From: Macrostomum lignano
Lineage: Eukaryota
Direction: 5' to 3'
Length of the DNA stretch: 64,000 nucleotides
NCBI GenBank assembly: GCA_002269645.1
Contig: NIVC01001141.1
Coordinates: 127,711 to 191,710 of the forward strand
Below the pieces are notes generated by a model. That model saw only the letters and a list, made by a program, of their open reading frames with translations, was not told the origin of the DNA and did not search any database. Made by a program: the position numbers and the translations under genes. Below, piece after piece: positions 1-64,000 of the stretch (position 1 is its first letter; every line of letters starts with the position of its first letter).

Positions 1-290
1 GGTCACTCCCCCACACTTATGCGTGCCCTGGTCACTCCCCCACACTTATGCGTGCCCTGGTCACTCCCGCACACTTATGCGTGCCCTGGTCACTCCCGCA
101 CACCTATGCGTGCCCTGGTCACTCCCGCACACTTATGCGTGCCCTGGTCACTCCCCCACACTTATATGCGCGCCCTGGTCACTCCCGCACACTTATGCGT
201 GCCCTGGTCACTCCCCCACACTTATATGCGCGCCCTGGTCACTCCCGCACACTTATGCGTGCCCTGGTCACTCCCGCACACTTATCCGTA
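1..290. repeat. Minisatellite, 29/31-bp unit (GTGCCCTGGTCACTCCCGCACACTTATGC), running off the window start
   Basis: About 10 near-identical units visible directly; the overlapping ORFs are periodic artefacts. Confidence 0.95.
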
Positions 291-449
291 CATCAGTCGG
301 TTGAGTCAGTGGTCAGTTTGGCCCATTCACCTTCACCACTAGAGCTACAGAGCTAACAAGACATTTTGTGCAGCTTTGCTTGATTGGCGCAAGAGTCTGC
401 GCGCAGTGGCAGTTTATTTCAGACTGTCGCGGACTAATTACCAGGATCC

Positions 450-887
450 TGGTGTCCATTTTCCCAGTAGACTTGTTCTCCCAGTGCACGGTGACCTTGC
501 AGTACTCCTTCTTGTCCATCGCTCAGCGTTGCAGCTCTGCCGAGTTGTCTCTGCTGGCTTCGGGCAGCCGTGTGCCGAGGGCTGCGCAGTGATATCTGAA
601 AAATGCAGAGTGCGCACGGGCTTAGCAAGCAGAACTGCGTCCTGGTTGAAGTAAGAAGGGCGACTTGAATTGCGCGGGCCGGGGTGGAGGGCACGAGGTC
701 GCAGGGCTGCACGCCACCCCCTCCCGGGGCAGAAGGTGCTGCAGAGCGAGCCGTACGGGCGGGGTGAAGCTGCGCAATAAGCCTGGAAAGCCGGGCCAGC
801 CCGAGCAGCGAGCAGGTATGGGGCGGTGCTCTGCCTCTCAATTTCGTGCAATTCGGAGCAGCTCGCAGTGCGATTTGCGTAGCGCAA
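450..887 (-). other. Possible coding exon(s) of an unidentified gene
   Basis: A GC3-rich stretch reads MDKKEYCKVTVHWENKSTGKMDTRIL and ends at a GTAATT donor near 450. No family recognised, and the upstream frame is ambiguous. Confidence 0.25.
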
Positions 888-1661
888 AATTCCATTTTTG
901 CGTGTTGTGACAGAGTTTTATTATTGTGACAAGCCCAAGGTGCGCTGGCGCGAGCTGCATTCACAGAACAATGGGCTGCTCTGAGAGAGCGAGTGCGGGA
1001 CAGAAGGGAGCCCCCGGCGGTCTGTGAGCATTCGGCTCAGCCTTCCGGATAGAGAAGCGGCTGCGAAGCAATCCCGGCATCCGCAAGTCATGACTGCAGC
1101 TGTGCCATATTCAAATGCAATCATTTCTTAATGCAGCAGCTGCACTGCGAGCCCAGCTAGCTTGGATTTATCTGCCAATCTCTGCATGCAGACTTCAGCC
1201 ACCCAGTCAACTGCAGACTGCGCCCTCAGTGCTGCCATGCTGGCAGGGCATCGGAAAAGATGAGGCAGCCGGCATCCTCCCTCCGCTAGCTGGGGTGCAG
1301 CCTGGCGAGGTTCTAAAGGTCTGGAGCTTTGCAGGTGCAACAGGCGCCAGTGGGAGTGAATCTGAACACTGCTAACACTGTACCAAAGGCTGCCCTATTT
1401 GACCGGGCAAATCTGATACAGTCACTACAGGCTAGGGCTGCCCACAGTAATTCAGCGGATTTTTAAAAAGAATAAGCATTTTCCGACAGCATTGTGCTAG
1501 CCAGACTACTTAAAGCGATAGATAACGAATGTGTCAGCAAAAAGCAGTGAAAATATATACTGTGTAAATAATAATACGAATATTTGCATATACATTAATA
1601 ACTTTTATATATCGTACATAAAAACAAATATACTAATGAAATAAATAAAAAATGAAATCAG

Positions 1662-2757
1662 AGACAGAGAGATATAATGAGAGATGGAGACAAGGACTAC
1701 TTAAGTTACTTTAGTCGTCCTTGGATGGAGAGAGATATGATGAGAGCTGGAGATCGAGAGATATAATGAGAGATAGAGATAGAGAGATATAATGAGAGAT
1801 GGAGATCGAGAGATATAATGAGAGATAGAGATAGAGAGATATAATGAGAGATGGAGATGAAGAGATATAATGAGAGATGGAGGTGGAGAGATATAATGAG
1901 AGATGGAGATGGAGAGATATAATGAGAGATGGAGATCGGGAGATACAATGAGAGATAGAGATGGAGAGATATAATGAGAGATGGAGATGGAGAGATATAA
2001 TGAGAGATGGAGATCGAGAGATATAATGAGAGATGGAGATGGAGAGATATAATGAGAGATGGAGATCGAGAGATATAATGAGAGATGGAGATTGAGAGAT
2101 ACAATGAGAGATAGAGATGGAGAGATATAATGAGAGATGGAGATCGAGAGATACAACTAGAGATGGAGATCGAGAGATATAATGAGAGATGGAGATGGAG
2201 AGATATAATGAGAGATGGAGATGAAGAGATATAATGAGAGATGGAGATGGAGAGATACAACTAGAGATGGAGATCGAGAGATACAATGAGAGATGGAGAT
2301 CGAGAGATATAATGAGAGATGGAGATGAAGAGATATAATGAGAGATGGAGATGAAGAGATATAATGAGAGATGGAGATTGAGAGATACAATGAGAGATAG
2401 AGATGGAGAGATATAATGAGAGATTGAGATCGAGAGATACAACTAGAGATGGAGATCGAGAGATATAATGAGAGATGGAGATGAAGAGATATAATGAGAG
2501 ATGGAGATGGAGAGATATAATGAGAGATGGAGATCGAGAGATATAATGAGAGATGGAGATCGAGAGATATAATGAGAGTTGGAGATCGAGAGATATAATG
2601 AGAGATGGAGATGGAGAGATATAATGAGAGATGGAGATCGAGAGATATAATGAGGGTTGGAGATCGAGAGATATAATGAGAGTTGGAGATCGAGAGATAT
2701 AATGAGAGTTGGAGATCGAGAGATATAATGAGAGATGGAGAGAGAGAGAGAGAGAGA
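1662..2757. repeat. Purine-rich minisatellite, about 26-bp unit (GAGAGATATAATGAGAGATGGAGATC), ending in (GA)n
   Basis: Direct periodicity with 6-bp sub-unit variation. Confidence 0.95.
1691..1723. mobile_element. 33-bp hAT-like mini element
   Basis: Termini CAAGGACTACT...AGTCGTCCTTG are inverted (10/11 match), flanked by the 8-bp direct repeat GATGGAGA. A sister copy lies at 13618-13662. Confidence 0.7.
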
Positions 2758-3120
2758 AGGATGGTCAGTTATGAATAGTCAGGTGGTCAGAGTGTTAACC
2801 CGGAACCCCTTAAAAGCAGAAAAATCCGCATCCATCCGCATTGGCAATGCCGCTCGAGCCAGTTTGAATGAGAGCTGAGAAGCAATAACAGTCTCAGATT
2901 CCGTTCACGCGAGTCTCGCAGGAGCAGCAAAATGCGCGCGACGGCAAGTTTTCCAGCGTCCTGGGGGCCATAAATTAGGGCGGCATCATAAAAGCTGAGA
3001 AGGCATTTCGGACCGCACCCCGGACTGAGAACAATAGTCACCTGTAAGGCATGTTCCTGCTTTGTCCTGTCTCGCGTTGTTAAACCAGACTTGCTTTTTT
3101 GAGCTGCATAATTCTGAAGT

Positions 3121-3385
3121 AGTAAGGCAGTAAGTAAGACAGTTAGTAAGGCAGTAAGTAAGACAGTTAGTAAGGCAGTAAGTAAGACAGTTAGTAAGGC
3201 AGTAAGTAAGACAGTAAGTAAGGCAGTAAGTAAGACAGTTAGTAAGGCAGTAAGTAAGACAGTTAGTAAGACAGTTAGTAAGGCAGTAAGTAAGGCAGTA
3301 AGTAAGACAGTTAGTAAGGCAGTAAGTAAGACAGTTAGTAAGGCAGTAAGTAAGACAGTTAGTAAGGCAGTTAGTACATGTAAGG
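3121..3385. repeat. Minisatellite, 24-bp unit built of 12-bp halves (AGTAAGGCAGTAAGTAAGACAGTT)
   Basis: Direct periodicity. Confidence 0.95.
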
Positions 3386-4256
3386 CAGTAAGTAGTAAGA
3401 GGGGTGACCCTGTCTCGATCCAGGACATTCAGTTTTCCATGAGTTCGCTTAAACAGGCCAACGTAAATGGCTATCTCCATATCTCTCAATGACTTAAAAA
3501 ACTTTACACACTTAAGTATTTAGACTTGATTCAGCTGTCAAGTGGGAATTAAAGAATGGATTAAAGTGGCCTCCTGAATTCATTGAAACACGTGTAGAAG
3601 CAGCCAACTTCTTCCTTGGACCATCTTTTTAAGCTAACTCGGGAAAAACTGAATGCGGATCGGTCCAGTGACCTCCAGGTACAGAGGACTCCTGAAGTGA
3701 GGCGCCTGGCACCCGGCTGAGGCATCTTGGCTAATCCAGGGGATTTCAAGTCAAGCAAAGAACCAGCTTGACTGATTTTCAGATGCAGTCTGAGAGATTT
3801 CGGATCTGCCTTTGCGCCCTGAAATGATTCACTGTGGCAGTTTTCTCATTAAGTGCAGCGCACAATGAGTCACAGTGAGTCGGGCCGTGGGAAGGCGGGC
3901 TGCCACTTGGGCTGAGATATTTTACGTCTGCAAGTGTTGCTGCAGTAAAAAGAGAATACTGTGGGGCGGTTTGACAATGGCCTGAGCATGCCTGCCTGGC
4001 TATTGTGAGCACTTGCCAAGGAAGCTTCGAATGCTAAAAATGGAAGCCAGGAATAAAAAGTTTCTAAAATAAGCCCAAGCATCCTGCAGCTGCGGCAACC
4101 AATGCCTCTACTCGCTGCGAGCCCGCGTGGAGGAAGGCTCGAGGAGCCCCCGGGGTCCCCCTCCTCCCGCCCCGAGACTACATAAGGCGAGACCGCAGGC
4201 CCTGAACCCCACTCAGCCAAATTTTGCCTTGGAACAGCTGTTTTTCACCAGCAGCA

Positions 4257-4748
4257 ATGCGCCCAGAAACTAGCAGCAAGCCCAGCCTGGCAGCAGCGGC
4301 TCTCCTGCTCTGCCTGTGGCTGATGCAGCCTCAGGGCCAGGCCCTGCAGCCGACCAACCTGCTGCGACTGGTGACTGACCGCTGCGGCTCCGGCTTCGCG
4401 GCCAACCTGACCCGGAATGACACTTTCCTAGTCTTCCTGCCCGAGGGAATGCAAAGGCTGACGCCGGAGAGCGAGGTCCGCAGATGCAGCGTCGACACCT
4501 CCGGGCCTTGCCGGATGGAGACTTGCAGACACTACTGGAACCACCTGCCGGAGCAGGGCCTTGCCCACTCGGAGTCCAAGTGCATCAGCCCGAGTCCAAC
4601 CGGCTCAATGGAGCTCGAGCACAACTACGCCTGTGGGAACCTTACCGTCAGGCAGACGGCCACGGAGGTCCTGGGCAGCTGCCAGGGCGTTGCCATCGTG
4701 CGCAGCTTCTCCAAAGACGTGCGCAGCTGCCGGGTGATGAGACTGTGA
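4257..4748 (+). CDS. Putative secreted cysteine-rich protein, 163 aa, family not recognised
   Basis: Hydrophobic signal-like N-terminus (LAAAALLLCLWLM), 8 Cys in the mature part, N-glycosylation sequons (NLT, NDT), GC3-rich codons, and an acceptor-like TTTTTCACCAG just upstream of the ATG. Confidence 0.7.
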   Translation: MRPETSSKPSLAAAALLLCLWLMQPQGQALQPTNLLRLVTDRCGSGFAANLTRNDTFLVFLPEGMQRLTPESEVRRCSVDTSGPCRMETCRHYWNHLPEQGLAHSESKCISPSPTGSMELEHNYACGNLTVRQTATEVLGSCQGVAIVRSFSKDVRSCRVMRL

Positions 4749-5651
4749 CGCCTGCTGACCTGGTCCGATCGTGCGGTTTAACATTTCTAGAATGTACTTT
4801 TTACCCCACTATTATTACTGTCTTCATATTTTCTGCTCGCATTACATCGCTAGAAAGTTCAGCCACCCCACAATAGTCATATCAGTGCTCATTACATTTT
4901 TTAGTTAAATTCATGAAGCTGGTACAGTATAAAATATAACCCAGTTGTAGTATGATTCTAATGGAATATTGAATTGACTGATGGCTTTTATTTCTCGAGT
5001 TTTCATTGCTTTATAGACAGACAAAAATCACGAGGTTACGTCAAACGGATTTTCACAGCACTATTAGCGCATGCAGTTAAACAATATTTTGCTCTGTAAC
5101 GATAAACATTGGGCGGCGGGCAGGTAGAGGTCAAATGTGGATAGTTGGCAGTCATTTCGGAAGCTGGGGGGGATAACAGCTGAGTCTTCTCATAAATATA
5201 TTAAAATGCTTAGTTTACTAATCAACTGAAAGTAGCTTACTCGCATATTCGAGAGTGGCCCAATTTGTTTAAGTTTGCTGGTCCCCATATAGTGGACATA
5301 CTCTATACGTCCCCATGCAAACGGGGCTGATTAGTGCTGGCGTGAGAAGTGCAGCAGCGTCCTACACCTGAGCAGTCCCCGCTCAAGCAATGGCCAAAAA
5401 GTTAAATGAAATACAAACAGAAAACAATTGGAAAATCTTTTAGTCTGTCTAGAGAGTCTAATTATATAAGGATTAAAATTGGAACATTATCATTAATTTA
5501 CCGCATAGTAAAACAAATCAAAACAGTATTGAAAAGTTAATCAGACAGCAGGAGGCTGCAGAAGAAGCAAACATCTCAACTTGAATCATCGGGGCGGCAT
5601 CAGCGGGCACGGAGCTTGCGGGGGCCGCAGCAGCGTGCAGCCAGGGCCCGG

Positions 5652-8600
5652 CTAGGACTTCTTGAACCGCTTCAACTGGCGATTCGGCTTCAGCTGCGGG
5701 TCGATGACGGGCTTGGCGGGCAGCACGGCCGGGGCGGCGGACGGCACGTCATCGTCTGGGAGGCAGCGAGCTGGGGAGTCCCCAGAAACCCTGACTGCAC
5801 TGCGCCGGGTGGCCGTGAGCATTCGGCGGACCTGCTTGCCGCAGGTCATCTGCCACTCCTGCTCCACCCTGCTCTTGTCCAGGTTGCGGAACATCTTGCG
5901 AATCTCCTGCAGGTTGGCGCCCTCGGAAGGCGGTGGCCCAGCACGAAGATGGTGAGGTTGTTGCGCGGCTCGAAGACGCGGCCGTAGCCGTCCTGCACCG
6001 TGAAGCCGCCATTGTCAAGCGCAAACTTGTCAATGAGGTGCTTAGAGAGGCTGAGGCGCTCCCAGCTGGGGGCATCGTCCCACCTGGGGAAGGTGACGAA
6101 GAACCAGCAGTTCTCATCGCCAGTGTCCAGATAGTCCAAAATCCTTGAGGCCACCCGGTCCATCATGGCCTCGATGAAGGGTGGGTTCACATGCCAGCCG
6201 CCGTGGCACTTGGAGAAGTCCACCTTGAAGAAGCTGCCCATGCTGCCGAACTCCTCGTCAGTGTCGATGAAGAGGCTGCAGAAGCGAGAGTCCGCCTTGT
6301 CGATCATCTTGGAGTTCAGAGGAGACGCGAAGCCCTCGTACCGAACTCCCATGAGGTCATGCAGTGCATTGTGCACCGTGATGGGGTCGCCCCACTGCAG
6401 ACTGCCGGTGCCCAGCGCCTCGTACCTGATCAGCATCCTGGTGGCTGGCAGCAGTCCGAAGTTGCGCACCAGGAACTTCACCCGCCAGCAGTGCTTGGAC
6501 TTGAAGTCGCCCAGTGTCACGTGAGCTGCATCTTCGCTGTCCTCAATCAGCTCTATGCGGAGGTCGCTTGTGTCTTCGTCCCTGCCATCGTCCTTCAGGA
6601 ACTTGCGCAGTCGCTGCTCCAACTGACCAAAGATGGTCCTGGCGTTCTCCCTGTCCGAGCTGAACTTCTTCTCCACGCACTCGTCGATCAGCTTCTGGTT
6701 CACCGAGTCCTCCTCGCTCAGGCTTTGCGGAAACAGCGGGTAGCGCGAGTCCATGCTGCCATCGTAGTCCAGCTGGAAGGACAGCAGCCAGCGGTCCAGC
6801 ATGTTCTGCGCCTCCGAAAGGTTCTTATCCGCTGTGTGGTACATCCTGCCGTCTCCCTTCAGGAAGACGTCCACCAAGGAGCGGGCGAAGCGCCACTGCC
6901 GCAGCTCCGTCAGGTGCTTCTCTGTGGGCTCGGACTCATCAAGCAGTGGGGAATGCCTTCTTTTGAGTCTGTTCCGGAGATCCGCGGTGTTGCCCGTCTC
7001 ATGGCCGTCGGTCTTGGCAGCTCTGTGCCGGCTGGGCTTGAGGATTACACGGAGCTGCTTGCTGCAGGTCATCCGCCACTCCTCCTCCACCATGTGCCGG
7101 TTGAGGTTGCGGAACATCTTGCGAATCTCCTTTAGGTTGGCATCATCGGGCAGGCGGTTCCCCATCACGAAGATGGTGAGGTTGTTGCGGGGCACGAAGA
7201 TGCGGCCGTAGCAGTCCTGCACCGTGAAGCCGCCGTCGTCCAGCTCGATCTGGTCGATGCGGCGCTTGGAATCACTGAGACGCACCCAGCCGGGGGTGTC
7301 ATCCCACCTGGCGGATGTTTAGGCGATGGGAAAAAATACAATTTAGAGGTGTAAGAAAAAAAAGTTTCTGACGTAGATAAGAAATCCCCTTAGTGAGTTA
7401 GAAGCAATCAAATCCGATTTGACCATCGAATTCCTATCTAAATAAAATTCATTCGGCCGCAAGAAGGCTTCGACTTGGAGAAAAACTGAAGCAGACCAGC
7501 ACATTCCTCTACTAAAAGTAGCGAGGATCGGGTATAGACAGAATTTTGGCATGCTTTGAAATCTGCCATGAATGTTAACTAAGCAAAGGTCGCCACCTCA
7601 GAGATTTCTGAGCTAGAAGCGCACTTGCTTAGCTGTACTGTGTGGACAGGTCGCTCAAACTACGAGTACAGGTGTAAAACGAGTAAATTGGTAATTCCTA
7701 GTGCAATGCAGAGACAGCAATTTTTATTCCAGTATCTGAGATACACTGGTAATTTAACTGCATCAGTTTCACAGAGTCACTCCACTTCTAGCTCGTAAAT
7801 ACCCTCAGAATTTGCGCTTAATGTTGTGGAAGGAGAGCTCCCTTCAGGCCAAGAGACATCCCAACAATAGTGTCCCAGTTGTGGCTCTCAAATCCTGGGA
7901 TTATTGGGCGGCAGATCGTCCCGAATTAAGTGCTCAAATCCCAGGAGCAATAGCTGGGAAACGATCCCGAACAGAGTGCTTGAATCCCTGGATCAGTTGC
8001 TGGTGAGGATCCCAAAAAGGCTCAAATACCGGGATCAGTGGCTGGTAAGGATCCCAATTCCAAAATAGGCTTAAATACCGGGATCAGTGGCTGGTAAGGA
8101 TCCCAAATAGGCTTAAATACCAGGATCAGAGGCTGGTAAGGATCCCAAATAGGCTTAAACACCGGGATCAGTGGCTGGTGAGGATCCCAAATAGGCTCAA
8201 ATACCGGGATCAGTGGCTGGTAAAGATCCCAAATAGGCTCAAATACCGGGATCAGTGGCTGGTAAAGATCCCAAATAGGCTCAAATACCGGGATCAGTGG
8301 CTGGTGAGGATCCCAAATAGGCTCAAATACCGGGATCAGTGGCTGGTAAAGATCCCAAATAGGCTCAAATACCGGGATCAGTGGCTGGTAAAGATCCCAA
8401 ATAGGCTCAAATACCGGGATCAGTGGCTGGTAAGGATCCCAAATAGGCTTAAATACCGGGATCAGTGGCTGGTAAGGATCCCAAATAGGCTTAAATACCG
8501 GGATCAGTGGCTGGTAAGGATCCCAAATAGGCTTAAATACCGGGATCAGTGGCTGGTAAAGATCCCAAATAGGCTCAAATACCGGGATCAGTGGCTGGTA

Positions 8601-11600
8601 AGGATCCCAAATAGGCTTAAATACCGGGATCAGTGGCTGGTAAGGATCCCAAATAGGCTCAAATACCGGGATCAGTGGCTGGTGAGGATCCCAAATAGGC
8701 TCCAATACCGGGATCAGTGGCTGGGAGAGGATCCCAAATAGAGTGCTCAAATACCGGGATCAGTGGCTGGTGCGGATCCCAAATAGGCTCAAATACCGGG
8801 ATCGGTGGCTGATGAGGATTCTGAGTTGATCCGGGACTGCTAAGTATGATTAAAAAGGTTGCTGGTGGAACAAAACGCTGAGCGCTCTCAACAGTCGAAC
8901 CTGGGGAAGGTGACGAAGAACCAGCAGTTCTCATCGCCAGTGTCCAGGTAGTTCAGCACCTTGGTGGCCACCCGGTCCATGAGCTCCTCGATGAAGGGCG
9001 GGTTGACCGTCCATCCACCGTGGCACTTGGAGAAGTCCACCTTGAAGAAGCTGCCCATGCTGCCGAACTCCTCGTCAGTGTCGATGAAGAGGCTGCAGAA
9101 GCGAGAGTCCGCCTTGTCGATCATCTTGGAGTTCAGAGGAGACGCGAAGCCCTCGTACCGAACTCCCATGAGGTCATGCAGTGCATTGTGCACCGTGATG
9201 GGGTCGCCCCACTGCAGACTGCCGGTGCCCAGCGCCTCGTACCTGATCAGCATCCTGGTGGCTGGCAGCAGTCCGAAGTTGCGCACCAGGAACTTCACCC
9301 GCCAGCAGTGCTTGGACTTGAAGTCGCCCAGTGTCACGTGAGCTGCATCTTCGCTGTCCTCAATCAGCTCTATGCGGAGGTCGCTTGTGTCTTCGTCCCT
9401 GCCATCGTCCTTCAGGAACTTGCGCAGTCGCTGCTCCAACTGACCAAAGATGGTCCTGGCGTTCTCCCTGTCCGAGCTGAACTTCTTCTCCACGCACTCG
9501 TCGATCAGCTTCTGGTTCACCGAGTCCTCCTCGCTCAGGCTTTGCGGAAACAGCGGGTAGCGCGAGTCCATGCTGCCATCGTAGTCCAGCTGGAAGGACA
9601 GCAGCCAGCGGTCCAGCATGTTCTGCGCCTCCGAAAGGTTCTTATCCGCTGTGTGGTACATCCTGCCGTCTCCCTTCAGGAAGACGTCCACCAAGGAGCG
9701 GGCGAAGCGCCACTGCCGCAGCTCCGTCAGGTGCTTCTCTGTGGGCTCGGACTCATCAAGCAGTGGGGAATGCCTTCTTTTGAGTCTGTTCCGGAGATCC
9801 GCGGTGTTGCCCGTCTCATGGCCGTCGGTCTTGGCAGCTCTGTGCCGGCTGGGCTTGAGGATTACACGGAGCTGCTTGCTGCAGGTCATCCGCCACTCCT
9901 CCTCCACCATGTGCCGGTTGAGGTTGCGGAACATCTTGCGAATCTCCTTTAGGTTGGCATCATCGGGCAGGCGGTTCCCCATCACGAAGATGGTGAGGTT
10001 GTTGCGGGGCACGAAGATGCGGCCGTAGCAGTCCTGCACCGTGAAGCCGCCGTCGTCCAGCTCGATCTGGTCGATGCGGCGCTTGGAATCACTGAGACGC
10101 ACCCAGCCGGGGGTGTCATCCCACCTGGCGGATGTTTAGGCGATGGGAAAAAATACAATTTAGAGGTGTAAGAAAAAAAAGTTTCTGACGTAGATAAGAA
10201 ATCCCCTTAGTGAGTTAGAAGCAATCAAATCCGATTTGATCATCGAATTCCTATCTAAATAAAATTCATTCGGCCGCAAGAAGGCTTCGACTTGGAGAAA
10301 AACTGAAGCAGACCAGCACATTCCTCTACTAAAAGTAGCGAGGATCGGGTATAGACAGAATTTTGGCATGCTTTGAAATCTGCCATGAATGTTAACTAAG
10401 CAAAGGTCGCCACCTCAGAGATTTCTGAGCTAGAAGCGCACTTGCTTAGCTGTACTGTGTGGACAGGTCGCTCAAACTACGAGTACAGGTGTAAAACGAG
10501 TAAATTGGTAATTCCTAGTGCAATGCAGAGACAGCAATTTTTATTCCAGTATCTGAGATACACTGGTAATTTAACTGCATCAGTTTCACAGAGTCACTCC
10601 ACTTCTAGCTCGTAAATACCCTCAGAATTTGCGCTTAATGTTGTGGAAGGAGAGCTCCCTTCAGGCCAAGAGACATCCCAACAATAGTGTCCCAGTTGTG
10701 GCTCTCAAATCCTGGGATTATTGGGCGGCAGATCGTCCCGAATTAAGTGCTCAAATCCCAGGAGCAATAGCTGGGAAACGATCCCGAACAGAGTGCTTGA
10801 ATCCCTGGATCAGTTGCTGGTGAGGATCCCAAAAAGGCTCAAATACCGGGATCAGTGGCTGGTAAGGATCCCAATTCCAAAATAGGCTTAAATACCGGGA
10901 TCAGTGGCTGGTAAGGATCCCAAATAGGCTTAAATACCAGGATCAGAGGCTGGTAAGGATCCCAAACATACATGCGCAACAGTCGGCCGAGTCGGCCGAT
11001 CCGGCCGACTGATTTGGCAGCCAACCAAGGAAGTCGCAAAAAATGCCCACCCAAAAAATACCCACGCAGTAGTACTAAGTAGCTGACGAGGCATTTTTGC
11101 CTGATAAGACAGTCATAGTTACTCCCGCCGTTTACCCAAAGTTGCGTTAATTTTGCTTTAGGGTTTTTTTACATGTAAGTCGCATTTTTGGCCAAAAACT
11201 ACGTCGCATTTTTGTTAAAACTAAGTCGCACGGCCGACCGAATTTTGGACGTTGCGCATGTATGATCCCAAATAGGCTTAAACACCGGGATCAGTGGCTG
11301 GTGAGGATCCCAAATAGGCTCAAATACCGGGATCAGTGGCTGGTGAGGATCCCAAATAGGCTCAAATACCGGGATCAGTGGCTGGTAAAGATCCCAAATA
11401 GGCTCAAATACCGGGATCAGTGGCTGGTGAGGATCCCAAATAGGCTCAAATACCGGGATCAGTGGCTGGTAAGGATCCCAAATAGGCTCAAATACCGGGA
11501 TCAGTGGCTGGTAAAGATCCCAAATAGGCTCAAATACCGGGATCAGTGGCTGGTAAGGATCCCAAATAGGCTTAAATACCGGGATCAGTGGCTGGTAAGG

Positions 11601-12994
11601 ATCCCAAATAGGCTTAAATACCGGGATCAGTGGCTGGTAAAGATCCCAAATAGGCTCAAATACCGGGATCAGTGGCTGGTAAGGATCCCAAATAGGCTTA
11701 AATACCGGGATCAGTGGCTGGTGAGGATCCCAAATAGGCTCAAATACCGGGATCAGTGGCTGGTGAGGATCCCAAATAGGCTCAAATACCGGGATCAGTG
11801 GCTGGTAAGGATCCCAAATAGGCTCAAATACCGGGATCAGTGGCTGGTGAGGATCCCAAATAGGCTCCAATACCGGGATCAGTGGCTGGGAGAGGATCCC
11901 AAATAGAGTGCTCAAATACCGGGATCAGTGGCTGGTGCGGATCCCAAATAGGCTCAAATACCGGGATCGGTGGCTGATGAGGATTCTGAGTTGATCCGGG
12001 ACTGCTAAGTATGATTAAAAAGGTTGCTGGTGGAACAAAACGCTGAGCGCTCTCAACAGTCGAACCTGGGGAAGGTGACGAAGAACCAGCAGTTCTCATC
12101 GCCAGTGTCCAGGTAGTTCAGCACCTTGGTGGCCACCCGGTCCATGAGCTCCTCGATGAAGGGCGGGTTGACCGTCCATCCACCGTGGCACTTGGAGAAG
12201 TCCACCTTGAAGAAGCTGCCCATGCTGCCGAACTCCTCGTCAGTGTCGATGAAGAGGCTGCAGAAGCGAGAGTCCGCCTTGTCGATCATCTTGGAGTTCA
12301 GAGGAGACGCGAAGCCCTCGTACCGAACTCCCATGAGGTCATGCAGTGCATTGTGCACCGTGATGGGGTCGCCCCACTGCAGACTGCCGGTGCCCAGCGC
12401 CTCGTACCTGATCAGCATCCTGGTGGCTGGCAGCAGTCCGAAGTTGCGCACCAGGAACTTCACCCGCCAGCAGTGCTTGGACTTGAAGTCGCCCAGTGTC
12501 ACGTGAGCTGCATCTTCGCTGTCCTCAATCAGCTCTATGCGGAGGTCGCTTGTGTCTTCGTCCCTGCCATCGTCCTTCAGGAACTTGCGCAGTCGCTGCT
12601 CCAACTGACCAAAGATGGTCCTGGCGTTCTCCCTGTCCGAGCTGAACTTCTTCTCCACGCACTCGTCGATCAGCTTCTGGTTCACCGAGTCCTCCTCGCT
12701 CAGGCTTTGCGGAAACAGCGGGTAGCGCGAGTCCATGCTGCCATCGTAGTCCAGCTGGAAGGACAGCAGCCAGCGGTCCAGCATGTTCTGCGCCTCCGAA
12801 AGGTTCTTATCCGCTGTGTGGTACATCCTGCCGTCTCCCTTCAGGAAGACGTCCACCAAGGAGCGGGCGAAGCGCCACTGCCGCAGCTCCGTCAGGTGCT
12901 TCTCTGTGGGCTCGGCTGACTTGACGCTGGGCTCGGACTCATCAAGCAGTGGCTGGCGCTTTAGTTTGAGTTTGTCTCTGAGATCGGTGGCCAT
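5652..12994 (-). CDS. PCIF1/CAPAM-like N6-adenosine methyltransferase with three tandem catalytic units, about 1,269 aa; exons 12994-12066, 10124-8901, 7307-5652
   Basis: Each unit has the PCIF1-family motifs RYE..LQ, EGFASPLN, FCSLF.DTD..FGS.GSF and NPPF. Both introns are phase-2 GT-AG and join in frame (FPR^WDD). One apparent 1-nt deletion near 5927. No WW domain seen. Confidence 0.85.
8005..8830. repeat. Intronic minisatellite, 42-bp unit (GGATCCCAAATAGGCTCAAATACCGGGATCAGTGGCTGGTAA), intron 2 of the PCIF1-like gene
   Basis: Direct periodicity; the same unit recurs in intron 1. Confidence 0.95.
10822..11985. repeat. Intronic 42-bp minisatellite, intron 1 of the PCIF1-like gene, interrupted by a MITE
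   Basis: Same unit and flanks as 8005-8830, but with a different copy number. Confidence 0.95.
10967..11264. mobile_element. hAT-type MITE, 298 bp
   Basis: 14-bp TIRs CATACATGCGCAAC/GTTGCGCATGTATG and 8-bp TSD ATCCCAAA. A second copy lies at 24182-24480. Confidence 0.9.
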
Positions 12995-13617
12995 TTGCTT
13001 GAGACGATGATGTCAGAGTTTTATTCAGCTTTCTGACTCGCTTTTTAATTTAAAACGTAAAACAGAAAACAAATTATCTGCTAAATCCGGAAGCCTCAGT
13101 TTTCATTTTTCGTTTTCATTCTTGTCGTTGCTTGCCTTCTTCCTTTAATAGGTTCAATGTACAAGCCAGGCCCTACCCTCAGCCCTGTCAGCCTCTCACT
13201 GCTGGCCCGCGGGGAGAGAAATGAAGCCCAATGCCTCGACTCTTTTTAGAAACCCCCTTGCCCGTGCACAAATGTACACTCTGCCCTGCGTCAATGTACA
13301 TTATTTTCCCTGTCCCCCGCCTTCCCAGCGCTAAATGACTGTACACACAGAAAGAACGCCTCTCTCCACAGCCTGACTCGCTAGACAAAGCCTTAGAAGT
13401 AAAGCCAACTAACCTTACATTCAGCAGGGGCCTGTCTTCTGCTCAAGAACTACTAATACTGAATACTCGTATATACAAATACAAGCTATAGTAGGGCTCC
13501 AACCAACTAAAGAGAAGTTTCTATCTATCGAGTTAAAGCAAAATATAAATATTTAAAATCTAAAGCAAAATCAAATAATAAATATTTCACTTTGCGGCTT
13601 CTAATCCAACCAAAAGT

Positions 13618-13662
13618 CAAGGACTACTTAAGTATATATATGCGTTACTTTAGTCATCCTTG
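13618..13662. mobile_element. 45-bp hAT-like mini element
   Basis: Same termini as 1691-1723 (CAAGGACTACTTAAG...TTACTTTAGTCATCCTTG), with 8-bp direct repeat CCAAAAGT. Confidence 0.75.
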
Positions 13663-13787
13663 CCAAAAGTACTTCAGATTTAATAAATGAGTTTGTTTGC
13701 GAAACATTCTAGTGCCTTTATGATCGAACGGTGCAAGTTTCATGAAAATCTTTTGAGCCTTTTAAAAAATAAGTTTAGTACATGCAC

Positions 13788-14394
13788 TTGGGAGCCAGTC
13801 CACTGAAGCACTGGGGAGCCAGTCCACTGAAGCACTGGGGAGCCAGTCCACTGAAGCACTGGGGAGCCAGTCCACTGAAGCACTGGGGAGCCAGTCCACT
13901 GAAGCACTGGGGAGCCAGTCCACTGAAGCACTGGGGAGCCAGTCCACTGAAGCACTGGGGAGCCAGTCCACTGAAGCACTGGGGAGCCAGTCCACTGAAG
14001 CACTGGGGAGCCAGTCCACTGAAGCACTGGGGAGCCAGTCCACTGAAGCACTGGGGAGCCAGTCCACTGAAGCACTGGGGAGCCAGTCCACTGAAGCACT
14101 GGGGAGCCAGTCCACTGAAGCACTGGGGAGCCAGTCCACTGAAGCACTGGGGAGCCAGTCCACTGAAGCACTGGGGAGCCAGTCCACTGAAGCACTGGGG
14201 AGCCAGTCCACTGAAGCACTGGGGAGCCAGTCCACTGAAGCACTGGGGAGCCAGTCCACTGAAGCACTGGGGAGCCAGTCCACTGAAGCACTGGGGAGCC
14301 AGTCCACTGAAGCACTGGGGAGCCAGTCCACTGAAGCACTGGGGAGCCAGTCCACTGAAGCACTGGGGAGCCAGTCCACTGAAGCACTGGGGAG
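13788..14394. repeat. Highly homogeneous 24-bp minisatellite (GGGAGCCAGTCCACTGAAGCACTG), about 25 copies
   Basis: Units appear identical by eye, with no spacers. Confidence 0.95.
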
Positions 14395-15221
14395 ACGGCC
14401 CCTCTGAAGTCCCGGAATCCAGCCCACCGAAGTCCATTGTGAAGCAATGATAACTATCTGGAGTTTAAGATTCCTCTCAGTGCCATGTTAAAATATCTGG
14501 GCCAGTTCTACAAAGCCATCGTAACATAAGATTGTTCTTATTTCCGCAGTGTAAAAGTTCCGACGAACGATCGAACTTACGCTACGACAGCTTTATAGTG
14601 GACCCCTCCGAGTGTAGAGTGAATGAGTTAAGAGAAGTCGCCGCTCGCTAGAGGTGCTACATTTGACTCTTCCATGTGCATATTCGTAGCTGTAATTGCA
14701 TTATGTGACCGCATAATGTCTGCCTGTTGGGTTCTAATAAGTTCACAAAGTACCTGCCAAAAAGCGCAGCAAAAACCACATAAACCCAGCAACGAGAACG
14801 CATTCCATTAATTATTGGCTCAGGTATGATTGTCCAGGAAGCCACACTAGATATTCTGTCAAGTAGTAAAGCTGATCAGTTGCAGAGCTCTCACAGAGGC
14901 GCCAGCAACTCCGAGTTTATTTCGATATGATTAATAATTAATGCACAGTTACAGCCATACAATTCATTTTTACTAGCTGAAAATGCCGAATAAAGCAGAG
15001 CAAAGCGAAGGAATCTGGGAGAAGCAGGTCAGCGCCAAAGGCATGCACCTGCCTATAACTAACTATAAGAACAAGCGGTGCAAATATCAGCCCCAGTTAT
15101 ACATTGTGGGCCGTCACAGGTAAACCAAAATCGTCAACCGAATGCAGCCGGTAAGACAAAAACATACAATTGCTGAACAGACGCAATAAAGGAGGATCAG
15201 CACCGGTCAGACAGCAGCCAG

Positions 15222-16811
15222 TCAGTTGCCATGCTGGGCGAAGAACTCCCTGGCCGCGGCGCACCTGGGATTTGTGCACAGCGGGCAGCGCAGCTGGAAC
15301 TGCGAGCTGACGGTGCAGCCCTCGGCCAGGTGCTGCAGCACCAGGTCGGCCAGCGCAGACACGAAGGTCGGACTGTCGTTGAGAGCCTCGGAGCGGAGGA
15401 CGCGGGCGCCGAGGTCGCCGGCCAGTTTGCCTGCGTATTCGACGTCCAGCTCGTACAGCGTCTCGATGTGGTCGCTGGTGAAGGCGATGGGCACCAGAAC
15501 CAGCTGGTCGCGGCCGCGCTTCACCAGGCCGCGGATGGCCTCCTCCGTGCTGGGGCCCAGCCAGGGCAGCGGACCCACCTTGGACTGCCAGACCAGCCGG
15601 TACGGCACGCTGCCGGGGCCCAGCGCCTGCGCCACCATATGGGCGGTGACGGCCACCTCAGCCGGGTACGGGTCGCCCCGGTTCACCACCGACATGGGCA
15701 GCGAGTGGGCGGAGATCAGCAGCGCGCAGCGGGCCCGTTCCTCCGGCCCCAGCCTATCCAGCTCTGGCCGAACCCGCTCGGCCACGGCGGCCACGAAGCC
15801 AGCGTGCGCCGGCCAGCGGTCGATGAGCGACCAGCGCTGAATGCTGCTGGCCCCGCTGCGCTTGCGGTAGTACGCGGCCAGCGCGTTGAAGGAGCTGCCG
15901 CTGGTGCTGCAGGAGTACTGCGGGTACTGTGAGAAGGCGATCGCGTGCTGCACGCCGTCCCGCTCCATCGCCTCCACGGCGTCCTCCAGCAGCGGCCGGG
16001 CGTAGCGGAAGCCAACGTAGTGGCGATGCGGCGCCGATCCCGGGCTCAGCCGGTCCAGCTGAGCCGTCATGGCGCGGCCCTGCGGGTTTGGGGATAATTC
16101 TCCCATGGTCAGCTTTCATGGCTGGTCAGCTCCTACGAAGTCTGACATGCTGGAAAGTTATTTACGATACATATCGGCACCCGAACAGTGATATATAAGA
16201 GAGATCGCTTACTGAAGAGAAGCAAGGAAACAATTTGAAGCGAATCTCTTATAGGGTGTGCAAAAGGTTGCGCACTGATGGATAAACAGAAATTTGACGC
16301 GTGTGTCTTTGAGCTGGCAAAGAGAACTCAGACACTGGTCCTGGCCAATCGTGAGTCCGAGTCTCGCACTTGGACACATGCAGAAGCTCATATGTGGAAT
16401 GCCAAGCCAGTATCGCTAGAAAATTTGCATCCACTCACCGAATACTAAGATTGAAGCTAAACAAAAGCTAAAACTGTCCCCTGAGCGGGGACTCACCTGA
16501 GCCTCAGTCCACTTGAGGATTGGGCTGCCGCCGCCAATGCGGTAGTACTGCTCCCTGATGGCCGGGGTGCGCCTCCTGGCGATGTACTTAGACAGCCGAG
16601 ACTGTGCGGGCAGCGGGATCAAGTCCCCGTCACTGAACAGGCGGTGCAGAAAGTCGCCAACATCGTCCAGTGTCTCCGGCCCGCCCATGTTCAGCATGAG
16701 GATGCCGGTCTTGGGAGGCTGCGCGCCGCCGCTGGTGGAGCTGAGAAGACGGCGGCCAGAGGCGGTCAGACGGGCCAGCCGCCCAGAGGACAGCAGCGGC
16801 AGCAGCGGCAT
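15222..16811 (-). CDS. FECH: Ferrochelatase, mitochondrial, about 390 aa; exons 16811-16497 and 16079-15222
   Basis: Motifs [60 protein letters not shown] and [13 protein letters not shown]. Phase-0 GT-AG intron; Arg/Ser-rich transit-like N-terminus. Confidence 0.97.
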
Positions 16812-17077
16812 AGGAAGAGGCTGCGGAGCGATCGAACAGACTACTGCTAGTAGGGAGTAAAAGTTATTGAAGTTAAATTCTAAGAACAAAAAGCAGAAAA
16901 TTAACAAGAACAAAAAATAAAAAGCGAAACAACAGAAAATTGTTCTAGCAGCAAAGGTCTGCACGCAGAAAATGCAGTGTAGGGTGCATTTTATTGGTAG
17001 AACAAGCTAGCAATCAATGATAACACATTAGGCTGCAAAGTAACTGGGCTGTTGCCAGTGAAGCTACAAATTAAAAG

Positions 17078-18546
17078 TCAAAACTCGGCAGCCAGCAGCC
17101 GCAGCTTCTTCAGCAGCCGCCTGTCCGGGACGCGGCCGGGCAGCGAGTCCGCGTCCACCCACTTCCAGCTGCCCGAGGCCTCTGCGCTGCGCCAGTCGGC
17201 ACCGGTGAAGATGGCCCGGTGCAGGAACAGGGAAACTGGGGATTTCTTGTACTTGTACGTGTGCAGGCCGACTGGCGCGTTGCCTAGCAACCGGCAGCTG
17301 GCGGTCAGCCCCATCAGCTCCAGTAGGCGGTCGCAGGCGGCTCGAAGGCTGGCGTCGCCGTCAACAACTGGGCAGCAGGGGAGGCAGAGGTCAGCATCCG
17401 TGCTGAGCAGCACGGCTGGCCGCTTCAGGCTGGGGTCGGCGGCCTCCCTGTGGTGGAGAGAATGCGGAGTAGCTACTGTGAGTAGTGAGAGCGGACTGCA
17501 GCTGACCTAGCTGTGCAAACAGCTACTGTGAGTAGTGAGAGCGGACTGCAGCTGACCTAGCTGTGCAAACAGCTACTGTGAGTAGTGAGAGCGGACTGCA
17601 GCTGACCTAGCTGTGCAAACAGCTACTGTGAGTAGTGAGAGCGGACTGCAGCTGACCTAGCTGTGCAAACAGCTACTGTGAGTAGTGAGAGCGGACTGCA
17701 GCTGACCTAGCTGTGCAAACAGCTACTGTGAGTAGTGAGAGCGGACTGCAGCTGACCTAGCTGTGCAAACAGCTACTGTGAGTAGTGAGAGCGGACTGCA
17801 GCTGACCTAGCTGTGCAAACAGCTACTGTGAGTAGTGAGAGCGGACTGCAGCTGACCTAGCTGTGCAAACAGCTACTGTGAGTAGTGAGAGCGGACTGCA
17901 GCTGACCTAGCTGTGCAAACAGCTACTGTGAGTAGTGAGAGCGGACTGCAGCTGACCTAGCTGTGCAAACAGCTACTGTGAGTAGTGAGAGCGGACTGCA
18001 GCTGACCTAGCTGTGCAAACAGCTACTGTGAGTAGTGAGAGCGGACTGCAGCTGACCTAGCTGTGCAAACAGCTACTGTGAGTAGTGAGAGCGGACTGCA
18101 ACTGACCTAGCTGTGCAAACAGCTACTGTGAGTAGCGAGAGTGGCTATGCAATACAATTAAAGCATTAAGTGAAACCGACAGCACACCTGGAGGCCAGAG
18201 TGACTGCCTGTTGCTCAGCAGCCCACCGCTGCATCAGGTCCTTGGCGGTAATTACGGCGCCGTCCCTGGCCACCTGGACTTTGCCCTCCGCGGCTGCGCT
18301 GAGGCTCCGCTTGGCTGCCTCCGACTCGGCGCGGTCGCGCAGCTCAAAGTCGGACAGGCGGCTGCGCTCAAAGTCCAGCCGGGTGAAGAGGTCCGAGGCT
18401 CGAGTCTCCAGTTCAGTGAGGTCAGGCGTGAGCACAGCTTTGCGCTGGATGAGCAGGCCAACGCTGAGCAGCCGGCCAGACCGGGTGAGGCCCGGAGTGG
18501 CGGCTGAGCCCGATCGCCACAGGGCAGCCACAGCGGCTGATGTAGC
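17078..18546 (-). CDS. MRPL46: Mitochondrial ribosomal protein L46 (mL46); exons 18546-18188 and 17447-17078; no genomic ATG found
   Basis: GLLIQRKAVLTPDLTELE, FERSRLSDFELR, AKDLMQRW and LLGNAPVGLHTYKY match the mL46 pattern as I recall it. The phase-2 intron joins in frame. Confidence 0.85.
17471..18135. repeat. 50-bp minisatellite, 13 near-identical copies, filling the MRPL46 intron
   Basis: Exact 50-bp period. Confidence 0.95.
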
Positions 18547-18581
18547 CTGCGGATGGCGGGGGACTGGGATGCAGATCCTGG

Positions 18582-18790
18582 GTGCTGATCCCACTATAGG
18601 GTGCTGATCCCACTATGGGATGCTGATCCCACTATGAGGTGCTGATCCCACTATGAGGTGCTGATCCCACTATGAGGTGCTGATCCCACTATGAGGTGCT
18701 GATCCCACTATGGGATGCTGATCCCACTATGAGGTGCTGATCCCACTATGGGGTGCTGATCCCACTATGGGGTGCTGATCCCACTATGGG
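18582..18790. repeat. 19-bp minisatellite (GGTGCTGATCCCACTATGA) upstream of the MRPL46 acceptor
   Basis: Direct periodicity. Confidence 0.9.
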
Positions 18791-19503
18791 TTGTTGCTCG
18801 CACAGAAGTGCCAGATCCTACTTAGACTGCACAGTCAATGGATAACGCGGTGCCCAAGGTTTTATACCAAAACAGAAGTAACTCAGAGCTGAGGAAGCAA
18901 GCTGAACCCGAGCTAAAAACCACCTGCCGCACCAAAATGATTTACAAGGCAGCGGCAAAAAACAGCCCAGTGAGTTTCGAATCGCGAGGAAAAATAACAA
19001 GACAGCGATCGGACAGTTTATTTGATTAGATTGAGTACAGATAGCAGTGCCAGTTGCAGCAGTCGGACCGCAAAGTCAACCAGCCTCAACACAGAAGTCC
19101 CAATAGGTCCCAGCACAGCGTGCAATTGTCAATGCAGTGCGAGCCCGCTGCATCAGTGGGCGCGCTGGGCAACAACTGCAGCACAGGGCTGCGCAGGGCA
19201 CAAGCAAAGGTCCGCGGGACTCGCTTGAGAAAAATTGTCACAATTAGAAAGAGAAAAACGGCTGCTTCAAACAAATAATGAATCAGAATTAGATCGGACA
19301 ATAAAGCTGCTCAATAAGTGCGGGCTCATTGATTCTAGTGAAACTTGCTAAACACTAACAGTCAAAGCTTGCATATCTAATCTGAAATAGTTAAGTACTT
19401 AGCATGCAGCGCAGAGTAGCAAGGTACCTATTAGACAAATTTCTGCTTCAATAAAAAGTTCCAGAGTTTGCAGACGAGACTCCAGATGAGCTGCGCCGGT
19501 GCC

Positions 19504-22500
19504 TCACACAGCACCCTCAGCCTTGCCCTGGTGCAGGCTCACGTAGTAGTCGTGAAAGTACATGATGATGGCGAGAGGCTGTCCGATGATGAGGCTGAGC
19601 CACACCGCCATGTTGCCGAGCTGACCGCCTCGGAGAACCCGACTGACGAACATGGCGAACGGAACCTGCGGGTGGGGAGTGACCTGCTCAGCTGCCCATC
19701 TGCAGGAGTGACCTGCTCAGCTGCCCATCTGCAGGAGTGACCTGCTCAGCTGCCCATCTGCAGGAGTGACCAGCAGTGGGATCGGTGGGACTAGTACACT
19801 GGGACCAGCACACTGGGATCAGAACTGAGATCAGTAGGACCAGCACACTGGGACCAGCACACTGGGACCAGCACACTGGGACCAGCACACTGGGACCAGC
19901 ACACTGGGACCAGCACACTGGGACCAGCACACTGGGACCAGCACACTGGGACCAGCACACTGGGACCAGCACACTGGGACCAGCACACTGGGACCAGCAC
20001 ACTGGGACCAGCACACTGGGACCAGCACACTGGGACCAGCACACTGGGACCAGCACACTTGGACCAATACAGGGATCAGTGGGACTTGTACACTGGGACC
20101 AGCAGTGGGATCGGTGGGACTAGTACACTGGGACCAGCACAGGAATCAGTGAGACTAGTACACTGGGACCAGCGGTGGGATCGGTGGGACCAGCACATTG
20201 GGACCAGCACAGGGATCAGCCCTGTCCCGCGCACCTGCATAATCATGGCCAGGAAAGCCCAGAGCCGGAACATGCGCAGCGGCACGGATACCAGCAGCTC
20301 GTGGAAGAAGGCGGACACGGCGAAGACCACAACAGAGGCCAGCAGCTTGTTGAAGCCCCAGCGGTGGATCAGCGGAGTGAAGATGTGCCGCTTGGCAAAG
20401 CGGTGAACGGGCACATTCCAGAGCGTCCAGAACTCGGTGACGCTCTCGCTGTTCCACCAGTCCTTGTAGAAGTTGCGGTCGCCAAACAGCGTCAGCTCCC
20501 CGGCCACGTTCAGCGCGGAGTGGAAGAACACGTAGAAGAAGATCAGCCAGATGAGGTGGTTGGGGATGGCCAGCTTCAGCAGCCGCTCCAGCACCACCGG
20601 CCATTCCGAGGCCTGCAGCGGCTTCACGGAGTTGTTCAGGATCGGAATGATCCACTGCTGCGTCAGGCCCGCCATCACCTGCGGATGCGAGGCGTAGCTG
20701 GCCTGCTGACACTGCGTGACTGGCATCTGATCTGACTGCATAGCTGTGCCTGACTCATCTGATCTGACTGCATAGCTGTGCCTGACTCATCTGATCTGAC
20801 ACTGCATAGCTGTGCCTGACTCATCTGATCTGACTGCATAGCTGTGCCTGACTCATCTGATCTGACTGCATAGCTGTGCCTGACTCATCTGATCTGACAC
20901 TGCATAGCTGTGCCTGACTCATCTGATCTGACACTGCATAGCTGTGCCTGATTCATCTGATCTGACACTGCATAGCTGTGCCTGACTCATCTGATCTGAC
21001 ACTGCATAGCTGTGCCTGACTCATCTGATCTGACACTGCATAGCTGTGCCTGACTCATCTGATCTGACACTGCATAGCTGTGCCTGACTCATCTGATTTA
21101 ATCTGACACTACGAAAGCGACTGCACAATTGTGCCTGACTTGACTGACACTGAGTGACACCGACTCATTTGATCTGACATTGCGCGACTGAGTGACTTAT
21201 GTGGTCTGACACTGCATTGCTGACACCTGCTGCCCGGCTTACCTGCGGCAGGAACACGAGTTCCAGACATCGCTTGACCAAGAATCGCTTCCGAATTCGC
21301 ATCAGCCTGGGAAAGTTGAGCTCATAGCAGAGAGTCGGCGTCATCATGAAGTAGTACAGGTTGCCCAGAGTCAGGTTCTCCGGGTAGCACAGCAGGGAGG
21401 ACCGGCTGGAGGACCCCCTGGCCAGCCGCAGCCGCTCGCTGCCGCCGTCCCCGTCGGCCCCAGCCTCCGTGAGCACGGAGGCGATGCTCTTGTTCCGCTT
21501 GAGCTCTGAGCGCTTGTTGAGCTGCAGTTGGCGCTCCAGACGGCACCAGGAGTTCATGTCCCGGTAGGACCACAGCTTCAGGAACACGATGGAGTAAATG
21601 CCCAGGGTTGGCGCGCTGAAGACTGCAAAGAGGGAGGCGAACACGTCTATGACCCCCAGAGCACAGGGCAGGTCTAATACCCCCAGAGCACAAGGCAGGT
21701 CTAATACCCCCAGAGCACAGGGCAGGTCTAATACCCCCAGAGCACAAGGCAGGTCTAATACCCCCAGAGCACAAGGCAGGTCTAATACCCCCAGAGCACA
21801 AAGCAGGTCTAATACCCCCAGAGCACAAGGCAGGTCTAATACCCCCAGAGCACAAGGCAGGTCTAATACCCCCAAAGCACAAGGCAGGTCTAATACCCCC
21901 AGAGCACAAGGCAGGTCTAATACCCCCAGAGCACAAGGCAGGTCTAATACCCCCAGAGCACAAGGCAGGTCTAATACCCCCAGAGCACAAGGCAGGTCTA
22001 ATACCCCCAGAGCACAAGGCAGGTCTAATACCCCCACAGCACAAGGCAGGTCTAATACCCCCAGAGCACAAGGCAGGTCTAATACCCCCAAAGCACAAGG
22101 CAGGTCTAATACCCCCAGAGCACAAGGCAGGTCTAATACCCCCAGAGCACAAGGCAGGTCTAATACCCCCAAAGCACAAGGCAGGTCTAATACCCCCAGA
22201 GCACAAGGCAGGTCTAATACCCCCAGAGCACAAGGCAGGTCTAATACCCCCAGAGCACAAGGCAGTCTAATACCCCCAGAGCACAAGGCAGGTCTAATAC
22301 CCCCAGAGCACAAGGCAGGTCTAAGACCCCACTGCACAAGGCAGATCTAATACCCCAGATCTCAAGGCAGGACTAATACCCCCACAGCACAAGGCAGGTC
22401 TAAGACCCCACTGCACAAGGCAGGTCTAATACCCCAGATCTCAAGGCAGGACTAATACCCCCACAGCACAAGGCAAGTCTAATACCCCACTGCACAGGGC

Positions 22501-23915
22501 AGGTCTAATACCCCCACAGCACAAGGCAAGTCTAATACCCACAGCACAGGGCAGGTCTATAGCCCCCAGACAGCCGCAGCTCACATGGATTCGGGTGGTC
22601 TCTCAGAATGAGGTAGGACGGCACGAGGAGCAGGGCGGCCAGATTGCCCACCTGCAGACAGGAGAGGGCGGGCGACACCAGCCGGAAATTCTCCGCCAGC
22701 AGCTCGAGGCCGAAGGCGATGAAGATGAAGATGTTGCACATGAGCAGCAGGCAGATGCACGGCCACTGGCCAGGCGAGGACAGGAAGATCTCGATGGGCC
22801 TGACCGGGTCCACCAGGATGCCGTACTTGATTATGTTTTCCAGCGCCACCCGGAAGTTCGACACCACCAGCAGGATGAGGCCCAGGTTCAGCAGGCCGCG
22901 GAAGTTGTTGAAGCCGCTCGAAGAGGAGAACGGGCTGTCAACCAGGCTGTGCAACCTGCGAATGTATGGGGAAAATGCAGAGCATATATCCAATCTGAGC
23001 TATTCTATATCCAATCTGACCTATTCTATATCCAATCTGACCTATTCTATATCCAATCTGACCTATTCTATATCCAATCTGACCGATTCTACATCCAATC
23101 TGACCTATTCTATATCCAATCTGACCGATTCTATATCCAATCTGACCTATTCTATATCCAATCTGACCGATTCTACATCCAATCTGACCTATTCTATATC
23201 CAATCTGACCTATTCTATATCCAATCTGACCTATTCTATATCCAATCTGACCTATTCTATATCCAATCTGACCGATTCTACATCCAATCTGACCTATTCT
23301 ATATCCAATCTGACCTATTCTATATCTAATCTGACCTATTCTATATCCAATCTGACCGATTCTATATCCAATCTGACCTATTCTATATCCAATCTGACCT
23401 ATTCTATATCCAATCTGACCTATTCTATATCCAATCTGACCGATTCTACATCCAATCTGACCTATTCTATATCCAATCTGACCGATTCTATATCCAATCT
23501 GACCTATTCTATATCCAATCTGACCGATTCTATATCCAATCTGACCTATTCTATATCCAATCTGACCGATTTTACATCCAATCTGACCTATTCTATATCC
23601 AATCTGACCTATTCTATATCCAATCTGACCGATTCTACATCCAATCTGATCCATTATGTTTCAATAGACCGAGATAGGTTATATTTATCCCAAATATAAA
23701 TCTGGATGCACCACTCACGGCTTATCGGGCGCCATCTCCTTGATTGCCCGCTCCAGAGTCTCCATGTCCTCCAGGCGGTTCAGGCTGCTGCTGCGCGGCA
23801 GGCGCCGCTTCGACTCGGAGGTCGCCACCGTGGCGCCTTGGTCAGCAAGCGCGGAATCATCTTTGGCGCCACCCTTGGCGCCAATGCCAGCTGATCGCCT
23901 GCGAGCCTCGGACAT
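19504..23915 (-). CDS. DGAT1: Diacylglycerol O-acyltransferase 1 (MBOAT), about 517 aa; exons 23915-23719, 22955-22585, 21622-21243, 20678-20235, 19665-19504
   Basis: Motifs DSPFSSSSGFNNFRG, FLKLWSYRD, PTLCYELNFPR, AIPNHLIWL, FGDRNFYKDWWN, SAFFHE and IIGQP. Exon lengths sum to 1,554 nt with consistent phases. Confidence 0.96.
19678..20215. repeat. DGAT1 intron 4: short 29-bp array plus 14-bp array (GGGACCAGCACACT)
   Basis: Direct periodicity. Confidence 0.9.
20725..21110. repeat. DGAT1 intron 3: 32/34-bp minisatellite
   Basis: Direct periodicity (CTGATCTGAC[AC]TGCATAGCTGTGCCTGACTCAT). Confidence 0.92.
21653..22560. repeat. DGAT1 intron 2: 27-bp minisatellite (CCCCCAGAGCACAAGGCAGGTCTAATA)
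   Basis: Direct periodicity. Confidence 0.95.
22985..23650. repeat. DGAT1 intron 1: 21-bp minisatellite (ATATCCAATCTGACCTATTCT)
   Basis: Direct periodicity. Confidence 0.95.
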
Positions 23916-24024
23916 GGCAGAGTGCTCAGTTACAGAGGCCAGGCCGGCCTGGTCTGGAAGCAGGTTTTAGATAGATTATAATTTTCAATATGCGATGCAA
24001 AACAATCAAAGCGCTATATTTACT

Positions 24025-25005
24025 GGGAGCACGAGAAATGCCTGCGGACGAATTTCCTGCCGAGATTTGCCCGTCGGGATTTGCCCGCCGAGCTTTTCCC
24101 ACAGTGCATTTTGCCCGTGAGCGAATTGCCCACCGAGGTTTGCCCGCAGTGCATTTTTCCTACAGCGCATTTGGCCACGCGCATACATGCGCAACAGTCG
24201 GCCGAGTCGGCCGATCCGGCCGACTGATTTGGTGACCAACCAAGGAAGTCGCAAAAATGCCCACCCGAAAAAATACCTAAGTAGTAGTACTAAGTAGCTG
24301 ACGAGGCATTTTGGGTTAATAAGACAGTCATAGTTACTCCTGCCGTTTACCCAAAGTTGCGTTAATTTTGCTTTAGGCTTTTTTTTACATGTAAGTCGCA
24401 TTTCTGGCCAAAAACTATGTCGCATTTTTGTTAAAACTAAGTCGCACGGCCGACCGAATTTTGGAGGTTGCGCATGTATGGCCACGCGGCAGATTTTGTC
24501 TGCATTGCCTCCCCCAATGCTTAGTAAGTCTTAATAAAGAGATTTACACGATCAAATGTTTTGATGGTAGCTGCATATCAAATGCATATTAAGTTTTATT
24601 ATTAATTTTTATTATTAATAATCTACATATTATTCATTTTTTTGGGGGGAGGGGGCATTGCAGACAGAATCTAGCTGCCAAATGCGCTGCAGGAAAAAAA
24701 GCATTGCGGGCAAATCTCCACGGGCAAAATGCACTGCTGGCAAATCTCGGCGGGCAAAATGCACTGCTGGCAAATCTCGGCGGGCAAAGCTCCACGGGCA
24801 AAATGCACTTCTGGCAAATCTTGGTGGGCAAAGCTCCACAGGCAAAATGCACTGCTGGAAAATCTTGGCGGGCAAATCTCCATGGGCAAAATGCACTGCT
24901 GGCAAATCTTGGCGGGCAAATCTACACGGGCAAAATGCACTGCTGGCAAATCTCGGTGGGCAAAGCTCGGCGGGCAATTCATCTGTGGGCAATTCTCATG
25001 GACCC
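24025..25005. mobile_element. Foldback-type non-autonomous DNA element with long inverted arms made of sub-repeats
   Basis: GGG...CCC termini. The left arm (TTTGCCCGCCGAG units) is the reverse complement of the right arm (GGCGGGCAAA units). Flanks are ATATTTACT/ATATTTACC, a 9-bp TSD with one mismatch. Confidence 0.75.
24182..24480. mobile_element. hAT-type MITE nested in the foldback element
   Basis: Same 14-bp TIRs as 10967-11264; 8-bp TSD GCCACGCG. Confidence 0.9.
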
Positions 25006-27427
25006 ATATTTACCATATGCACTATAGCACATTAAAATTAGAAAAAACTAAGCACGAATTATGCCAGATAAAAAGTATGATCTACTAGTTAAAAAACATT
25101 TTCAAGTGGCATGGTAACAAAGTTCATAGAATTCCTAATGACTTCAGAATTATAAGCCATCTTCATCAGATCCAAATGCATTTGGATTCATTTGGGGGGG
25201 GGGCATTTTCTACACATTTTCTACATATAAAACTGACTATTGCATCTAGTAAGCCATTTGCAACATAGCATTTTCTTTATATGCAAAATTTTCTTTTTTA
25301 GCTTCAAATACTTAATTTTTATCTATTATAGATATAGATATAGCTACTAGCTACATATATAAACTATTAGATGTTGTAGATGTAGAGGTTTTTAGATAGA
25401 ACATAATTTAGAAGTATGGTTATAGGAATATTTATTTTTTATGTTTAGTTCTCATACATAGTAAATATTAAAGCTAAAGCTTATCAATAATTGAATAACT
25501 TTATAACTTTAATAAATTTATAATCCAATAACATTGACTTAAAAGATCATGCAAGCCTACTTGATGCTAACTTAATCTATCAAGTCAAGACTACTAATAC
25601 TAGTAAAAATATTAGTGCTTATAAAAGTCTGTCTAGTAAAAAAGATTTTTTAAAATCTGAAATTTTGATAACATTACTTTATAATGGTAGGCCAAGTTAT
25701 TTAGTTGGCTATTATTTCTTATCTTTTCTAAAGAAAAAAAATTGTCTACTTTCTTTTTCAATATAAGGCAAATGCCAACAAGGTCATCTCCAAAATAAAT
25801 AGGCCCTAGCAACTAAGATAACAACCCACAGTTGCCTAAATTACTTTGCCTTATACTTAACCTACTCAATTACAATTATTATCTTGGAAAATATAAGTTA
25901 GGCCTAACCTTTATTATTTTACTATATAAGAAAAACTATAGACAACATCTAAAGCATACTTTTGAAATTTTCTAAAGCGTGCTGCATTCAAAAGCATGCA
26001 ATGTCTATCTATGCCTCATGCCTAAACTGCCTTTTCCTGCTAGCTACTGCTCCAGAAAATAAATATATGGCAGTTATAATAAACTTAGTTTTTTGTTTTT
26101 ATTTTAGAAAATTTTAATTTTGATTTTGAAGGTTAGCAAATTTCAATATCAACAAAAATTGCTCTTTTCGTCTTTTGGAACATCTCTAATAATTTAAAGT
26201 GCAATAAAATATTTTGCCTCTATTCTGAAGTATTTATGGATACGAATATTATAAATACTAAAATACTATAATAGCAAAATTGTTATTTTTATTTAGTCAA
26301 TGTATACAACATGCACTTACTTGTACTGGGCTTAAGGTTTAAACTTAAATTTAGCCATAAAAATAGCGAAACTGTTATTTCTATAATTCTATAGTCACTG
26401 TACAATGTGCATTAGAAACAAAAGGCCTAACTTTTATGGTCATGAGGAGAAATTTCATTTACATTAATAGTTTTTACATTAAGTAATCTAGCTAAGGTCA
26501 GTGACCAAAACGTTGTGTTGCGAGAAGTGCTACACTGACCTAACCTCAGGTGTGATGAACATAATTTATAAGTATTTGAAATTTAAATGTAGGTTAGGTT
26601 TTGATAAACAGGTTTCAATTCTCTCTCTCGAGTCTCTTTGAGTCTTTTTTACATTTTAAGAAATATTTTAATTTTCAAAATAAAAAGAAGTGTAAAAAAT
26701 GAAAATATTATCTGTTAAAACAAACAACACACGCGTTGTGCCTAAATTTTAAAATTATTACAACGGTTAACTCATTTAAGAAAAATATCTATACTTTAAA
26801 TAATATTTGCTTATCTACACGACTACTTAAAATACACGATAAATAAATGTAACGTGCAGCGCTCACGTTTACGGTTGCATATTTTTCCTCTTAACCATAA
26901 TTTGCATGCAAAGAAGACCTATGTCGCCCTTTTTGTTTTCATCTTGCTAAGCAAAAAGTTACATGATATTTAATTTTTCACATTAAGCATTAATTATTCT
27001 TTCTGACCGCGACTTTTACATGTGACTCTTACATGTACACTGGGATCCATTAGAAATATACGTCGACTGACTATTTTGAAAAGCAAAGTACGCTAATAGT
27101 AAAGAATAGCATCAGACAGAGTGCTTATGCCTGAAATCGAGGTGTCCATAGGGACAAAAAAGCTTTTATTACAAATTTTACAAATTTTACAAATTTTTAT
27201 ACTCCATTTTAATTATGAACATGCACAATTGGTAAAAATTAAGAATACGCTCGTAATTAACTTAAATAACTTAAGAAAAGGAACTCTGAAAGGAGTTAAT
27301 ATAAACAAAAATCAACGAAAAATAAAATCAATTTTATTGTTGATTAATCGTTCCCATTGTCTTAAATTCAAGGTGTCACGCGAACAAACAAGTACTACAT
27401 CTAAATATGACAAAACTCAATATTATT

Positions 27428-27466
27428 TGCGACGCGTTTCGGCTAAAACTAGCCATCTTCAGGCAC
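27428..27466 (-). ncRNA. Minimal type I hammerhead ribozyme of a Penelope-like element
   Basis: Minus strand reads TGC-CTGAAGA-T-GGCTA GTTT TAGCC-GAAA-CGCG-TC-GCA: catalytic boxes, 5-bp stem II, palindromic stem III, GUC cleavage triplet and 3-bp stem I. Confidence 0.8.
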
Positions 27467-27607
27467 TATCGAACAGAATTTATTTCAACTTATTAAATAC
27501 TGTGTAGACGACAAAATCAGGTATTGAAAAGATATAAAAGGACTAAAGGATCAATGTACAGTATAGCAATGTTCATAATATTTTTTTGTGGAATGACAGG
27601 ACAGAGA

Positions 27608-27616
<9 letters not shown>

Positions 27617-27664
<48 letters not shown>
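27617..27664. repeat. (GA)n microsatellite
   Basis: Seen directly. Confidence 0.98.
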
Positions 27665-27669
<5 letters not shown>

Positions 27670-28399
27670 GCGTATGCGCCCCAAATGTACTCTAGCTTAG
27701 AACACCAACAGCCGTTCACTCGCACCTCCTCCAGATAGTTGGACATTGAGAATGGGTTTGTGTAACTTAATGTGCAGAGCTTCAAGAATGTTAAGTTTAT
27801 GCTCATTTTTGCTGTTGTCTATGACCTTGAAATGAGAGGTTATGTCTGGCTCATCACAACAACCATGGCATTGCAGCAAATGTTCCTGAATCGGAGAGTT
27901 TCGTTGTCTATGTTCCTTGGCTCTCGTGAGTAGGTGTCGCTTGGTTTTACCAATGTAGGTAATGCTCTGGTCAACAGAGCAACGAAAACGATAGATGACA
28001 CCTGCCTTGAGAGCACATGGAACACGAGACTTTAAACTGCCAACGAATTGACTGACTTTATGAGTACGGAACACTACATGAATCTTAGTCTTAAAGAATT
28101 TTTGGCAAGTTTTGCGAATTTGCCTCTTAAACACAATCGAAGAGTTGCCCAAAAACGGAAGAGTCAAGATTGGTTCTCCTGGTTCTCTATCTGGCCGTTT
28201 AGGTTTAAGCTTTTTTTCAATTTTTTCATCTAAGAAATTACCAATAACCTTCATGATGTAGTTAATAGGGTATCCATTGGCAGTGAGAATATTGATAATG
28301 TATTAATATATATCAATATTCTCACTGCAGTACATCTCGTAATAACATCTCATAAAAACAGCATGCAGTACATCTCGAAAACACATGGTGGTTTTCGAC

Positions 28400-29420
28400 T
28401 GAGAAAATGAATTGTCTATAGTAAGCTAAGTAAGCAGACAAAACAGATACAGTTACATTGAACTGATAAAGCTACAAGCGTAATTAAGAAATAAAGTGAA
28501 AGAACTGCAGCGAGCAACATTCCCGACATTCCCCCTCGTTGAAGTCCAAAAAACACCAGTCAGTTCGAATAGTGCAGTCACAGTGTTGCAGATGCTCAAG
28601 TGGCTGCTTGCGACCGGGCACTGCGGGAATCGCCGAGGCGGCGTGACTGTCTCGTCAGCGGCGCCCGCTCCTGGACCTTCCTTTGTCACCTCGGTAACCG
28701 GTCCGCTGCTTCGTTTGAGATCTCCGGCGGTGGCACGGGTACTGCCTCCGGCAGCGAGCTCACCAGCAGCTGATCGGTGTACCGTCAGTAGATGGTAGTT
28801 ACGGGTTCAGGTGGATACGACAGTGGACTCCGTTCAACAGGTGCCGACTACTGCTCCATCCGCTGTTCCTGGCGCTAATGCATGCTGTCCATCAGCAGGT
28901 CCAGCCGACTGCGCATCTGGCTGGGTCCGGGGTGACGTAGCGCGGCGTATTACGGTAGGACATCAGCATCTGCAGCAGTGCTGTCGCTGAGTGACCAATC
29001 TTGATCAGGTGTCGTTGACCACTTGGACGGAACTCTCCACCTGGCATTTTTTGGCAGGGTGAAATGGCGCTGAGAGGACGTGGCGGATGAATTGCGCCAG
29101 GCGAACTCGCTGAAATTCGTGGAGGTGAATTGCGACCAGCATCCGATGGATGTTGAGTCTAGCAAAGACCTTGCAGAATCACTCGATGGTGGCGATTGAC
29201 ATCATTCTATGCACCTGCTGAACCTCTGGTCACTTGCTGAAGGCTGATACAGGCCTCGCTGTGTGTTGATAGTCGTGCCATATAGTCGTCCTCGGACAAC
29301 GGCAGCTGCAGGAAGGCGCTTGACGTGTCCAGCTTGGACCACTTGCAGTCGCAACCCAGCTTGGCAAACAGGTATTCGATGCGCATCAAACTCAAACTAC
29401 TGTGGCTGTAAACGGCATAG
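28400..29420 (-). mobile_element. Degenerate Ty3/Gypsy LTR retrotransposon remnant
   Basis: RT fragment RIEYLFAKLG..WSKLDTSSAFLQLPL; frameshifted integrase fragment SQFTS..F..IRHVLSAPFHPA; polypurine tract GAGGGGGAA followed by TGT at 28528, the likely start of the 3' LTR. The LTR end is not located. Confidence 0.8.
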
Positions 29421-30267
29421 GGAACTACCTGATAATTGCTTTGAAGCATTTCAAACAATATTCGACCTAGAATAAATACGACGCAATGTCCTAATGAGAT
29501 CAGTACTACCGTGTTTGGCAACTATGAAATGTGTATTGTGATTCAGCATGCTTCTGTAGGCAGGCAGATCTTGAACCAGAGCCACAATAAAGCTGTGCTG
29601 CTTCACGGAACTCTACTTTTCGACGAGCGGCAGATACTAAATGTGCTGCAAAAAAAGTTTAACGTTCTTTTGGCTATTTTATATTTATCAATGTGAAAAC
29701 TGCAAGTAAGTTGTCGTTCATTCACGATATGTCAGTCTTTTGAAAGTTACGAGTATTTCCAAGCACACCATCGAACAGAGGAGCCCAAAAACTTTTTAGA
29801 CGAGTGAAAGAAGAAGCGAGAAGTAAGGGCGAAAAGGAGCCCTGCTGCTGCCAGCACGCAAACACCTGATGCGGCTTAGGGAGGTTGTCTGCGACACTGA
29901 GGGCTTCATAAACTGGTTTGAGGTATTGGGGGCACAATTTTTAGCTTTTTGGGAAAGGAACTACGCTGAACTGAGTCTCATCAGCTAGTTGAACTCTGTA
30001 CAAATATCCAACAGCCAGCTGTCCTTCGTTCAAATCCTCTTACAAAATATTATACAGCTATAACATTATACATAAGACTTCTACCAGCATCCATTACTTC
30101 CATTTAATACGAAAACATATTCAGAATTATCCGACTCTATCAAAATTGTTTGATTTTGTCTGCTAAATATACTGCTAAGCAATGAATAAAATGACCAAAC
30201 TAGCACATGTAGCTTTGGCGTAACAGATTCTGTCCTATAGTATAACTGACTTTTCTTATGGTATGCT

Positions 30268-30520
30268 CAGTGAGCTCAGCTGTATGACCGAATGGGGTAC
30301 AGCCCCGTGTGAGCTCAGCTGTATGACCAAATGCGGTACAGCCCTGTGTGAGCTCAGCTGTACGATCGAATGGGGTACAGCCCTGTGTGAGCTCAGCTGT
30401 ACGATCGAATGGGGTACAGCCCTGTGTGAGCTCAGCTGTATGACCGAATGCGGTACAGCCCCGTGTGAGCTCAGCTCTATGATCGAATGCGGTACAGCCC
30501 CGTGTGAGCTCAGCTCTATG
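30268..30520. repeat. 39-bp minisatellite
   Basis: GTGAGCTCAGCTGTATGACCGAATGGGGTACAGCCC-type units. Confidence 0.9.
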
Positions 30521-30959
30521 GCCGAATCTCCATTTAGGAAGTACCAGATGACTGCAGACAGTACAGCCCCATGCTGCTCATGGGGGGAGGCTGAAGGCGG
30601 TACAACTTTGTAGATGGTCACACAGTAATTCTCTTAATGTATTTATTGTAAACCCATCTGAAGCTGAATATGAGCATACAGTTAGAACAAAACTAGCAAT
30701 CTTCGCCCCCCGATGGGGGACATCTGGATAGAATCTCTGTTCTCTACACGGATCAAAAACACATCCAAATAAAGCCTTCACAAAGACAATATACAAACTG
30801 CTCAAATGAAGAGCAATGCGAAAAGAAAACATCCCAAGACAGCATGCAAGCATCCCCCCCAGATAGCAAGCACCCCCAGATAGCAAGCACCCCCCCCCCC
30901 CATAGCAAGCATCCACCAGACAATAAGTATCTAGTGCAACAATTTTCTTAGCTTTATGG

Positions 30960-33900
30960 TGGCTTCTTTATGATTGGCATGACGCTTCTTTTTACGTTTG
31001 TAATTGTCTCTTTTATGTTTGGCATGGTGGCTCTTTTATGTTTGACATGGTGGCTCTTTAATGTTTGACATGGTGGCTCTTTTATGTTTTACATGGTGGG
31101 TCTTTAATGTTCGACATGATGGCTCTTTAATGTTTGACATGGAGTCACAAATATGTTTGACCTGGTGGCACTTTACTGTCTGCAATGATGGCTCTTTAAT
31201 GTTTGACATGGAGTCACGTATACGCTTGACATGGTGACTCGTTAGTGTTCGACATGGTGGCTCTTTAACGTTCGATATGGTGGCTCTTTAATGTTCGACA
31301 TGGAGTCACATATATGTTAGACATGGTGGCTCTTTAATGTTCGACATGGAGTCACATATATTTTAGACATGGTGGCTCTTTAATGTTGGACATGGTGGCT
31401 TTTTAATGTTCGACATGGTGACACTTTAATGTCTGAAATGATGGCTCTTTAATGTTTGACATGGAGTCACGTATACGCTTGACATGGTGACTCGTTAATG
31501 TTTGACATGGTGGCTCTTTAACGTTCGACATGGTGGCTCTTTAATGTTAGACATGGTGGCTCTTTAATGTTTTACATGGTGGCTCTTTTATGTTCGACAT
31601 GGTGGCTCTTTAACGTTCGACATGGTGGCTCTTTAATGTTTGACATGGAGTCACATATATGTTGGACATGGTGGCTCTTTAATGTTGGACATGGTGGCTC
31701 TTTAATGTTAGACATGGTGGCTCTTTAAATTTTTTTCATGGTGGCTCTTAAATGTTTGACATGGTGGCTCTTTATTATTTGACATGGTGGCTCTTTAATG
31801 TTTGACATGGTGGTTCTTTAATGTTCGACATGGTGGCTCTTTAATGTTCGACGTGGTGGCTCTTTAATCTTCGACAAAGTGGCTCATTTACGTTTGACAT
31901 GGTGGCTCTTTAATGTTTGACATGGTGGCTCTTTAATGTTTGACATTGTAGCTCTTAAATGTTCGACATGGTGGTTCTTTTACGTTTGACATGGTGGCTC
32001 TTTAATGTTTGACATTGTAGCTCTTAAATGTTCGACATGGTGGTTCTTTTACGTTTGACATGGTGGCTCTTTAATTTTCGACATGTTGACTCTTTTATGT
32101 TTGACATGGTAGCTCTTTAATTTTCGACAAAGTGGCTCTTTAATGTTTGACATGGTGGCTCGTTAATGTTTGACATGGTGGCTCTTTAATGTTTGACATG
32201 GTGGCTCTTTTATGTTTTACATGGTGGGTCTTTAATGTTCGACATGATGGCTCTTTAATGTTTGACATGGAGTCACAAATATGTTTGACCTGGTGGCACT
32301 TTACTGTCTGCAATGATGGCTCTTTAATGTTTGACATGGAGTCACGTATACGCTTGACATGGTGACTCGTTAATGTTTGACATGGTGGCTCTTTAATGTT
32401 TTACATGGTGGCTCTTTTATGTTCAATATGGTGGCTCTTTAACGTTCGACATAGTGGCTCTTTAATGTTCGACTTGGAGTCACATATATGTTAGACATGG
32501 TGGCTCTTTAATGTTGGACATGGTGGCTTTTTAATGTTCGACATGGAGACACTTTAATGTCTGAAATAATGGCTCTTTAATGTTTGACATGGAGTCACGT
32601 ATACGCTTGACATGGTGACTCGTTAATGTTTGACATGGTGGCTCTTTAACGTTCGACATGGTGGCTCTTTAATGTTAGACATGGTGGCTCTTTAATGTTT
32701 TACATGGTGGCTCTTTTATGTTCGACATGGTGGCTCTTAAATGTTTGACATGGTGGCTCTTTATTATTTGACATGGTGGCTCTTTAATGTTTGACATGGT
32801 GGTTCTTTAATGTTCGACATGGTGGCTCTTTAATGTTCGACGTGGTGGCTCTTTAATGTTCGACAAAGTGGCTCCTTTATGTTTGACATGGTGGCTCTTT
32901 AATGTTTGACAAAGTGGCTCTTTAATGTTTGACATGGTGGCTCGTTAATGTTTGACATGGTAGCTCTTTAATGTTCGATGTGGTGGCTGTTTAATGTTCG
33001 ACAGAGTGGCTCTTTAATGTTTGACATGGTGGCTCTTTAATGTTTGACATGGTGGCTCGTTAATGTTTGACATGGTGGCTCTTTAATGTTTGATATGGTG
33101 GCTCTTTTATGTTTGACATGGTGGCTCTTTAATGTTCGACATGATGGCTCTTTAATGTTTGATATGGTGGCTCTTTAATGTTTGACCTGGTGGCACTTTA
33201 CTGTCTGCAATGATGGCTCTTTAATGTTTGACATGGAGTCACGTATACGCTTGACATGGTGACTCGTTAATGTTTGACATGGTGGCTCTTTAATGTTTTA
33301 CACGGTGGCTCTTTTATGTTCAATATGGTGGCTCTTTAACGTTCGACATGGTGGCTCTTTAATGTTCGACTTGGAGTCACATATATGTTAGACATGGTGG
33401 CTCTTTAATGTTGGACATGGTGGCTTTTTAATGTTCGACATGGTGACACTTTAATGTCTGAAATAATGGCTCTTTAATGTTTGACATGGAGTCACGTATA
33501 CGCTTGACATGGTGACTCGTTAATGTTTGACATGGTGGCTCTTTAACGTTAGACATGGTGGCTCTTTAATGTTTTACATGGTGGCTCTTTAATGTTTTAC
33601 ATGGTGGCTCTTAAATGTTTGACATGGTGGCTCTTTAATGTTAGACATGGTGGCTCTTTAATGTTTTACATGGTGGCTCTTTTATGTTCGACATGGTGGC
33701 TCTTAAATGTTTGACATGGTGGCTCTTTATTATTTGACATGGTGGCTCTTTAATGTTTGACATGGTGGTTCTTTAATTTTCGACATGGTGGCTCTTTAAT
33801 GTTCGACGTGGTGGCTCTTTAATGTTCGACAAAGTGGCTCCTTTATGTTTGACATGGTGGCTCTTTAATGTTTGACATGGTGGCTCTTTAATGTTTGACA

Positions 33901-34790
33901 TTGTAGCTCTTAAATGTTCGACATGGTGGTTCTTTTACGTTTGACATGGTGGCTCTTTAATTTTCGACATGTTGGCTCTTTTATGTTTGACATGGTAGCT
34001 CTTTAATTTTCGACAAGGTGGCTCTTTAATGTTTGACATGGTGGCTCGTTAATGTTTGACATGGTAGCTCTTTAATGTTCGATGTGGTGGCTGTTTAATG
34101 TTCGACAGAGTGGCTCTTTAATGTTTGACATGGTGGCTCTTTAATGTTTGACATGGTAGCTCTATAATTTTCGACATGTCGGCTCTTTTATGTTTGACAT
34201 GGTGCCTCTTTAATGTTTGACATGGTAGCTCTTTAATTTTCGACATGTCGGCTCTTTTATGTTTGACATGGTAGCTCTTTAATGTTCGACAAAGTGGTTC
34301 TTTATTGTTAGACATGGTGGCTCTTTTATGTTTGACATGGTGGCTTTTTCACGTTCGACGTGGTGGCTCTTTAAAGTTTGACATGGTGGCTTTTTTATGT
34401 TTGACATGGTAGCTCTTTAATGTTTGACATGGTGGCTCTTTAATGTTCGACATGTCGGTTCTTTTACGTTTGACATGGTGGCTCTTTAATGTTCGACATG
34501 GTGGTTCTTTTACGTTTGACATGGTGGCTCCTTAATGTTCGACATGTCGGTTCTTTTACGTTTGACATGGTGGCTCTTTAATGTTCGACATGGTGGCTCT
34601 TTTATGTTTGACATGGTAGGTCTTTTATATTCGACATGGTGGCTCTTTAATGTTTGACATGGAGTCACAAATATGTTTGACATGGTGGCTTTTTAATGCT
34701 TGACATGGTGGCTCGTTTATGTTTGGCATGGTGGCTCTTTAATGTTCGACATGGTGCCACTGATATGTTTGACATTGTGCTTCTTTTATG
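30960..34790. repeat. About 3.8-kb satellite, 23-bp monomer (ATGTTTGACATGGTGGCTCTTTA), with higher-order structure
   Basis: Monomer periodicity; the variant block GGAGTCACGTATACGC recurs in three pairs about 250 bp apart. Confidence 0.95.
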
Positions 34791-34839
34791 TGTAGCAGTT
34801 TCATGTTTTCAAGGTGTTTTAATAAAAAAATTATTTTGC

Positions 34840-34904
34840 ACTACTAAGATTCGAACCCAGGTCGCTACATTAGCATTCCAGTCTGTTCGCATCTGGGCTA
34901 TCTC
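34840..34904 (-). other. tRNA-derived (SINE-head-like) sequence
   Basis: Minus strand shows A-box-like TAGCCCAGATG and B-box GGTTCGAATC; no intact cloverleaf. Confidence 0.5.
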
Positions 34905-35450
34905 TTTTCAATTGGAGTACATCAATTGTGGCCCTTATAATTCAATTCTTACAGCAAGTCAATTAGAGTAAAAAGTTATGACATAATCAATTTCTCAGTC
35001 AGCCAGTATCAGTTTCAATTCAAGTTAGCAATATTGGTTACGCAATTTAAATCAAGTCGTGTGTGCATTTCTTCGGCACTGTTTTCTACTTGTTGTGATG
35101 CAATCTTTATCAGAATTGAAATTCAGTCAGTCAGGTTTTTTTCTAGCATTCTTACAATGCATTTCAAGTCGAAAATTTTGCTTGACCTTTGCAAAAAAGC
35201 ATGTTTTTCGAATATTTAATCCCTTTAATATATAGCAATTTCTTAGCCAAGATGCATGTACCGTCCCAGGAAAATTTCTGATCGAATGGTGCAAGTTTGA
35301 AGAAAATCGGTTGAGCCAATTTTTCTGAAATCTATCGCATACCCACAGACAACTCATTTTTAGTATATAGGATATTGTTGCAAGTAGGTCCGGAACAATC
35401 ACTTAACTAAGTTGCTGCTATTTTTGCGAGTAACATTCACCCGAGTTTCC

Positions 35451-36517
35451 ATGGGGAACCGCTGCTGCCGGAGCTGTCGGAACTGCCGGTAAGCTGCTCA
35501 CCCTGCAGTTTGTACTGGGGCCTCAAATCCCCGGGTGCGACAGCATTCGGTGCCTTTTGGGCGCCCCGTCTGGAGGTGGAATGCCTGCAAAGTTCGAAAT
35601 GCAAAAATTTCGTTTCTTGGAAGTGGGGTTTCACCATAGACAAAACACCTTGTCCTTTGTGCGCGCCCCCGTCTCTTAGGTGGGTGCGCCTGTCTCTTAG
35701 GTGGGCGCGCCTTCTCTAGGTAGCCCCCCTTCTCCAGGTGGCCCCCCTTCTCCAGGGGCGCCCCTTCTCCAGGTGGCCCCCCTTCTCCAGGGGGCGCCCC
35801 TTCTCCAGGTGGCCCCCCTTCTCCACCCCTTCTCCAGGGGGTGCCCCCTTCTCCATGGGGTGCCCCTTCTCCAGGTGGCCCCCCCTTCTCCAGGGGGTGC
35901 CCCCTTCTCCAGGTGGCCCCCCTTCTCCAGGGGGTGCCCCTTCTCCAGGTGGCCCCCCTTCTCCAGGTGGCCCGGTGGCCCCCCTTCTTCAGGTGGCCCC
36001 CCTTCTCCAGGTGGGCGCCGCTACCTCTCGGTGTTTGCATAGATGCCCTGTCCAAGAGATGGCTTGTTGGCGTCTTCTGTTTTGCTTTTGGAAGGATTCA
36101 GTTTTGGTGGGCTATTGGGGCCGCGGCCCCTGCAGTCTGTTGCTATCTGGAGCCAAATGAAACTCCTCAGTATGCATTTTAGCTGGTTGCAAAACTATGC
36201 ACAGTGGAAGAACATCAATGAGCCGAATCCGCTGCGGAGATCGCGACTGCCATGCTGCTGCAGACACAGCGGCCATGTACAAATGTACGTCTGCTGCCAA
36301 GACTATAGCTGCAGCAGCTGTGCAAAGCATTATTGGTAAGTCAGGCGCGCACCTCTGCTTGTTTGAGCAGTTCGGTCTCTCTACTCGAGGATTTTTTTCA
36401 AGCTCCATCGTCTCGGGTTTCAGCGTGAAGAGCAGCGATGTCAGAAGGTTGCGCCAGAACTGCTGCTGCAAGCACTACTATGCCACCTTCGTGAACAGCG
36501 ACATCGAGATAACGTAG
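35451..36517 (+). CDS. Small cysteine-rich protein of unknown family; exons 35451-35488, [35509-35679 optional], 36183-36335, 36403-36517
   Basis: All junctions are phase-2 GT-AG and join in frame, giving MGNRCCRSCRNCRWLQNYAQWK...CCCRHSGH..CCQDYSCSSCAKHYC...CCCKHYY (101 aa, 15 Cys, without the optional exon). Confidence 0.6.
35672..36012. repeat. GC-rich repeat of about 18-20 bp (CCCCCTTCTCCAGG[T/G]GG)
   Basis: Direct periodicity, starting at a putative donor junction. Confidence 0.9.
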
Positions 36518-36889
36518 ACTTTGCTCATGTTCAACCGGACCTGTCGCATGTGTCTCGCTAGCACCTCAGAAGGTTCGCTCTAAAAGGTTTTTCAGAGCGA
36601 GCAAACACCCGAGTTTACTCTTTCATAAGTCAATAATTTCAGGCCTTACTAACTACGCATCAAATGCATGTAAATGAAAACATTGCTTTGAATGCCACAA
36701 AATTTTATAAATAAAAATCTTCGGCAATTTGCAAAAATTTTATCAACTTTATTTACGTTGCTTGGACAGTTTTTAATTAAAATTTGTACGATACTACTGA
36801 AGAAATGTCATGCAAACTTTAGCCAACACGAATCACAGCAAAACAAGCACTCAGTATGCCTTGCATGATGAGTATCACGCTAAGTAGCT

Positions 36890-37880
36890 GATATGCATGT
36901 AGTTGATGTACGTGTAGCTGATGTACATGTAGCTGATGTACGTGTAGCTGATGTACATGTAGCTGATGTACATGTAGCTGATGTACGTGTAGCTGATGTA
37001 CATGTAGCTGAGGGTGGGTTTCACAAACGCGAAATTTCATAACCGCTAAAAGCACTTGCTTTCATAAACGCGAAACTTCACAAACGCGAAACTTCACAAC
37101 CGCGAAACTTCACAACCGCTAAATCACCTACTTTCATAAGCGCTAAATTTCATAAACGCGAAACTTCACAACCGCTAAATTTTTTGCTGTCACTTTCACA
37201 AACGCGAAACTTCACAACCGCGAAACTTCACAAACGCGAAACTTCACAACCGCTAAAAATTTTGCACATACTTTCATATACTGCAGTCTTTTTAGCGGTT
37301 GTGAAGTTTCGCGGTTATGAAGTTTCGCGGTTGTGAAAGTAGATGACATTTAGCGGTTGTGAAGTTTCGCGTTTGTGAAGTTTCGCGCTTATGAAAGTGG
37401 GTGATTTAGCGGTTGTGAAGTTTCGCGTTTGTGAAAGTAGATGACATTTAGCGGTTGTGAAGTTTCGCGTTTGTGAAGTTTCGCGCTTATGAAAGTGGGT
37501 GATTTAGCGGTTGTGAAGTTTCGCGTTTGTGAAGTTTCGCGTTTATGAAAGTGACTGCAAAAAAATTAGCGGTTGTGAAGTTTCGCGGTTATGAAGTTTC
37601 GCGGTTGTGAAAGTAGGTGATTTAGCGGTTGTGAAGTTTCGCGGTTGTGAAAGTAGGTGATTTAGCGGTTGTGAAGTTTCGCGGTTGTGAAATTTCGCGT
37701 TTGTGAAAGCAACCCGTAGCTGATGTACATGTAGCTGATGTACATGTAGCTGATGTACATGTAGCTGATGTACATGTAGCTGATGTACATGTAGCTGATG
37801 TACATGTAGCTGATGTACATGTAGCTGATGTACATGTAGCTGATGTACATGTAGCTGATGTACATGTAGCTGATGTACAT
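36890..37880. repeat. 15-bp minisatellite (GTAGCTGATGTACAT) split by a foldback insertion
   Basis: Units at 36890-37011 and 37716-37880. Confidence 0.92.
37012..37715. mobile_element. Foldback-type element, 704 bp
   Basis: Termini GGGTGGGTTTCACAAACGCGAAATTTCA / TGAAATTTCGCGTTTGTGAAAGCAACCC; inverted arms of CGCGAAACTTCACAA sub-repeats; 8-bp TSD GTAGCTGA. Confidence 0.85.
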
Positions 37881-39724
37881 CTCGCTTATGCTTTCTTAGT
37901 AATTGTTGTTGATGAAGTCTCATCAAATCGCTAGATCATTGAAATAGCGATTCTGTTTACAGTAAATACGATGATGTAAATACGATTTTGTTTACAAAGT
38001 CATTAACCGATTTCGTTGTTAATGCTGTGTTTAAATAGACTTTGAGGTTTTTTATGGACAGTTTATGCCATGCAGCTTTTTGTGAGCTCACCAAGCCTCT
38101 TAGTACATGTACCCGAGCTGATAAGTATTTGCTTTGAAAGTTTTGCGTCTGCAAAAGCCTGATTGTGTAGCAAATACTGGCTTCCAAAACCTGGAAATGT
38201 GCTCAGCTTCTTATCGCTACTCTGTCTACAATTTGATCATTATGAGTCTCCAAACACAGCTCGATTGCAGATTTTACTGAATTATCGGTATTTCATACAC
38301 ACAATATAAGCTATTTAGTAGTAGCGGAGGCCGCCGAAATTATGCCCAGAACCGTCACAGCGCATTTGCACTGCCACAATGTGCTGTACTCAAAAGGAAT
38401 GAATTTATACAAGGTACATCCGTCAATTTCAGGTCGTTTCCATGCTTGCATATCTATATTAGCTAAATTTTCCTTAACTTTTCCAGAACCTTCTCTACTG
38501 CTTTCAGTGAGTCTTTGCTGGTGTAAAAACAATTAAATCTTCCAGTCAAACGGCTCGCCAGCATCCGAGTTGCATCGGGCCCTCACAGCTCTGCTCAGCT
38601 CGAGAGCAATGAGCATCTGTAGCGCTCATCCCTCTGTCTGTGCCGTTCTCAACAGTTGCATCTGCATCGCGGTTTTCTTTCATTTCGATTTGCAACCCAG
38701 CAGTCTGAAGTGCCTCATTGTTTCAGCTGGTAGCCCTGCTGCAGTCAACTGAAAACTGTAGCCACTGCCAGCGCCAACCCTCCGCTGCTCTTTCCTCTCC
38801 ACCGCTCATTCTCTCCCGCGCGTACGCAGCAAGAAAGTGCGAGAGCAGCCAGGCAGAGCGCAGAGAGGAGGGCAGGCAGGCAGGCAGGCAGGCAGTCCAC
38901 CCTGTCTCTGGGTGGCGGGGGGGGGGGCAAAGTACAAGCAAGCGCGCGGCCACCCCATGGATGGCGGCGCATAAGAGCCACCCTGCGCTCCCGCTAACGC
39001 TCGTAAGCTCAGCGCAGGTATTCAGCTCCACTGGCACAAGGATATCGCAAAAAAATTAATTATGTAAGTTTTCACGCTCTCTAAAATTTCAAAATAACGC
39101 CCGAATCGGTCATTTCAAGCCTTGCAGTAGCGCGCCATTCAGAAATCGGCAACTTTAGTCAGCATTGACGCGCTTGTTAATTGTTAATTCAGTAAATCCT
39201 ATGGATAGAAATGTGCAATTTTTTTGCTTTTCTACCTATATGAGAACTCAGATGGCAGAGCTGTCGGGCCTTTTGTAGTGAAGACAATTTTACCACCTAC
39301 ATTACTGAATGGTTAATTACTGTACATAAGTTACATTTAGCTCATGATGAGTAAAACCCATGAATTACAGGGTTAATTAAGCACATTCAGTAGATTATCA
39401 TTTTATCTATTTTTAAATGGCAATTTCTCAAGAATTAAATCTTTTCTATAATTTTCAACAGATAGATAGTAAAGAACGAGTCACAAAACTTCTACAAGGC
39501 ACCAAAATATTTCAAACATTCTACTGACAGTAGCAAACCTGGGCAGCAAGCGCTAAACATATCTGAATTATGCAAGCTAAAATTGCACACAAAGTGAGAT
39601 ACATGTAGCAGCAGCGAGCCTTGTTGATTTTACTTAGCCCTACTAAAAGATATCCCTGTCGAAACATTTGGAACTCTACATCGAAACTACCAAACCTGGT
39701 TCATTCAGATCCAACCCTGCAGCC

Positions 39725-42700
39725 ATGGACTCTGGCCAGCGACAGCAAGTTCAGGAGCTGCAGCAGGCCCTGATGCAGCTGGCCGCACTATTCGGCGTGT
39801 CTGCTGACGATCTCCAGAGCGTCACAAGCATGTCATCGAGCGTGAAGAGCTTAATGGAGGCGGCGGCCGTAGGGAACAGGCAGCAGTGCCGCTCCCTGGT
39901 GCGCAAGGCCGGCGGCCCCAACGCTCGCGGCAACAAGGGCATCGTGGCGCTGCACGTGGCGGCGCACGAAGGCCAGTTGGAGGTGATGAAGGAGCTACTG
40001 GAGCTTGGAGCGGACATCGAGGCGGTGGACGAGGATGGCGACACGCCGCTCATCATGGCCGCCATGAACCGCCAGGACGATGCGGCCGACCTGCTCATTG
40101 AGAAGGGCGCCAACGTGCGCCATCTCAACAACAAGGGCCTCTCCGCTGCCGACGTGGCCCTCGCAAAGCGCAACTTAAACATGGTTTACTCGCTGGAAGG
40201 CGTCTCGCACTGCCTGCAATACGACTCGGACATTCACGAGAAGACTCTCACGAGCGCCGCTCAGGAGGGCAACACCCGCGTGATCGAGTTCTGGCTGGAG
40301 CACAGCCCGAGCGCCGGGCCTACAACAGGCAGCTGGGGCAGAAGAGGACCATTGCATTCATCGCAGCCCTCAATGGCCACCTGGACATCATCGAGCTGCT
40401 GGAGTCCAAGAGAGCCGATTTCGAGCTGACCGACGATCGCGGCAACACCCCGCTATTCTGCGCAGCACAGAACGACCATTTCGAAGTGGTCCAGTTCCTT
40501 CTGGACAAGCGCTGCAACGTGAACCACGAGAACTGCAACCGGAGGACACCGATTTTCTCGGCTGTGAACAATGGACACGAGGATATTGTGAGCCTCTTGA
40601 TTCGCCATGGTGCCCGAGTTGACCACGAGGACGAAGACGGCAGGACGCCGCTGGAGTGCGCAGTAAAGCAGGGCTCCCTGCCGGTGTTTCAAATGCTGGT
40701 GGAAGCTGGCGCGGACCCGAAGCACGTGAACTCTCGGGGCTACGATCTCGCCATGGGCGCCGCGGACTCCTCCAATCTTGAAATTCTCAAGGAGCTTAGG
40801 AATCTGGGCGTATCTTTGACTCGCGTCAACACCAGGAATGGTGAGACGGCCCTTCTCGGCGCCTGCCAGGTGGGTCCGGATGAAGTCGTCAAGTACCTGC
40901 TGAAAGAGGGAAGTGACAAAAATCACAAGAACAGGCGCGGAATAAGTCCTGCCCTGCGAGCGGCGTACAATGGACTGACGGATGTTGTGTCTGTACTGGC
41001 CAATGCTGGAGCCAATATGGACATTGCGGACAACGATGGGGACACGCCGATTCTCTGCGCTGCCCAGCAAGGCAACCAGGAGATGGTGGAGCTCCTGCAC
41101 GGCCTCGGCTGCAAGGTGTCGGCCAAGAACAACCGGGGCCGAACGCTCGTCTGGTTTGCGGCGAAGAGCGGCAACCTGGAGCTGGTGGAGTTTCTGAAGG
41201 ACATTGGCGCTCCCATGGACGCTCCAGACGCCAACGGCAACACTCCGCTGATGATAGCGGTGATGGACGGCTCCAACCCCGATTTGGTCAGCTACTTGGT
41301 GCGCTGCGGCTGCAGCGTGAGGAAGCAAAACCAGAAGGGAGAAAATGCAGAGGCTCTCGCTAAAAAGGCGAACCAGCGGGCCATCCTGACAGTGCTGACG
41401 GAGACCAAACGGGAGCCTGGAGCCAGAGAGAAGATGACTGAAAGCGGGTTCCTGCGTAGGAGCCGACCGCAGCCGCCAAAGCCGGAGATTGATCAGGAGC
41501 CAATGTAAGTGCAAGCTGGAATTCAGCTCCAATACCCTATGTAAGTGCAAGCTGGAATTTAGTTCCAATACCCAATGTAAGTGCAAGCTGGAATTTAGTT
41601 CCAATACCCAATGCAAGTGCAAGCTGGAGTTCAGTTCCAATGCCCAATGTATTGTAATATGTAAGTGCAAGCTGGAGTTCAGTTCCAATACCCAATGTAA
41701 GTGCAAGCTGGAAATTCAGCTCCAGTGAACTTGTGATCATCTTCTGTCTTATGTCGCAGATATCCTGGTGCGGGCCTCGATGCGAGCTTCAAGAGGTGGA
41801 ACATCATGTGCGAGAATGACGGATCCAAGAAGCCGATTGGCGAGGGTGGCTTCGGCAAGGTGTACAAGGCCATCACGGACAAGCACCAGTTCGTGGCCGT
41901 TAAGGTTGTGCAGCTGCGGGGCCTGATGAGCGAGCAGACGACTCGCATCGTGTCCCAAGAGAAGAAGGGCATCGAGATCCTCAGCGGCCTGAAGCATCCC
42001 AATATCTTGGTGTTCCTCAAGTGCGAACAAGCTCCGAACGGCGACTTCTGCATCTTCACGGAGCTCATCTCCGGTGTCAGTCTGTGCGACTTGATGAGGC
42101 GCCAGAAGCAGCCATTCGAGGAGGCTGGAATCTGCAAATTTTCACGCCAGGTAACTAAAACGTTTTTTGTGAGATTTTATGCTCAGTCAAAGTTAATATT
42201 CGCTGAGAACTGTGAAAGGGATTTGATTATACGCGTTCATACCTGTCACTTGTCTAGATTTGCGATGCCTTGAACTTCCTGCACAGCCGGAAGGTGCTGC
42301 ACCGAGATATCAAGTGCTCCAACATTATGCTTTCCAACGAGGGCATCATCAAGCTGATCGACTTCGGCCTGGCTAAGGAGATTTTCACCACCACGGTGGC
42401 CTACTCGAGCTCCAGCCAGTGCGGCACGCTGTGCTTCATGGCGCCCGAGCTGCTGGACTGCAGCGCCGACCGCGTGATTTACTCCACCAAGTCTGATGTG
42501 TGGGCCTTCGGCTGCACAGTGTACGAGATGGCGTGCATCCTCCCGCCCAACTGCCGGCTGCCGCAGGGCCAGATGATCAACGCCATCGTCTCCAAGCCCA
42601 TGCCGGATCTGCCGTCCAAAGCCTCCAGGAACCTGCGAGACTTCTACGCCAAGTGCGTCATCAAGGACCCGAGCACGCGGCCCAGCATGGAAGGCCTCCT

Positions 42701-42728
42701 GCGGCACCCTTTCCTGGCGGGCCGCTGA
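39725..42728 (+). CDS. Ankyrin-repeat protein with a C-terminal STE/MAP3K-like Ser/Thr kinase; exons 39725-41504, 41760-42150, 42258-42728
   Basis: Many G.TPL..AA..G ankyrin repeats, then GEGGFGKVY, VAVK, HRDIKCSN, DFG, GTLCFMAPE and DVWAFG. In-frame GT-AG joins; one apparent 1-nt deletion near 40316. Confidence 0.9.
41499..41726 (+). repeat. 36-bp repeat containing the 5' splice site (CCAAT|GTAAGTGCAAGCTGG...)
   Basis: GTAAGT at 41505, 41541, 41577, 41661 and 41697; GCAAGT at 41613. Confidence 0.92.
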
Positions 42729-43380
42729 GGCCAAACATTGTGGGCTGCCATCGTCTCAAACTGCTCCCGTATCAGCCTTAACTCTTCATTAACTATTTCA
42801 AAACGGACATGGCTGTGCTTTCACAGTTAAATTCCCCTTCCATCGGAAGCTTTTTCATTTACCAGAAGTATGTAAGTGTTCAGACTATTCAGAGAGTAGG
42901 GGTGGGGACTCGCTCCGCTGCCGTAGCTTACGAGTTTCTGTTGAGAGACTCGGATCGATTACTCATTACTAATTTCTACCCGCAAGTGAGCTATGGAAGC
43001 CGAGACGACGAGAGTTGTCGAAGCTCAAGTCTTGGATACCGTTTCCGTGCCATAAAAATGTCAGAATTTTTATTTTTAACACATAACTCATCCTAACTGC
43101 TAATCCTGACTTCCTGGAGACACTGAGCCAATTCAAAACCCGATTGATTATTTAGATCGGCTCGATTCTCTCTGTAAAAAGATTTTCCACTACTGTCATT
43201 GCACCCATTTTTATTGATGATATCTAGCAACAGCCCGTCAGTGTTTTCTGTGCCGTAAAAAGCTTTTGCACATTGCTAAAGTACGTCGCTAAGGTACGGG
43301 CGACTCAATTACCCAAAATTATTCGCCGTCTACCATATTTAAAAAAATTTGGACTTCCACGCTTGAGTATTATGCACCGG

Positions 43381-43988
43381 AATGACTCAGACTGATGCTG
43401 CATGACTGAAACTGATGCCTCATGACTCAGACAGATGCTGCATGACTCAGACAGATGCTTCATGACTGAAACTGATGCCTCATGACTCAGACAGATGCTT
43501 CATGACTGAAACTGATGTCTCATGACTCAGACAGATGCTTCATGACTGAAACTGATGCCTCATGACTCAGACAGATGCTTTCATGACTAAAACTGATGCC
43601 TCATGACTGAAACTGATGCCTCATGACTCAGACAGATGCTTTCATGACTAAAACTGATGCCTCATGACTGAAACTGATGCCTCATGACTCAGACAGATGC
43701 TTCATGACTGAAACTGATGCATCATGACTCAGACAGATGCTTTCATGACTAAAACTGATGCCTCATGACTGAAACTGATGCCTCATGACTCAGACAGATG
43801 CTTCATGACTGAAACTGATGCCTCATGACTCAGACAGATGCTTTCATGACTAAAACTGATGCCTCATGACTCAGACAGATGCTTGATGACTGAAACTGAT
43901 GCCTCATGACTCAGACAGATGCTTTCATGACTAAAACTGATGCCTCATGACTGAAACTGATGTTTCATGACTGAAACTGATGCCTCAT
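43381..43988. repeat. 20-bp minisatellite with two alternating variants (CATGACTCAGACAGATGCTT / CATGACTGAAACTGATGCCT)
   Basis: Direct periodicity. Confidence 0.93.
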
Positions 43989-44669
43989 GCAACACTACTA
44001 AAAAAATTTGACTCGGTTGTCTTGGAAAGCCAAACATTCCACCTGGCTTGTGAAAGTGCTTCGATAAAACCCTAGTCGACACTTAGGAAAATCTGCACAT
44101 GGTCAAACAGCTGCATGAGTCATGCCATGCACTGCATGCTACTTGGTAATTATAGGATGTTAAAAACTAATTTAATGCATTTACGAGTGTAGAGCATTAA
44201 ATACCGTGATCGAAGAAATTCAGAAAATTTATCAAAAAGGCATTTGTCAATTGCGTTCAATTTATTGAATTTTGAGAACTTTGACTGCTTTACCGCTTGA
44301 ACTTCGCTCGCACTTCGCCTTACAAAGCACTGCCAGTGCGTGAGAATCTTGCGAGTCAGTGAATCCAAATGGAACTGAAAATGAAACTCCGTTGGTTATC
44401 TCACACATTACGCATTTGTATTCGCAGTTACTTTATTGCTGAGTAAGTTCGCGGTCTTCAGTCCAACGGTGAATAGCAGCCTAGCCTAAGATAGCATCCA
44501 GTTTGGCGCTCTGCAATTGGCGTGATCGGCAAACAGCGACAAAGATAGGGATTTTTTATTTAAGTATTTGCTAACCGGCCGCGCTGGGGAATAGGAAACA
44601 GACAACAGGGAACATAGAACAGGGACATGGAACATCTAAAGTAAATTATCATAAAGATTATGCTCAGTT

Positions 44670-45567
44670 CTCAAGAGAGAAGTGAGTCACGGTAAGCGTG
44701 GCCATAGACACAAGAGGTGCAGGTGAGTAAAGAGAGAGGTGAGTCACGGTAAGCGTGGCTATAGACACAAGTGGTGCAGGTGAGTAAAGAGAGAGGTGAG
44801 TCACGGTAAGCGTGGCCATAGACACAAGCGGTGCAGGTCAGTAAAGAGAGAGGTGAGTCACTGTAAGCGTGGCCATAGACACAAGAGGTGCAGGTCGGTA
44901 AATAGAGAGGTGAGTCACGGTAAGCGTGGCCATAGACACAAGAGGTGCAGGTCGGTAAAGAGAGAGATGAGTCACGGTAAGCGTGGCCATAGACACAAGA
45001 GGTGCAGGTCGGTAAAGAGAGAGGTGAGTCACGGTAAGCGTGGCCATAGACACAAGCGGTGCAGGTCAGTAAAGAGAGAGGTGAGTCACGGTAAGCGTGG
45101 CCATAGACACAAGAGGTGCAGGTCGGTAAAGAGAGAGGTGAGTCACGGTAAGCGTGGCCATAGACACAAGAGGTGCAGGTCGGTAAAGAGAGAGGTGAGT
45201 CACGGTAAGCGTGGCCATAGACACAAGAGGTGCAGGTCGGTAAAGAGAGAGGTGAGTCACGGTAAGCGTGGCTATAGACACAAGTGGTGCATGTGAGTAA
45301 AGAGAGAAGTGAGTCACGGTAAGCGTGGCCATATACACAAGAGGTGCAGGTGAGTAAAGAGAGAGGTGAGTCACGGTAAGCGTGGCTATAGACACAAGTG
45401 GTGCAGGTGAGTAAAGAGAGAGGTGAGTCACGGTAAGCGTGGCCATAGACACAAGCGGTGCAGGTCAGTAAAGAGAGAGGTGAGTCACTGTAAGCGTGGC
45501 CATAGACACAAGAGGTGAAGGTCGGTAAAGAGAGAGGTGAGTCACGGTAAGCGTGGCCATAGACACT
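44670..45567. repeat. 57-bp minisatellite, about 16 copies
   Basis: Direct periodicity (GAGAGAGGTGAGTCACGGTAAGCGTGGCCATAGACACAAG...). Confidence 0.95.
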
Positions 45568-46015
45568 GAATGGAAAACTACTTACCTTAACTGCTTAGCT
45601 ATTAGAAATCGATGATGAGAGGCAGTGCAGAGCAGTGATTAAACACTGATTCCGGAAATGCTGTTAGCAATGTGGACACGGCAAACCCCAGACGTCAATG
45701 TTATAGCAAAGCTTATTTATGCCTGAGCTAAGTTGTGGAAAGTACAGAAACATCAAGACAAAATCTAATTATTGCACACGTTTGTATGCGATGCAACTGG
45801 AAACAGTTTATATTCGGAATAATTTACCAAAGATTCGCCCCGCAGTGACCAAATTCTAATTCCAATAGTTAAAAAACTCATACGACTTCCAAAATCGAAG
45901 AAAAGCATACATGGTCCAACACAGCAGCTCTGAATTATAGCGATCTAACAAATCTCTGGAATCTCTGGCGGCTCATAAAGGGGGAGGCAAACGTTCAGTT
46001 TCTATGAAATCATTA

Positions 46016-47864
46016 TTAACAAGAGTCGCCCAGCGGCTCGACCAGCCGGATGACCACCAGGCCGTGCTGGCCGGCGTTGCCGCCAGTGGTGCCGCTGCAG
46101 CCGCTGCCAGAGCAGAAGGAGCCGCCGCCACCTCCTGGAGGGCTCCCCGAGAAGCTGGTGGCGCCTCCGCTGAAGCCGCCGCCGGCCCCGGCAGCGCCCC
46201 AGTTGGGGATCGAAGTGCCGCCTCCTCCGCCGCCGCCGAACCCGCCGTCGCCGGTGTTGGAGCTGCCGGCGTCGCCGCCCAGCCAGCCTTCGGCCCGACT
46301 GCCGCCTCCGTCACCGTCGTCCGGTCCCCGCCTGGTGCACACCGGCTTCCCCAGCCAGCCGGCGCCGCAGCCAGCGAGGTTCTGGTTGCCGGTCATGGCG
46401 CTGGAGTTGTGGAAGCCCGGCTGTCCGTTGCTGCCGCCGTGGCTGTTTCCGCTCTGATTCGCGACGGAGCCGTTGACGCCGGCCTCTCCGGGCAGGCCTG
46501 TTGAAATTTTGGATTCGGCTTTTACCAGCTGCGTAGCAGTCAATTCTGAGATAAGCTCAAGCTGAGTGTACTCAAAGTGGAGTCCGTTTGAAGTTGGGGT
46601 GTTGTCAGAAATCTGAAGCTGGTGCTGTGTTCCCTATAGACCTATGTAATTTTACTGCACTCACCGTCCCTATGGTAGGTCCCAGCACCTCCACCTCCGG
46701 CTGCAGCCAGCAGCAGCCCGTCTGCCGTCCGGTACACGAAGCTGCCGCCGCCTCCGCCGCCACCTGCGTACAAGCTGCTGGGCGGACCGCCGGCCTGTCC
46801 GACCACGACACTCAGCTGGGTGCCGGCCGTCAGGTTGAAGGCGCCGGACACGAAGGCGCCGCTGCCGCCAGCCTTGCCTGAAAAGGAGTTGGTGCCGCCT
46901 CTGGCGCCCGACACTTCGATCCGGTAGCAGCCGGTCGAGGGGATCGTCACGGACTGGATGGAGCCGGCTGTGCCCGTGCCGCTGTCTGCAGTGAGAGAGG
47001 ACTCTATTCGCACTCAAGGTACGACACAGAATGGAAATACACCTGACCCACAGCAAGACACACCAATCCAACTGCCGGTGGGCAGCCAACAGAACAGCCG
47101 CTGCAATTTCGATCTCTGTGTGCAGTTTGTTCTGTGAAGGCACTCTGGGGATCGGAACCCTGCATTTCCTTCCTTCCCATTCAGCTGCGTACTAACTACG
47201 GCCAACTCAGCTTAACTTGCAGCTCTGGCAGTAAATGTGCTGACCCACTAGGCCAGCGAACTACAGTTACCTTAGCAAACATGGGCTTCTCCTCACTTCT
47301 CAGCTCAATGGTGACATTCAGCATCCTCTTCCTCATCAGCTCCGTGAAGTTCTCGGCCGTCCACAGCCTGGCGCCGGGCTCGGAGCCCACGAGTCTCTGC
47401 ACGTGAGTCCCGTCCGGTCCCGGCGCCTGAGACGCGTCGTTCAGCAGCAGCAGCTGGCAGGCGCGCGAGCTGGGGATGAGCGAAGCCAGCAGGCAGCCCT
47501 TCCGCTGGCACGCTGCCAGACACTCCAGCCGGGTCTGGACGCCGGTCAGGTTGACGAGTTCGCTGCTGGAGGCGTTGCCGATCAGGACGGATCCCTTTGC
47601 TTTAATGAAGCGGCCGTTTTGGTGGAGCTGGGCGCCTGTTGGTTGAAGGAGATTCGGCTTTTTGCAACCTGTGGCTCCTCCACCACAGCGCGGTTTTTAC
47701 GAGCTAACGGTGGTCTACCTCGAAAATGTTCAATTCTTAAAGTTTTACGGGTTTGGAAATCGACTTGACGCATTCACAGGGACTGCTTGTGCATTGTGCA
47801 AGAGAATCTCACCTATCACAGTAGCCGTGCAGCCGAAGAGCAGCGCTAGGAAGGCAGATCGCAT
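46016..47864 (-). CDS. Secreted protein: signal peptide, PAN/apple-like domain and ALK/LTK-type glycine-rich domain, about 397 aa; exons 47864-47813, 47635-47297, 46985-46665, 46497-46016
   Basis: MRSAFLALLFGCTATVIG signal; ECLAACQRKGC...CQL (PAN-like Cys pattern); IQSVTIPSTGCYRIEVSGARGG, VVVGQAGG, GGGGGGSFV, GGFGGGG and GLVVI are typical of the Gly-rich domain. All introns are phase 1 and total length is 1,194 nt. Confidence 0.8.
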
Positions 47865-49268
47865 TTCAAAATGCCTAGAATTTCTACTTTACAGTTCTTT
47901 TTTGTTTTAGACTTAAGCTCCTTTGTAAGTTTTCTTGAACTCAGCCTGCTCAGAGATTTAAGCTTTCAGGCTGTGAGAAGGTGCTTGGATTGATGGTGTT
48001 TTGTTGCCCTGAAGACCGATGAATGGCTGAGGATGGCTGGGCCATTTTCATTGGCTAAGTTGGGGCCAATTCTTTTGATCAGGTAGCAGCGATGCGCAAA
48101 TTTCCTTCTGTGTGTTGATTTTTCCGCAGCTCCGCAATGCCTCCGCTTGAGTGGCACAAAAAGCGTTCTGCAACCTAAGCTGAGTTGTCAATCTCTGAGA
48201 AGCAGAATCTCTATCTTCTAATTTGGGGTCGATCCTGAATAGTGACCTGGCCTTTATCATTCACAGGTGTTTACCGCACCCCTTTTAAACCAAGCAAGTT
48301 CGAGCTTAAGTTAGGAATCTCTGCCGCAAATCAAGGCGACAGTTGACGGCCCCATCAGCGAGGAAGCCGATTCCGCTGAGCCCTGAGCACCACACGCGCA
48401 CATTCCCATGAAGGTTGGCCCTCGTGCGGGAGAATCGCACAAGCCTGAAGGCAAACTTCTGTGCTATGAAAGCTATACTTCAGTAGCCTATGAGACTTCG
48501 GGTCTTGAAGTGGATTCTGCTGTCTTCCACGATTCTGAAACAAACATTGATTTGGCATCATCTTGCACACCTATCGTAAGGTTCTGGGAAGCGATTTTGC
48601 AACACATTAGTCCTCAAGTTGGCACGAGTGTAAGACTGAATTTTTTCTCTTTCCGTAAATTCAGTCTGCACAAAGGATTACTGATGGACGAGGATTTATC
48701 AGCGCCATTACCATGGAGACTGCTCTAAGCACTCTGATAAGTTGACTTTATTCTGGACTTGAGAGTCACCCTCGGTCGGTTAGAGATTCGACATGCAGTT
48801 GGAGAGGCATCTTGCAGACGCCTAAACCTCCTTGCTTGACGAGAAGACGGGCGCCTACAAGAGTAGCTTCAGAGCTTTTCCTGGTCAGCATCCAGACACG
48901 TGTGCTGAAACAGCTTCTGTCCAGTTGGCTTCTCCTGAGTTTTGGTTAAAAGCTTCCCTGGATTCATTTTGCCCACTTCAGACTTGCCTAATGGAAGCAC
49001 TGAGCTTTTAAATGCGCTGAGCAAGCCGCTGGGCCTTACTAAGTTCCTAGAAAAAAAATAATTGTAATATCTTGCTTTCTGGACTTCTAATGTACATGTA
49101 TGTTTACATTAGGCTTTTTTATGTTGATTCGAAGGCTGCCTACTAGTTAATTTTTTTAAATGTAAGAGGCGAGACATAAGCAATTTTTTTTAATCTGACT
49201 TCTGGGAAACTGCTAGAATTAGGGACAGTGGGTGTTAAACTTAATAATTGTTGTTAAAGGGGCGCCAA

Positions 49269-49472
49269 GGGGGCCGTAGCCCAGCGGTAGCGCAGCTGCT
49301 CTGGTGTGCCAGCGACCCAGGCTCGATTCCAAGTGCAGTCATTAATTTGGGGCTGAATTAGAATTTCGGCTTGGCTCTGCTCGTGCAATTAACGGCCTTG
49401 AGAGCCAACCCCCCAAGGCGCAGTGAAGTGTACATGCCTAACGATAAAATAAAGTTAGGGCCGCTGTACACT

Positions 49473-49529
<57 letters not shown>

Positions 49530-49622
49530 CTGCGTACGTATCCGCGCGCTTGTATGCCTGCTCAGGGGAGTCGGCGGAATGGGCAGTAATGCCTCTCGCT
49601 GGTTGTGTGCCATGTCGCTTAA
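49269..49622 (+). mobile_element. tRNA-derived SINE-like element with internal (TG)n
   Basis: tRNA-like head (A-box TAGCCCAGCGG, B-box-like GGCTCGATTCC), flanked by the 13-bp direct repeat AAAGGGGCGCCAA. Confidence 0.6.
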
Positions 49623-50861
49623 AAAGGGGCGCCAAATCAGTGGGCAGTAAAGTTTTGAGAGCCTATGTAGAACAATACATAACCCTTAAATTGCATCCGA
49701 TGAGCTTATATGACGTAAAAATTCGCCTCCGAAGAGCTTTCATTTGAAAGTTATGTCTTCCTTTCGCATACTAGCTGCATGGTGTCAAGAAATTCTGGCC
49801 TTAGTATAGGCCATAGTGCTCAATGTTGACGCACTCTTAGGACCACTCAGAATACTCGTATTTTACTATAAGATGCAATAATAGTCGAAGTCGAAGACGA
49901 TAGTTAATAGACAACGATTTTATGTTATATTTGCAGATATTTTCTGAACTTCTGAACTAAATTCAAACAAAACGCAGCCAAACTTTATGGATTCAAAAGT
50001 TTAAGAGTTTGTAACGGAATTTTCACTTTGGGGCTTTTCATACGAGCGTATTACCAATTCCAGAATCAGAATCGGTTCGGATCTTCCAAGAAAAACAGCA
50101 GTATAACTATTTAATTCTGTTGAATGTTTGACTGCCTTAACAACCTCACTTTGCACAATTTTTCACTTTCTTCTTGGCGATTGTCATTCAATAATAAAAA
50201 CTTTATAGCACATATCTCCCTCTAGTTATGGAGACAAAAAGTTATACTTCACAAATTGGTTCTGGTTCTGGAACCAGAACAAGCAATATGAAAAGGCCCT
50301 AGGTACGGTCTAACGCGGCGCGGCAGCTCAGCTCGCCGTGCTCCCGTCTAAACGCCATAATTTTAGTTGCTGTATTACCGACTAGACGGTCGTCAATAGG
50401 CTGAGCTAGGGCCTGCGCAAGTAGAAGAATTGGAAACTATGTTTCTTGGAAAATTTTGAATTTAGGAGGCCAGGTTTTTTTCAAAAAAATACATTACAGA
50501 AACAGGTTTTCATTTTTATAGGGCCTAGCTCTATTGATATTTTCTATACTATGCCTAAAAAAATAAAATGCATGGCATAGCTTTACTCATCATTTTTATA
50601 AATCTATTTATCTTTTCTATCTGTTATATAATATTGTTATAGTCAACTAGAGCCTCAGGCTAAGAATTATAAAATTGATTCATGAGATGAAACCAATGAG
50701 CCAAGCTTTTTTATTTTTTTGGTTTCAAGGCTATCAAGACTATAATACTATAGGCCTATAAATTATAAGTGCAATATATATTTAATAAAAAATAATTTTT
50801 TAAACAAAAAGCTTTTTAGAAAGTAATAGAACTAGAACTATAAAAAGGCAAATTATCTCAA

Positions 50862-52260
50862 ATGATAGGCCTAGTTAGGGCAAGCCCCTTGGCCCCCACT
50901 CTGGCAAATGTCTGCTTGGCCCACTGGGAAACCAAAAATTGGATGTCTCTTAACTATGCCCCCAAATTCTACAGGCACTACATCGATGATACGTTTGCTA
51001 TCTTAAATTTGATCAGGAGCAAAAAATTGATCAGTTCCTCCACGGCCCACGCTCTCAACTCCACTCATAAGAACATCAAATTCACGGTTGAACATGCTGT
51101 TGACCAGACTCCTATTCCTGGACATTGGCATTGACTACAGACAGTAAGGAAACCCTCTCCACAAAAGTCTTCCATAAGAAAAGCTTTACCAATCTCATTC
51201 TCAATTTCCAAGCCACTTGCCCCAGACAATGGAAAACTGGGCTTGTGAGGTGTTTGCTCCATAGGCATAGAGCTTTCACTACCTATAACACCTGGATCAA
51301 CTTTGACTGGGAGGTGCAGTTCCTTACCAGACTGTTCTATCAAAATGACTACCCCGTTTGTCTGGTTCAAAAAATCATCAACAAGTTCATCTCGGACAAA
51401 ATCACCAAACAAAAACCTAAGCAATCTGTTACCACTGAAGAATTTGAACCCATTCTGCGTCTCCCCTTCCTCGGACCTCCATCTCTAGCCTTGAAAAACA
51501 GAATGCATAGGTTATTCTTTGCCTCTTTCAATAGTAATATCCAGGTTGTCTTCTACATAAACAAGATTGGAAACTTTGTTAGCAGATTAAAGTTGCGTGT
51601 TCCTCGTACTCTGTGTGCAGGTGTTGTTTACCAATTTAACTGCTCTGTGGACCAGAGCGTCTCCTACGTGGGGAAAACCAAAAGACACCTACACACGAGG
51701 ATCAGGGAACACTGGCTCAAACCACCTGCTATACAAACTCACCTCTTTGAATGCACTAACTGCAATGACTGCAAACCAGAAGAACACTTTAAAATCATTG
51801 ACCAAAGCCATACTGATGCCAAACTTAGAATTCTCGAGGCCCTACACATAAAAGCTCAGTCCCCAAATCTCAACACCCAATTACAACATAATGGTGCAGG
51901 TCACGTTCTCTGCGTTTTCTGAACAGTGAGTGACACAAACGTGTATGCTGTGTACACTTAACTTGACGTTCATTTACTTAAGCTACCACCCCTGATTCTG
52001 CCTTTTGACCACTGAACAAGAATTGTGTACTTTTGGTTTATTTTCAATCTTAATCTATAATTTTCTCTCCTACCTACCTATGTATGTTGTTAAAGCCAAG
52101 TTGTAATCAATTGTTTTCAATCTTACCCTCCTTATCTATGTACGTTGCAAAAACCAATATTTAATCAATTGTTTTCAATCTCACTTTCTCAAATTGTTCT
52201 AATAAAATCCTAACGATGCACAATGGTGTGCAAAGTTGTTAGAAATTGCAATCATATTCA
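50862..52260 (+). mobile_element. Degenerate Penelope-like retroelement (RT C-terminus plus GIY-YIG)
   Basis: SPLAPTLAN, YRHYIDDTF, GVVYQFNC..YVGKTKRHLHTRIREH and ILEALHIK; frameshifted. Confidence 0.9.
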
Positions 52261-52942
52261 AATATTGATATTAAGCTTTCTAAAATGCTAATAGGTTTTG
52301 TTCATCTCTTGTCATATTTAATTGCTGATTAAGTGGCAGTTTTGGTTGTCAACTCAGATTCAGTTCCAAATCAGTAGGATTTGGAGCTCCTCATAGGTGA
52401 CTGGCCTTGGGATATGATCAGTTAAGTTTAATGTTTGGCATCTATTAGTAGGATTTGTTGGTGCAGCTTCGGCTGTGGTGGCATGGTTTGGGGTCTGGAG
52501 CTCCTTCTATATGATCGCTACTTAGACCAATTGCCATGTTGTTGAGGTGCCTAAAGGTCAATCTTTGTCAATGGCTTTGGCATCATTATTGTTGGATTTA
52601 GATTTGTCAGCAGATGATAAGGTGTAGCAGCTGTCAGCATTGCTGCTGAACCTCACTCTCTTAAACACCAGATAGCAAGCAGGTTGGCAGCGGTTGTCAC
52701 TGGCTATGCTATGGTCCCAGTCCTTGTCACCTTCAGCTAGTAGATGGTGGCTCCTAGTAAGGCAACATGTTGTGCTGCTAAAGCTAGTAAATAACCTCTG
52801 CATGTCTCGATAATGGCTGGCAGATGGCCTTGGCTTTGTTGCCGGCAGGTGCAGCACTGTCAGTGGTTTGCTGTCAGCTGTTGATGATGTTGGCAACATA
52901 GCCTTGCCATTGGACTCCTTCAATGTTGCCTCAGTAGTAGAC

Positions 52943-52966
52943 TAGGGTTAGGGTTAGGGTTAGGGT
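52943..52966 (+). repeat. Short interstitial telomere-like tract (TAGGGT)x4
   Basis: Seen directly. Confidence 0.7.
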
Positions 52967-53627
52967 ATTACAATATTATAAATATTATGTTTCTATAAGG
53001 TAGGCCTACAGTTTAAAGTTATTGTTATTGCTTTTATAAAATCTTCATTTTTTAATGAGTAAGTCCCTCTATTATAATAAATAGTAAATATTTCTTAATA
53101 TCTATTTAAAATATTTTGAGTTTTTTGTTAGTTCTAGGCTAGAAATACTGATATCATATATGCAATTTCTAAAATTATATTATACTTGTCATGTGGATTA
53201 GTTTTGACTAAAAATATGGTAAGAGTTTTTATTAAACATTATTTGCAAAGTTTTTTATCATAATAGTCCCTAGTAGTACTTTCTTAGCCCTAATTTAGAG
53301 ATTTGAACAGTATTATTTCTTTGTATTATCATTTGTTAAGCTTTGGATTTTATAATTAATATAAAGTCTATAATTATATCTTATATTCATTGAGCTAATA
53401 GCTTAGACCTGAGATTTTTTAAAAAAATAAAAAATAATATAAATTTATATTGATACACTGTTTGATTGAAACAAATGCAATCATTGAGAATTTTTTTAGC
53501 CTGCTTAATCTATTTTAATAGACGAATTAACTGAATATAAGCATTAGTTTAAATGTTAACTAGAGCAATGAGAGAACAAATGGGGTTGCAGGCCCAGGAC
53601 TAAAAAATTCTATGAAGGCAAGGTGCA

Positions 53628-53772
53628 AGAGTATTAGTGTAAGAGTATTGGTACAAGAGTATTGGTACAAGAGTATTGGTACAAGAGTATTGGTACAAGA
53701 GTATTGGTACAAGAGTATTAGTGTAAGAGTATTGGTACAAGAGTATTGGTACAAGAGTATTGGTACAAGAGT
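53628..53772. repeat. 15-bp minisatellite (CAAGAGTATTGGTAC-type)
   Basis: Direct periodicity. Confidence 0.9.
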
Positions 53773-53984
53773 AAAGCTAATAAGTCATAACAAGCATACA
53801 GTCATTCTCAGTTTAGTCAATTAAGGTGCAAGCAAGCTCAGTGTTGCCTCAATATTTTTTAATCAATTGCCCTTTGTAAATTCACAGTTAAAAAATAGAA
53901 AACGTAAATGTCTGATTTTATACACATTCTGACAGCTTGATTGAGAGCCAACCTGGAAACTGAGATGTCAATCACCTTCTGCAG

Positions 53985-54538
53985 CTCCAGGCAATGCCAG
54001 CAACTGGCCAGAAGCAGCAGTTTGCCAACCTCTTGTGCGAGTACTGCGGCGATGAGCCCGCTGCAGTGGCCTGCTCTGCGCCCCGCTGCAAGCGCCTCTG
54101 CTGCGCCTGCGACGCTGTCTGGCATGGCCACCCGAGCGCCGCAGCCACCGCGCCACCCGCAAGGAGATCCCCCAGGCTGCCTCGAGCTCTACGCGCCATC
54201 AGTCGGCTCGGCTCAAGGCTGAGGACGCCCCGTGTCCAGCGTGCACTCTGCTGAACCCGCCCGATGCCCACAGTTGCCGCTTGTGCAACACTCCGCTGCC
54301 ACCGCGAGCGGCTGGTGCCGATGTTGCCCACCTGGAAGGTGTCGACCTGCGCGCCAGCATGATGGCGCAGGAGCGGCGCCAGCTGGCGCTGGTCAACCGG
54401 CTGCACCAAGAGTACCGAAGCCTGGCTTCTGGCAAGCACCTGGAGTGCCGGGGTTCGGCCTCTGATAAGCACCTGGAGTACCGGGGCTTGGCCTCCGACA
54501 AGCACCTGGAATACCGGGGCCTGACCTTCCAAAAATAA
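53985..54538 (+). CDS. Terminal exon encoding a B-box-like zinc finger plus a RanBP2/NZF finger (HOIP/RNF31-like N-terminal module); 5' exons not identified
   Basis: CEYCGDEPAAVACSAPRCKRLCCACDAVWHGHPS resembles the HOIP B-box (C..CD..FHGHPSR). After a 1-nt correction near 54137 it continues into CPACTLLNPPDAHSCRLCNTP. Confidence 0.65.
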
Positions 54539-55175
54539 ATTTTAATGCGTTTATCGAATCGTGTTTTCGTAGCCAACAGATCGTTTTGGTTTGTTTGCCG
54601 ATCTGCTCTGGTGACTTGCAGTTGTGCAATAATGAAATCCAACCGTTTCTGTTTCAATGACATTGTTCTGCTTTCATTCAGTACCTTTGACCCGGTGTCG
54701 CATTTTATGCTCACAAAGCAGATTTTTCTATATTTATTCGGGAGTGCTTAAAAGTATCCCTTTATTGCTCCAGTTTACCTTAGCGTTACCGTTGCCTCAC
54801 TGGTTGCATTATATTCTATCCGGCTTGATGTCAGTCTGTTTTTGGTTATTTTCTCAGTTTTATAATACAAGCATTTGCTACCAATTGAACCGAATTGAAG
54901 TTTGTTACTTTATCAACTTTTTGACTGCTTATTAGCCTAAATTTTACCTGTCAACGAATGAGACTACTTCTAATTTAGTTTGTAAGTAGTAGCTTAGCAA
55001 ATTATGCTAGGGGACAGGGTAGCTCAGCGGTAAATTTCGCTAACTTTCTCACGCTACGAACCCTGGTTGTTTGACCGCCCCCTGATAATAATATTATTAT
55101 TTGTACTCGTAGTAGTAGTAACTTATGTTGAAAATATAACAAAATTTCTGTCTGGCAACTGCTGCTGATTGCCCA

Positions 55176-56284
55176 ATGACTAGCAGCGCTACAGTGGTGC
55201 TGGCCACCTCGGCCGAGACCTTCGAGTCCGCCCTGGCCTCCGCCAAGCCGGGCGGCCTCTGCCTGCTGCACTTCAGAGCTGACTGGGCGGCCCAGTGCGT
55301 CCAGATGTCGCTGGTGATGGACGAGCTGGCCAAGGAGCCGGCCTACTCAGCTGTCACTTTTGTCAATGTGGAGGCTGAACAGGTGAGCTGTGCGGAGCTG
55401 CTTGCTGGTCAAAGTGAGTCGCAAAATCCATTTGATTCAATCAAATCGCATGCAGGTGCCGCAGGTAACCAGCAGGTTTGGCGTCCTGGCGGTGCCCACC
55501 TTTCTGCTTGTGCGCAGGGCGGCTGAGAGCCAGCAGCCGCAAGTTATGGACCGCCTGAACGGTGCTGACCCGCGGCCCTGGCCGCCAAGCTCTCGGCCGC
55601 TGTGTCCGCCACCGCCCCGGCTACCGGCGGGGACGTCGCCGCGGCGCCAAAAGAGACGCAGGCGCAGCTGGAGGCCCGCCTGAAGTCGCTGCTGACCCGC
55701 TCGCCAGTCTTGCTGTTCATGAAAGGCTCGCCAGACGCGCCTCGCTGCGGCTTCAGCCGGCAGATCGTGGAGCTGCTGCGGAAGCACGCCGAGGTGGCGC
55801 CTTTCGACCACTTCGATATCCTCACCGACCAGGCCGTGCGAGAGGGCTTGAAGAAGCTGAGCAACTGGCCAACCTACCCGCAGCTGTACGCAGCCGGCGA
55901 GTTGCTGGGCGGTCTCGACGTTGTTCGCGAGATGGACGAGGCCGGCGAGCTGGGCCCCGCGCTGAAAGCCGCCGTGACGGCCCGCCTGGAGAAGCTGGTC
56001 AAGGCCGCGCCAGTCATGCTGTTCATGAAAGGCTCGCCAGACGCGCCCGCTGCGGCTTCAGCCGGCAGATCGTGGAGCTGCTGCGCTCCGAGGGCGTCCA
56101 GTTCGGCCACTTCGACATCCTGCAGGACAATTCCGTGCGAGAGGGCCTGAAGAAGTTCAGCAACTGGCCGACCTTCCCGCAGCTGTACGCTGATGGGCAG
56201 CTGTTGGGCGGCCTGGATATTGTGCGGGAGATGCAGCAGGCCGGTGAACTCAAGGAGTCCCTGCCGGCCAGTTGCCGAGCTTAG
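55176..56284 (+). CDS. GLRX3: Glutaredoxin-3 (PICOT): thioredoxin domain plus two monothiol Grx domains; intron 55383-55455
   Basis: WAAQC Trx-like motif; two [15 protein letters not shown]...SNWPT(Y/F)PQLY..GGLD repeats; apparent 1-nt deletions near 55570 and 56047. Confidence 0.95.
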
Positions 56285-57234
56285 GGGAAGCCATGAGTTG
56301 CCAGCGACTTCAGACTTGGCTGAACTGGGCTTAGATTGGGTTTTCATACAGTCCGCCATGGCAACACTTTGATGCGTAGATCATTTCTGTAAACTTCGAA
56401 TATCCCGGTTGCCATGGCGAACTTCAGCTAACTAGCAAGATGGATTGATTTCCAACAATAGACTCTGCTTTGACCACCTGGTTTGCGCCTTGGTTTGCAT
56501 GGCAATATCAGCAATATTGTGACCGTAGTGTTCTGGACTAGCAGGACCATCTGAGAGCGGTTCAGCACTCTCTTACCGTGTTAATTTGCTTCAGTGTTCG
56601 ATGCTTTTACTAAAGAAACTCGGGGTTCAGAATGGAACTCTGTGTGTTTGCTAGTTACCAGCCTCATTCTTTAAACCTTCCGTGACTTTTATTTGCTTCA
56701 TTCTTTGTCCGTTACATTGAGTTCTAATTAATACTCTGGCCAGCAGTCTGGCAGCCTTAGGGCACCTCGGCTGGCGCGGGTCGATCGATGCCTCCCCCCA
56801 GCAAGTCTCAGCTCCCGCCCGCTGGTCGGACAAAATCGATTTCTGGGCCTCATGGAAACGGGCAGAAAACTTCATCAGCTGCCACTAAAAATTGATCGCG
56901 CCCCTTCGATCGATTCTTCAGAAAGGCCAGCGTTTTTAGATAGCGGATACAGACGTGTGGCTCCATTTGGCCTGTTTCAAAAACATTTTCAGCAACATAG
57001 GAACATTGAGATGGCTACAATAGATTACTATCGTCAGCTGCAATGAGCTTGAGTGTAAGGAAAGTCTTCACGAGTCTCTTGGCGAAATTCAATGCAGTCA
57101 TTTTATCATCATCCAGCACTGGCAAGCACATTATTCATATTTTGCAAGCACATTATCACTTAGCCGAATGACATTTATTATACGAGCAACGGAAATAACA
57201 TAAATTTCAATTTGTCATCGTGACGAGTTCGCCA

Positions 57235-58085
57235 TTACTTGTCAAAGTCAGAGCCCTCGTCACGCAGCTTTTGCTGCACAGCCCGGAAGAACTGCTCTCC
57301 GTCGCGCTCGGCAAACTTAAGCATGTCCTGCTGCGCCGCCTTGGCGAAGGCCGGATCCAGCTCCTTAAGCTCGCGGCCCGTCTGCATGGCCAGCAGCTGG
57401 TACATGGCGCAGCGCTCCAAGTAGTAGGAGTAGTGGAAGGCCATGGCCGCGGTTCCCGCTAGTACCAGGTAGCCGTGGTTGGCCATCATCAGGCAGGTCT
57501 TGTCAGGTGCCAGGCAGGAAGCCAGCCGAGCGCCCTCTGAGTCCTGGACGGAGACGCCGCTGTAGTCCAGATCGTAGGCGATGCTGCTGAGAAAGTACAG
57601 GCAGTTCTGGTGCACCATGCGCAGTCGGGAGTCCTGTAGGCAGCTGAGGGCGGTGGCGTACGGACTGTGCAGGTGGAAGACCGCCTTGGCCTCGGGCCGG
57701 GCCTCGTGCAGCGGTCGGTGGATTGTGGCCGCGGACGTCTCGGCGCGACCGTTGCCCTCCACTACCCGACCTGCAGCGTCGAGGCCGACCAGGTCGGAGG
57801 CGCGCACGCGGGACCAGTGCAGGCCGTAGGGCACCAGCAGCATCAGCTCGGCTCCGGAGCCGTCAGCCGATGGCGTCATCAGGCTGAGATGGTTGCAGAT
57901 GCCCTCGTTGTAGCCCAGCTGGTCCAGGGCCCTGTAGGCTGCCGCCAGGTCCACCCTGGCTTGCCAGTTCTGCTGAGCCGCTGTTGTGGCGCACCGTTCT
58001 CGCTGAGCTGGCGGATGCCGGTGGCCACCGGCTGCAACAGCAGGCGGCACCGCGTCCAGCCGTTGCGTACTGCTGCAGTCAACAT
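57235..58085 (-). CDS. Class II aldolase/adducin-head family protein, intronless, with a probable transit peptide
   Basis: RVDLAAAYR, EGICNHLS, IHRPLH, VFHLHSPYATALS and MANHG (metal-binding His retained). The N-terminus MLTAAVRNGWTRCRLLLQPVATGIRQLS joins via an apparent 1-nt deletion near 57989. Confidence 0.88.
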
Positions 58086-61000
58086 TTTTCACTCGGCTTA
58101 GTATTTAACAGTCTGTCTCACCTCGGCCTAGAGAAGCTTTAATGGCATTTGTTCTTCTCTTTATATGGTAGCAAGATAAGTGTACACTGCTAACTGCTTT
58201 GTACACCCTCCGTGCAGAGATATGACACTCTACGCTCGTACACTGTTGCGAGAATATGAAAATTAGCTAATAATCTTCAAGTATGTCTGTTTATGCACCT
58301 GGCTGAGCCTATACTGTGCCCTGCTGCAGCTACAACTCTTGCACCCCCATTAGCTGACCTGCCCTTCGCCACCACGATTCTGCTATTCCAAGACAGTTTT
58401 CTGTGCAAAGTACTTTAAAGAAAAATGATGCCTTGGGCTTAGCCAATGCTACACTGTCTGCAGTCAGCCACTGTGCAGGATGCAGGATTGGATGCAGGAC
58501 TACCCTTTCAAAGCAAAAGCCGTTTTGGAGTCTTTATTGTAGTTTAAAGAAGCCAGAGAGCTAAAGGGCTTGAGATCCACTTATGAATTGCGCTGAAAAT
58601 TAAAGAGGACAGAAAGCAGCCGGTCGTGCTGGGCAGGAAGCTCTCAGTCCAAAGGCGATCCTTCTTTAGAAAGTTCGGCACAAAGGGAGATCGGGATAGG
58701 GAAGGGGACAGCGCGGGCGCCCTGCTGCAGCTCACTCGACCATATCTATCGCTACGAGACAGCCGGTTGCTGTCTTATAAAAAATCTGGCAAGCAATTAT
58801 AGAGCGGCCATTCCGATGGAAGACACTGCAGTGAACCTGGTAGGCATGTTTGAGGCCATAAAGCTGGATGTGGGTGGCTATTATCTTTTTATTCCCATTT
58901 TCATTGATGGGAGAATATTGAATTCTGCATTCTCTAGGTGTTTTATTGATGCAGCATCCCAAAATAAACTCTGCCAAGCCTTGGAAGTGAAAAGTACAAA
59001 AAGATCTTCTCAATGGAGAGAGGAGGTACGGGCAGAGCACAAGCAAATTTATGCTCTGCATGCCCTAGCACTCAGCCTAGCGGAGATTCGCTTACCTGAA
59101 CTATTATAATGTCCGCTGCTGCAATACCTCCGCGTGCCAAAGCTAGCATGCAGTGCTCAACAGCCCCGCTGCCGCTCATTAAGACAGAGTAGAAGCTGCT
59201 CTACTGAGCAACTGCAGGTCAGACGAACTCTGCCCAGCCGAGTCCCCGTGCCCCCCCCCCACCCTGGCCCGAGCGGCCCAGCCAGCGGAGGAAAAGGCAG
59301 TGTCTTCCGTTTCGTGAGGCAATTTCCCGTTTTCACGCGTAATGCGAAGTGACGCGCCTTCCCTCCTCTGTCGCGGGTGCGAGAGAGGGGCAGCTGAGAC
59401 AGGCAGAGAAATAGGCCTCCACAGCGGCTGCAGCTGAAGGGATGATGCTTGGATTCCAGAGCCTCCAGTCCGATGCAGGAGTTAATCCGATTGTGTGTCA
59501 TAAGTTGAGAGCAGGCATCACGGGATCTCGCTGAGCTCCCTCTCGAGTTGCAGCGCCTTCAAGTCGTGCAGAATTCTTATTAGTAGATTTCTTTTGAATT
59601 CACAGTCAGTTATTTCGGCAAAAATACAAATTATAGCCCATGTCCCTCTTGAGCGAAGCCGTTGCCTTGTTTGAGTCCGGTGCTCTGAGCAGGGGGTGTC
59701 GGGTTGCTCTCGTGTTGAAGTGGCTCGCAGCTCCAGCCGGAATTCACGCCGGGAGAAAATTTTGAAGCCGCTGTGCTGCACTTTCTCTCAACCAACGAGT
59801 CCAGAGACTCGTGAGGGGCTCAGAAATTCTCATCAGCTTTTCTGTCCCCTGAAGTTCCGCCCCATCCCCTGTGTCCCTGGGGTGAGGCCGCCGGATTAAG
59901 CTGAAATCGGGAGCAGATTAGTGACAACTTCGCCCGGGGCGGGCCGCCAGCCTCAAAGCAAATTGGGATTAACTTCATCGCGAACGCCGCTCAGGACTGC
60001 GTGATGAAGATGCAAACTTTTATAACTCGCAGGGCTGGCTAAGCATGCGGCTGACTCTATCTCGGAGCAAATTACGCCCACATCGACTCAAGGATTTTTG
60101 TAGTGTAGGAGACGTGAAAGACGGAGGAGCTCTCTGAAGGCTCTCAGCTTTAAAATGAGTTCTCATGCTCAAAAACGCTTTCTCAATGCATGGGCGGGCA
60201 GAGCAATTTTTCGTTCCTAGAGTAGCTGCTATGATCGGAATCTCTTTGGAGAATCTCCCGCCTAAGACTGATGGGACTTTTAAAGCTGCCCCATCGTGAT
60301 GGCCGAGCGCGGGCTAATTTACCGATCTCTGCTCTTGCATGATCTGTAGCTCGAGAGTTTGAGAAGACAGACAGACAGAAACTAGGAGAAAGTGGAAGAG
60401 GCACAGGCAGCTTCTTGGGGAGGGCAAGCGACCTATTACTAGAGACCGTCACTCCAGCGCGCTGCCGGTGTTCCCGCAGTGGTCCGCTAGTCTGGGACTT
60501 CGGAGGGGGAGGCAACTCGCGTGTCGCCGTGAGCAGGCTGGGATAGATGAACAGGGAGTGGGCTGCATGCTGCCACTCCCACTTGCCTCTGAGTCTCCCG
60601 GCAGGCCTCAAATTCAAAGTTGGGTGCGCTGGCCCGGGAGAGGGCTGAGGTTTCTCCGGAGCAGCAGGGCAGGGCAGGCGGCCAAAGAGATTCCTGAGGG
60701 AGGGGGAATCGCAGCAGCCTTCGCGACTCTTCCGCCGCCCCACCCGGGCTGGCAAACAGAGTGAAAGTACGAGCAGCGCTAGGCCCCCTTCGCTGCCATT
60801 CGACTCCGTATGGCACGGCGGGCTTCAATATTAATTTCATGCCACGGGTCATGCAGCTCTCCTTATGACTGTCGGTGCTTCATTTTCTTCTGCTCGGCGC
60901 TCGGTCCGCATGAGCCTGGCTCTGCTGAAAGTCATCGGTCTCGATTAATCCTTGATGTAGAAGCGCGCTATGAGCTTGTGGCCAAAGCCTGTGTAAAAGC

Positions 61001-62264
61001 CGAGACCAACAATGGAGACAAAAGTGCAAGTCTGGGGTTTCGGGGAACTAATGAAATCAGTGCGATAAAGCTCAGCTGCTCAAACTAGCTCGAGGTGGTC
61101 GGCCTGAGCGGCAATAATTATTCAATTATTTCGGCTTTACCGCTCGCTGGAGCCACCCGGCCCGTGGACTAAATGCATTAGTAGTAAAAGTGCACCGAAG
61201 GGTGACCGCTACTGAAAGCGCACCGCGTCGGCTAGGAGAAACTGCGGATCGTGTCTGACTCTGCGCTAACATGCCAAGGGCTCCAGCGAAAAGTGCCAGA
61301 CCTGCCTGTTGCCGACTTCGTTGTGCTGGTTCCCAGTCCGCGAGAATCTGTCGTCAGGGCTTTGCTAATTGGCTTCGCCCGCCTTATGCGGACGACTTCC
61401 TGCCGGCTGCATTCCTCTTGCGGGAGGGGATTGTCGCTTGAATAATCTTTCTCTTGTTTACCTGTCAGGCTGCGAATCTTTTAGGGGTGTTAGGAGAGGC
61501 TGGGGCTGAGGTGCCGGCCAGGCAGAACACAGAACCATTAGGGAGTACTCTGCAGATAAGCAAGAATTTCCCAGCTGCCTTGTTCCAGGAATTCAGCTGC
61601 GCCATCTGTATCCAACTGTCTTCCTGCGTCGAAACTGAATACAAGGCACCTTGCTGGCTTTCTGCTGAGCAAAAAAAATTCAGCATAGCATGAACAGCTC
61701 CCTCAGGCTTTGCACTAACACTGAGTTCTCAGATTCTGCTGCGAGTTTCCCACTGAGCCATCGATCACTGCAACAACAATGGGAAGGCGGGTTGTGGCGA
61801 CCGCTCGCTGGGGGGACAGAGGGCAAGGGGAGACCCTGCCCGTCCGCTCCGGATCGCACCGGTTTCCCTGCGTGAGCGCCACCTCACCTCCGACCGTTCA
61901 TCCCTAAACAGTCTAGCGGGCCAATGGGAGCCGAGCAGGCCCGCGCTGCTCTGCAGCCCCTCCCAGAGGGGGATTCTCCCGCGGCCTTCTGCAGCAACTC
62001 AGCCCGTGACCCGTCCATAGCAGCCTCGCCAAGCCTTTGCGCACAAGCGAGCTGAACGGCTGTACGCCAGTCCCCGCGGGCTGATACTTCAGAGAGTTGG
62101 AATTCGGCACCCGAGCGCCACCGAATTAGCACGGCCATCCAAAGTTTCAGCGGGAATTCAGACACCGACAGCTCGGATCACCGGCCTGGTCCCAGGGTTT
62201 TCCGTCCTCTGTGCGGCAGTTGCAGCGAGGCCTCCAGCCGACCAAAGCCGCATGGGCGTCGGGG

Positions 62265-62678
62265 CCCGCGATCGCGCCAGCAGAAGCCGCTAGCCTCCGT
62301 CTGAGGCGCCCGCGATCGCGCCAGCAGAAGCCGCTAGCCTCCGTCTGAGGCGCCCGCGATCGCGCCAGCAGAAGCCGCTAGCCTCCGTCTGAGGCGCCCG
62401 CGATCGCGCCAGCAGAAGCCGCTAGCCTCCGTCTGAGGCGCCCGCGATCGCGCCAGCAGAAGCCGCTAGTCTCCATCTGAGGCGCCCGCGATCGTGCCAG
62501 CAGAAGCCGCTAGTCTCCATCTGAGGCGCCCGCGATCGTGCGCAGCAGAAGCCGCTAGTCTCCATCTGAGGCGCCCGCGATCGCGCCAGCAGAAGCCGCT
62601 AGCCTCCGTCTGAGGCGCCCGCGATCGCGCCAGCAGAAGCCGCTAGTCTCCGTCTAAGGCGCCCGAGATGGCGCCAGC
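62265..62678 (+). repeat. 44-bp GC-rich repeat, 9 copies, overlapping the start codon of the ion channel gene
   Basis: Unit CCCGCGATCGCGCCAGCAGAAGCCGCTAGCCTCCGTCTGAGGCG. Confidence 0.95.
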
Positions 62679-63610
62679 GCGGCTGCTCCTGGTTCTGTTG
62701 GCCGTTCTGCTGGCCTGGGTGCAGGTTGCGGACTGCGGCGCCGCACCCAACTACACGAACATCGTGGACCGCATCGTGTTCCACATCTTCCGCGGCTACA
62801 ACAAACACCAGCGGCCCGTGCCCGCTAGCCGGCAGAAGCCGGACGGCACCATAGAAGAGGATTCGACCGACGTGGACGTCAACATGAAGATTCTCAGCAT
62901 CAACAAGGTGGACGTCATCAACATGGAGTTTACGCTGGACATGTACCTGCGTCAGTTCTGGAAGGACACGCGCTACGCTGGGATCATTACAAAGACTTCA
63001 GTTTCTACAACGAGTCCATCGCCATCCCCGCCAAGAAGGAGCACCTGTGGCTTCCAGACCTGTTCTTCCGTAATGGAAAGGAGGGTTACCTGCACAAAAT
63101 GACTCAGCCTAACTATCTGATCAGAGTTGAGCCCGACGGGCAGATCCTGTATTCGCAGAAGGTTACCATGAAGTTCTCGTGCCAGATGCAGTTGCAGACG
63201 TTTCCCATGGACACGCAGACGTGCTTCGTGAACATCGGCAGCTACGGATACACCACGAGGAACCTGCTGTTCAAGTGGAAGCGGGACGGGCTGAAAGACC
63301 CGGTGGAGCTGGACGGCTCCATGCAGATTTCCGAGTTCAACGCGCCCGACTTTGCTGAGAGCCACGACTGCACTCAGGGCAGCGCGACCAGCACAGGGAG
63401 CTACGCGTGCCTGAAGGCGATCTTCAAGCTGGAGCGGCAGCTGGGCAGCTACCTATCCGGTACCTACATCCCCGCCATCCTCATCGTGGCGGTCTCTTGG
63501 CTCAACTTCTGGATCAGTATTGAAGCCGTGCCAGCCAGGGTCTCCCTGGGCCTGCTCACCCTGCTGGGCATCCTCACCCAGGGCATGTCAGTCATCAACA
63601 ACCTGCCCAG
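62668..63610 (+). CDS. Cys-loop ligand-gated chloride channel subunit (GluCl/glycine receptor-like), first coding exon; no later exon identified in the window
   Basis: Signal peptide, YNKHQRP, LWLPDLFF, Cys-loop CQMQLQTFPMDTQTC, second Cys pair, M1, anion-type PARVSLGLLTLL M2, donor GTAGG at 63611; apparent 1-nt deletion near 62978. Confidence 0.93.
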
Positions 63611-64000
63611 GTAGGCCATTCTTAGTCAGCTGTTTTCAAGAAAATTGAGGTTACTTTTATTTCTTAATTGGTGCCTTTTTGAGCATTTGACGGCTCACTG
63701 AAAGTGCCCATCCAGTCTGCTCACTGCGGTCTCTCATGCCAGTTTTCAGTCTTGCCCTGTCAGCAAGTCATGCGCCCGTTTCGCGGGCTCAGGCCCAGAG
63801 CTTGTGGTGCTCAGCTCACCCGATATCTAGAAATCCAGCTCCTCTCCGCTTACTCACGCCTCTCTCGGCATCTTCATTCCCTCCTCAATCCGCGGCTGCA
63901 TAAGTTCAGAAGCGGCCCTAATCCTCAGGCTGAGCCTTCTTTCTCACGGGGACAGGTGAAGAGAGCCCACCAGTGCGATCTCAAATCATTATTTATGCAA

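Follow-up and report, generated by a model that had tools for sequence, protein, structure and literature searches.

DGAT1, mL46 and ferrochelatase as a probable spliced-leader-resolved operon of Macrostomum lignano

Three head-to-tail genes and their public annotation

The window analyzed here is a stretch of 64,000 nucleotides from Macrostomum lignano, and its positions 9504-33951 agree with the GenBank contig NIVC01001141.1 (assembly Mlig_3_7) without a single mismatch in 24,448 nt. On the minus strand of this region the genes for DGAT1 (23915-19504), mL46 (MRPL46; 18546-17078) and ferrochelatase (FECH; 16811-15222) follow each other head to tail, being consecutive and having no opposite-strand gene between them in our own models as well as in the GenBank calls. 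The initial annotation had described three co-oriented housekeeping genes here, and the gene models bear this description out, with every item lying at, or at most one base away from, the position it had given.

The first gene, DGAT1, runs from an ATG at 23915-23913 to a stop codon at 19506-19504 in five GT-AG exons (23915-23719, 22955-22585, 21622-21243, 20678-20235 and 19665-19504) and codes for 517 amino acids including the Pfam domain MBOAT (3.5e-36); its database match (PAA71762.1, BOX15_Mlig014809g1) is 100%. The GenBank coding sequence (529 aa) starts at 23951, where a transcript with 23953 as its first base would have its first in-frame codon. Directly before this 5' end stands cttccag (23954-23960, minus strand), which fits the [T/C]TNCAG motif (PMC8629364) and is either a candidate spliced-leader acceptor with 23953 as the first exon base or part of an initiator-like CCAGACC. 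A TATAAT is found at 23980-23975, 22-27 nt upstream of CCAGACC, and the 10 kb upstream of DGAT1 are without an annotated gene in the GenBank calls for the same contig.

The second gene, mL46, occupies 18546-17078 of the minus strand in two exons (18546-18188 and 17447-17078) with its stop codon at 17080-17078, and its entry in GenBank is marked partial (PAA71761.1, Mlig014809g2). The protein carries the Pfam domain MRP-L46 (5.8e-5), and its closest relatives in the full-database search were flatworm mL46 proteins. In the case of FECH (16820-15222, minus strand; PAA71760.1, Mlig014809g3), the exons are 16820-16497 and 16079-15222, and the genomic ATG at 16811 opens a frame of 390 amino acids with the Pfam domain Ferrochelatase (2.7e-101).

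GenBank names these genes BOX15_Mlig014809 g1, g2 and g3 under consecutive accessions (PAA71762, PAA71761 and PAA71760), and a single unit prefix covers all three in every annotated contig, this being Mlig014809 here and Mlig000493 on three paralogous contigs. In this naming scheme the prefix denotes a transcriptional unit assembled from RNA-seq, and the TBONE pipeline splits such units into genes at the peaks of leader-containing and poly(A) reads, that is, at experimental trans-splice and poly(A) sites (PMC5730564). Sequence-unrelated proteins can share a prefix only if they have been cut from one transcriptional unit, and by this reading of the naming scheme Mlig014809 g1-g3 are three genes cut from one such unit. 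The 5'-partial coding sequences of mL46 and FECH on NIVC01001141.1 begin 18 nt (mL46) and 3 nt (FECH) into the exon rather than exactly at the acceptor, while on the paralogous contig NIVC01001140.1 those of mL46 (242 aa, 'ATSAAV...') and FECH (393 aa, 'PLPM...') start exactly at the acceptors. No mention of Mlig014809 or Mlig000493 was found in the papers and supplements searched; the unit exists as annotation only. The three-gene unit is already part of the public annotation and is ordinary for M. lignano.

Spacers, acceptors and the start codon of mL46

Between 14500 and 24500 of the minus strand AATAAA occurs only three times, once after each of the three stop codons: at 19022-19017, about 480 nt after that of DGAT1, at 16995-16990, 82 nt after that of mL46, and at 14921-14916, 300 nt after that of FECH, the last being the likely 3' end of the three-gene unit. 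A PCIF1-like gene follows further downstream, with its coding sequence from 12994. The first two signals had been listed in the initial annotation and were recovered on the minus strand, and the gene models also reproduced the 267 nt that it had given between the MRPL46 stop and the FECH ATG.

The intercistronic region between DGAT1 and mL46 (19016-18547, minus strand) measures 470 nt, is devoid of ATG and ends in the acceptor catccgcag followed by GCT, with its AG at 18548-18547. A minisatellite of 11 copies of a 19-bp unit (18580-18790, 211 nt) lies in this spacer, leaving 259 nt without it, and is expanded in the paralogous copies. The region between mL46 and FECH (16989-16821, minus strand) is 169 nt long and ends in cgctccgcag followed by CCT (AG at 16822-16821). 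At 44% T and 37% GC it agrees with the earlier observation of a U-rich tract before the FECH acceptor at 16821, and the paralogous copies match it at 98.4% identity. Two of the three acceptors (CCGCAG) are without the T that the published motif for trans-acceptors, [T/C]TNCAG, calls for. A search of the window for a leader RNA gene gave nothing that matched the M. lignano leader, no ATG/GTRAG...Sm-site pattern and no Rfam family, and a scan for bacterial promoters and terminators, which is irrelevant to a eukaryote, remained at or below shuffled expectation.

The reading frame of mL46 is open for 242 codons from the first base past the acceptor, codon 1 being GCT. The sequence between 19153 and the first in-frame ATG of mL46, at codon 104, was free of ATG, so that mL46 has no genomic start codon; the 22 in-frame codons upstream of the exon likewise held no ATG before a stop. 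The stretch homologous to other mL46 proteins begins near residue 28, and all seven homologues in the alignment start with Met, five of them upstream of this stretch and the two shortest models at or within it. Residues 1-41 include four Arg, one Lys and no acidic residue. For the acceptor at 18547 no good cis donor was found, and the only candidates for an upstream exon with an ATG were ATG-to-GT stretches that fall within the DGAT1 3'UTR and whose donors depart from the consensus, in keeping with the initial annotation, which had called this acceptor unpaired.

The published leader of M. lignano, CGGTCTCTTACTGCGAAGACTCAATTTATTGCATG, whose 3' part is ...CAATTTATTGCATG (PMC8629364), ends in AUG (...TTGCATG), and its final ATG is considered a translation start (PMC10468722). 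Because the mL46 acceptor is in frame, the AUG that ends the leader would start the mL46 protein, and no in-frame genomic AUG lies upstream of the conserved domain. Judging from the sequence, the leader appears to supply the start codon of the middle gene of the unit. The FECH acceptor is also in frame with its open reading frame, to which the leader AUG would add M-P-L-P. On balance we lean toward a reading in which mL46 has entirely lost its genomic start codon and is translatable only after trans-splicing, many GenBank coding sequences of M. lignano that are labeled 5'-partial and begin at trans-splice acceptors are complete but for the leader Met, and FECH bears the M-P-L-P extension.

Probable transcription of the three genes as one unit and its alternatives

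Operons in M. lignano have been defined operationally as adjacent co-oriented genes with a repeat-adjusted spacing below 1 kb and a trans-spliced downstream gene (PMC8629364). The distances from AATAAA to acceptor at this locus, 470 nt (259 nt after adjustment for repeats) and 169 nt, both lie under this limit. Trans-splicing of the downstream genes is indicated indirectly, by 5'-partial GenBank coding sequences that start at the acceptors and by the missing genomic start codon of mL46. The three genes probably share a transcript that spliced-leader trans-splicing divides, and we consider it probable that DGAT1-mL46-FECH constitutes a spliced-leader-resolved operon of M. lignano, the unit Mlig014809. 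The proposal of one trans-spliced operon, made in the initial annotation, hence gains support from the single prefix of g1-g3 and from coding sequences whose annotated starts coincide with the acceptors named there or follow them by a few bases. We infer that the shared prefix reflects a common precursor RNA, that exactly these bases receive the leader and that a single promoter serves the unit.

Under this model RNA polymerase II would start upstream of or at 23954 and would include DGAT1, mL46 and ferrochelatase in one precursor, which would be cleaved and polyadenylated after the AATAAA at 19017, 16990 and 14916. The 35-nt leader (...TTGCATG) would be trans-spliced between 18547 and 18546 and between 16821 and 16820, and possibly between 23954 and 23953, supplying a cap to each downstream cistron. 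Its AUG, as the sole initiator available to mL46, would give M-ATSAAVAALWRSG..., a typical mitochondrial presequence, and on the FECH mRNA it would place M-P-L-P ahead of the genomic Met.

Alternatively, the genes could be closely packed but under independent promoters, or make up a 'hybrid' operon, mL46 and/or FECH having promoters in the spacers, short outrons and individual trans-splicing, and the shared unit would then be a merging of read-through transcripts during assembly. We regard this as unlikely. A transcript assembler may merge neighbors through read-through or across short gaps, and a shared unit is therefore no proof of a single promoter; internal promoters are known in the operons of C. 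elegans. The statement of the initial annotation that there is little room for separate promoters was too strong, as the first spacer offers 470 nt with a consensus TATAAAA at 18866-18860, some 320 nt before the mL46 acceptor, and an A in partial initiator context follows 27 nt downstream, at 18839. This motif and the TATAAT upstream of DGAT1 were the only promoter leads. TATAAA has however a density of 0.34 per kb per strand in the window, so that one occurrence in 470 nt is unremarkable, and the second spacer is just 169 nt long, U-rich and without a TATA-like hexamer. Only about 40% of the trans-spliced genes of M. lignano lie in operons, which would suit individual trans-splicing, but the spacings at this locus match the mode that operons form in the published distribution (PMC8629364), and one unit prefix recurs in each annotated contig, both under Mlig014809 and under Mlig000493 on the three paralogous contigs.

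It is highly improbable that the locus consists of three conventional genes with no trans-splicing, the acceptors pairing with unrecognized 5' exons and mL46 starting in an ATG exon missed by the annotation or at a codon other than AUG. The first exon of mL46 does contain the near-cognate codons GTG (codon 6) and CTG (codon 9), and the DGAT1 3'UTR offers ATG-to-GT candidates, for example the ATG at 19153 with the donor GTTGAG. Every such upstream exon would nevertheless fall inside the DGAT1 3'UTR and use a non-consensus donor, the 470 nt before the mL46 acceptor have no ATG, and the models of the annotation based on leader reads stop at these acceptors and are labeled 5'-partial. At least 30% of M. 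lignano genes are trans-spliced and 70% of the trans-spliced genes are conserved, as these are, which fits trans-splicing. Still less credible is a single gene for a DGAT1-mL46-ferrochelatase fusion protein: the UniProt entries A0A1I8G7S7 (1156 aa) and A0A1I8G984 (1143 aa) do join the three open reading frames in frame, and a GT at 19509-19508 (GCT/gtgtga) could be spliced to the acceptor 18547 with the frame kept, but every frame is closed by a stop codon with an AATAAA behind it, the second junction would depend on a 19-nt micro-exon (17063-17045) with donors (GA/gttttg and CCA/gttact) unlike the six real donors of the locus, the later annotation, for which leader and poly(A) reads were used, separates the genes, an enzyme of the ER membrane (DGAT1) would be tied to two mitochondrial proteins, and no other organism among the homology-search matches has such a protein.

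Comparison with known operons and consequences for databases

The spliced-leader-resolved operon proposed here shares species and assembly contig with the operons published for M. lignano (Ustyantsev & Berezikov 2021, PMC8629364; Mlig_3_7 annotation, Wudarski et al. 2017, PMC5730564), and Mlig014809 shows no essential difference from them. As in those operons, adjacent genes are co-oriented, the downstream ones start at AG acceptors, and a minisatellite inflates one of the spacers (PMC8629364). The repeat-adjusted spacing of about 170-260 nt compares with about 100 nt for the mode of the published distances and a cut-off of 1 kb, 18% of the published operons also have three genes, and the unit consists of conserved housekeeping genes, a class to which trans-spliced genes of M. 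lignano typically belong (PMC8629364). About 15% of the genes of this species are located in operons.

The SL2 operons of C. elegans (general knowledge and the summary in PMC8629364) resemble the proposed operon in their U-rich spacers of about 100-400 nt from AAUAAA to acceptor, in the coupling of 3'-end formation to downstream trans-splicing and in consisting mostly of housekeeping genes. In contrast to C. elegans, M. lignano has a single leader rather than one reserved for operons, the flatworm leader has a terminal AUG from which translation can start, and the introns and spacers of the locus carry minisatellites. A parallel to mL46 is offered by Schistosoma mansoni, another flatworm whose leader ends in AUG and is joined in frame to an open reading frame without its own initiator. 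As cited in PMC9851317 (its reference 8), a 2006 study counted more than 40 S. mansoni cDNAs that require a leader-donated AUG and, as quoted there, an in-frame leader AUG in 28% of those transcripts that are trans-spliced. Species and genes differ between the two cases, and the evidence is from genomic sequence and annotation for mL46 whereas it is from cDNA for S. mansoni.

The order DGAT1-mL46-FECH was not found in the trematodes examined, where mL46 adjoins a ribose-5-phosphate isomerase gene (in Trichobilharzia only) and a Methyltransf_5 gene. Gene order is therefore not conserved in trematodes and gives no support to an ancient operon. As a weaker extension of the operon reading, the grouping of the mitochondrial mL46 and FECH with DGAT1 might represent selected co-regulation and not chance.

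As a discovery the operon carries little weight, since operon genes are common in M. lignano and this unit already stands in GenBank. Its value is rather that of a worked example, in which trans-splicing becomes visible from the genomic letters alone because mL46 lacks its own start codon. If the leader does supply that codon, synthesis of the mitoribosomal protein mL46 would be obligatorily coupled to leader addition, and M. lignano coding sequences recorded as partial can be complete once the leader AUG is added.

Exact-protein look-ups gave no match for a PCIF1-like open reading frame, for the Dicrocoelium mL46 or for two candidate leader-started forms of an Aldolase_II gene. Homology searches with mL46 and FECH returned no protein of the same species, which is an artifact of clustering: the M. 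lignano mL46 and FECH are hidden under a DGAT1 representative because the 1156-aa chimeras pull three proteins into one 90% cluster. The chimeric UniProt entries, labeled ferrochelatase, fuse three unrelated proteins and in this way distort protein clustering.

Gene models and processing signals

Gene models built by hand from GT-AG boundaries, and then checked via translation, placed three genes on the minus strand of a eukaryotic region: DGAT1 (exons 23915-23719, 22955-22585, 21622-21243, 20678-20235 and 19665-19504; 517 aa; Pfam MBOAT, 3.5e-36), the mitoribosomal mL46 or MRPL46 (exons 18546-18188 and 17447-17078; Pfam MRP-L46, 5.8e-5, above the curated cut-off) and ferrochelatase, FECH (exons 16811-16497 and 16079-15222; 390 aa; Pfam Ferrochelatase, 2.7e-101). 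In the homology searches, the closest relatives of mL46 were from trematodes and cestodes, with Dicrocoelium first (39% identity, E 6.5e-19), followed by Trichobilharzia, Paragonimus and Hymenolepis. The six genuine donors of these models read gtgagt, gtgagc, gtaagc, gtgcgc, gtgtgc and gtgagt. Between 17471 and 23649, minisatellites, each one different (units of 14-50 bp, 11-35 copies, 92-99% identity), make up most of five of the six introns and of the DGAT1-mL46 spacer, the FECH intron alone being free of them.

The initial annotation had proposed that these genes form a trans-spliced operon, and its coordinates, rechecked on our gene models, were each correct within one base. The poly(A) signals AATAAA lie at 19022-19017 and 16995-16990, the acceptor AGs at 18548-18547 and 16822-16821, the mL46 stop is 267 nt from the FECH ATG, and the tract before the FECH acceptor described as U-rich has 44% T across 169 nt. 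Only three AATAAA motifs occur on the minus strand in 14500-24500, one past each of the three stop codons, that following FECH being at 14921-14916. From poly(A) signal to acceptor the mL46-FECH spacer measures 169 nt and the DGAT1-mL46 spacer 470 nt, or 259 nt after removal of its minisatellite (18580-18790, 11 copies of 19 bp).

The start codon of mL46

The mL46 coding frame is uninterrupted starting with the base that follows the acceptor (GCT ACA TCA ...), and its earliest in-frame ATG is codon 104. Homology begins at about residue 28, according to Pfam and to a full HMMER search against 1.8 billion representative proteins. All seven homologues in the alignment begin with Met; five have it upstream of the 'GLCI.RP.V.TP.LT.LE' block, and the two shortest of the models have it at or within that block. 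Residues 1-41 of mL46 hold four Arg, one Lys and no acidic residue, a composition which, judged from the predicted protein, is as expected of a mitochondrial presequence. No ATG is present throughout the 470 nt from the DGAT1 AATAAA to the mL46 acceptor, and the frame 5' of the acceptor runs back 22 codons to a stop without any ATG. The description of the acceptor at 18547 as unpaired also held, as the ATG-to-GT candidates for an upstream exon all fall within the DGAT1 3'UTR, with donor sequences that resemble none of the genuine ones of the locus. With no usable ATG in the genomic sequence, the start codon would therefore have to come from outside the gene.

The spliced leaders of flatworms terminate in AUG (PMC9851317). 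In M. lignano the leader is CGGTCTCTTACTGCGAAGACTCAATTTATTGCATG (PMC8629364), whose last ATG is considered to initiate translation (PMC10468722). Joined at 18546, the leader would give ATG|GCT..., that is M-A-T-S-A-A-V for mL46. The FECH acceptor would be in frame too, with ATG|CCT CTT CCT ATG giving M-P-L-P-M-P-L-L. We infer that mL46 depends on the leader AUG, a phenomenon known in flatworms. This need would explain the 'partial' tag on its coding sequence in GenBank, and many other M. lignano coding sequences so tagged are probably partial for the same reason.

A class II aldolase/adducin-domain gene (57238-58104, minus strand; Pfam 3.3e-38) lacks an in-frame ATG upstream of its domain. An ORF of presequence-like character begins, in a different frame, with the ATG at 58085, and in-frame AG acceptors lie at 58003|58002 and 57973|57972. 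On its sequence, this gene may be a second case of a leader-donated start codon or may reflect a 1-nt assembly error; the two candidate leader-started products had no exact match in a protein look-up.

Public annotation, probable operon structure and alternatives

In GenBank, the locus lies on the Macrostomum lignano contig NIVC01001141.1 (191,710 bp; assembly GCA_002269645.1, Mlig_3_7), whose bases 137214-161661 match window 33951-9504 (minus strand) at every one of 24,448 nt. There, BOX15_Mlig014809 g1 (PAA71762.1, DGAT1, 529 aa), g2 (PAA71761.1, mL46, 236 aa) and g3 (PAA71760.1, FECH, 392 aa) are each identical to our model over its length. Their coding ranges are 23951-19504, 18528-17078 and 16817-15222 in the window, and all three are tagged 5'-partial, the ORF continuing without a stop as far as the mRNA model extends 5'. 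For mL46 and FECH the annotated coding sequence starts 18 and 3 nt, respectively, inside the exon on this contig, and directly at the first base past the acceptor ('ATSAAV...' and 'PLPM...') on the paralogous contig NIVC01001140.1, a pattern expected of cutting at trans-splice sites. The TBONE pipeline split transcriptional units assembled from RNA-seq into genes at peaks of leader reads and poly(A) reads, and the cluster prefix names the unit (PMC5730564, Wudarski et al. 2017). By this naming rule, the Mlig014809 prefix on three proteins unrelated in sequence would mean that they were cut from one unit. As the 10 kb preceding DGAT1 contain no annotated gene, DGAT1 would be the first cistron.

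In M. lignano 30% of genes are trans-spliced, conserved genes making up 70% of these, and about 15% are in operons, called where co-oriented neighbours lie less than 1 kb apart (repeats subtracted) and the downstream gene is trans-spliced; spacing has its mode at about 100 nt, spacers are often inflated by repeats, three-gene operons make up 18% of the total, and in 18% the first gene is not trans-spliced (PMC8629364, Ustyantsev & Berezikov 2021). By gene orientation and spacing, the locus fits this class as an ordinary member. The signals, the spacings, the missing mL46 ATG and the shared unit annotation support the operon proposal: we predict with high confidence that the leader is trans-spliced at both the mL46 and FECH acceptors, and a true polycistron transcribed from a single promoter is probable. 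The system is not new, because the published genome annotation already has the locus in this form. This gene order was not found in the two trematode species looked at, in both of which mL46 adjoins a Methyltransf_5 gene and, in Trichobilharzia, also a ribose-5-phosphate isomerase gene; nothing therefore points to an operon of ancient origin.

An internal promoter in the DGAT1-mL46 spacer, making the operon a 'hybrid' one, is possible. A consensus TATAAAA lies at 18866-18860 on the minus strand, some 320 nt ahead of the mL46 acceptor, and assemblers can merge neighbours via read-through, so that membership of one unit is no proof that there is only one promoter; however, TATAAA occurs at 0.34 per kb per strand in the window, which makes this element weak evidence. 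We regard as gene-prediction artefacts, of a kind commonly provoked by operons, the in-frame DGAT1-mL46-FECH fusions of UniProt A0A1I8G7S7 (1156 aa) and A0A1I8G984 (1143 aa; both M. lignano 'Ferrochelatase, mitochondrial'), which would imply a single gene but whose joins (GT 19509-19508, one codon ahead of the stop, onto the 18547 acceptor; and a 19-nt micro-exon, 17063-17045, with donors GA|gttttg and CCA|gttact) are unlike the six genuine donors, each ORF having its own stop and AATAAA. Homology searches with mL46 and FECH returned no same-species match, because these chimeras pull the three proteins into one 90% cluster, in which DGAT1 represents three families that are unrelated.

Concerning the 5' end of DGAT1, a leader acceptor fits the annotated 5' end slightly better than a conventional transcription start. 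The candidate, cttccag|ACC at 23954|23953, agrees with the published [T/C]TNCAG motif, and the GenBank coding sequence in both copies holds 12 codons ahead of the ATG, starting where a transcript from 23953 would have its first in-frame codon. A conventional start could draw on TATAAT at 23980-23975 and on an initiator-like CCAGACC with its A at 23955. A leader joined at 23953 would open an 8-codon uORF (23930-23953, minus strand; M-T-R-P-A-W-P-L-stop, TAA 23932-23930) ending 14 nt before the DGAT1 ATG; at mL46 and FECH, by contrast, the leader AUG would be in frame.

Paralogous copies and neighbouring features

Paralogous genes carry Mlig000493 names, among them g2 (mL46, 242 aa), g3 (FECH, 393 aa), g5, g7 and g8; PAA48745.1 (BOX15_Mlig000493g7), listed at 100% identity in the DGAT1 search, differs from the DGAT1 model by a single residue, I11T, when the two are compared residue by residue. 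The minisatellite of the DGAT1-mL46 spacer is longer in these copies, its expansion taking the distance from DGAT1 stop to acceptor from 957 to about 1558 nt, and the mL46-FECH spacer keeps its 257 nt from stop to acceptor at 98.4% identity. Array lengths vary among paralogs, the DGAT1 gene spanning 4.4 kb in the window versus 9.8 kb on NIVC01004070.1. In the operon copy on that contig (21332-24000), a gap of 1 nt interrupts exon 1 of mL46, mL46 is not called as a gene, and the FECH model is frameshifted and shortened to 239 aa. Either decay of the duplicate or indels in the assembly would account for this.

Downstream on the minus strand, a gene similar to the cap adenosine methyltransferase PCIF1 (5846-13012; PCIF1_WW 8.9e-30, NPPF motif present) consists of a unit of about 3.0-3.2 kb present in three in-frame tandem copies, each with one long exon and a minisatellite-filled intron (8022-8750, 11199-11915). 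GenBank gives it as a single 1204-aa protein from 12994, with a 1283-aa version on a paralogous contig. Its coding sequence begins about 1.9 kb from the FECH AATAAA, or 1.3 kb after subtraction of the minisatellite 13784-14394, so that by the 1-kb rule the gene is probably outside the Mlig014809 unit. On the plus strand, in a retroelement remnant (50844-51919), a weak GIY-YIG nuclease domain (Pfam 4.9e-4) comes after a YIDD motif of reverse transcriptase, an architecture similar to that of Penelope-like elements.

What the first reader, a model, noticed from the sequence alone, without database searches (positions are those of the whole stretch)
18520..19000. MRPL46 lacks a genomic start codon; the spliced leader may donate its AUG
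Seen: the MRPL46 frame opens immediately after CCATCCGCAG with GCT ACA TCA GCC (ATSAAVAALWRSGSAATPGLTRSGR, transit-peptide-like). I find no sense-strand ATG exon between it and the DGAT1 polyA signal. Known: flatworm SL sequences end in AUG, which has been shown to serve as an initiator in schistosomes. Inference: SL-AUG joined in phase 0 yields M-ATSAAVAALWRS..., making translation strictly dependent on trans-splicing.
Basis: partly seen in the sequence, partly recalled or inferred. Interest (0 to 1): 0.75.

Follow-up and report, generated by a model that had tools for sequence, protein, structure and literature searches.

The report
ATG-less mitoribosomal gene needing spliced leader
A flatworm gene for mitochondrial ribosomal protein mL46 has no start codon of its own and most likely borrows the AUG at the end of the trans-spliced leader RNA, a trick already documented in flatworms, so this is a tidy new example and not a new mechanism.

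Summary
On the minus strand an intact two-exon mL46 (MRPL46) reading frame begins at 18546, directly after ccgccatccgCAG. The minus strand has no ATG in any frame from 19152 to 18235. This stretch covers the whole spacer back to the DGAT1 AATAAA (19022-19017). The only in-frame genomic ATG is codon 105, inside the conserved domain.

The window comes from a Macrostomum-like flatworm. Its PCIF1-like gene hits M. lignano best, it shares a non-coding repeat with an M. lignano scaffold, and its mL46 hits trematodes and a cestode best. Three Macrostomum species share one spliced leader (SL) ending ...TTGCATG.

The acceptor 9-mer CATCCGCAG|G also sits at an inferred intron acceptor in DGAT1. It is in phase 0, so SL-AUG joined to GCU gives MATSAAV..., a typical mitochondrial presequence in Kozak context GCAUGG. 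DGAT1, MRPL46 and FECH lie on one strand with short spacers, like an operon.

I had no transcript data, so trans-splicing at this site is inferred, not shown. A weak rival mini-exon lies in the DGAT1 3'UTR (ATG 19374, donor GTTAGT).

SL-AUG initiation is established in Schistosoma (Cheng 2006). This is therefore a new member of a known kind, of moderate to low interest.

The parts
19504..19665 (-). Last coding exon of the upstream DGAT1 gene (acceptor cacccgCAG|G, stop TGA 19506-19504)
   Evidence: Translation VPFAMFVSRV...KAEGAV*. Exons 4 and 5 match human DGAT1 at 5.7e-76. Pfam MBOAT.
19017..19022 (-). AATAAA, the only minus-strand poly(A) signal between the DGAT1 stop and MRPL46
   Evidence: Regex scan for AATAAA/ATTAAA.
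18791..19016 (-). Unique DGAT1-MRPL46 spacer with no minus-strand ATG
18580..18790 (-). 19-bp x 11.1 minisatellite in the spacer (presumed outron). It has no minus-strand ATG, and each unit carries TAG and a weak gggatcAG
   Evidence: TRF. AG and phase table.
18613..18615 (-). Nearest in-frame stop (TAG) upstream of the mL46 frame
18547..18579 (-). Pyrimidine-rich tract plus 3' splice acceptor cccagtcccccgccatccgCAG (AG = 18548-18547). This is the proposed SL trans-splice site, in phase 0
   Evidence: Best pyrimidine tract (0.72) of all AGs after the last in-frame stop. The same 9-mer CATCCGCAG|G sits at the inferred acceptor of DGAT1 exon 4, and CACCCGCAG|G at that of the last DGAT1 exon. Both exon boundaries are inferred from the reading frame.
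18188..18546 (-). MRPL46 (mL46) exon 1. It starts GCT ACA TCA (A-T-S), encodes the presequence plus the MRP-L46 N-domain, and ends at donor CAG|GTGTGC
18232..18234 (-). First in-frame genomic ATG (codon 105), downstream of the Pfam MRP-L46 match (residues 27-104)
17448..18187 (-). MRPL46 intron containing a 50-bp x 13.4 minisatellite
17078..17447 (-). MRPL46 exon 2 (acceptor ccaccacAG, stop TGA 17080-17078)
   Evidence: Alignment to mL46 orthologs across the full length.
16990..16995 (-). AATAAA poly(A) signal of MRPL46
16809..16822 (-). Ferrochelatase 5' end. The acceptor-like gctccgCAG ends at 16821, 9 nt upstream of the genomic ATG 16811 and in phase 0 with it. It lies about 170 nt from the MRPL46 poly(A) signal
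   Evidence: Ferrochelatase identity.
19354..19374 (-). Rival cis mini-exon candidate ATGCAAGCTTTGACT|GTTAGT inside the DGAT1 3'UTR (phase 0, non-consensus donor)
   Evidence: Enumeration of ATG...phase-0 GT combinations.

Best explanation
MRPL46 is the middle gene of a same-strand DGAT1 -> MRPL46 -> FECH cluster in a Macrostomum-like flatworm. Its pre-mRNA is either a read-through polycistron or a transcript that starts in the spacer. That pre-mRNA carries an unpaired 3' splice site at 18548-18547.

The spliceosome joins the genus-wide spliced leader (...CAAUUUAUUGCAUG) to base 18546. The last three SL bases then become the initiator codon. The mRNA reads ...UUGC AUG|GCU ACA UCA, and the protein starts M-ATSAAVAALWRSGSAATPGLTRSGRLL. 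This is a cleavable mitochondrial presequence that leads into the conserved mL46 core.

Shown here: the ATG-less intact gene, the in-phase acceptor, the flatworm origin of the window, and the operon-like layout.

Taken from the literature: the SL sequence and the precedent for SL-AUG initiation.

Inferred: that this acceptor is actually trans-spliced, and that the SL-AUG is the codon used.
For: 1. Intact, conserved gene. It has 242 codons in two exons and passes the Pfam MRP-L46 cutoff. Full-length alignments to mL46 orthologs show 26 residues before the conserved core, against 0-60 in orthologs, so no further N-terminal coding sequence is needed.

2. No minus-strand ATG from 19152 to 18235. 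The first in-frame ATG is codon 105, after the N-domain.

3. The frame opens exactly at a CAG with the best pyrimidine tract in the region. The identical 9-mer CATCCGCAG|G sits at an inferred cis acceptor in the neighbouring DGAT1.

4. Phase 0 gives an in-frame AUG-GCU in the context GCAUGG (-3 purine, +4 G; read directly from the SL and the exon sequence).

5. M+ATSAAV...QRK has 5 Arg/Lys and no Asp/Glu in the first 42 residues. It has an R-x-L|S motif just before the core, as a mitochondrial presequence would (read directly).

6. Organism. The PCIF1-like gene hits M. lignano best (49% identity, E 5e-83). A 135-nt non-coding repeat is 81% identical to M. lignano scaffold NIVC01000281.1. Named mL46 top hits are Dicrocoelium, Paragonimus, Trichobilharzia and Hymenolepis. 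Tandem repeats make up 24.6% of the window, compared with 15% simple and tandem repeats in M. lignano (PMC5730564).

7. M. lignano, M. cliftonense and M. hystrix share an SL ending TTGCATG. An environmental SL RNA gene reads ...TTGCATG|GTAAG.

8. Operon-like spacing. From the DGAT1 AATAAA to the acceptor is about 470 nt, or about 260 nt without the minisatellite. From the MRPL46 AATAAA to the FECH acceptor-like site is about 170 nt. Both are below the 1-kb repeat-adjusted operon threshold used for M. lignano, where 30% of genes are trans-spliced.

9. Precedent. More than 40 S. mansoni cDNAs need the SL-AUG (PMC9851317, citing Cheng 2006).
Against: - There is no transcript evidence. The organism's own proteins and transcripts are absent from the searched collections.
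- No SL RNA gene lies in the window.
- The acceptor CCGCAG does not match the most enriched M. lignano trans-acceptor motif [T/C]TNCAG. That motif is present at only 44% of sites.
- In five Macrostomum-type SL-capped mRNAs the SL-AUG opens only 2-41-codon ORFs, and the main ORF uses its own ATG. The base rate of SL-AUG use is therefore low.
- Cestode-type mL46 orthologs have genomic ATGs, so the ATG-less state is not ancestral to flatworm mL46.
- Species identity is not pinned down. The best M. lignano match is only 49%, and no M. lignano FECH or mL46 appeared among the hits.
Confidence: 0.7

Rival explanations
1. A cis-spliced upstream exon supplies the ATG. The only candidates downstream of the DGAT1 stop lie inside the DGAT1 3'UTR. 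The best is ATGCAAGCTTTGACT|GTTAGT (19374-19354), which would give MQALT-ATSAAV...
For: Five ATG...phase-0 GT combinations exist between 19503 and 18547. The one at 19374/19359 has a GTNAGT-type donor.
Against: - None of the five has the GT[A/G]AG donor that dominates in M. lignano. The two donors I checked in this window are GTG-type: GTGTGC and GTGCGC.
- All five lie upstream of the DGAT1 poly(A) signal. The exon would therefore sit inside another gene's 3'UTR, and its ATG would be an internal ORF of a read-through transcript.
- With 118 such combinations in 5.4 kb, they are what chance delivers.
Confidence: 0.1
2. The mRNA is not trans-spliced, or is cis-spliced from a non-coding 5' exon. 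Translation then starts at a near-cognate codon in the open frame upstream of 18546, for example GTG 18594 in the context ataGTGg.
For: The frame is open from 18612. In-frame ATA, GTG, AGG and ATC codons are present, and the GTG has A at -3 and G at +4.
Against: - These codons lie in or next to the last unit of a minisatellite, and the encoded WDQHPIVGSAPRICIPVPRHPQ is repeat-derived, not presequence-like.
- Non-AUG initiation is rare and inefficient (general knowledge).
- A consensus acceptor sits exactly at the start of the presequence-like sequence.
Confidence: 0.05
3. This copy is not the functional gene. It could be a start-less duplicate in a polyploid or duplicated macrostomid genome, or the true first exon was displaced or lost by minisatellite expansion or misassembly.
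For: M. lignano assemblies are highly duplicated (PMC5730564; PMC8629364). The spacer holds a minisatellite. A second gene in the window, the class II aldolase, also has its ATG out of frame with its conserved domain. That could point to indel errors.
Against: - The 242-codon frame is intact across two exons with correct splice sites, and conserved residues align over the full length.
- No indel can create the problem, because there is no ATG in any frame for 600 nt upstream.
- An N-terminus of normal length is already present.
Confidence: 0.08
4. The SL is added at another in-phase AG (18604 gggatcAG| or 18613 catAG|). This would give a 19-22-residue longer N-terminus, still started by the SL-AUG.
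For: Both AGs lie after the last in-frame stop and are in phase 0.
Against: Their upstream tracts are purine-rich (pyrimidine fraction 0.50, against 0.72 at 18547) and they are repeat-derived.
Confidence: 0.05

Closest known systems
Schistosoma mansoni mRNAs that use the SL 3'-terminal AUG as initiator methionine (Cheng, Cohen, Ndegwa & Davis 2006, J Biol Chem 281:733; cited in PMC9851317, PMC12582326, PMC5832876)
   Same: Flatworm. The SL ends in AUG. The recipient exon begins in phase 0 at the trans-splice acceptor with no genomic AUG before the conserved protein, so the SL supplies the start codon.
   Different: A different order (Macrostomorpha, free-living) and a different SL sequence. 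Here nothing is shown experimentally. In Schistosoma, use of the SL-AUG as initiator is reported as established.
Macrostomum SL trans-splicing and operons (Wudarski 2017 PMC5730564; Ustyantsev & Berezikov 2021 PMC8629364; Wiberg 2023 PMC10468722)
   Same: Same-strand genes separated by short, repeat-containing spacers. The downstream gene starts at a CAG acceptor. The SL ends in ATG, which Wiberg et al. flag as a 'translation start codon'.
   Different: None of the three papers, where I searched or read them, reports a survey of genes that depend on the SL-AUG. The acceptor here (CCGCAG) is not the top motif [T/C]TNCAG. The species is not confirmed to be one of the three published ones.
slORFs: ORFs created by SL addition (slORFfinder, PMC9851317)
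   Same: An ORF exists only after the SL is joined to the recipient mRNA.
   Different: slORFs in nematodes, trypanosomes and Oikopleura mostly use near-cognate NUG codons and are often new or alternative ORFs. Here the canonical, conserved protein itself would be the slORF.
mL46 (MRPL46) of mammalian and other mitoribosomes (PDB 4v1a_j, 3j7y_e)
   Same: MRP-L46 N-domain plus a NUDIX-like C-domain, with an N-terminal cleavable presequence.
   Different: About 30% identity. It is shorter (243 aa against 279). The linker after the N-domain is shortened. The conserved Trp at the core start is replaced (GRLLSVGLLIQRK).

Membership tests
Flatworm genes initiated by the SL 3'-terminal AUG | The organism has an SL RNA whose exon ends in AUG | tested here: inconclusive
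   No SL gene lies in the window. The window is Macrostomum-like. All three sequenced Macrostomum species share an SL ending TTGCATG. An environmental SL RNA gene confirms ...TTGCATG|GTAAG. The species itself is not identified.
Flatworm genes initiated by the SL 3'-terminal AUG | [quoted passage not shown] | tested here: met
   cccccgccatccgCAG|GCT has a pyrimidine fraction of 0.72. The identical 9-mer sits at an inferred cis acceptor in DGAT1.
Flatworm genes initiated by the SL 3'-terminal AUG | The SL-AUG is in frame with the conserved ORF, with no intervening stop | tested here: met
   Phase 0. AUG|GCU ACA... reads straight into mL46.
Flatworm genes initiated by the SL 3'-terminal AUG | No genomic in-frame AUG can give the full-length protein | tested here: met
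   No minus-strand ATG from 19152 to 18235. The first in-frame ATG is codon 105, after the N-domain.
Flatworm genes initiated by the SL 3'-terminal AUG | Transcripts carry the SL at this junction and ribosomes initiate on the SL-AUG | not testable with these tools
   No transcripts of this organism are in any searchable collection.
SL-resolved operon (polycistron) as defined for M. lignano | Adjacent same-strand genes with a repeat-adjusted intergenic distance below 1 kb | tested here: met
   DGAT1 AATAAA to acceptor is about 470 nt, or about 260 nt without the minisatellite. MRPL46 AATAAA to the FECH acceptor-like site is about 170 nt. The criterion comes from PMC8629364.
SL-resolved operon (polycistron) as defined for M. 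lignano | The downstream gene is SL trans-spliced | not testable with these tools
   This needs SL-read mapping.
mL46 / MRPL46 | MRP-L46 N-terminal domain (PF11788) above the gathering score | tested here: met
   24.2 bits against a cutoff of 21.9, residues 27-104.
mL46 / MRPL46 | Full-length homology to mitoribosomal mL46, including the C-terminal NUDIX-like part | tested here: met
   54 HMMER hits, and those looked up by name are mL46. The alignment covers residues 27-243. The family profile hits PDB mL46 chains at 1.8e-78.

The most novel reading that the evidence does not exclude
Obligate SL-AUG genes may be a recurrent and largely unannotated class in macrostomid flatworms. In this class, trans-splicing would be a mandatory switch for translating housekeeping mitochondrial proteins.

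Three observations hint at this. A second gene in the same 64 kb, the class II aldolase at 58104-57238, also lacks an in-frame ATG before its domain and has an in-phase CAG. FECH has an in-phase acceptor 9 nt before its ATG. No M. lignano mL46 turned up in either protein search, although other M. lignano proteins are in the collection.
Probability: 0.3. Interest if true: 0.5.

Novelty: new member of a known kind. Interest (0 to 1): 0.33.

Why it matters
If confirmed, an essential mitoribosomal protein in a regeneration model genus could be made only from trans-spliced mRNA.

- This would give a clean natural reporter for SL-AUG initiation outside parasitic flatworms.
- It is a practical warning for genome annotation. 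Pipelines that trim the SL together with its ATG, or that demand a genomic ATG, will truncate or drop such genes. Wiberg et al. deliberately left the ATG untrimmed to avoid annotation problems.
- It matters for transgene design in Macrostomum, where artificial ATGs are currently added.

It does not change what is known about the mechanism.

Tried and rejected
- Word-indexed homolog search with mL46 found nothing. The full HMMER search was needed.
- Rfam scan of the window gave 0 hits.
- Search for the M. lignano SL allowing 3 mismatches gave 0 hits.
- A regex for ATG|GTRWG followed by an Sm-like site gave one unconvincing AT-rich hit at 53216. blastn of an environmental SL RNA gene against the window gave nothing. 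There is no SL gene in the window.
- The ferrochelatase search identified only 'metazoan' (59-61% to cnidarians, molluscs and others).
- Synteny attempt: the M. lignano scaffold carrying the PCIF1-like homolog has no FECH, MRPL46 or DGAT1 within 10 kb. No orthologous 5' end could be compared.
- An exact 32-mer of exon 1 in JGI metagenomes gave 0 hits.
- Supplements of the M. lignano papers contain no MRPL46, FECH or DGAT1 entries. No paper mentions Macrostomum together with MRPL46.
- Cheng 2006 is not held, so it is cited second-hand.
- Downstream Met105 as the start was rejected, because it removes the presequence and the whole Pfam N-domain.
- ATG depletion of the spacer as a signal in itself was rejected. 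About 2% of comparable windows are ATG-free.
- A DGAT1-mL46 in-frame fusion through the donor-like TAC|GTGAGC (19542) was considered. It is judged a coincidence of phase.
Full report
**What is in the sequence**

The feature lies on the minus strand. Reading the reverse complement...cccagtcccccgccatccgCAG ends at 18547. The next base, 18546, opens GCT ACA TCA GCC..., which translates to ATSAAVAALWRSGSAATPGLTRSGRLLSVGLLIQRK....

With donor CAG|GTGTGC at 18187 and acceptor ccaccacAG|G at 17448, two exons (18546-18188 and 17447-17078) give an uninterrupted 242-codon frame ending in TGA.

Identity as mL46 was checked three ways.
- Pfam places residues 27-104 in MRP-L46 (PF11788), at 24.2 bits against a gathering score of 21.9.
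- An exhaustive HMMER search of 1.84 billion representatives finds 54 relatives, and those I looked up by name are mL46.
- A profile of the aligned family hits mammalian mitoribosomal mL46 chains at 1.8e-78.

The upstream same-strand gene is DGAT1 (5.7e-76 to human DGAT1; MBOAT). Its stop is at 19506-19504. Its only AATAAA is at 19022-19017. The downstream same-strand gene is ferrochelatase.

**The missing start codon**

The minus strand has no ATG in any frame between 19153 and 18234.
- The nearest in-frame upstream stop is TAG 18615-18613.
- The only in-frame genomic ATG is codon 105. It lies beyond the Pfam N-domain, so it cannot yield a functional, imported protein.
- In the multiple alignment the window protein has 26 residues ahead of the conserved core. 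Orthologs have 0 to about 60. Nothing more is needed upstream except a Met.

How unusual is the ATG-free run?
- A Markov model expects 5.5 ATG in the 357 non-repeat bases 18796-19152, with P(0)=0.004.
- Empirically, 2.3% of repeat-free 357-nt minus-strand windows in this window are also ATG-free.
- The depletion is uncommon, not extraordinary. Its placement in front of a conserved gene is the point.

**Which organism**

- The ferrochelatase search only says 'metazoan'.
- The mL46 search is more telling. The best hit is the trematode Dicrocoelium (E 6e-19). Paragonimus, Trichobilharzia and the cestode Hymenolepis are also among the top named hits.
- The PCIF1-like gene, present in three tandem copies at 5.8-13 kb, hits Macrostomum lignano best (BOX15_Mlig021227g1, 49% identity, E 5e-83). 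The next hit of a different origin is at 39%.
- The M. lignano scaffold that carries that gene shares a 73%-identical exon with the window. It also shares a 135-nt non-coding repeat at 81% identity.
- A quarter of the window is minisatellite. Every DGAT1 intron, the MRPL46 intron and the DGAT1-MRPL46 spacer carry one. In M. lignano, simple and tandem repeats make up 15% of the genome and inflate operon spacers.

I conclude that the window comes from a macrostomid flatworm. It does not match the annotated M. lignano proteins exactly. The species remains open.

**The spliced leader**

- M. lignano uses a single 35-nt SL, CGGTCTCTTACTGCGAAGACTCAATTTATTGCATG (PMC8629364).
[quoted passage not shown] The authors mark that ATG as a translation start codon. 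[quoted passage not shown]
- PMC12582326 and PMC9851317 say the same. They cite Cheng et al. [quoted passage not shown]
- A scan of JGI metagenomes with the SL 29-mer returned an SL RNA gene reading ...TTGCATG|GTAAGACACC (L006). It also returned five SL-capped mRNAs.
- The window itself holds no SL gene.

**Does the locus fit trans-splicing with AUG donation?**

- The acceptor is credible. Among all AGs after the last in-frame stop it has the best pyrimidine tract (0.72).
- The very same 9-mer CATCCGCAG|G sits at the acceptor of DGAT1 exon 4, and CACCCGCAG|G at that of the last DGAT1 exon. These DGAT1 boundaries are inferred from the reading frame and the match to human DGAT1, not from transcripts.
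- The acceptor is in phase 0. SL plus exon reads ...UUGC AUG GCU ACA, with purine at -3 and G at +4.
- The resulting MATSAAVAALWRSGSAATPGLTRSGRLLSVGLLIQRK has five basic and no acidic residues in 42 positions. It has an R-x-L|S motif at the core boundary, so it looks like a mitochondrial presequence.
- The layout is operon-like. DGAT1 AATAAA to acceptor is about 470 nt, or about 260 nt without the 19-bp x 11 minisatellite. MRPL46 AATAAA (16995-16990) to an acceptor-like gctccgCAG in front of FECH is about 170 nt. That FECH site is also in phase 0 with the FECH ATG nine bases later.
- From the numbers in PMC8629364, roughly 45% of human-conserved M. lignano genes are trans-spliced. This is my arithmetic. 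The prior is therefore already high before the missing ATG is considered.
- No transcript that starts anywhere in 19152-18547 contains an AUG before codon 105, whether or not it is cis-spliced. Only three routes to full-length protein remain: the SL-AUG, an exon upstream of 19152, or non-AUG initiation.

**Rivals**

- Cis exon. Downstream of the DGAT1 stop there are five ATG...phase-0 GT combinations, all inside the DGAT1 3'UTR. The best is ATGCAAGCTTTGACT|GTTAGT (19374-19354). None has the GT[A/G]AG donor typical of M. lignano. The window donors I checked are GTG-type. There are 118 such combinations in 5.4 kb, so chance explains them.
- Near-cognate initiation. In-frame near-cognate codons exist, for example GTG 18594. 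They sit in repeat-derived sequence.
- Dead copy or misassembly. This cannot be excluded in a duplicated genome. However, the frame is intact, and no indel could restore an ATG that is absent in all frames.
- Other in-phase AGs. Those at 18604 and 18613 are weaker variants of the same mechanism.

**Cautions**

- In all five retrievable Macrostomum-type SL-mRNAs, the SL-AUG opens only a 2-41-codon ORF. The main ORF starts at its own ATG 15-105 nt downstream.
- Two cestode-type mL46 loci have genomic ATGs.
- SL-AUG dependence is thus an exception, and here it is lineage-specific.

**Comparison and verdict**

The closest known case is the Schistosoma class described by Cheng et al. 2006. The features I could test here are met: an acceptor at the ORF start, phase 0, and no usable genomic AUG. 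Two features were not shown. The SL of this species is inferred from its congeners. The SL junction on transcripts could not be tested.

I put the SL-AUG explanation at about 0.7. It is a new member of a known kind. The papers I read do not survey SL-AUG-dependent genes in Macrostomum, and such genes are an annotation blind spot. The mechanism itself is textbook for flatworms. Interest is about 0.33.

Noticed in passing
window 57238-58104 (-), upstream to 58090: In the class II aldolase/adducin-head gene, the conserved frame has no ATG before codon 75, which lies inside the domain. PDB homology begins at about codon 38-50. An in-phase acceptor-like ccgccagctcAG|CGA at about 58010 would give SL-AUG plus RERCATTAAQQNWQARVDL. 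An ATG at 58084 sits in another frame and encodes a presequence-like MLTAAVRNGWTRCRLLLQPVATGIRQLSE. This is either a second SL-AUG candidate or a 1-nt frameshift or assembly indel.
   Followed up: partly
window 16809-16822 (-): Ferrochelatase has an acceptor-like gctccgCAG 9 nt upstream of its genomic ATG and in phase 0 with it. If trans-spliced there, the SL-AUG would add M-P-L-P in frame.
   Followed up: partly
window 5849-13012 (-): A PCIF1_WW-domain gene is present in three tandem copies. Only the upstream copy (12056-13012) has the MATDLRD start. In the other two the equivalent codon is not ATG, and the open frame runs on from the preceding copy's last exon. These could be fused or start-less duplicates.
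   Followed up: partly
window 17471-18141, 18580-18790, 19676-20219, 20724-21097, 21645-22570, 22985-23649: Every DGAT1 intron, the MRPL46 intron and the DGAT1-MRPL46 spacer contain a 14-50-bp minisatellite of 93-100% unit identity. Tandem repeats make up 24.6% of the window.
   Followed up: partly
window 19542 (-): There is a donor-like TAC|GTGAGC inside the last DGAT1 coding exon. It is in DGAT1's frame and in phase 0 with the MRPL46 acceptor, so an in-frame DGAT1-mL46 fusion is theoretically possible.
   Followed up: no
window 27700-28302 (-) and 50844-51919 (+): Open frames carry GIY-YIG endonuclease domains and lie in AT-rich stretches. I read them as possible Penelope-like retroelement fragments. 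Only the GIY-YIG match was tested, and the 51104-51919 match is below Pfam's gathering score.
   Followed up: no
L002-L005, L007 (JGI Ga0316592) and L006 (Ga0302322_100095745, ~620-730): Environmental contigs carry the exact Macrostomum SL. Five are SL-capped mRNAs whose main ORFs start at their own ATG 15-105 nt downstream of the SL. In these the SL-AUG opens ORFs of only 2-41 codons. The sixth contig has the SL followed by a GTAAG donor and a U-rich, Sm-like stretch, as in an SL RNA gene.
   Followed up: partly
L008 820 and L009 3001: Two cestode-type mL46 orthologs (one from Hymenolepis weldensis, one from a Logan contig) start with a genomic ATG directly in front of the conserved WKIF core. 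They have essentially no presequence.
   Followed up: partly
window 35238-35368 vs L001 10758-10888: A 135-nt non-coding element is 81% identical between the window and an M. lignano scaffold. It is probably a shared short interspersed repeat.
   Followed up: partly
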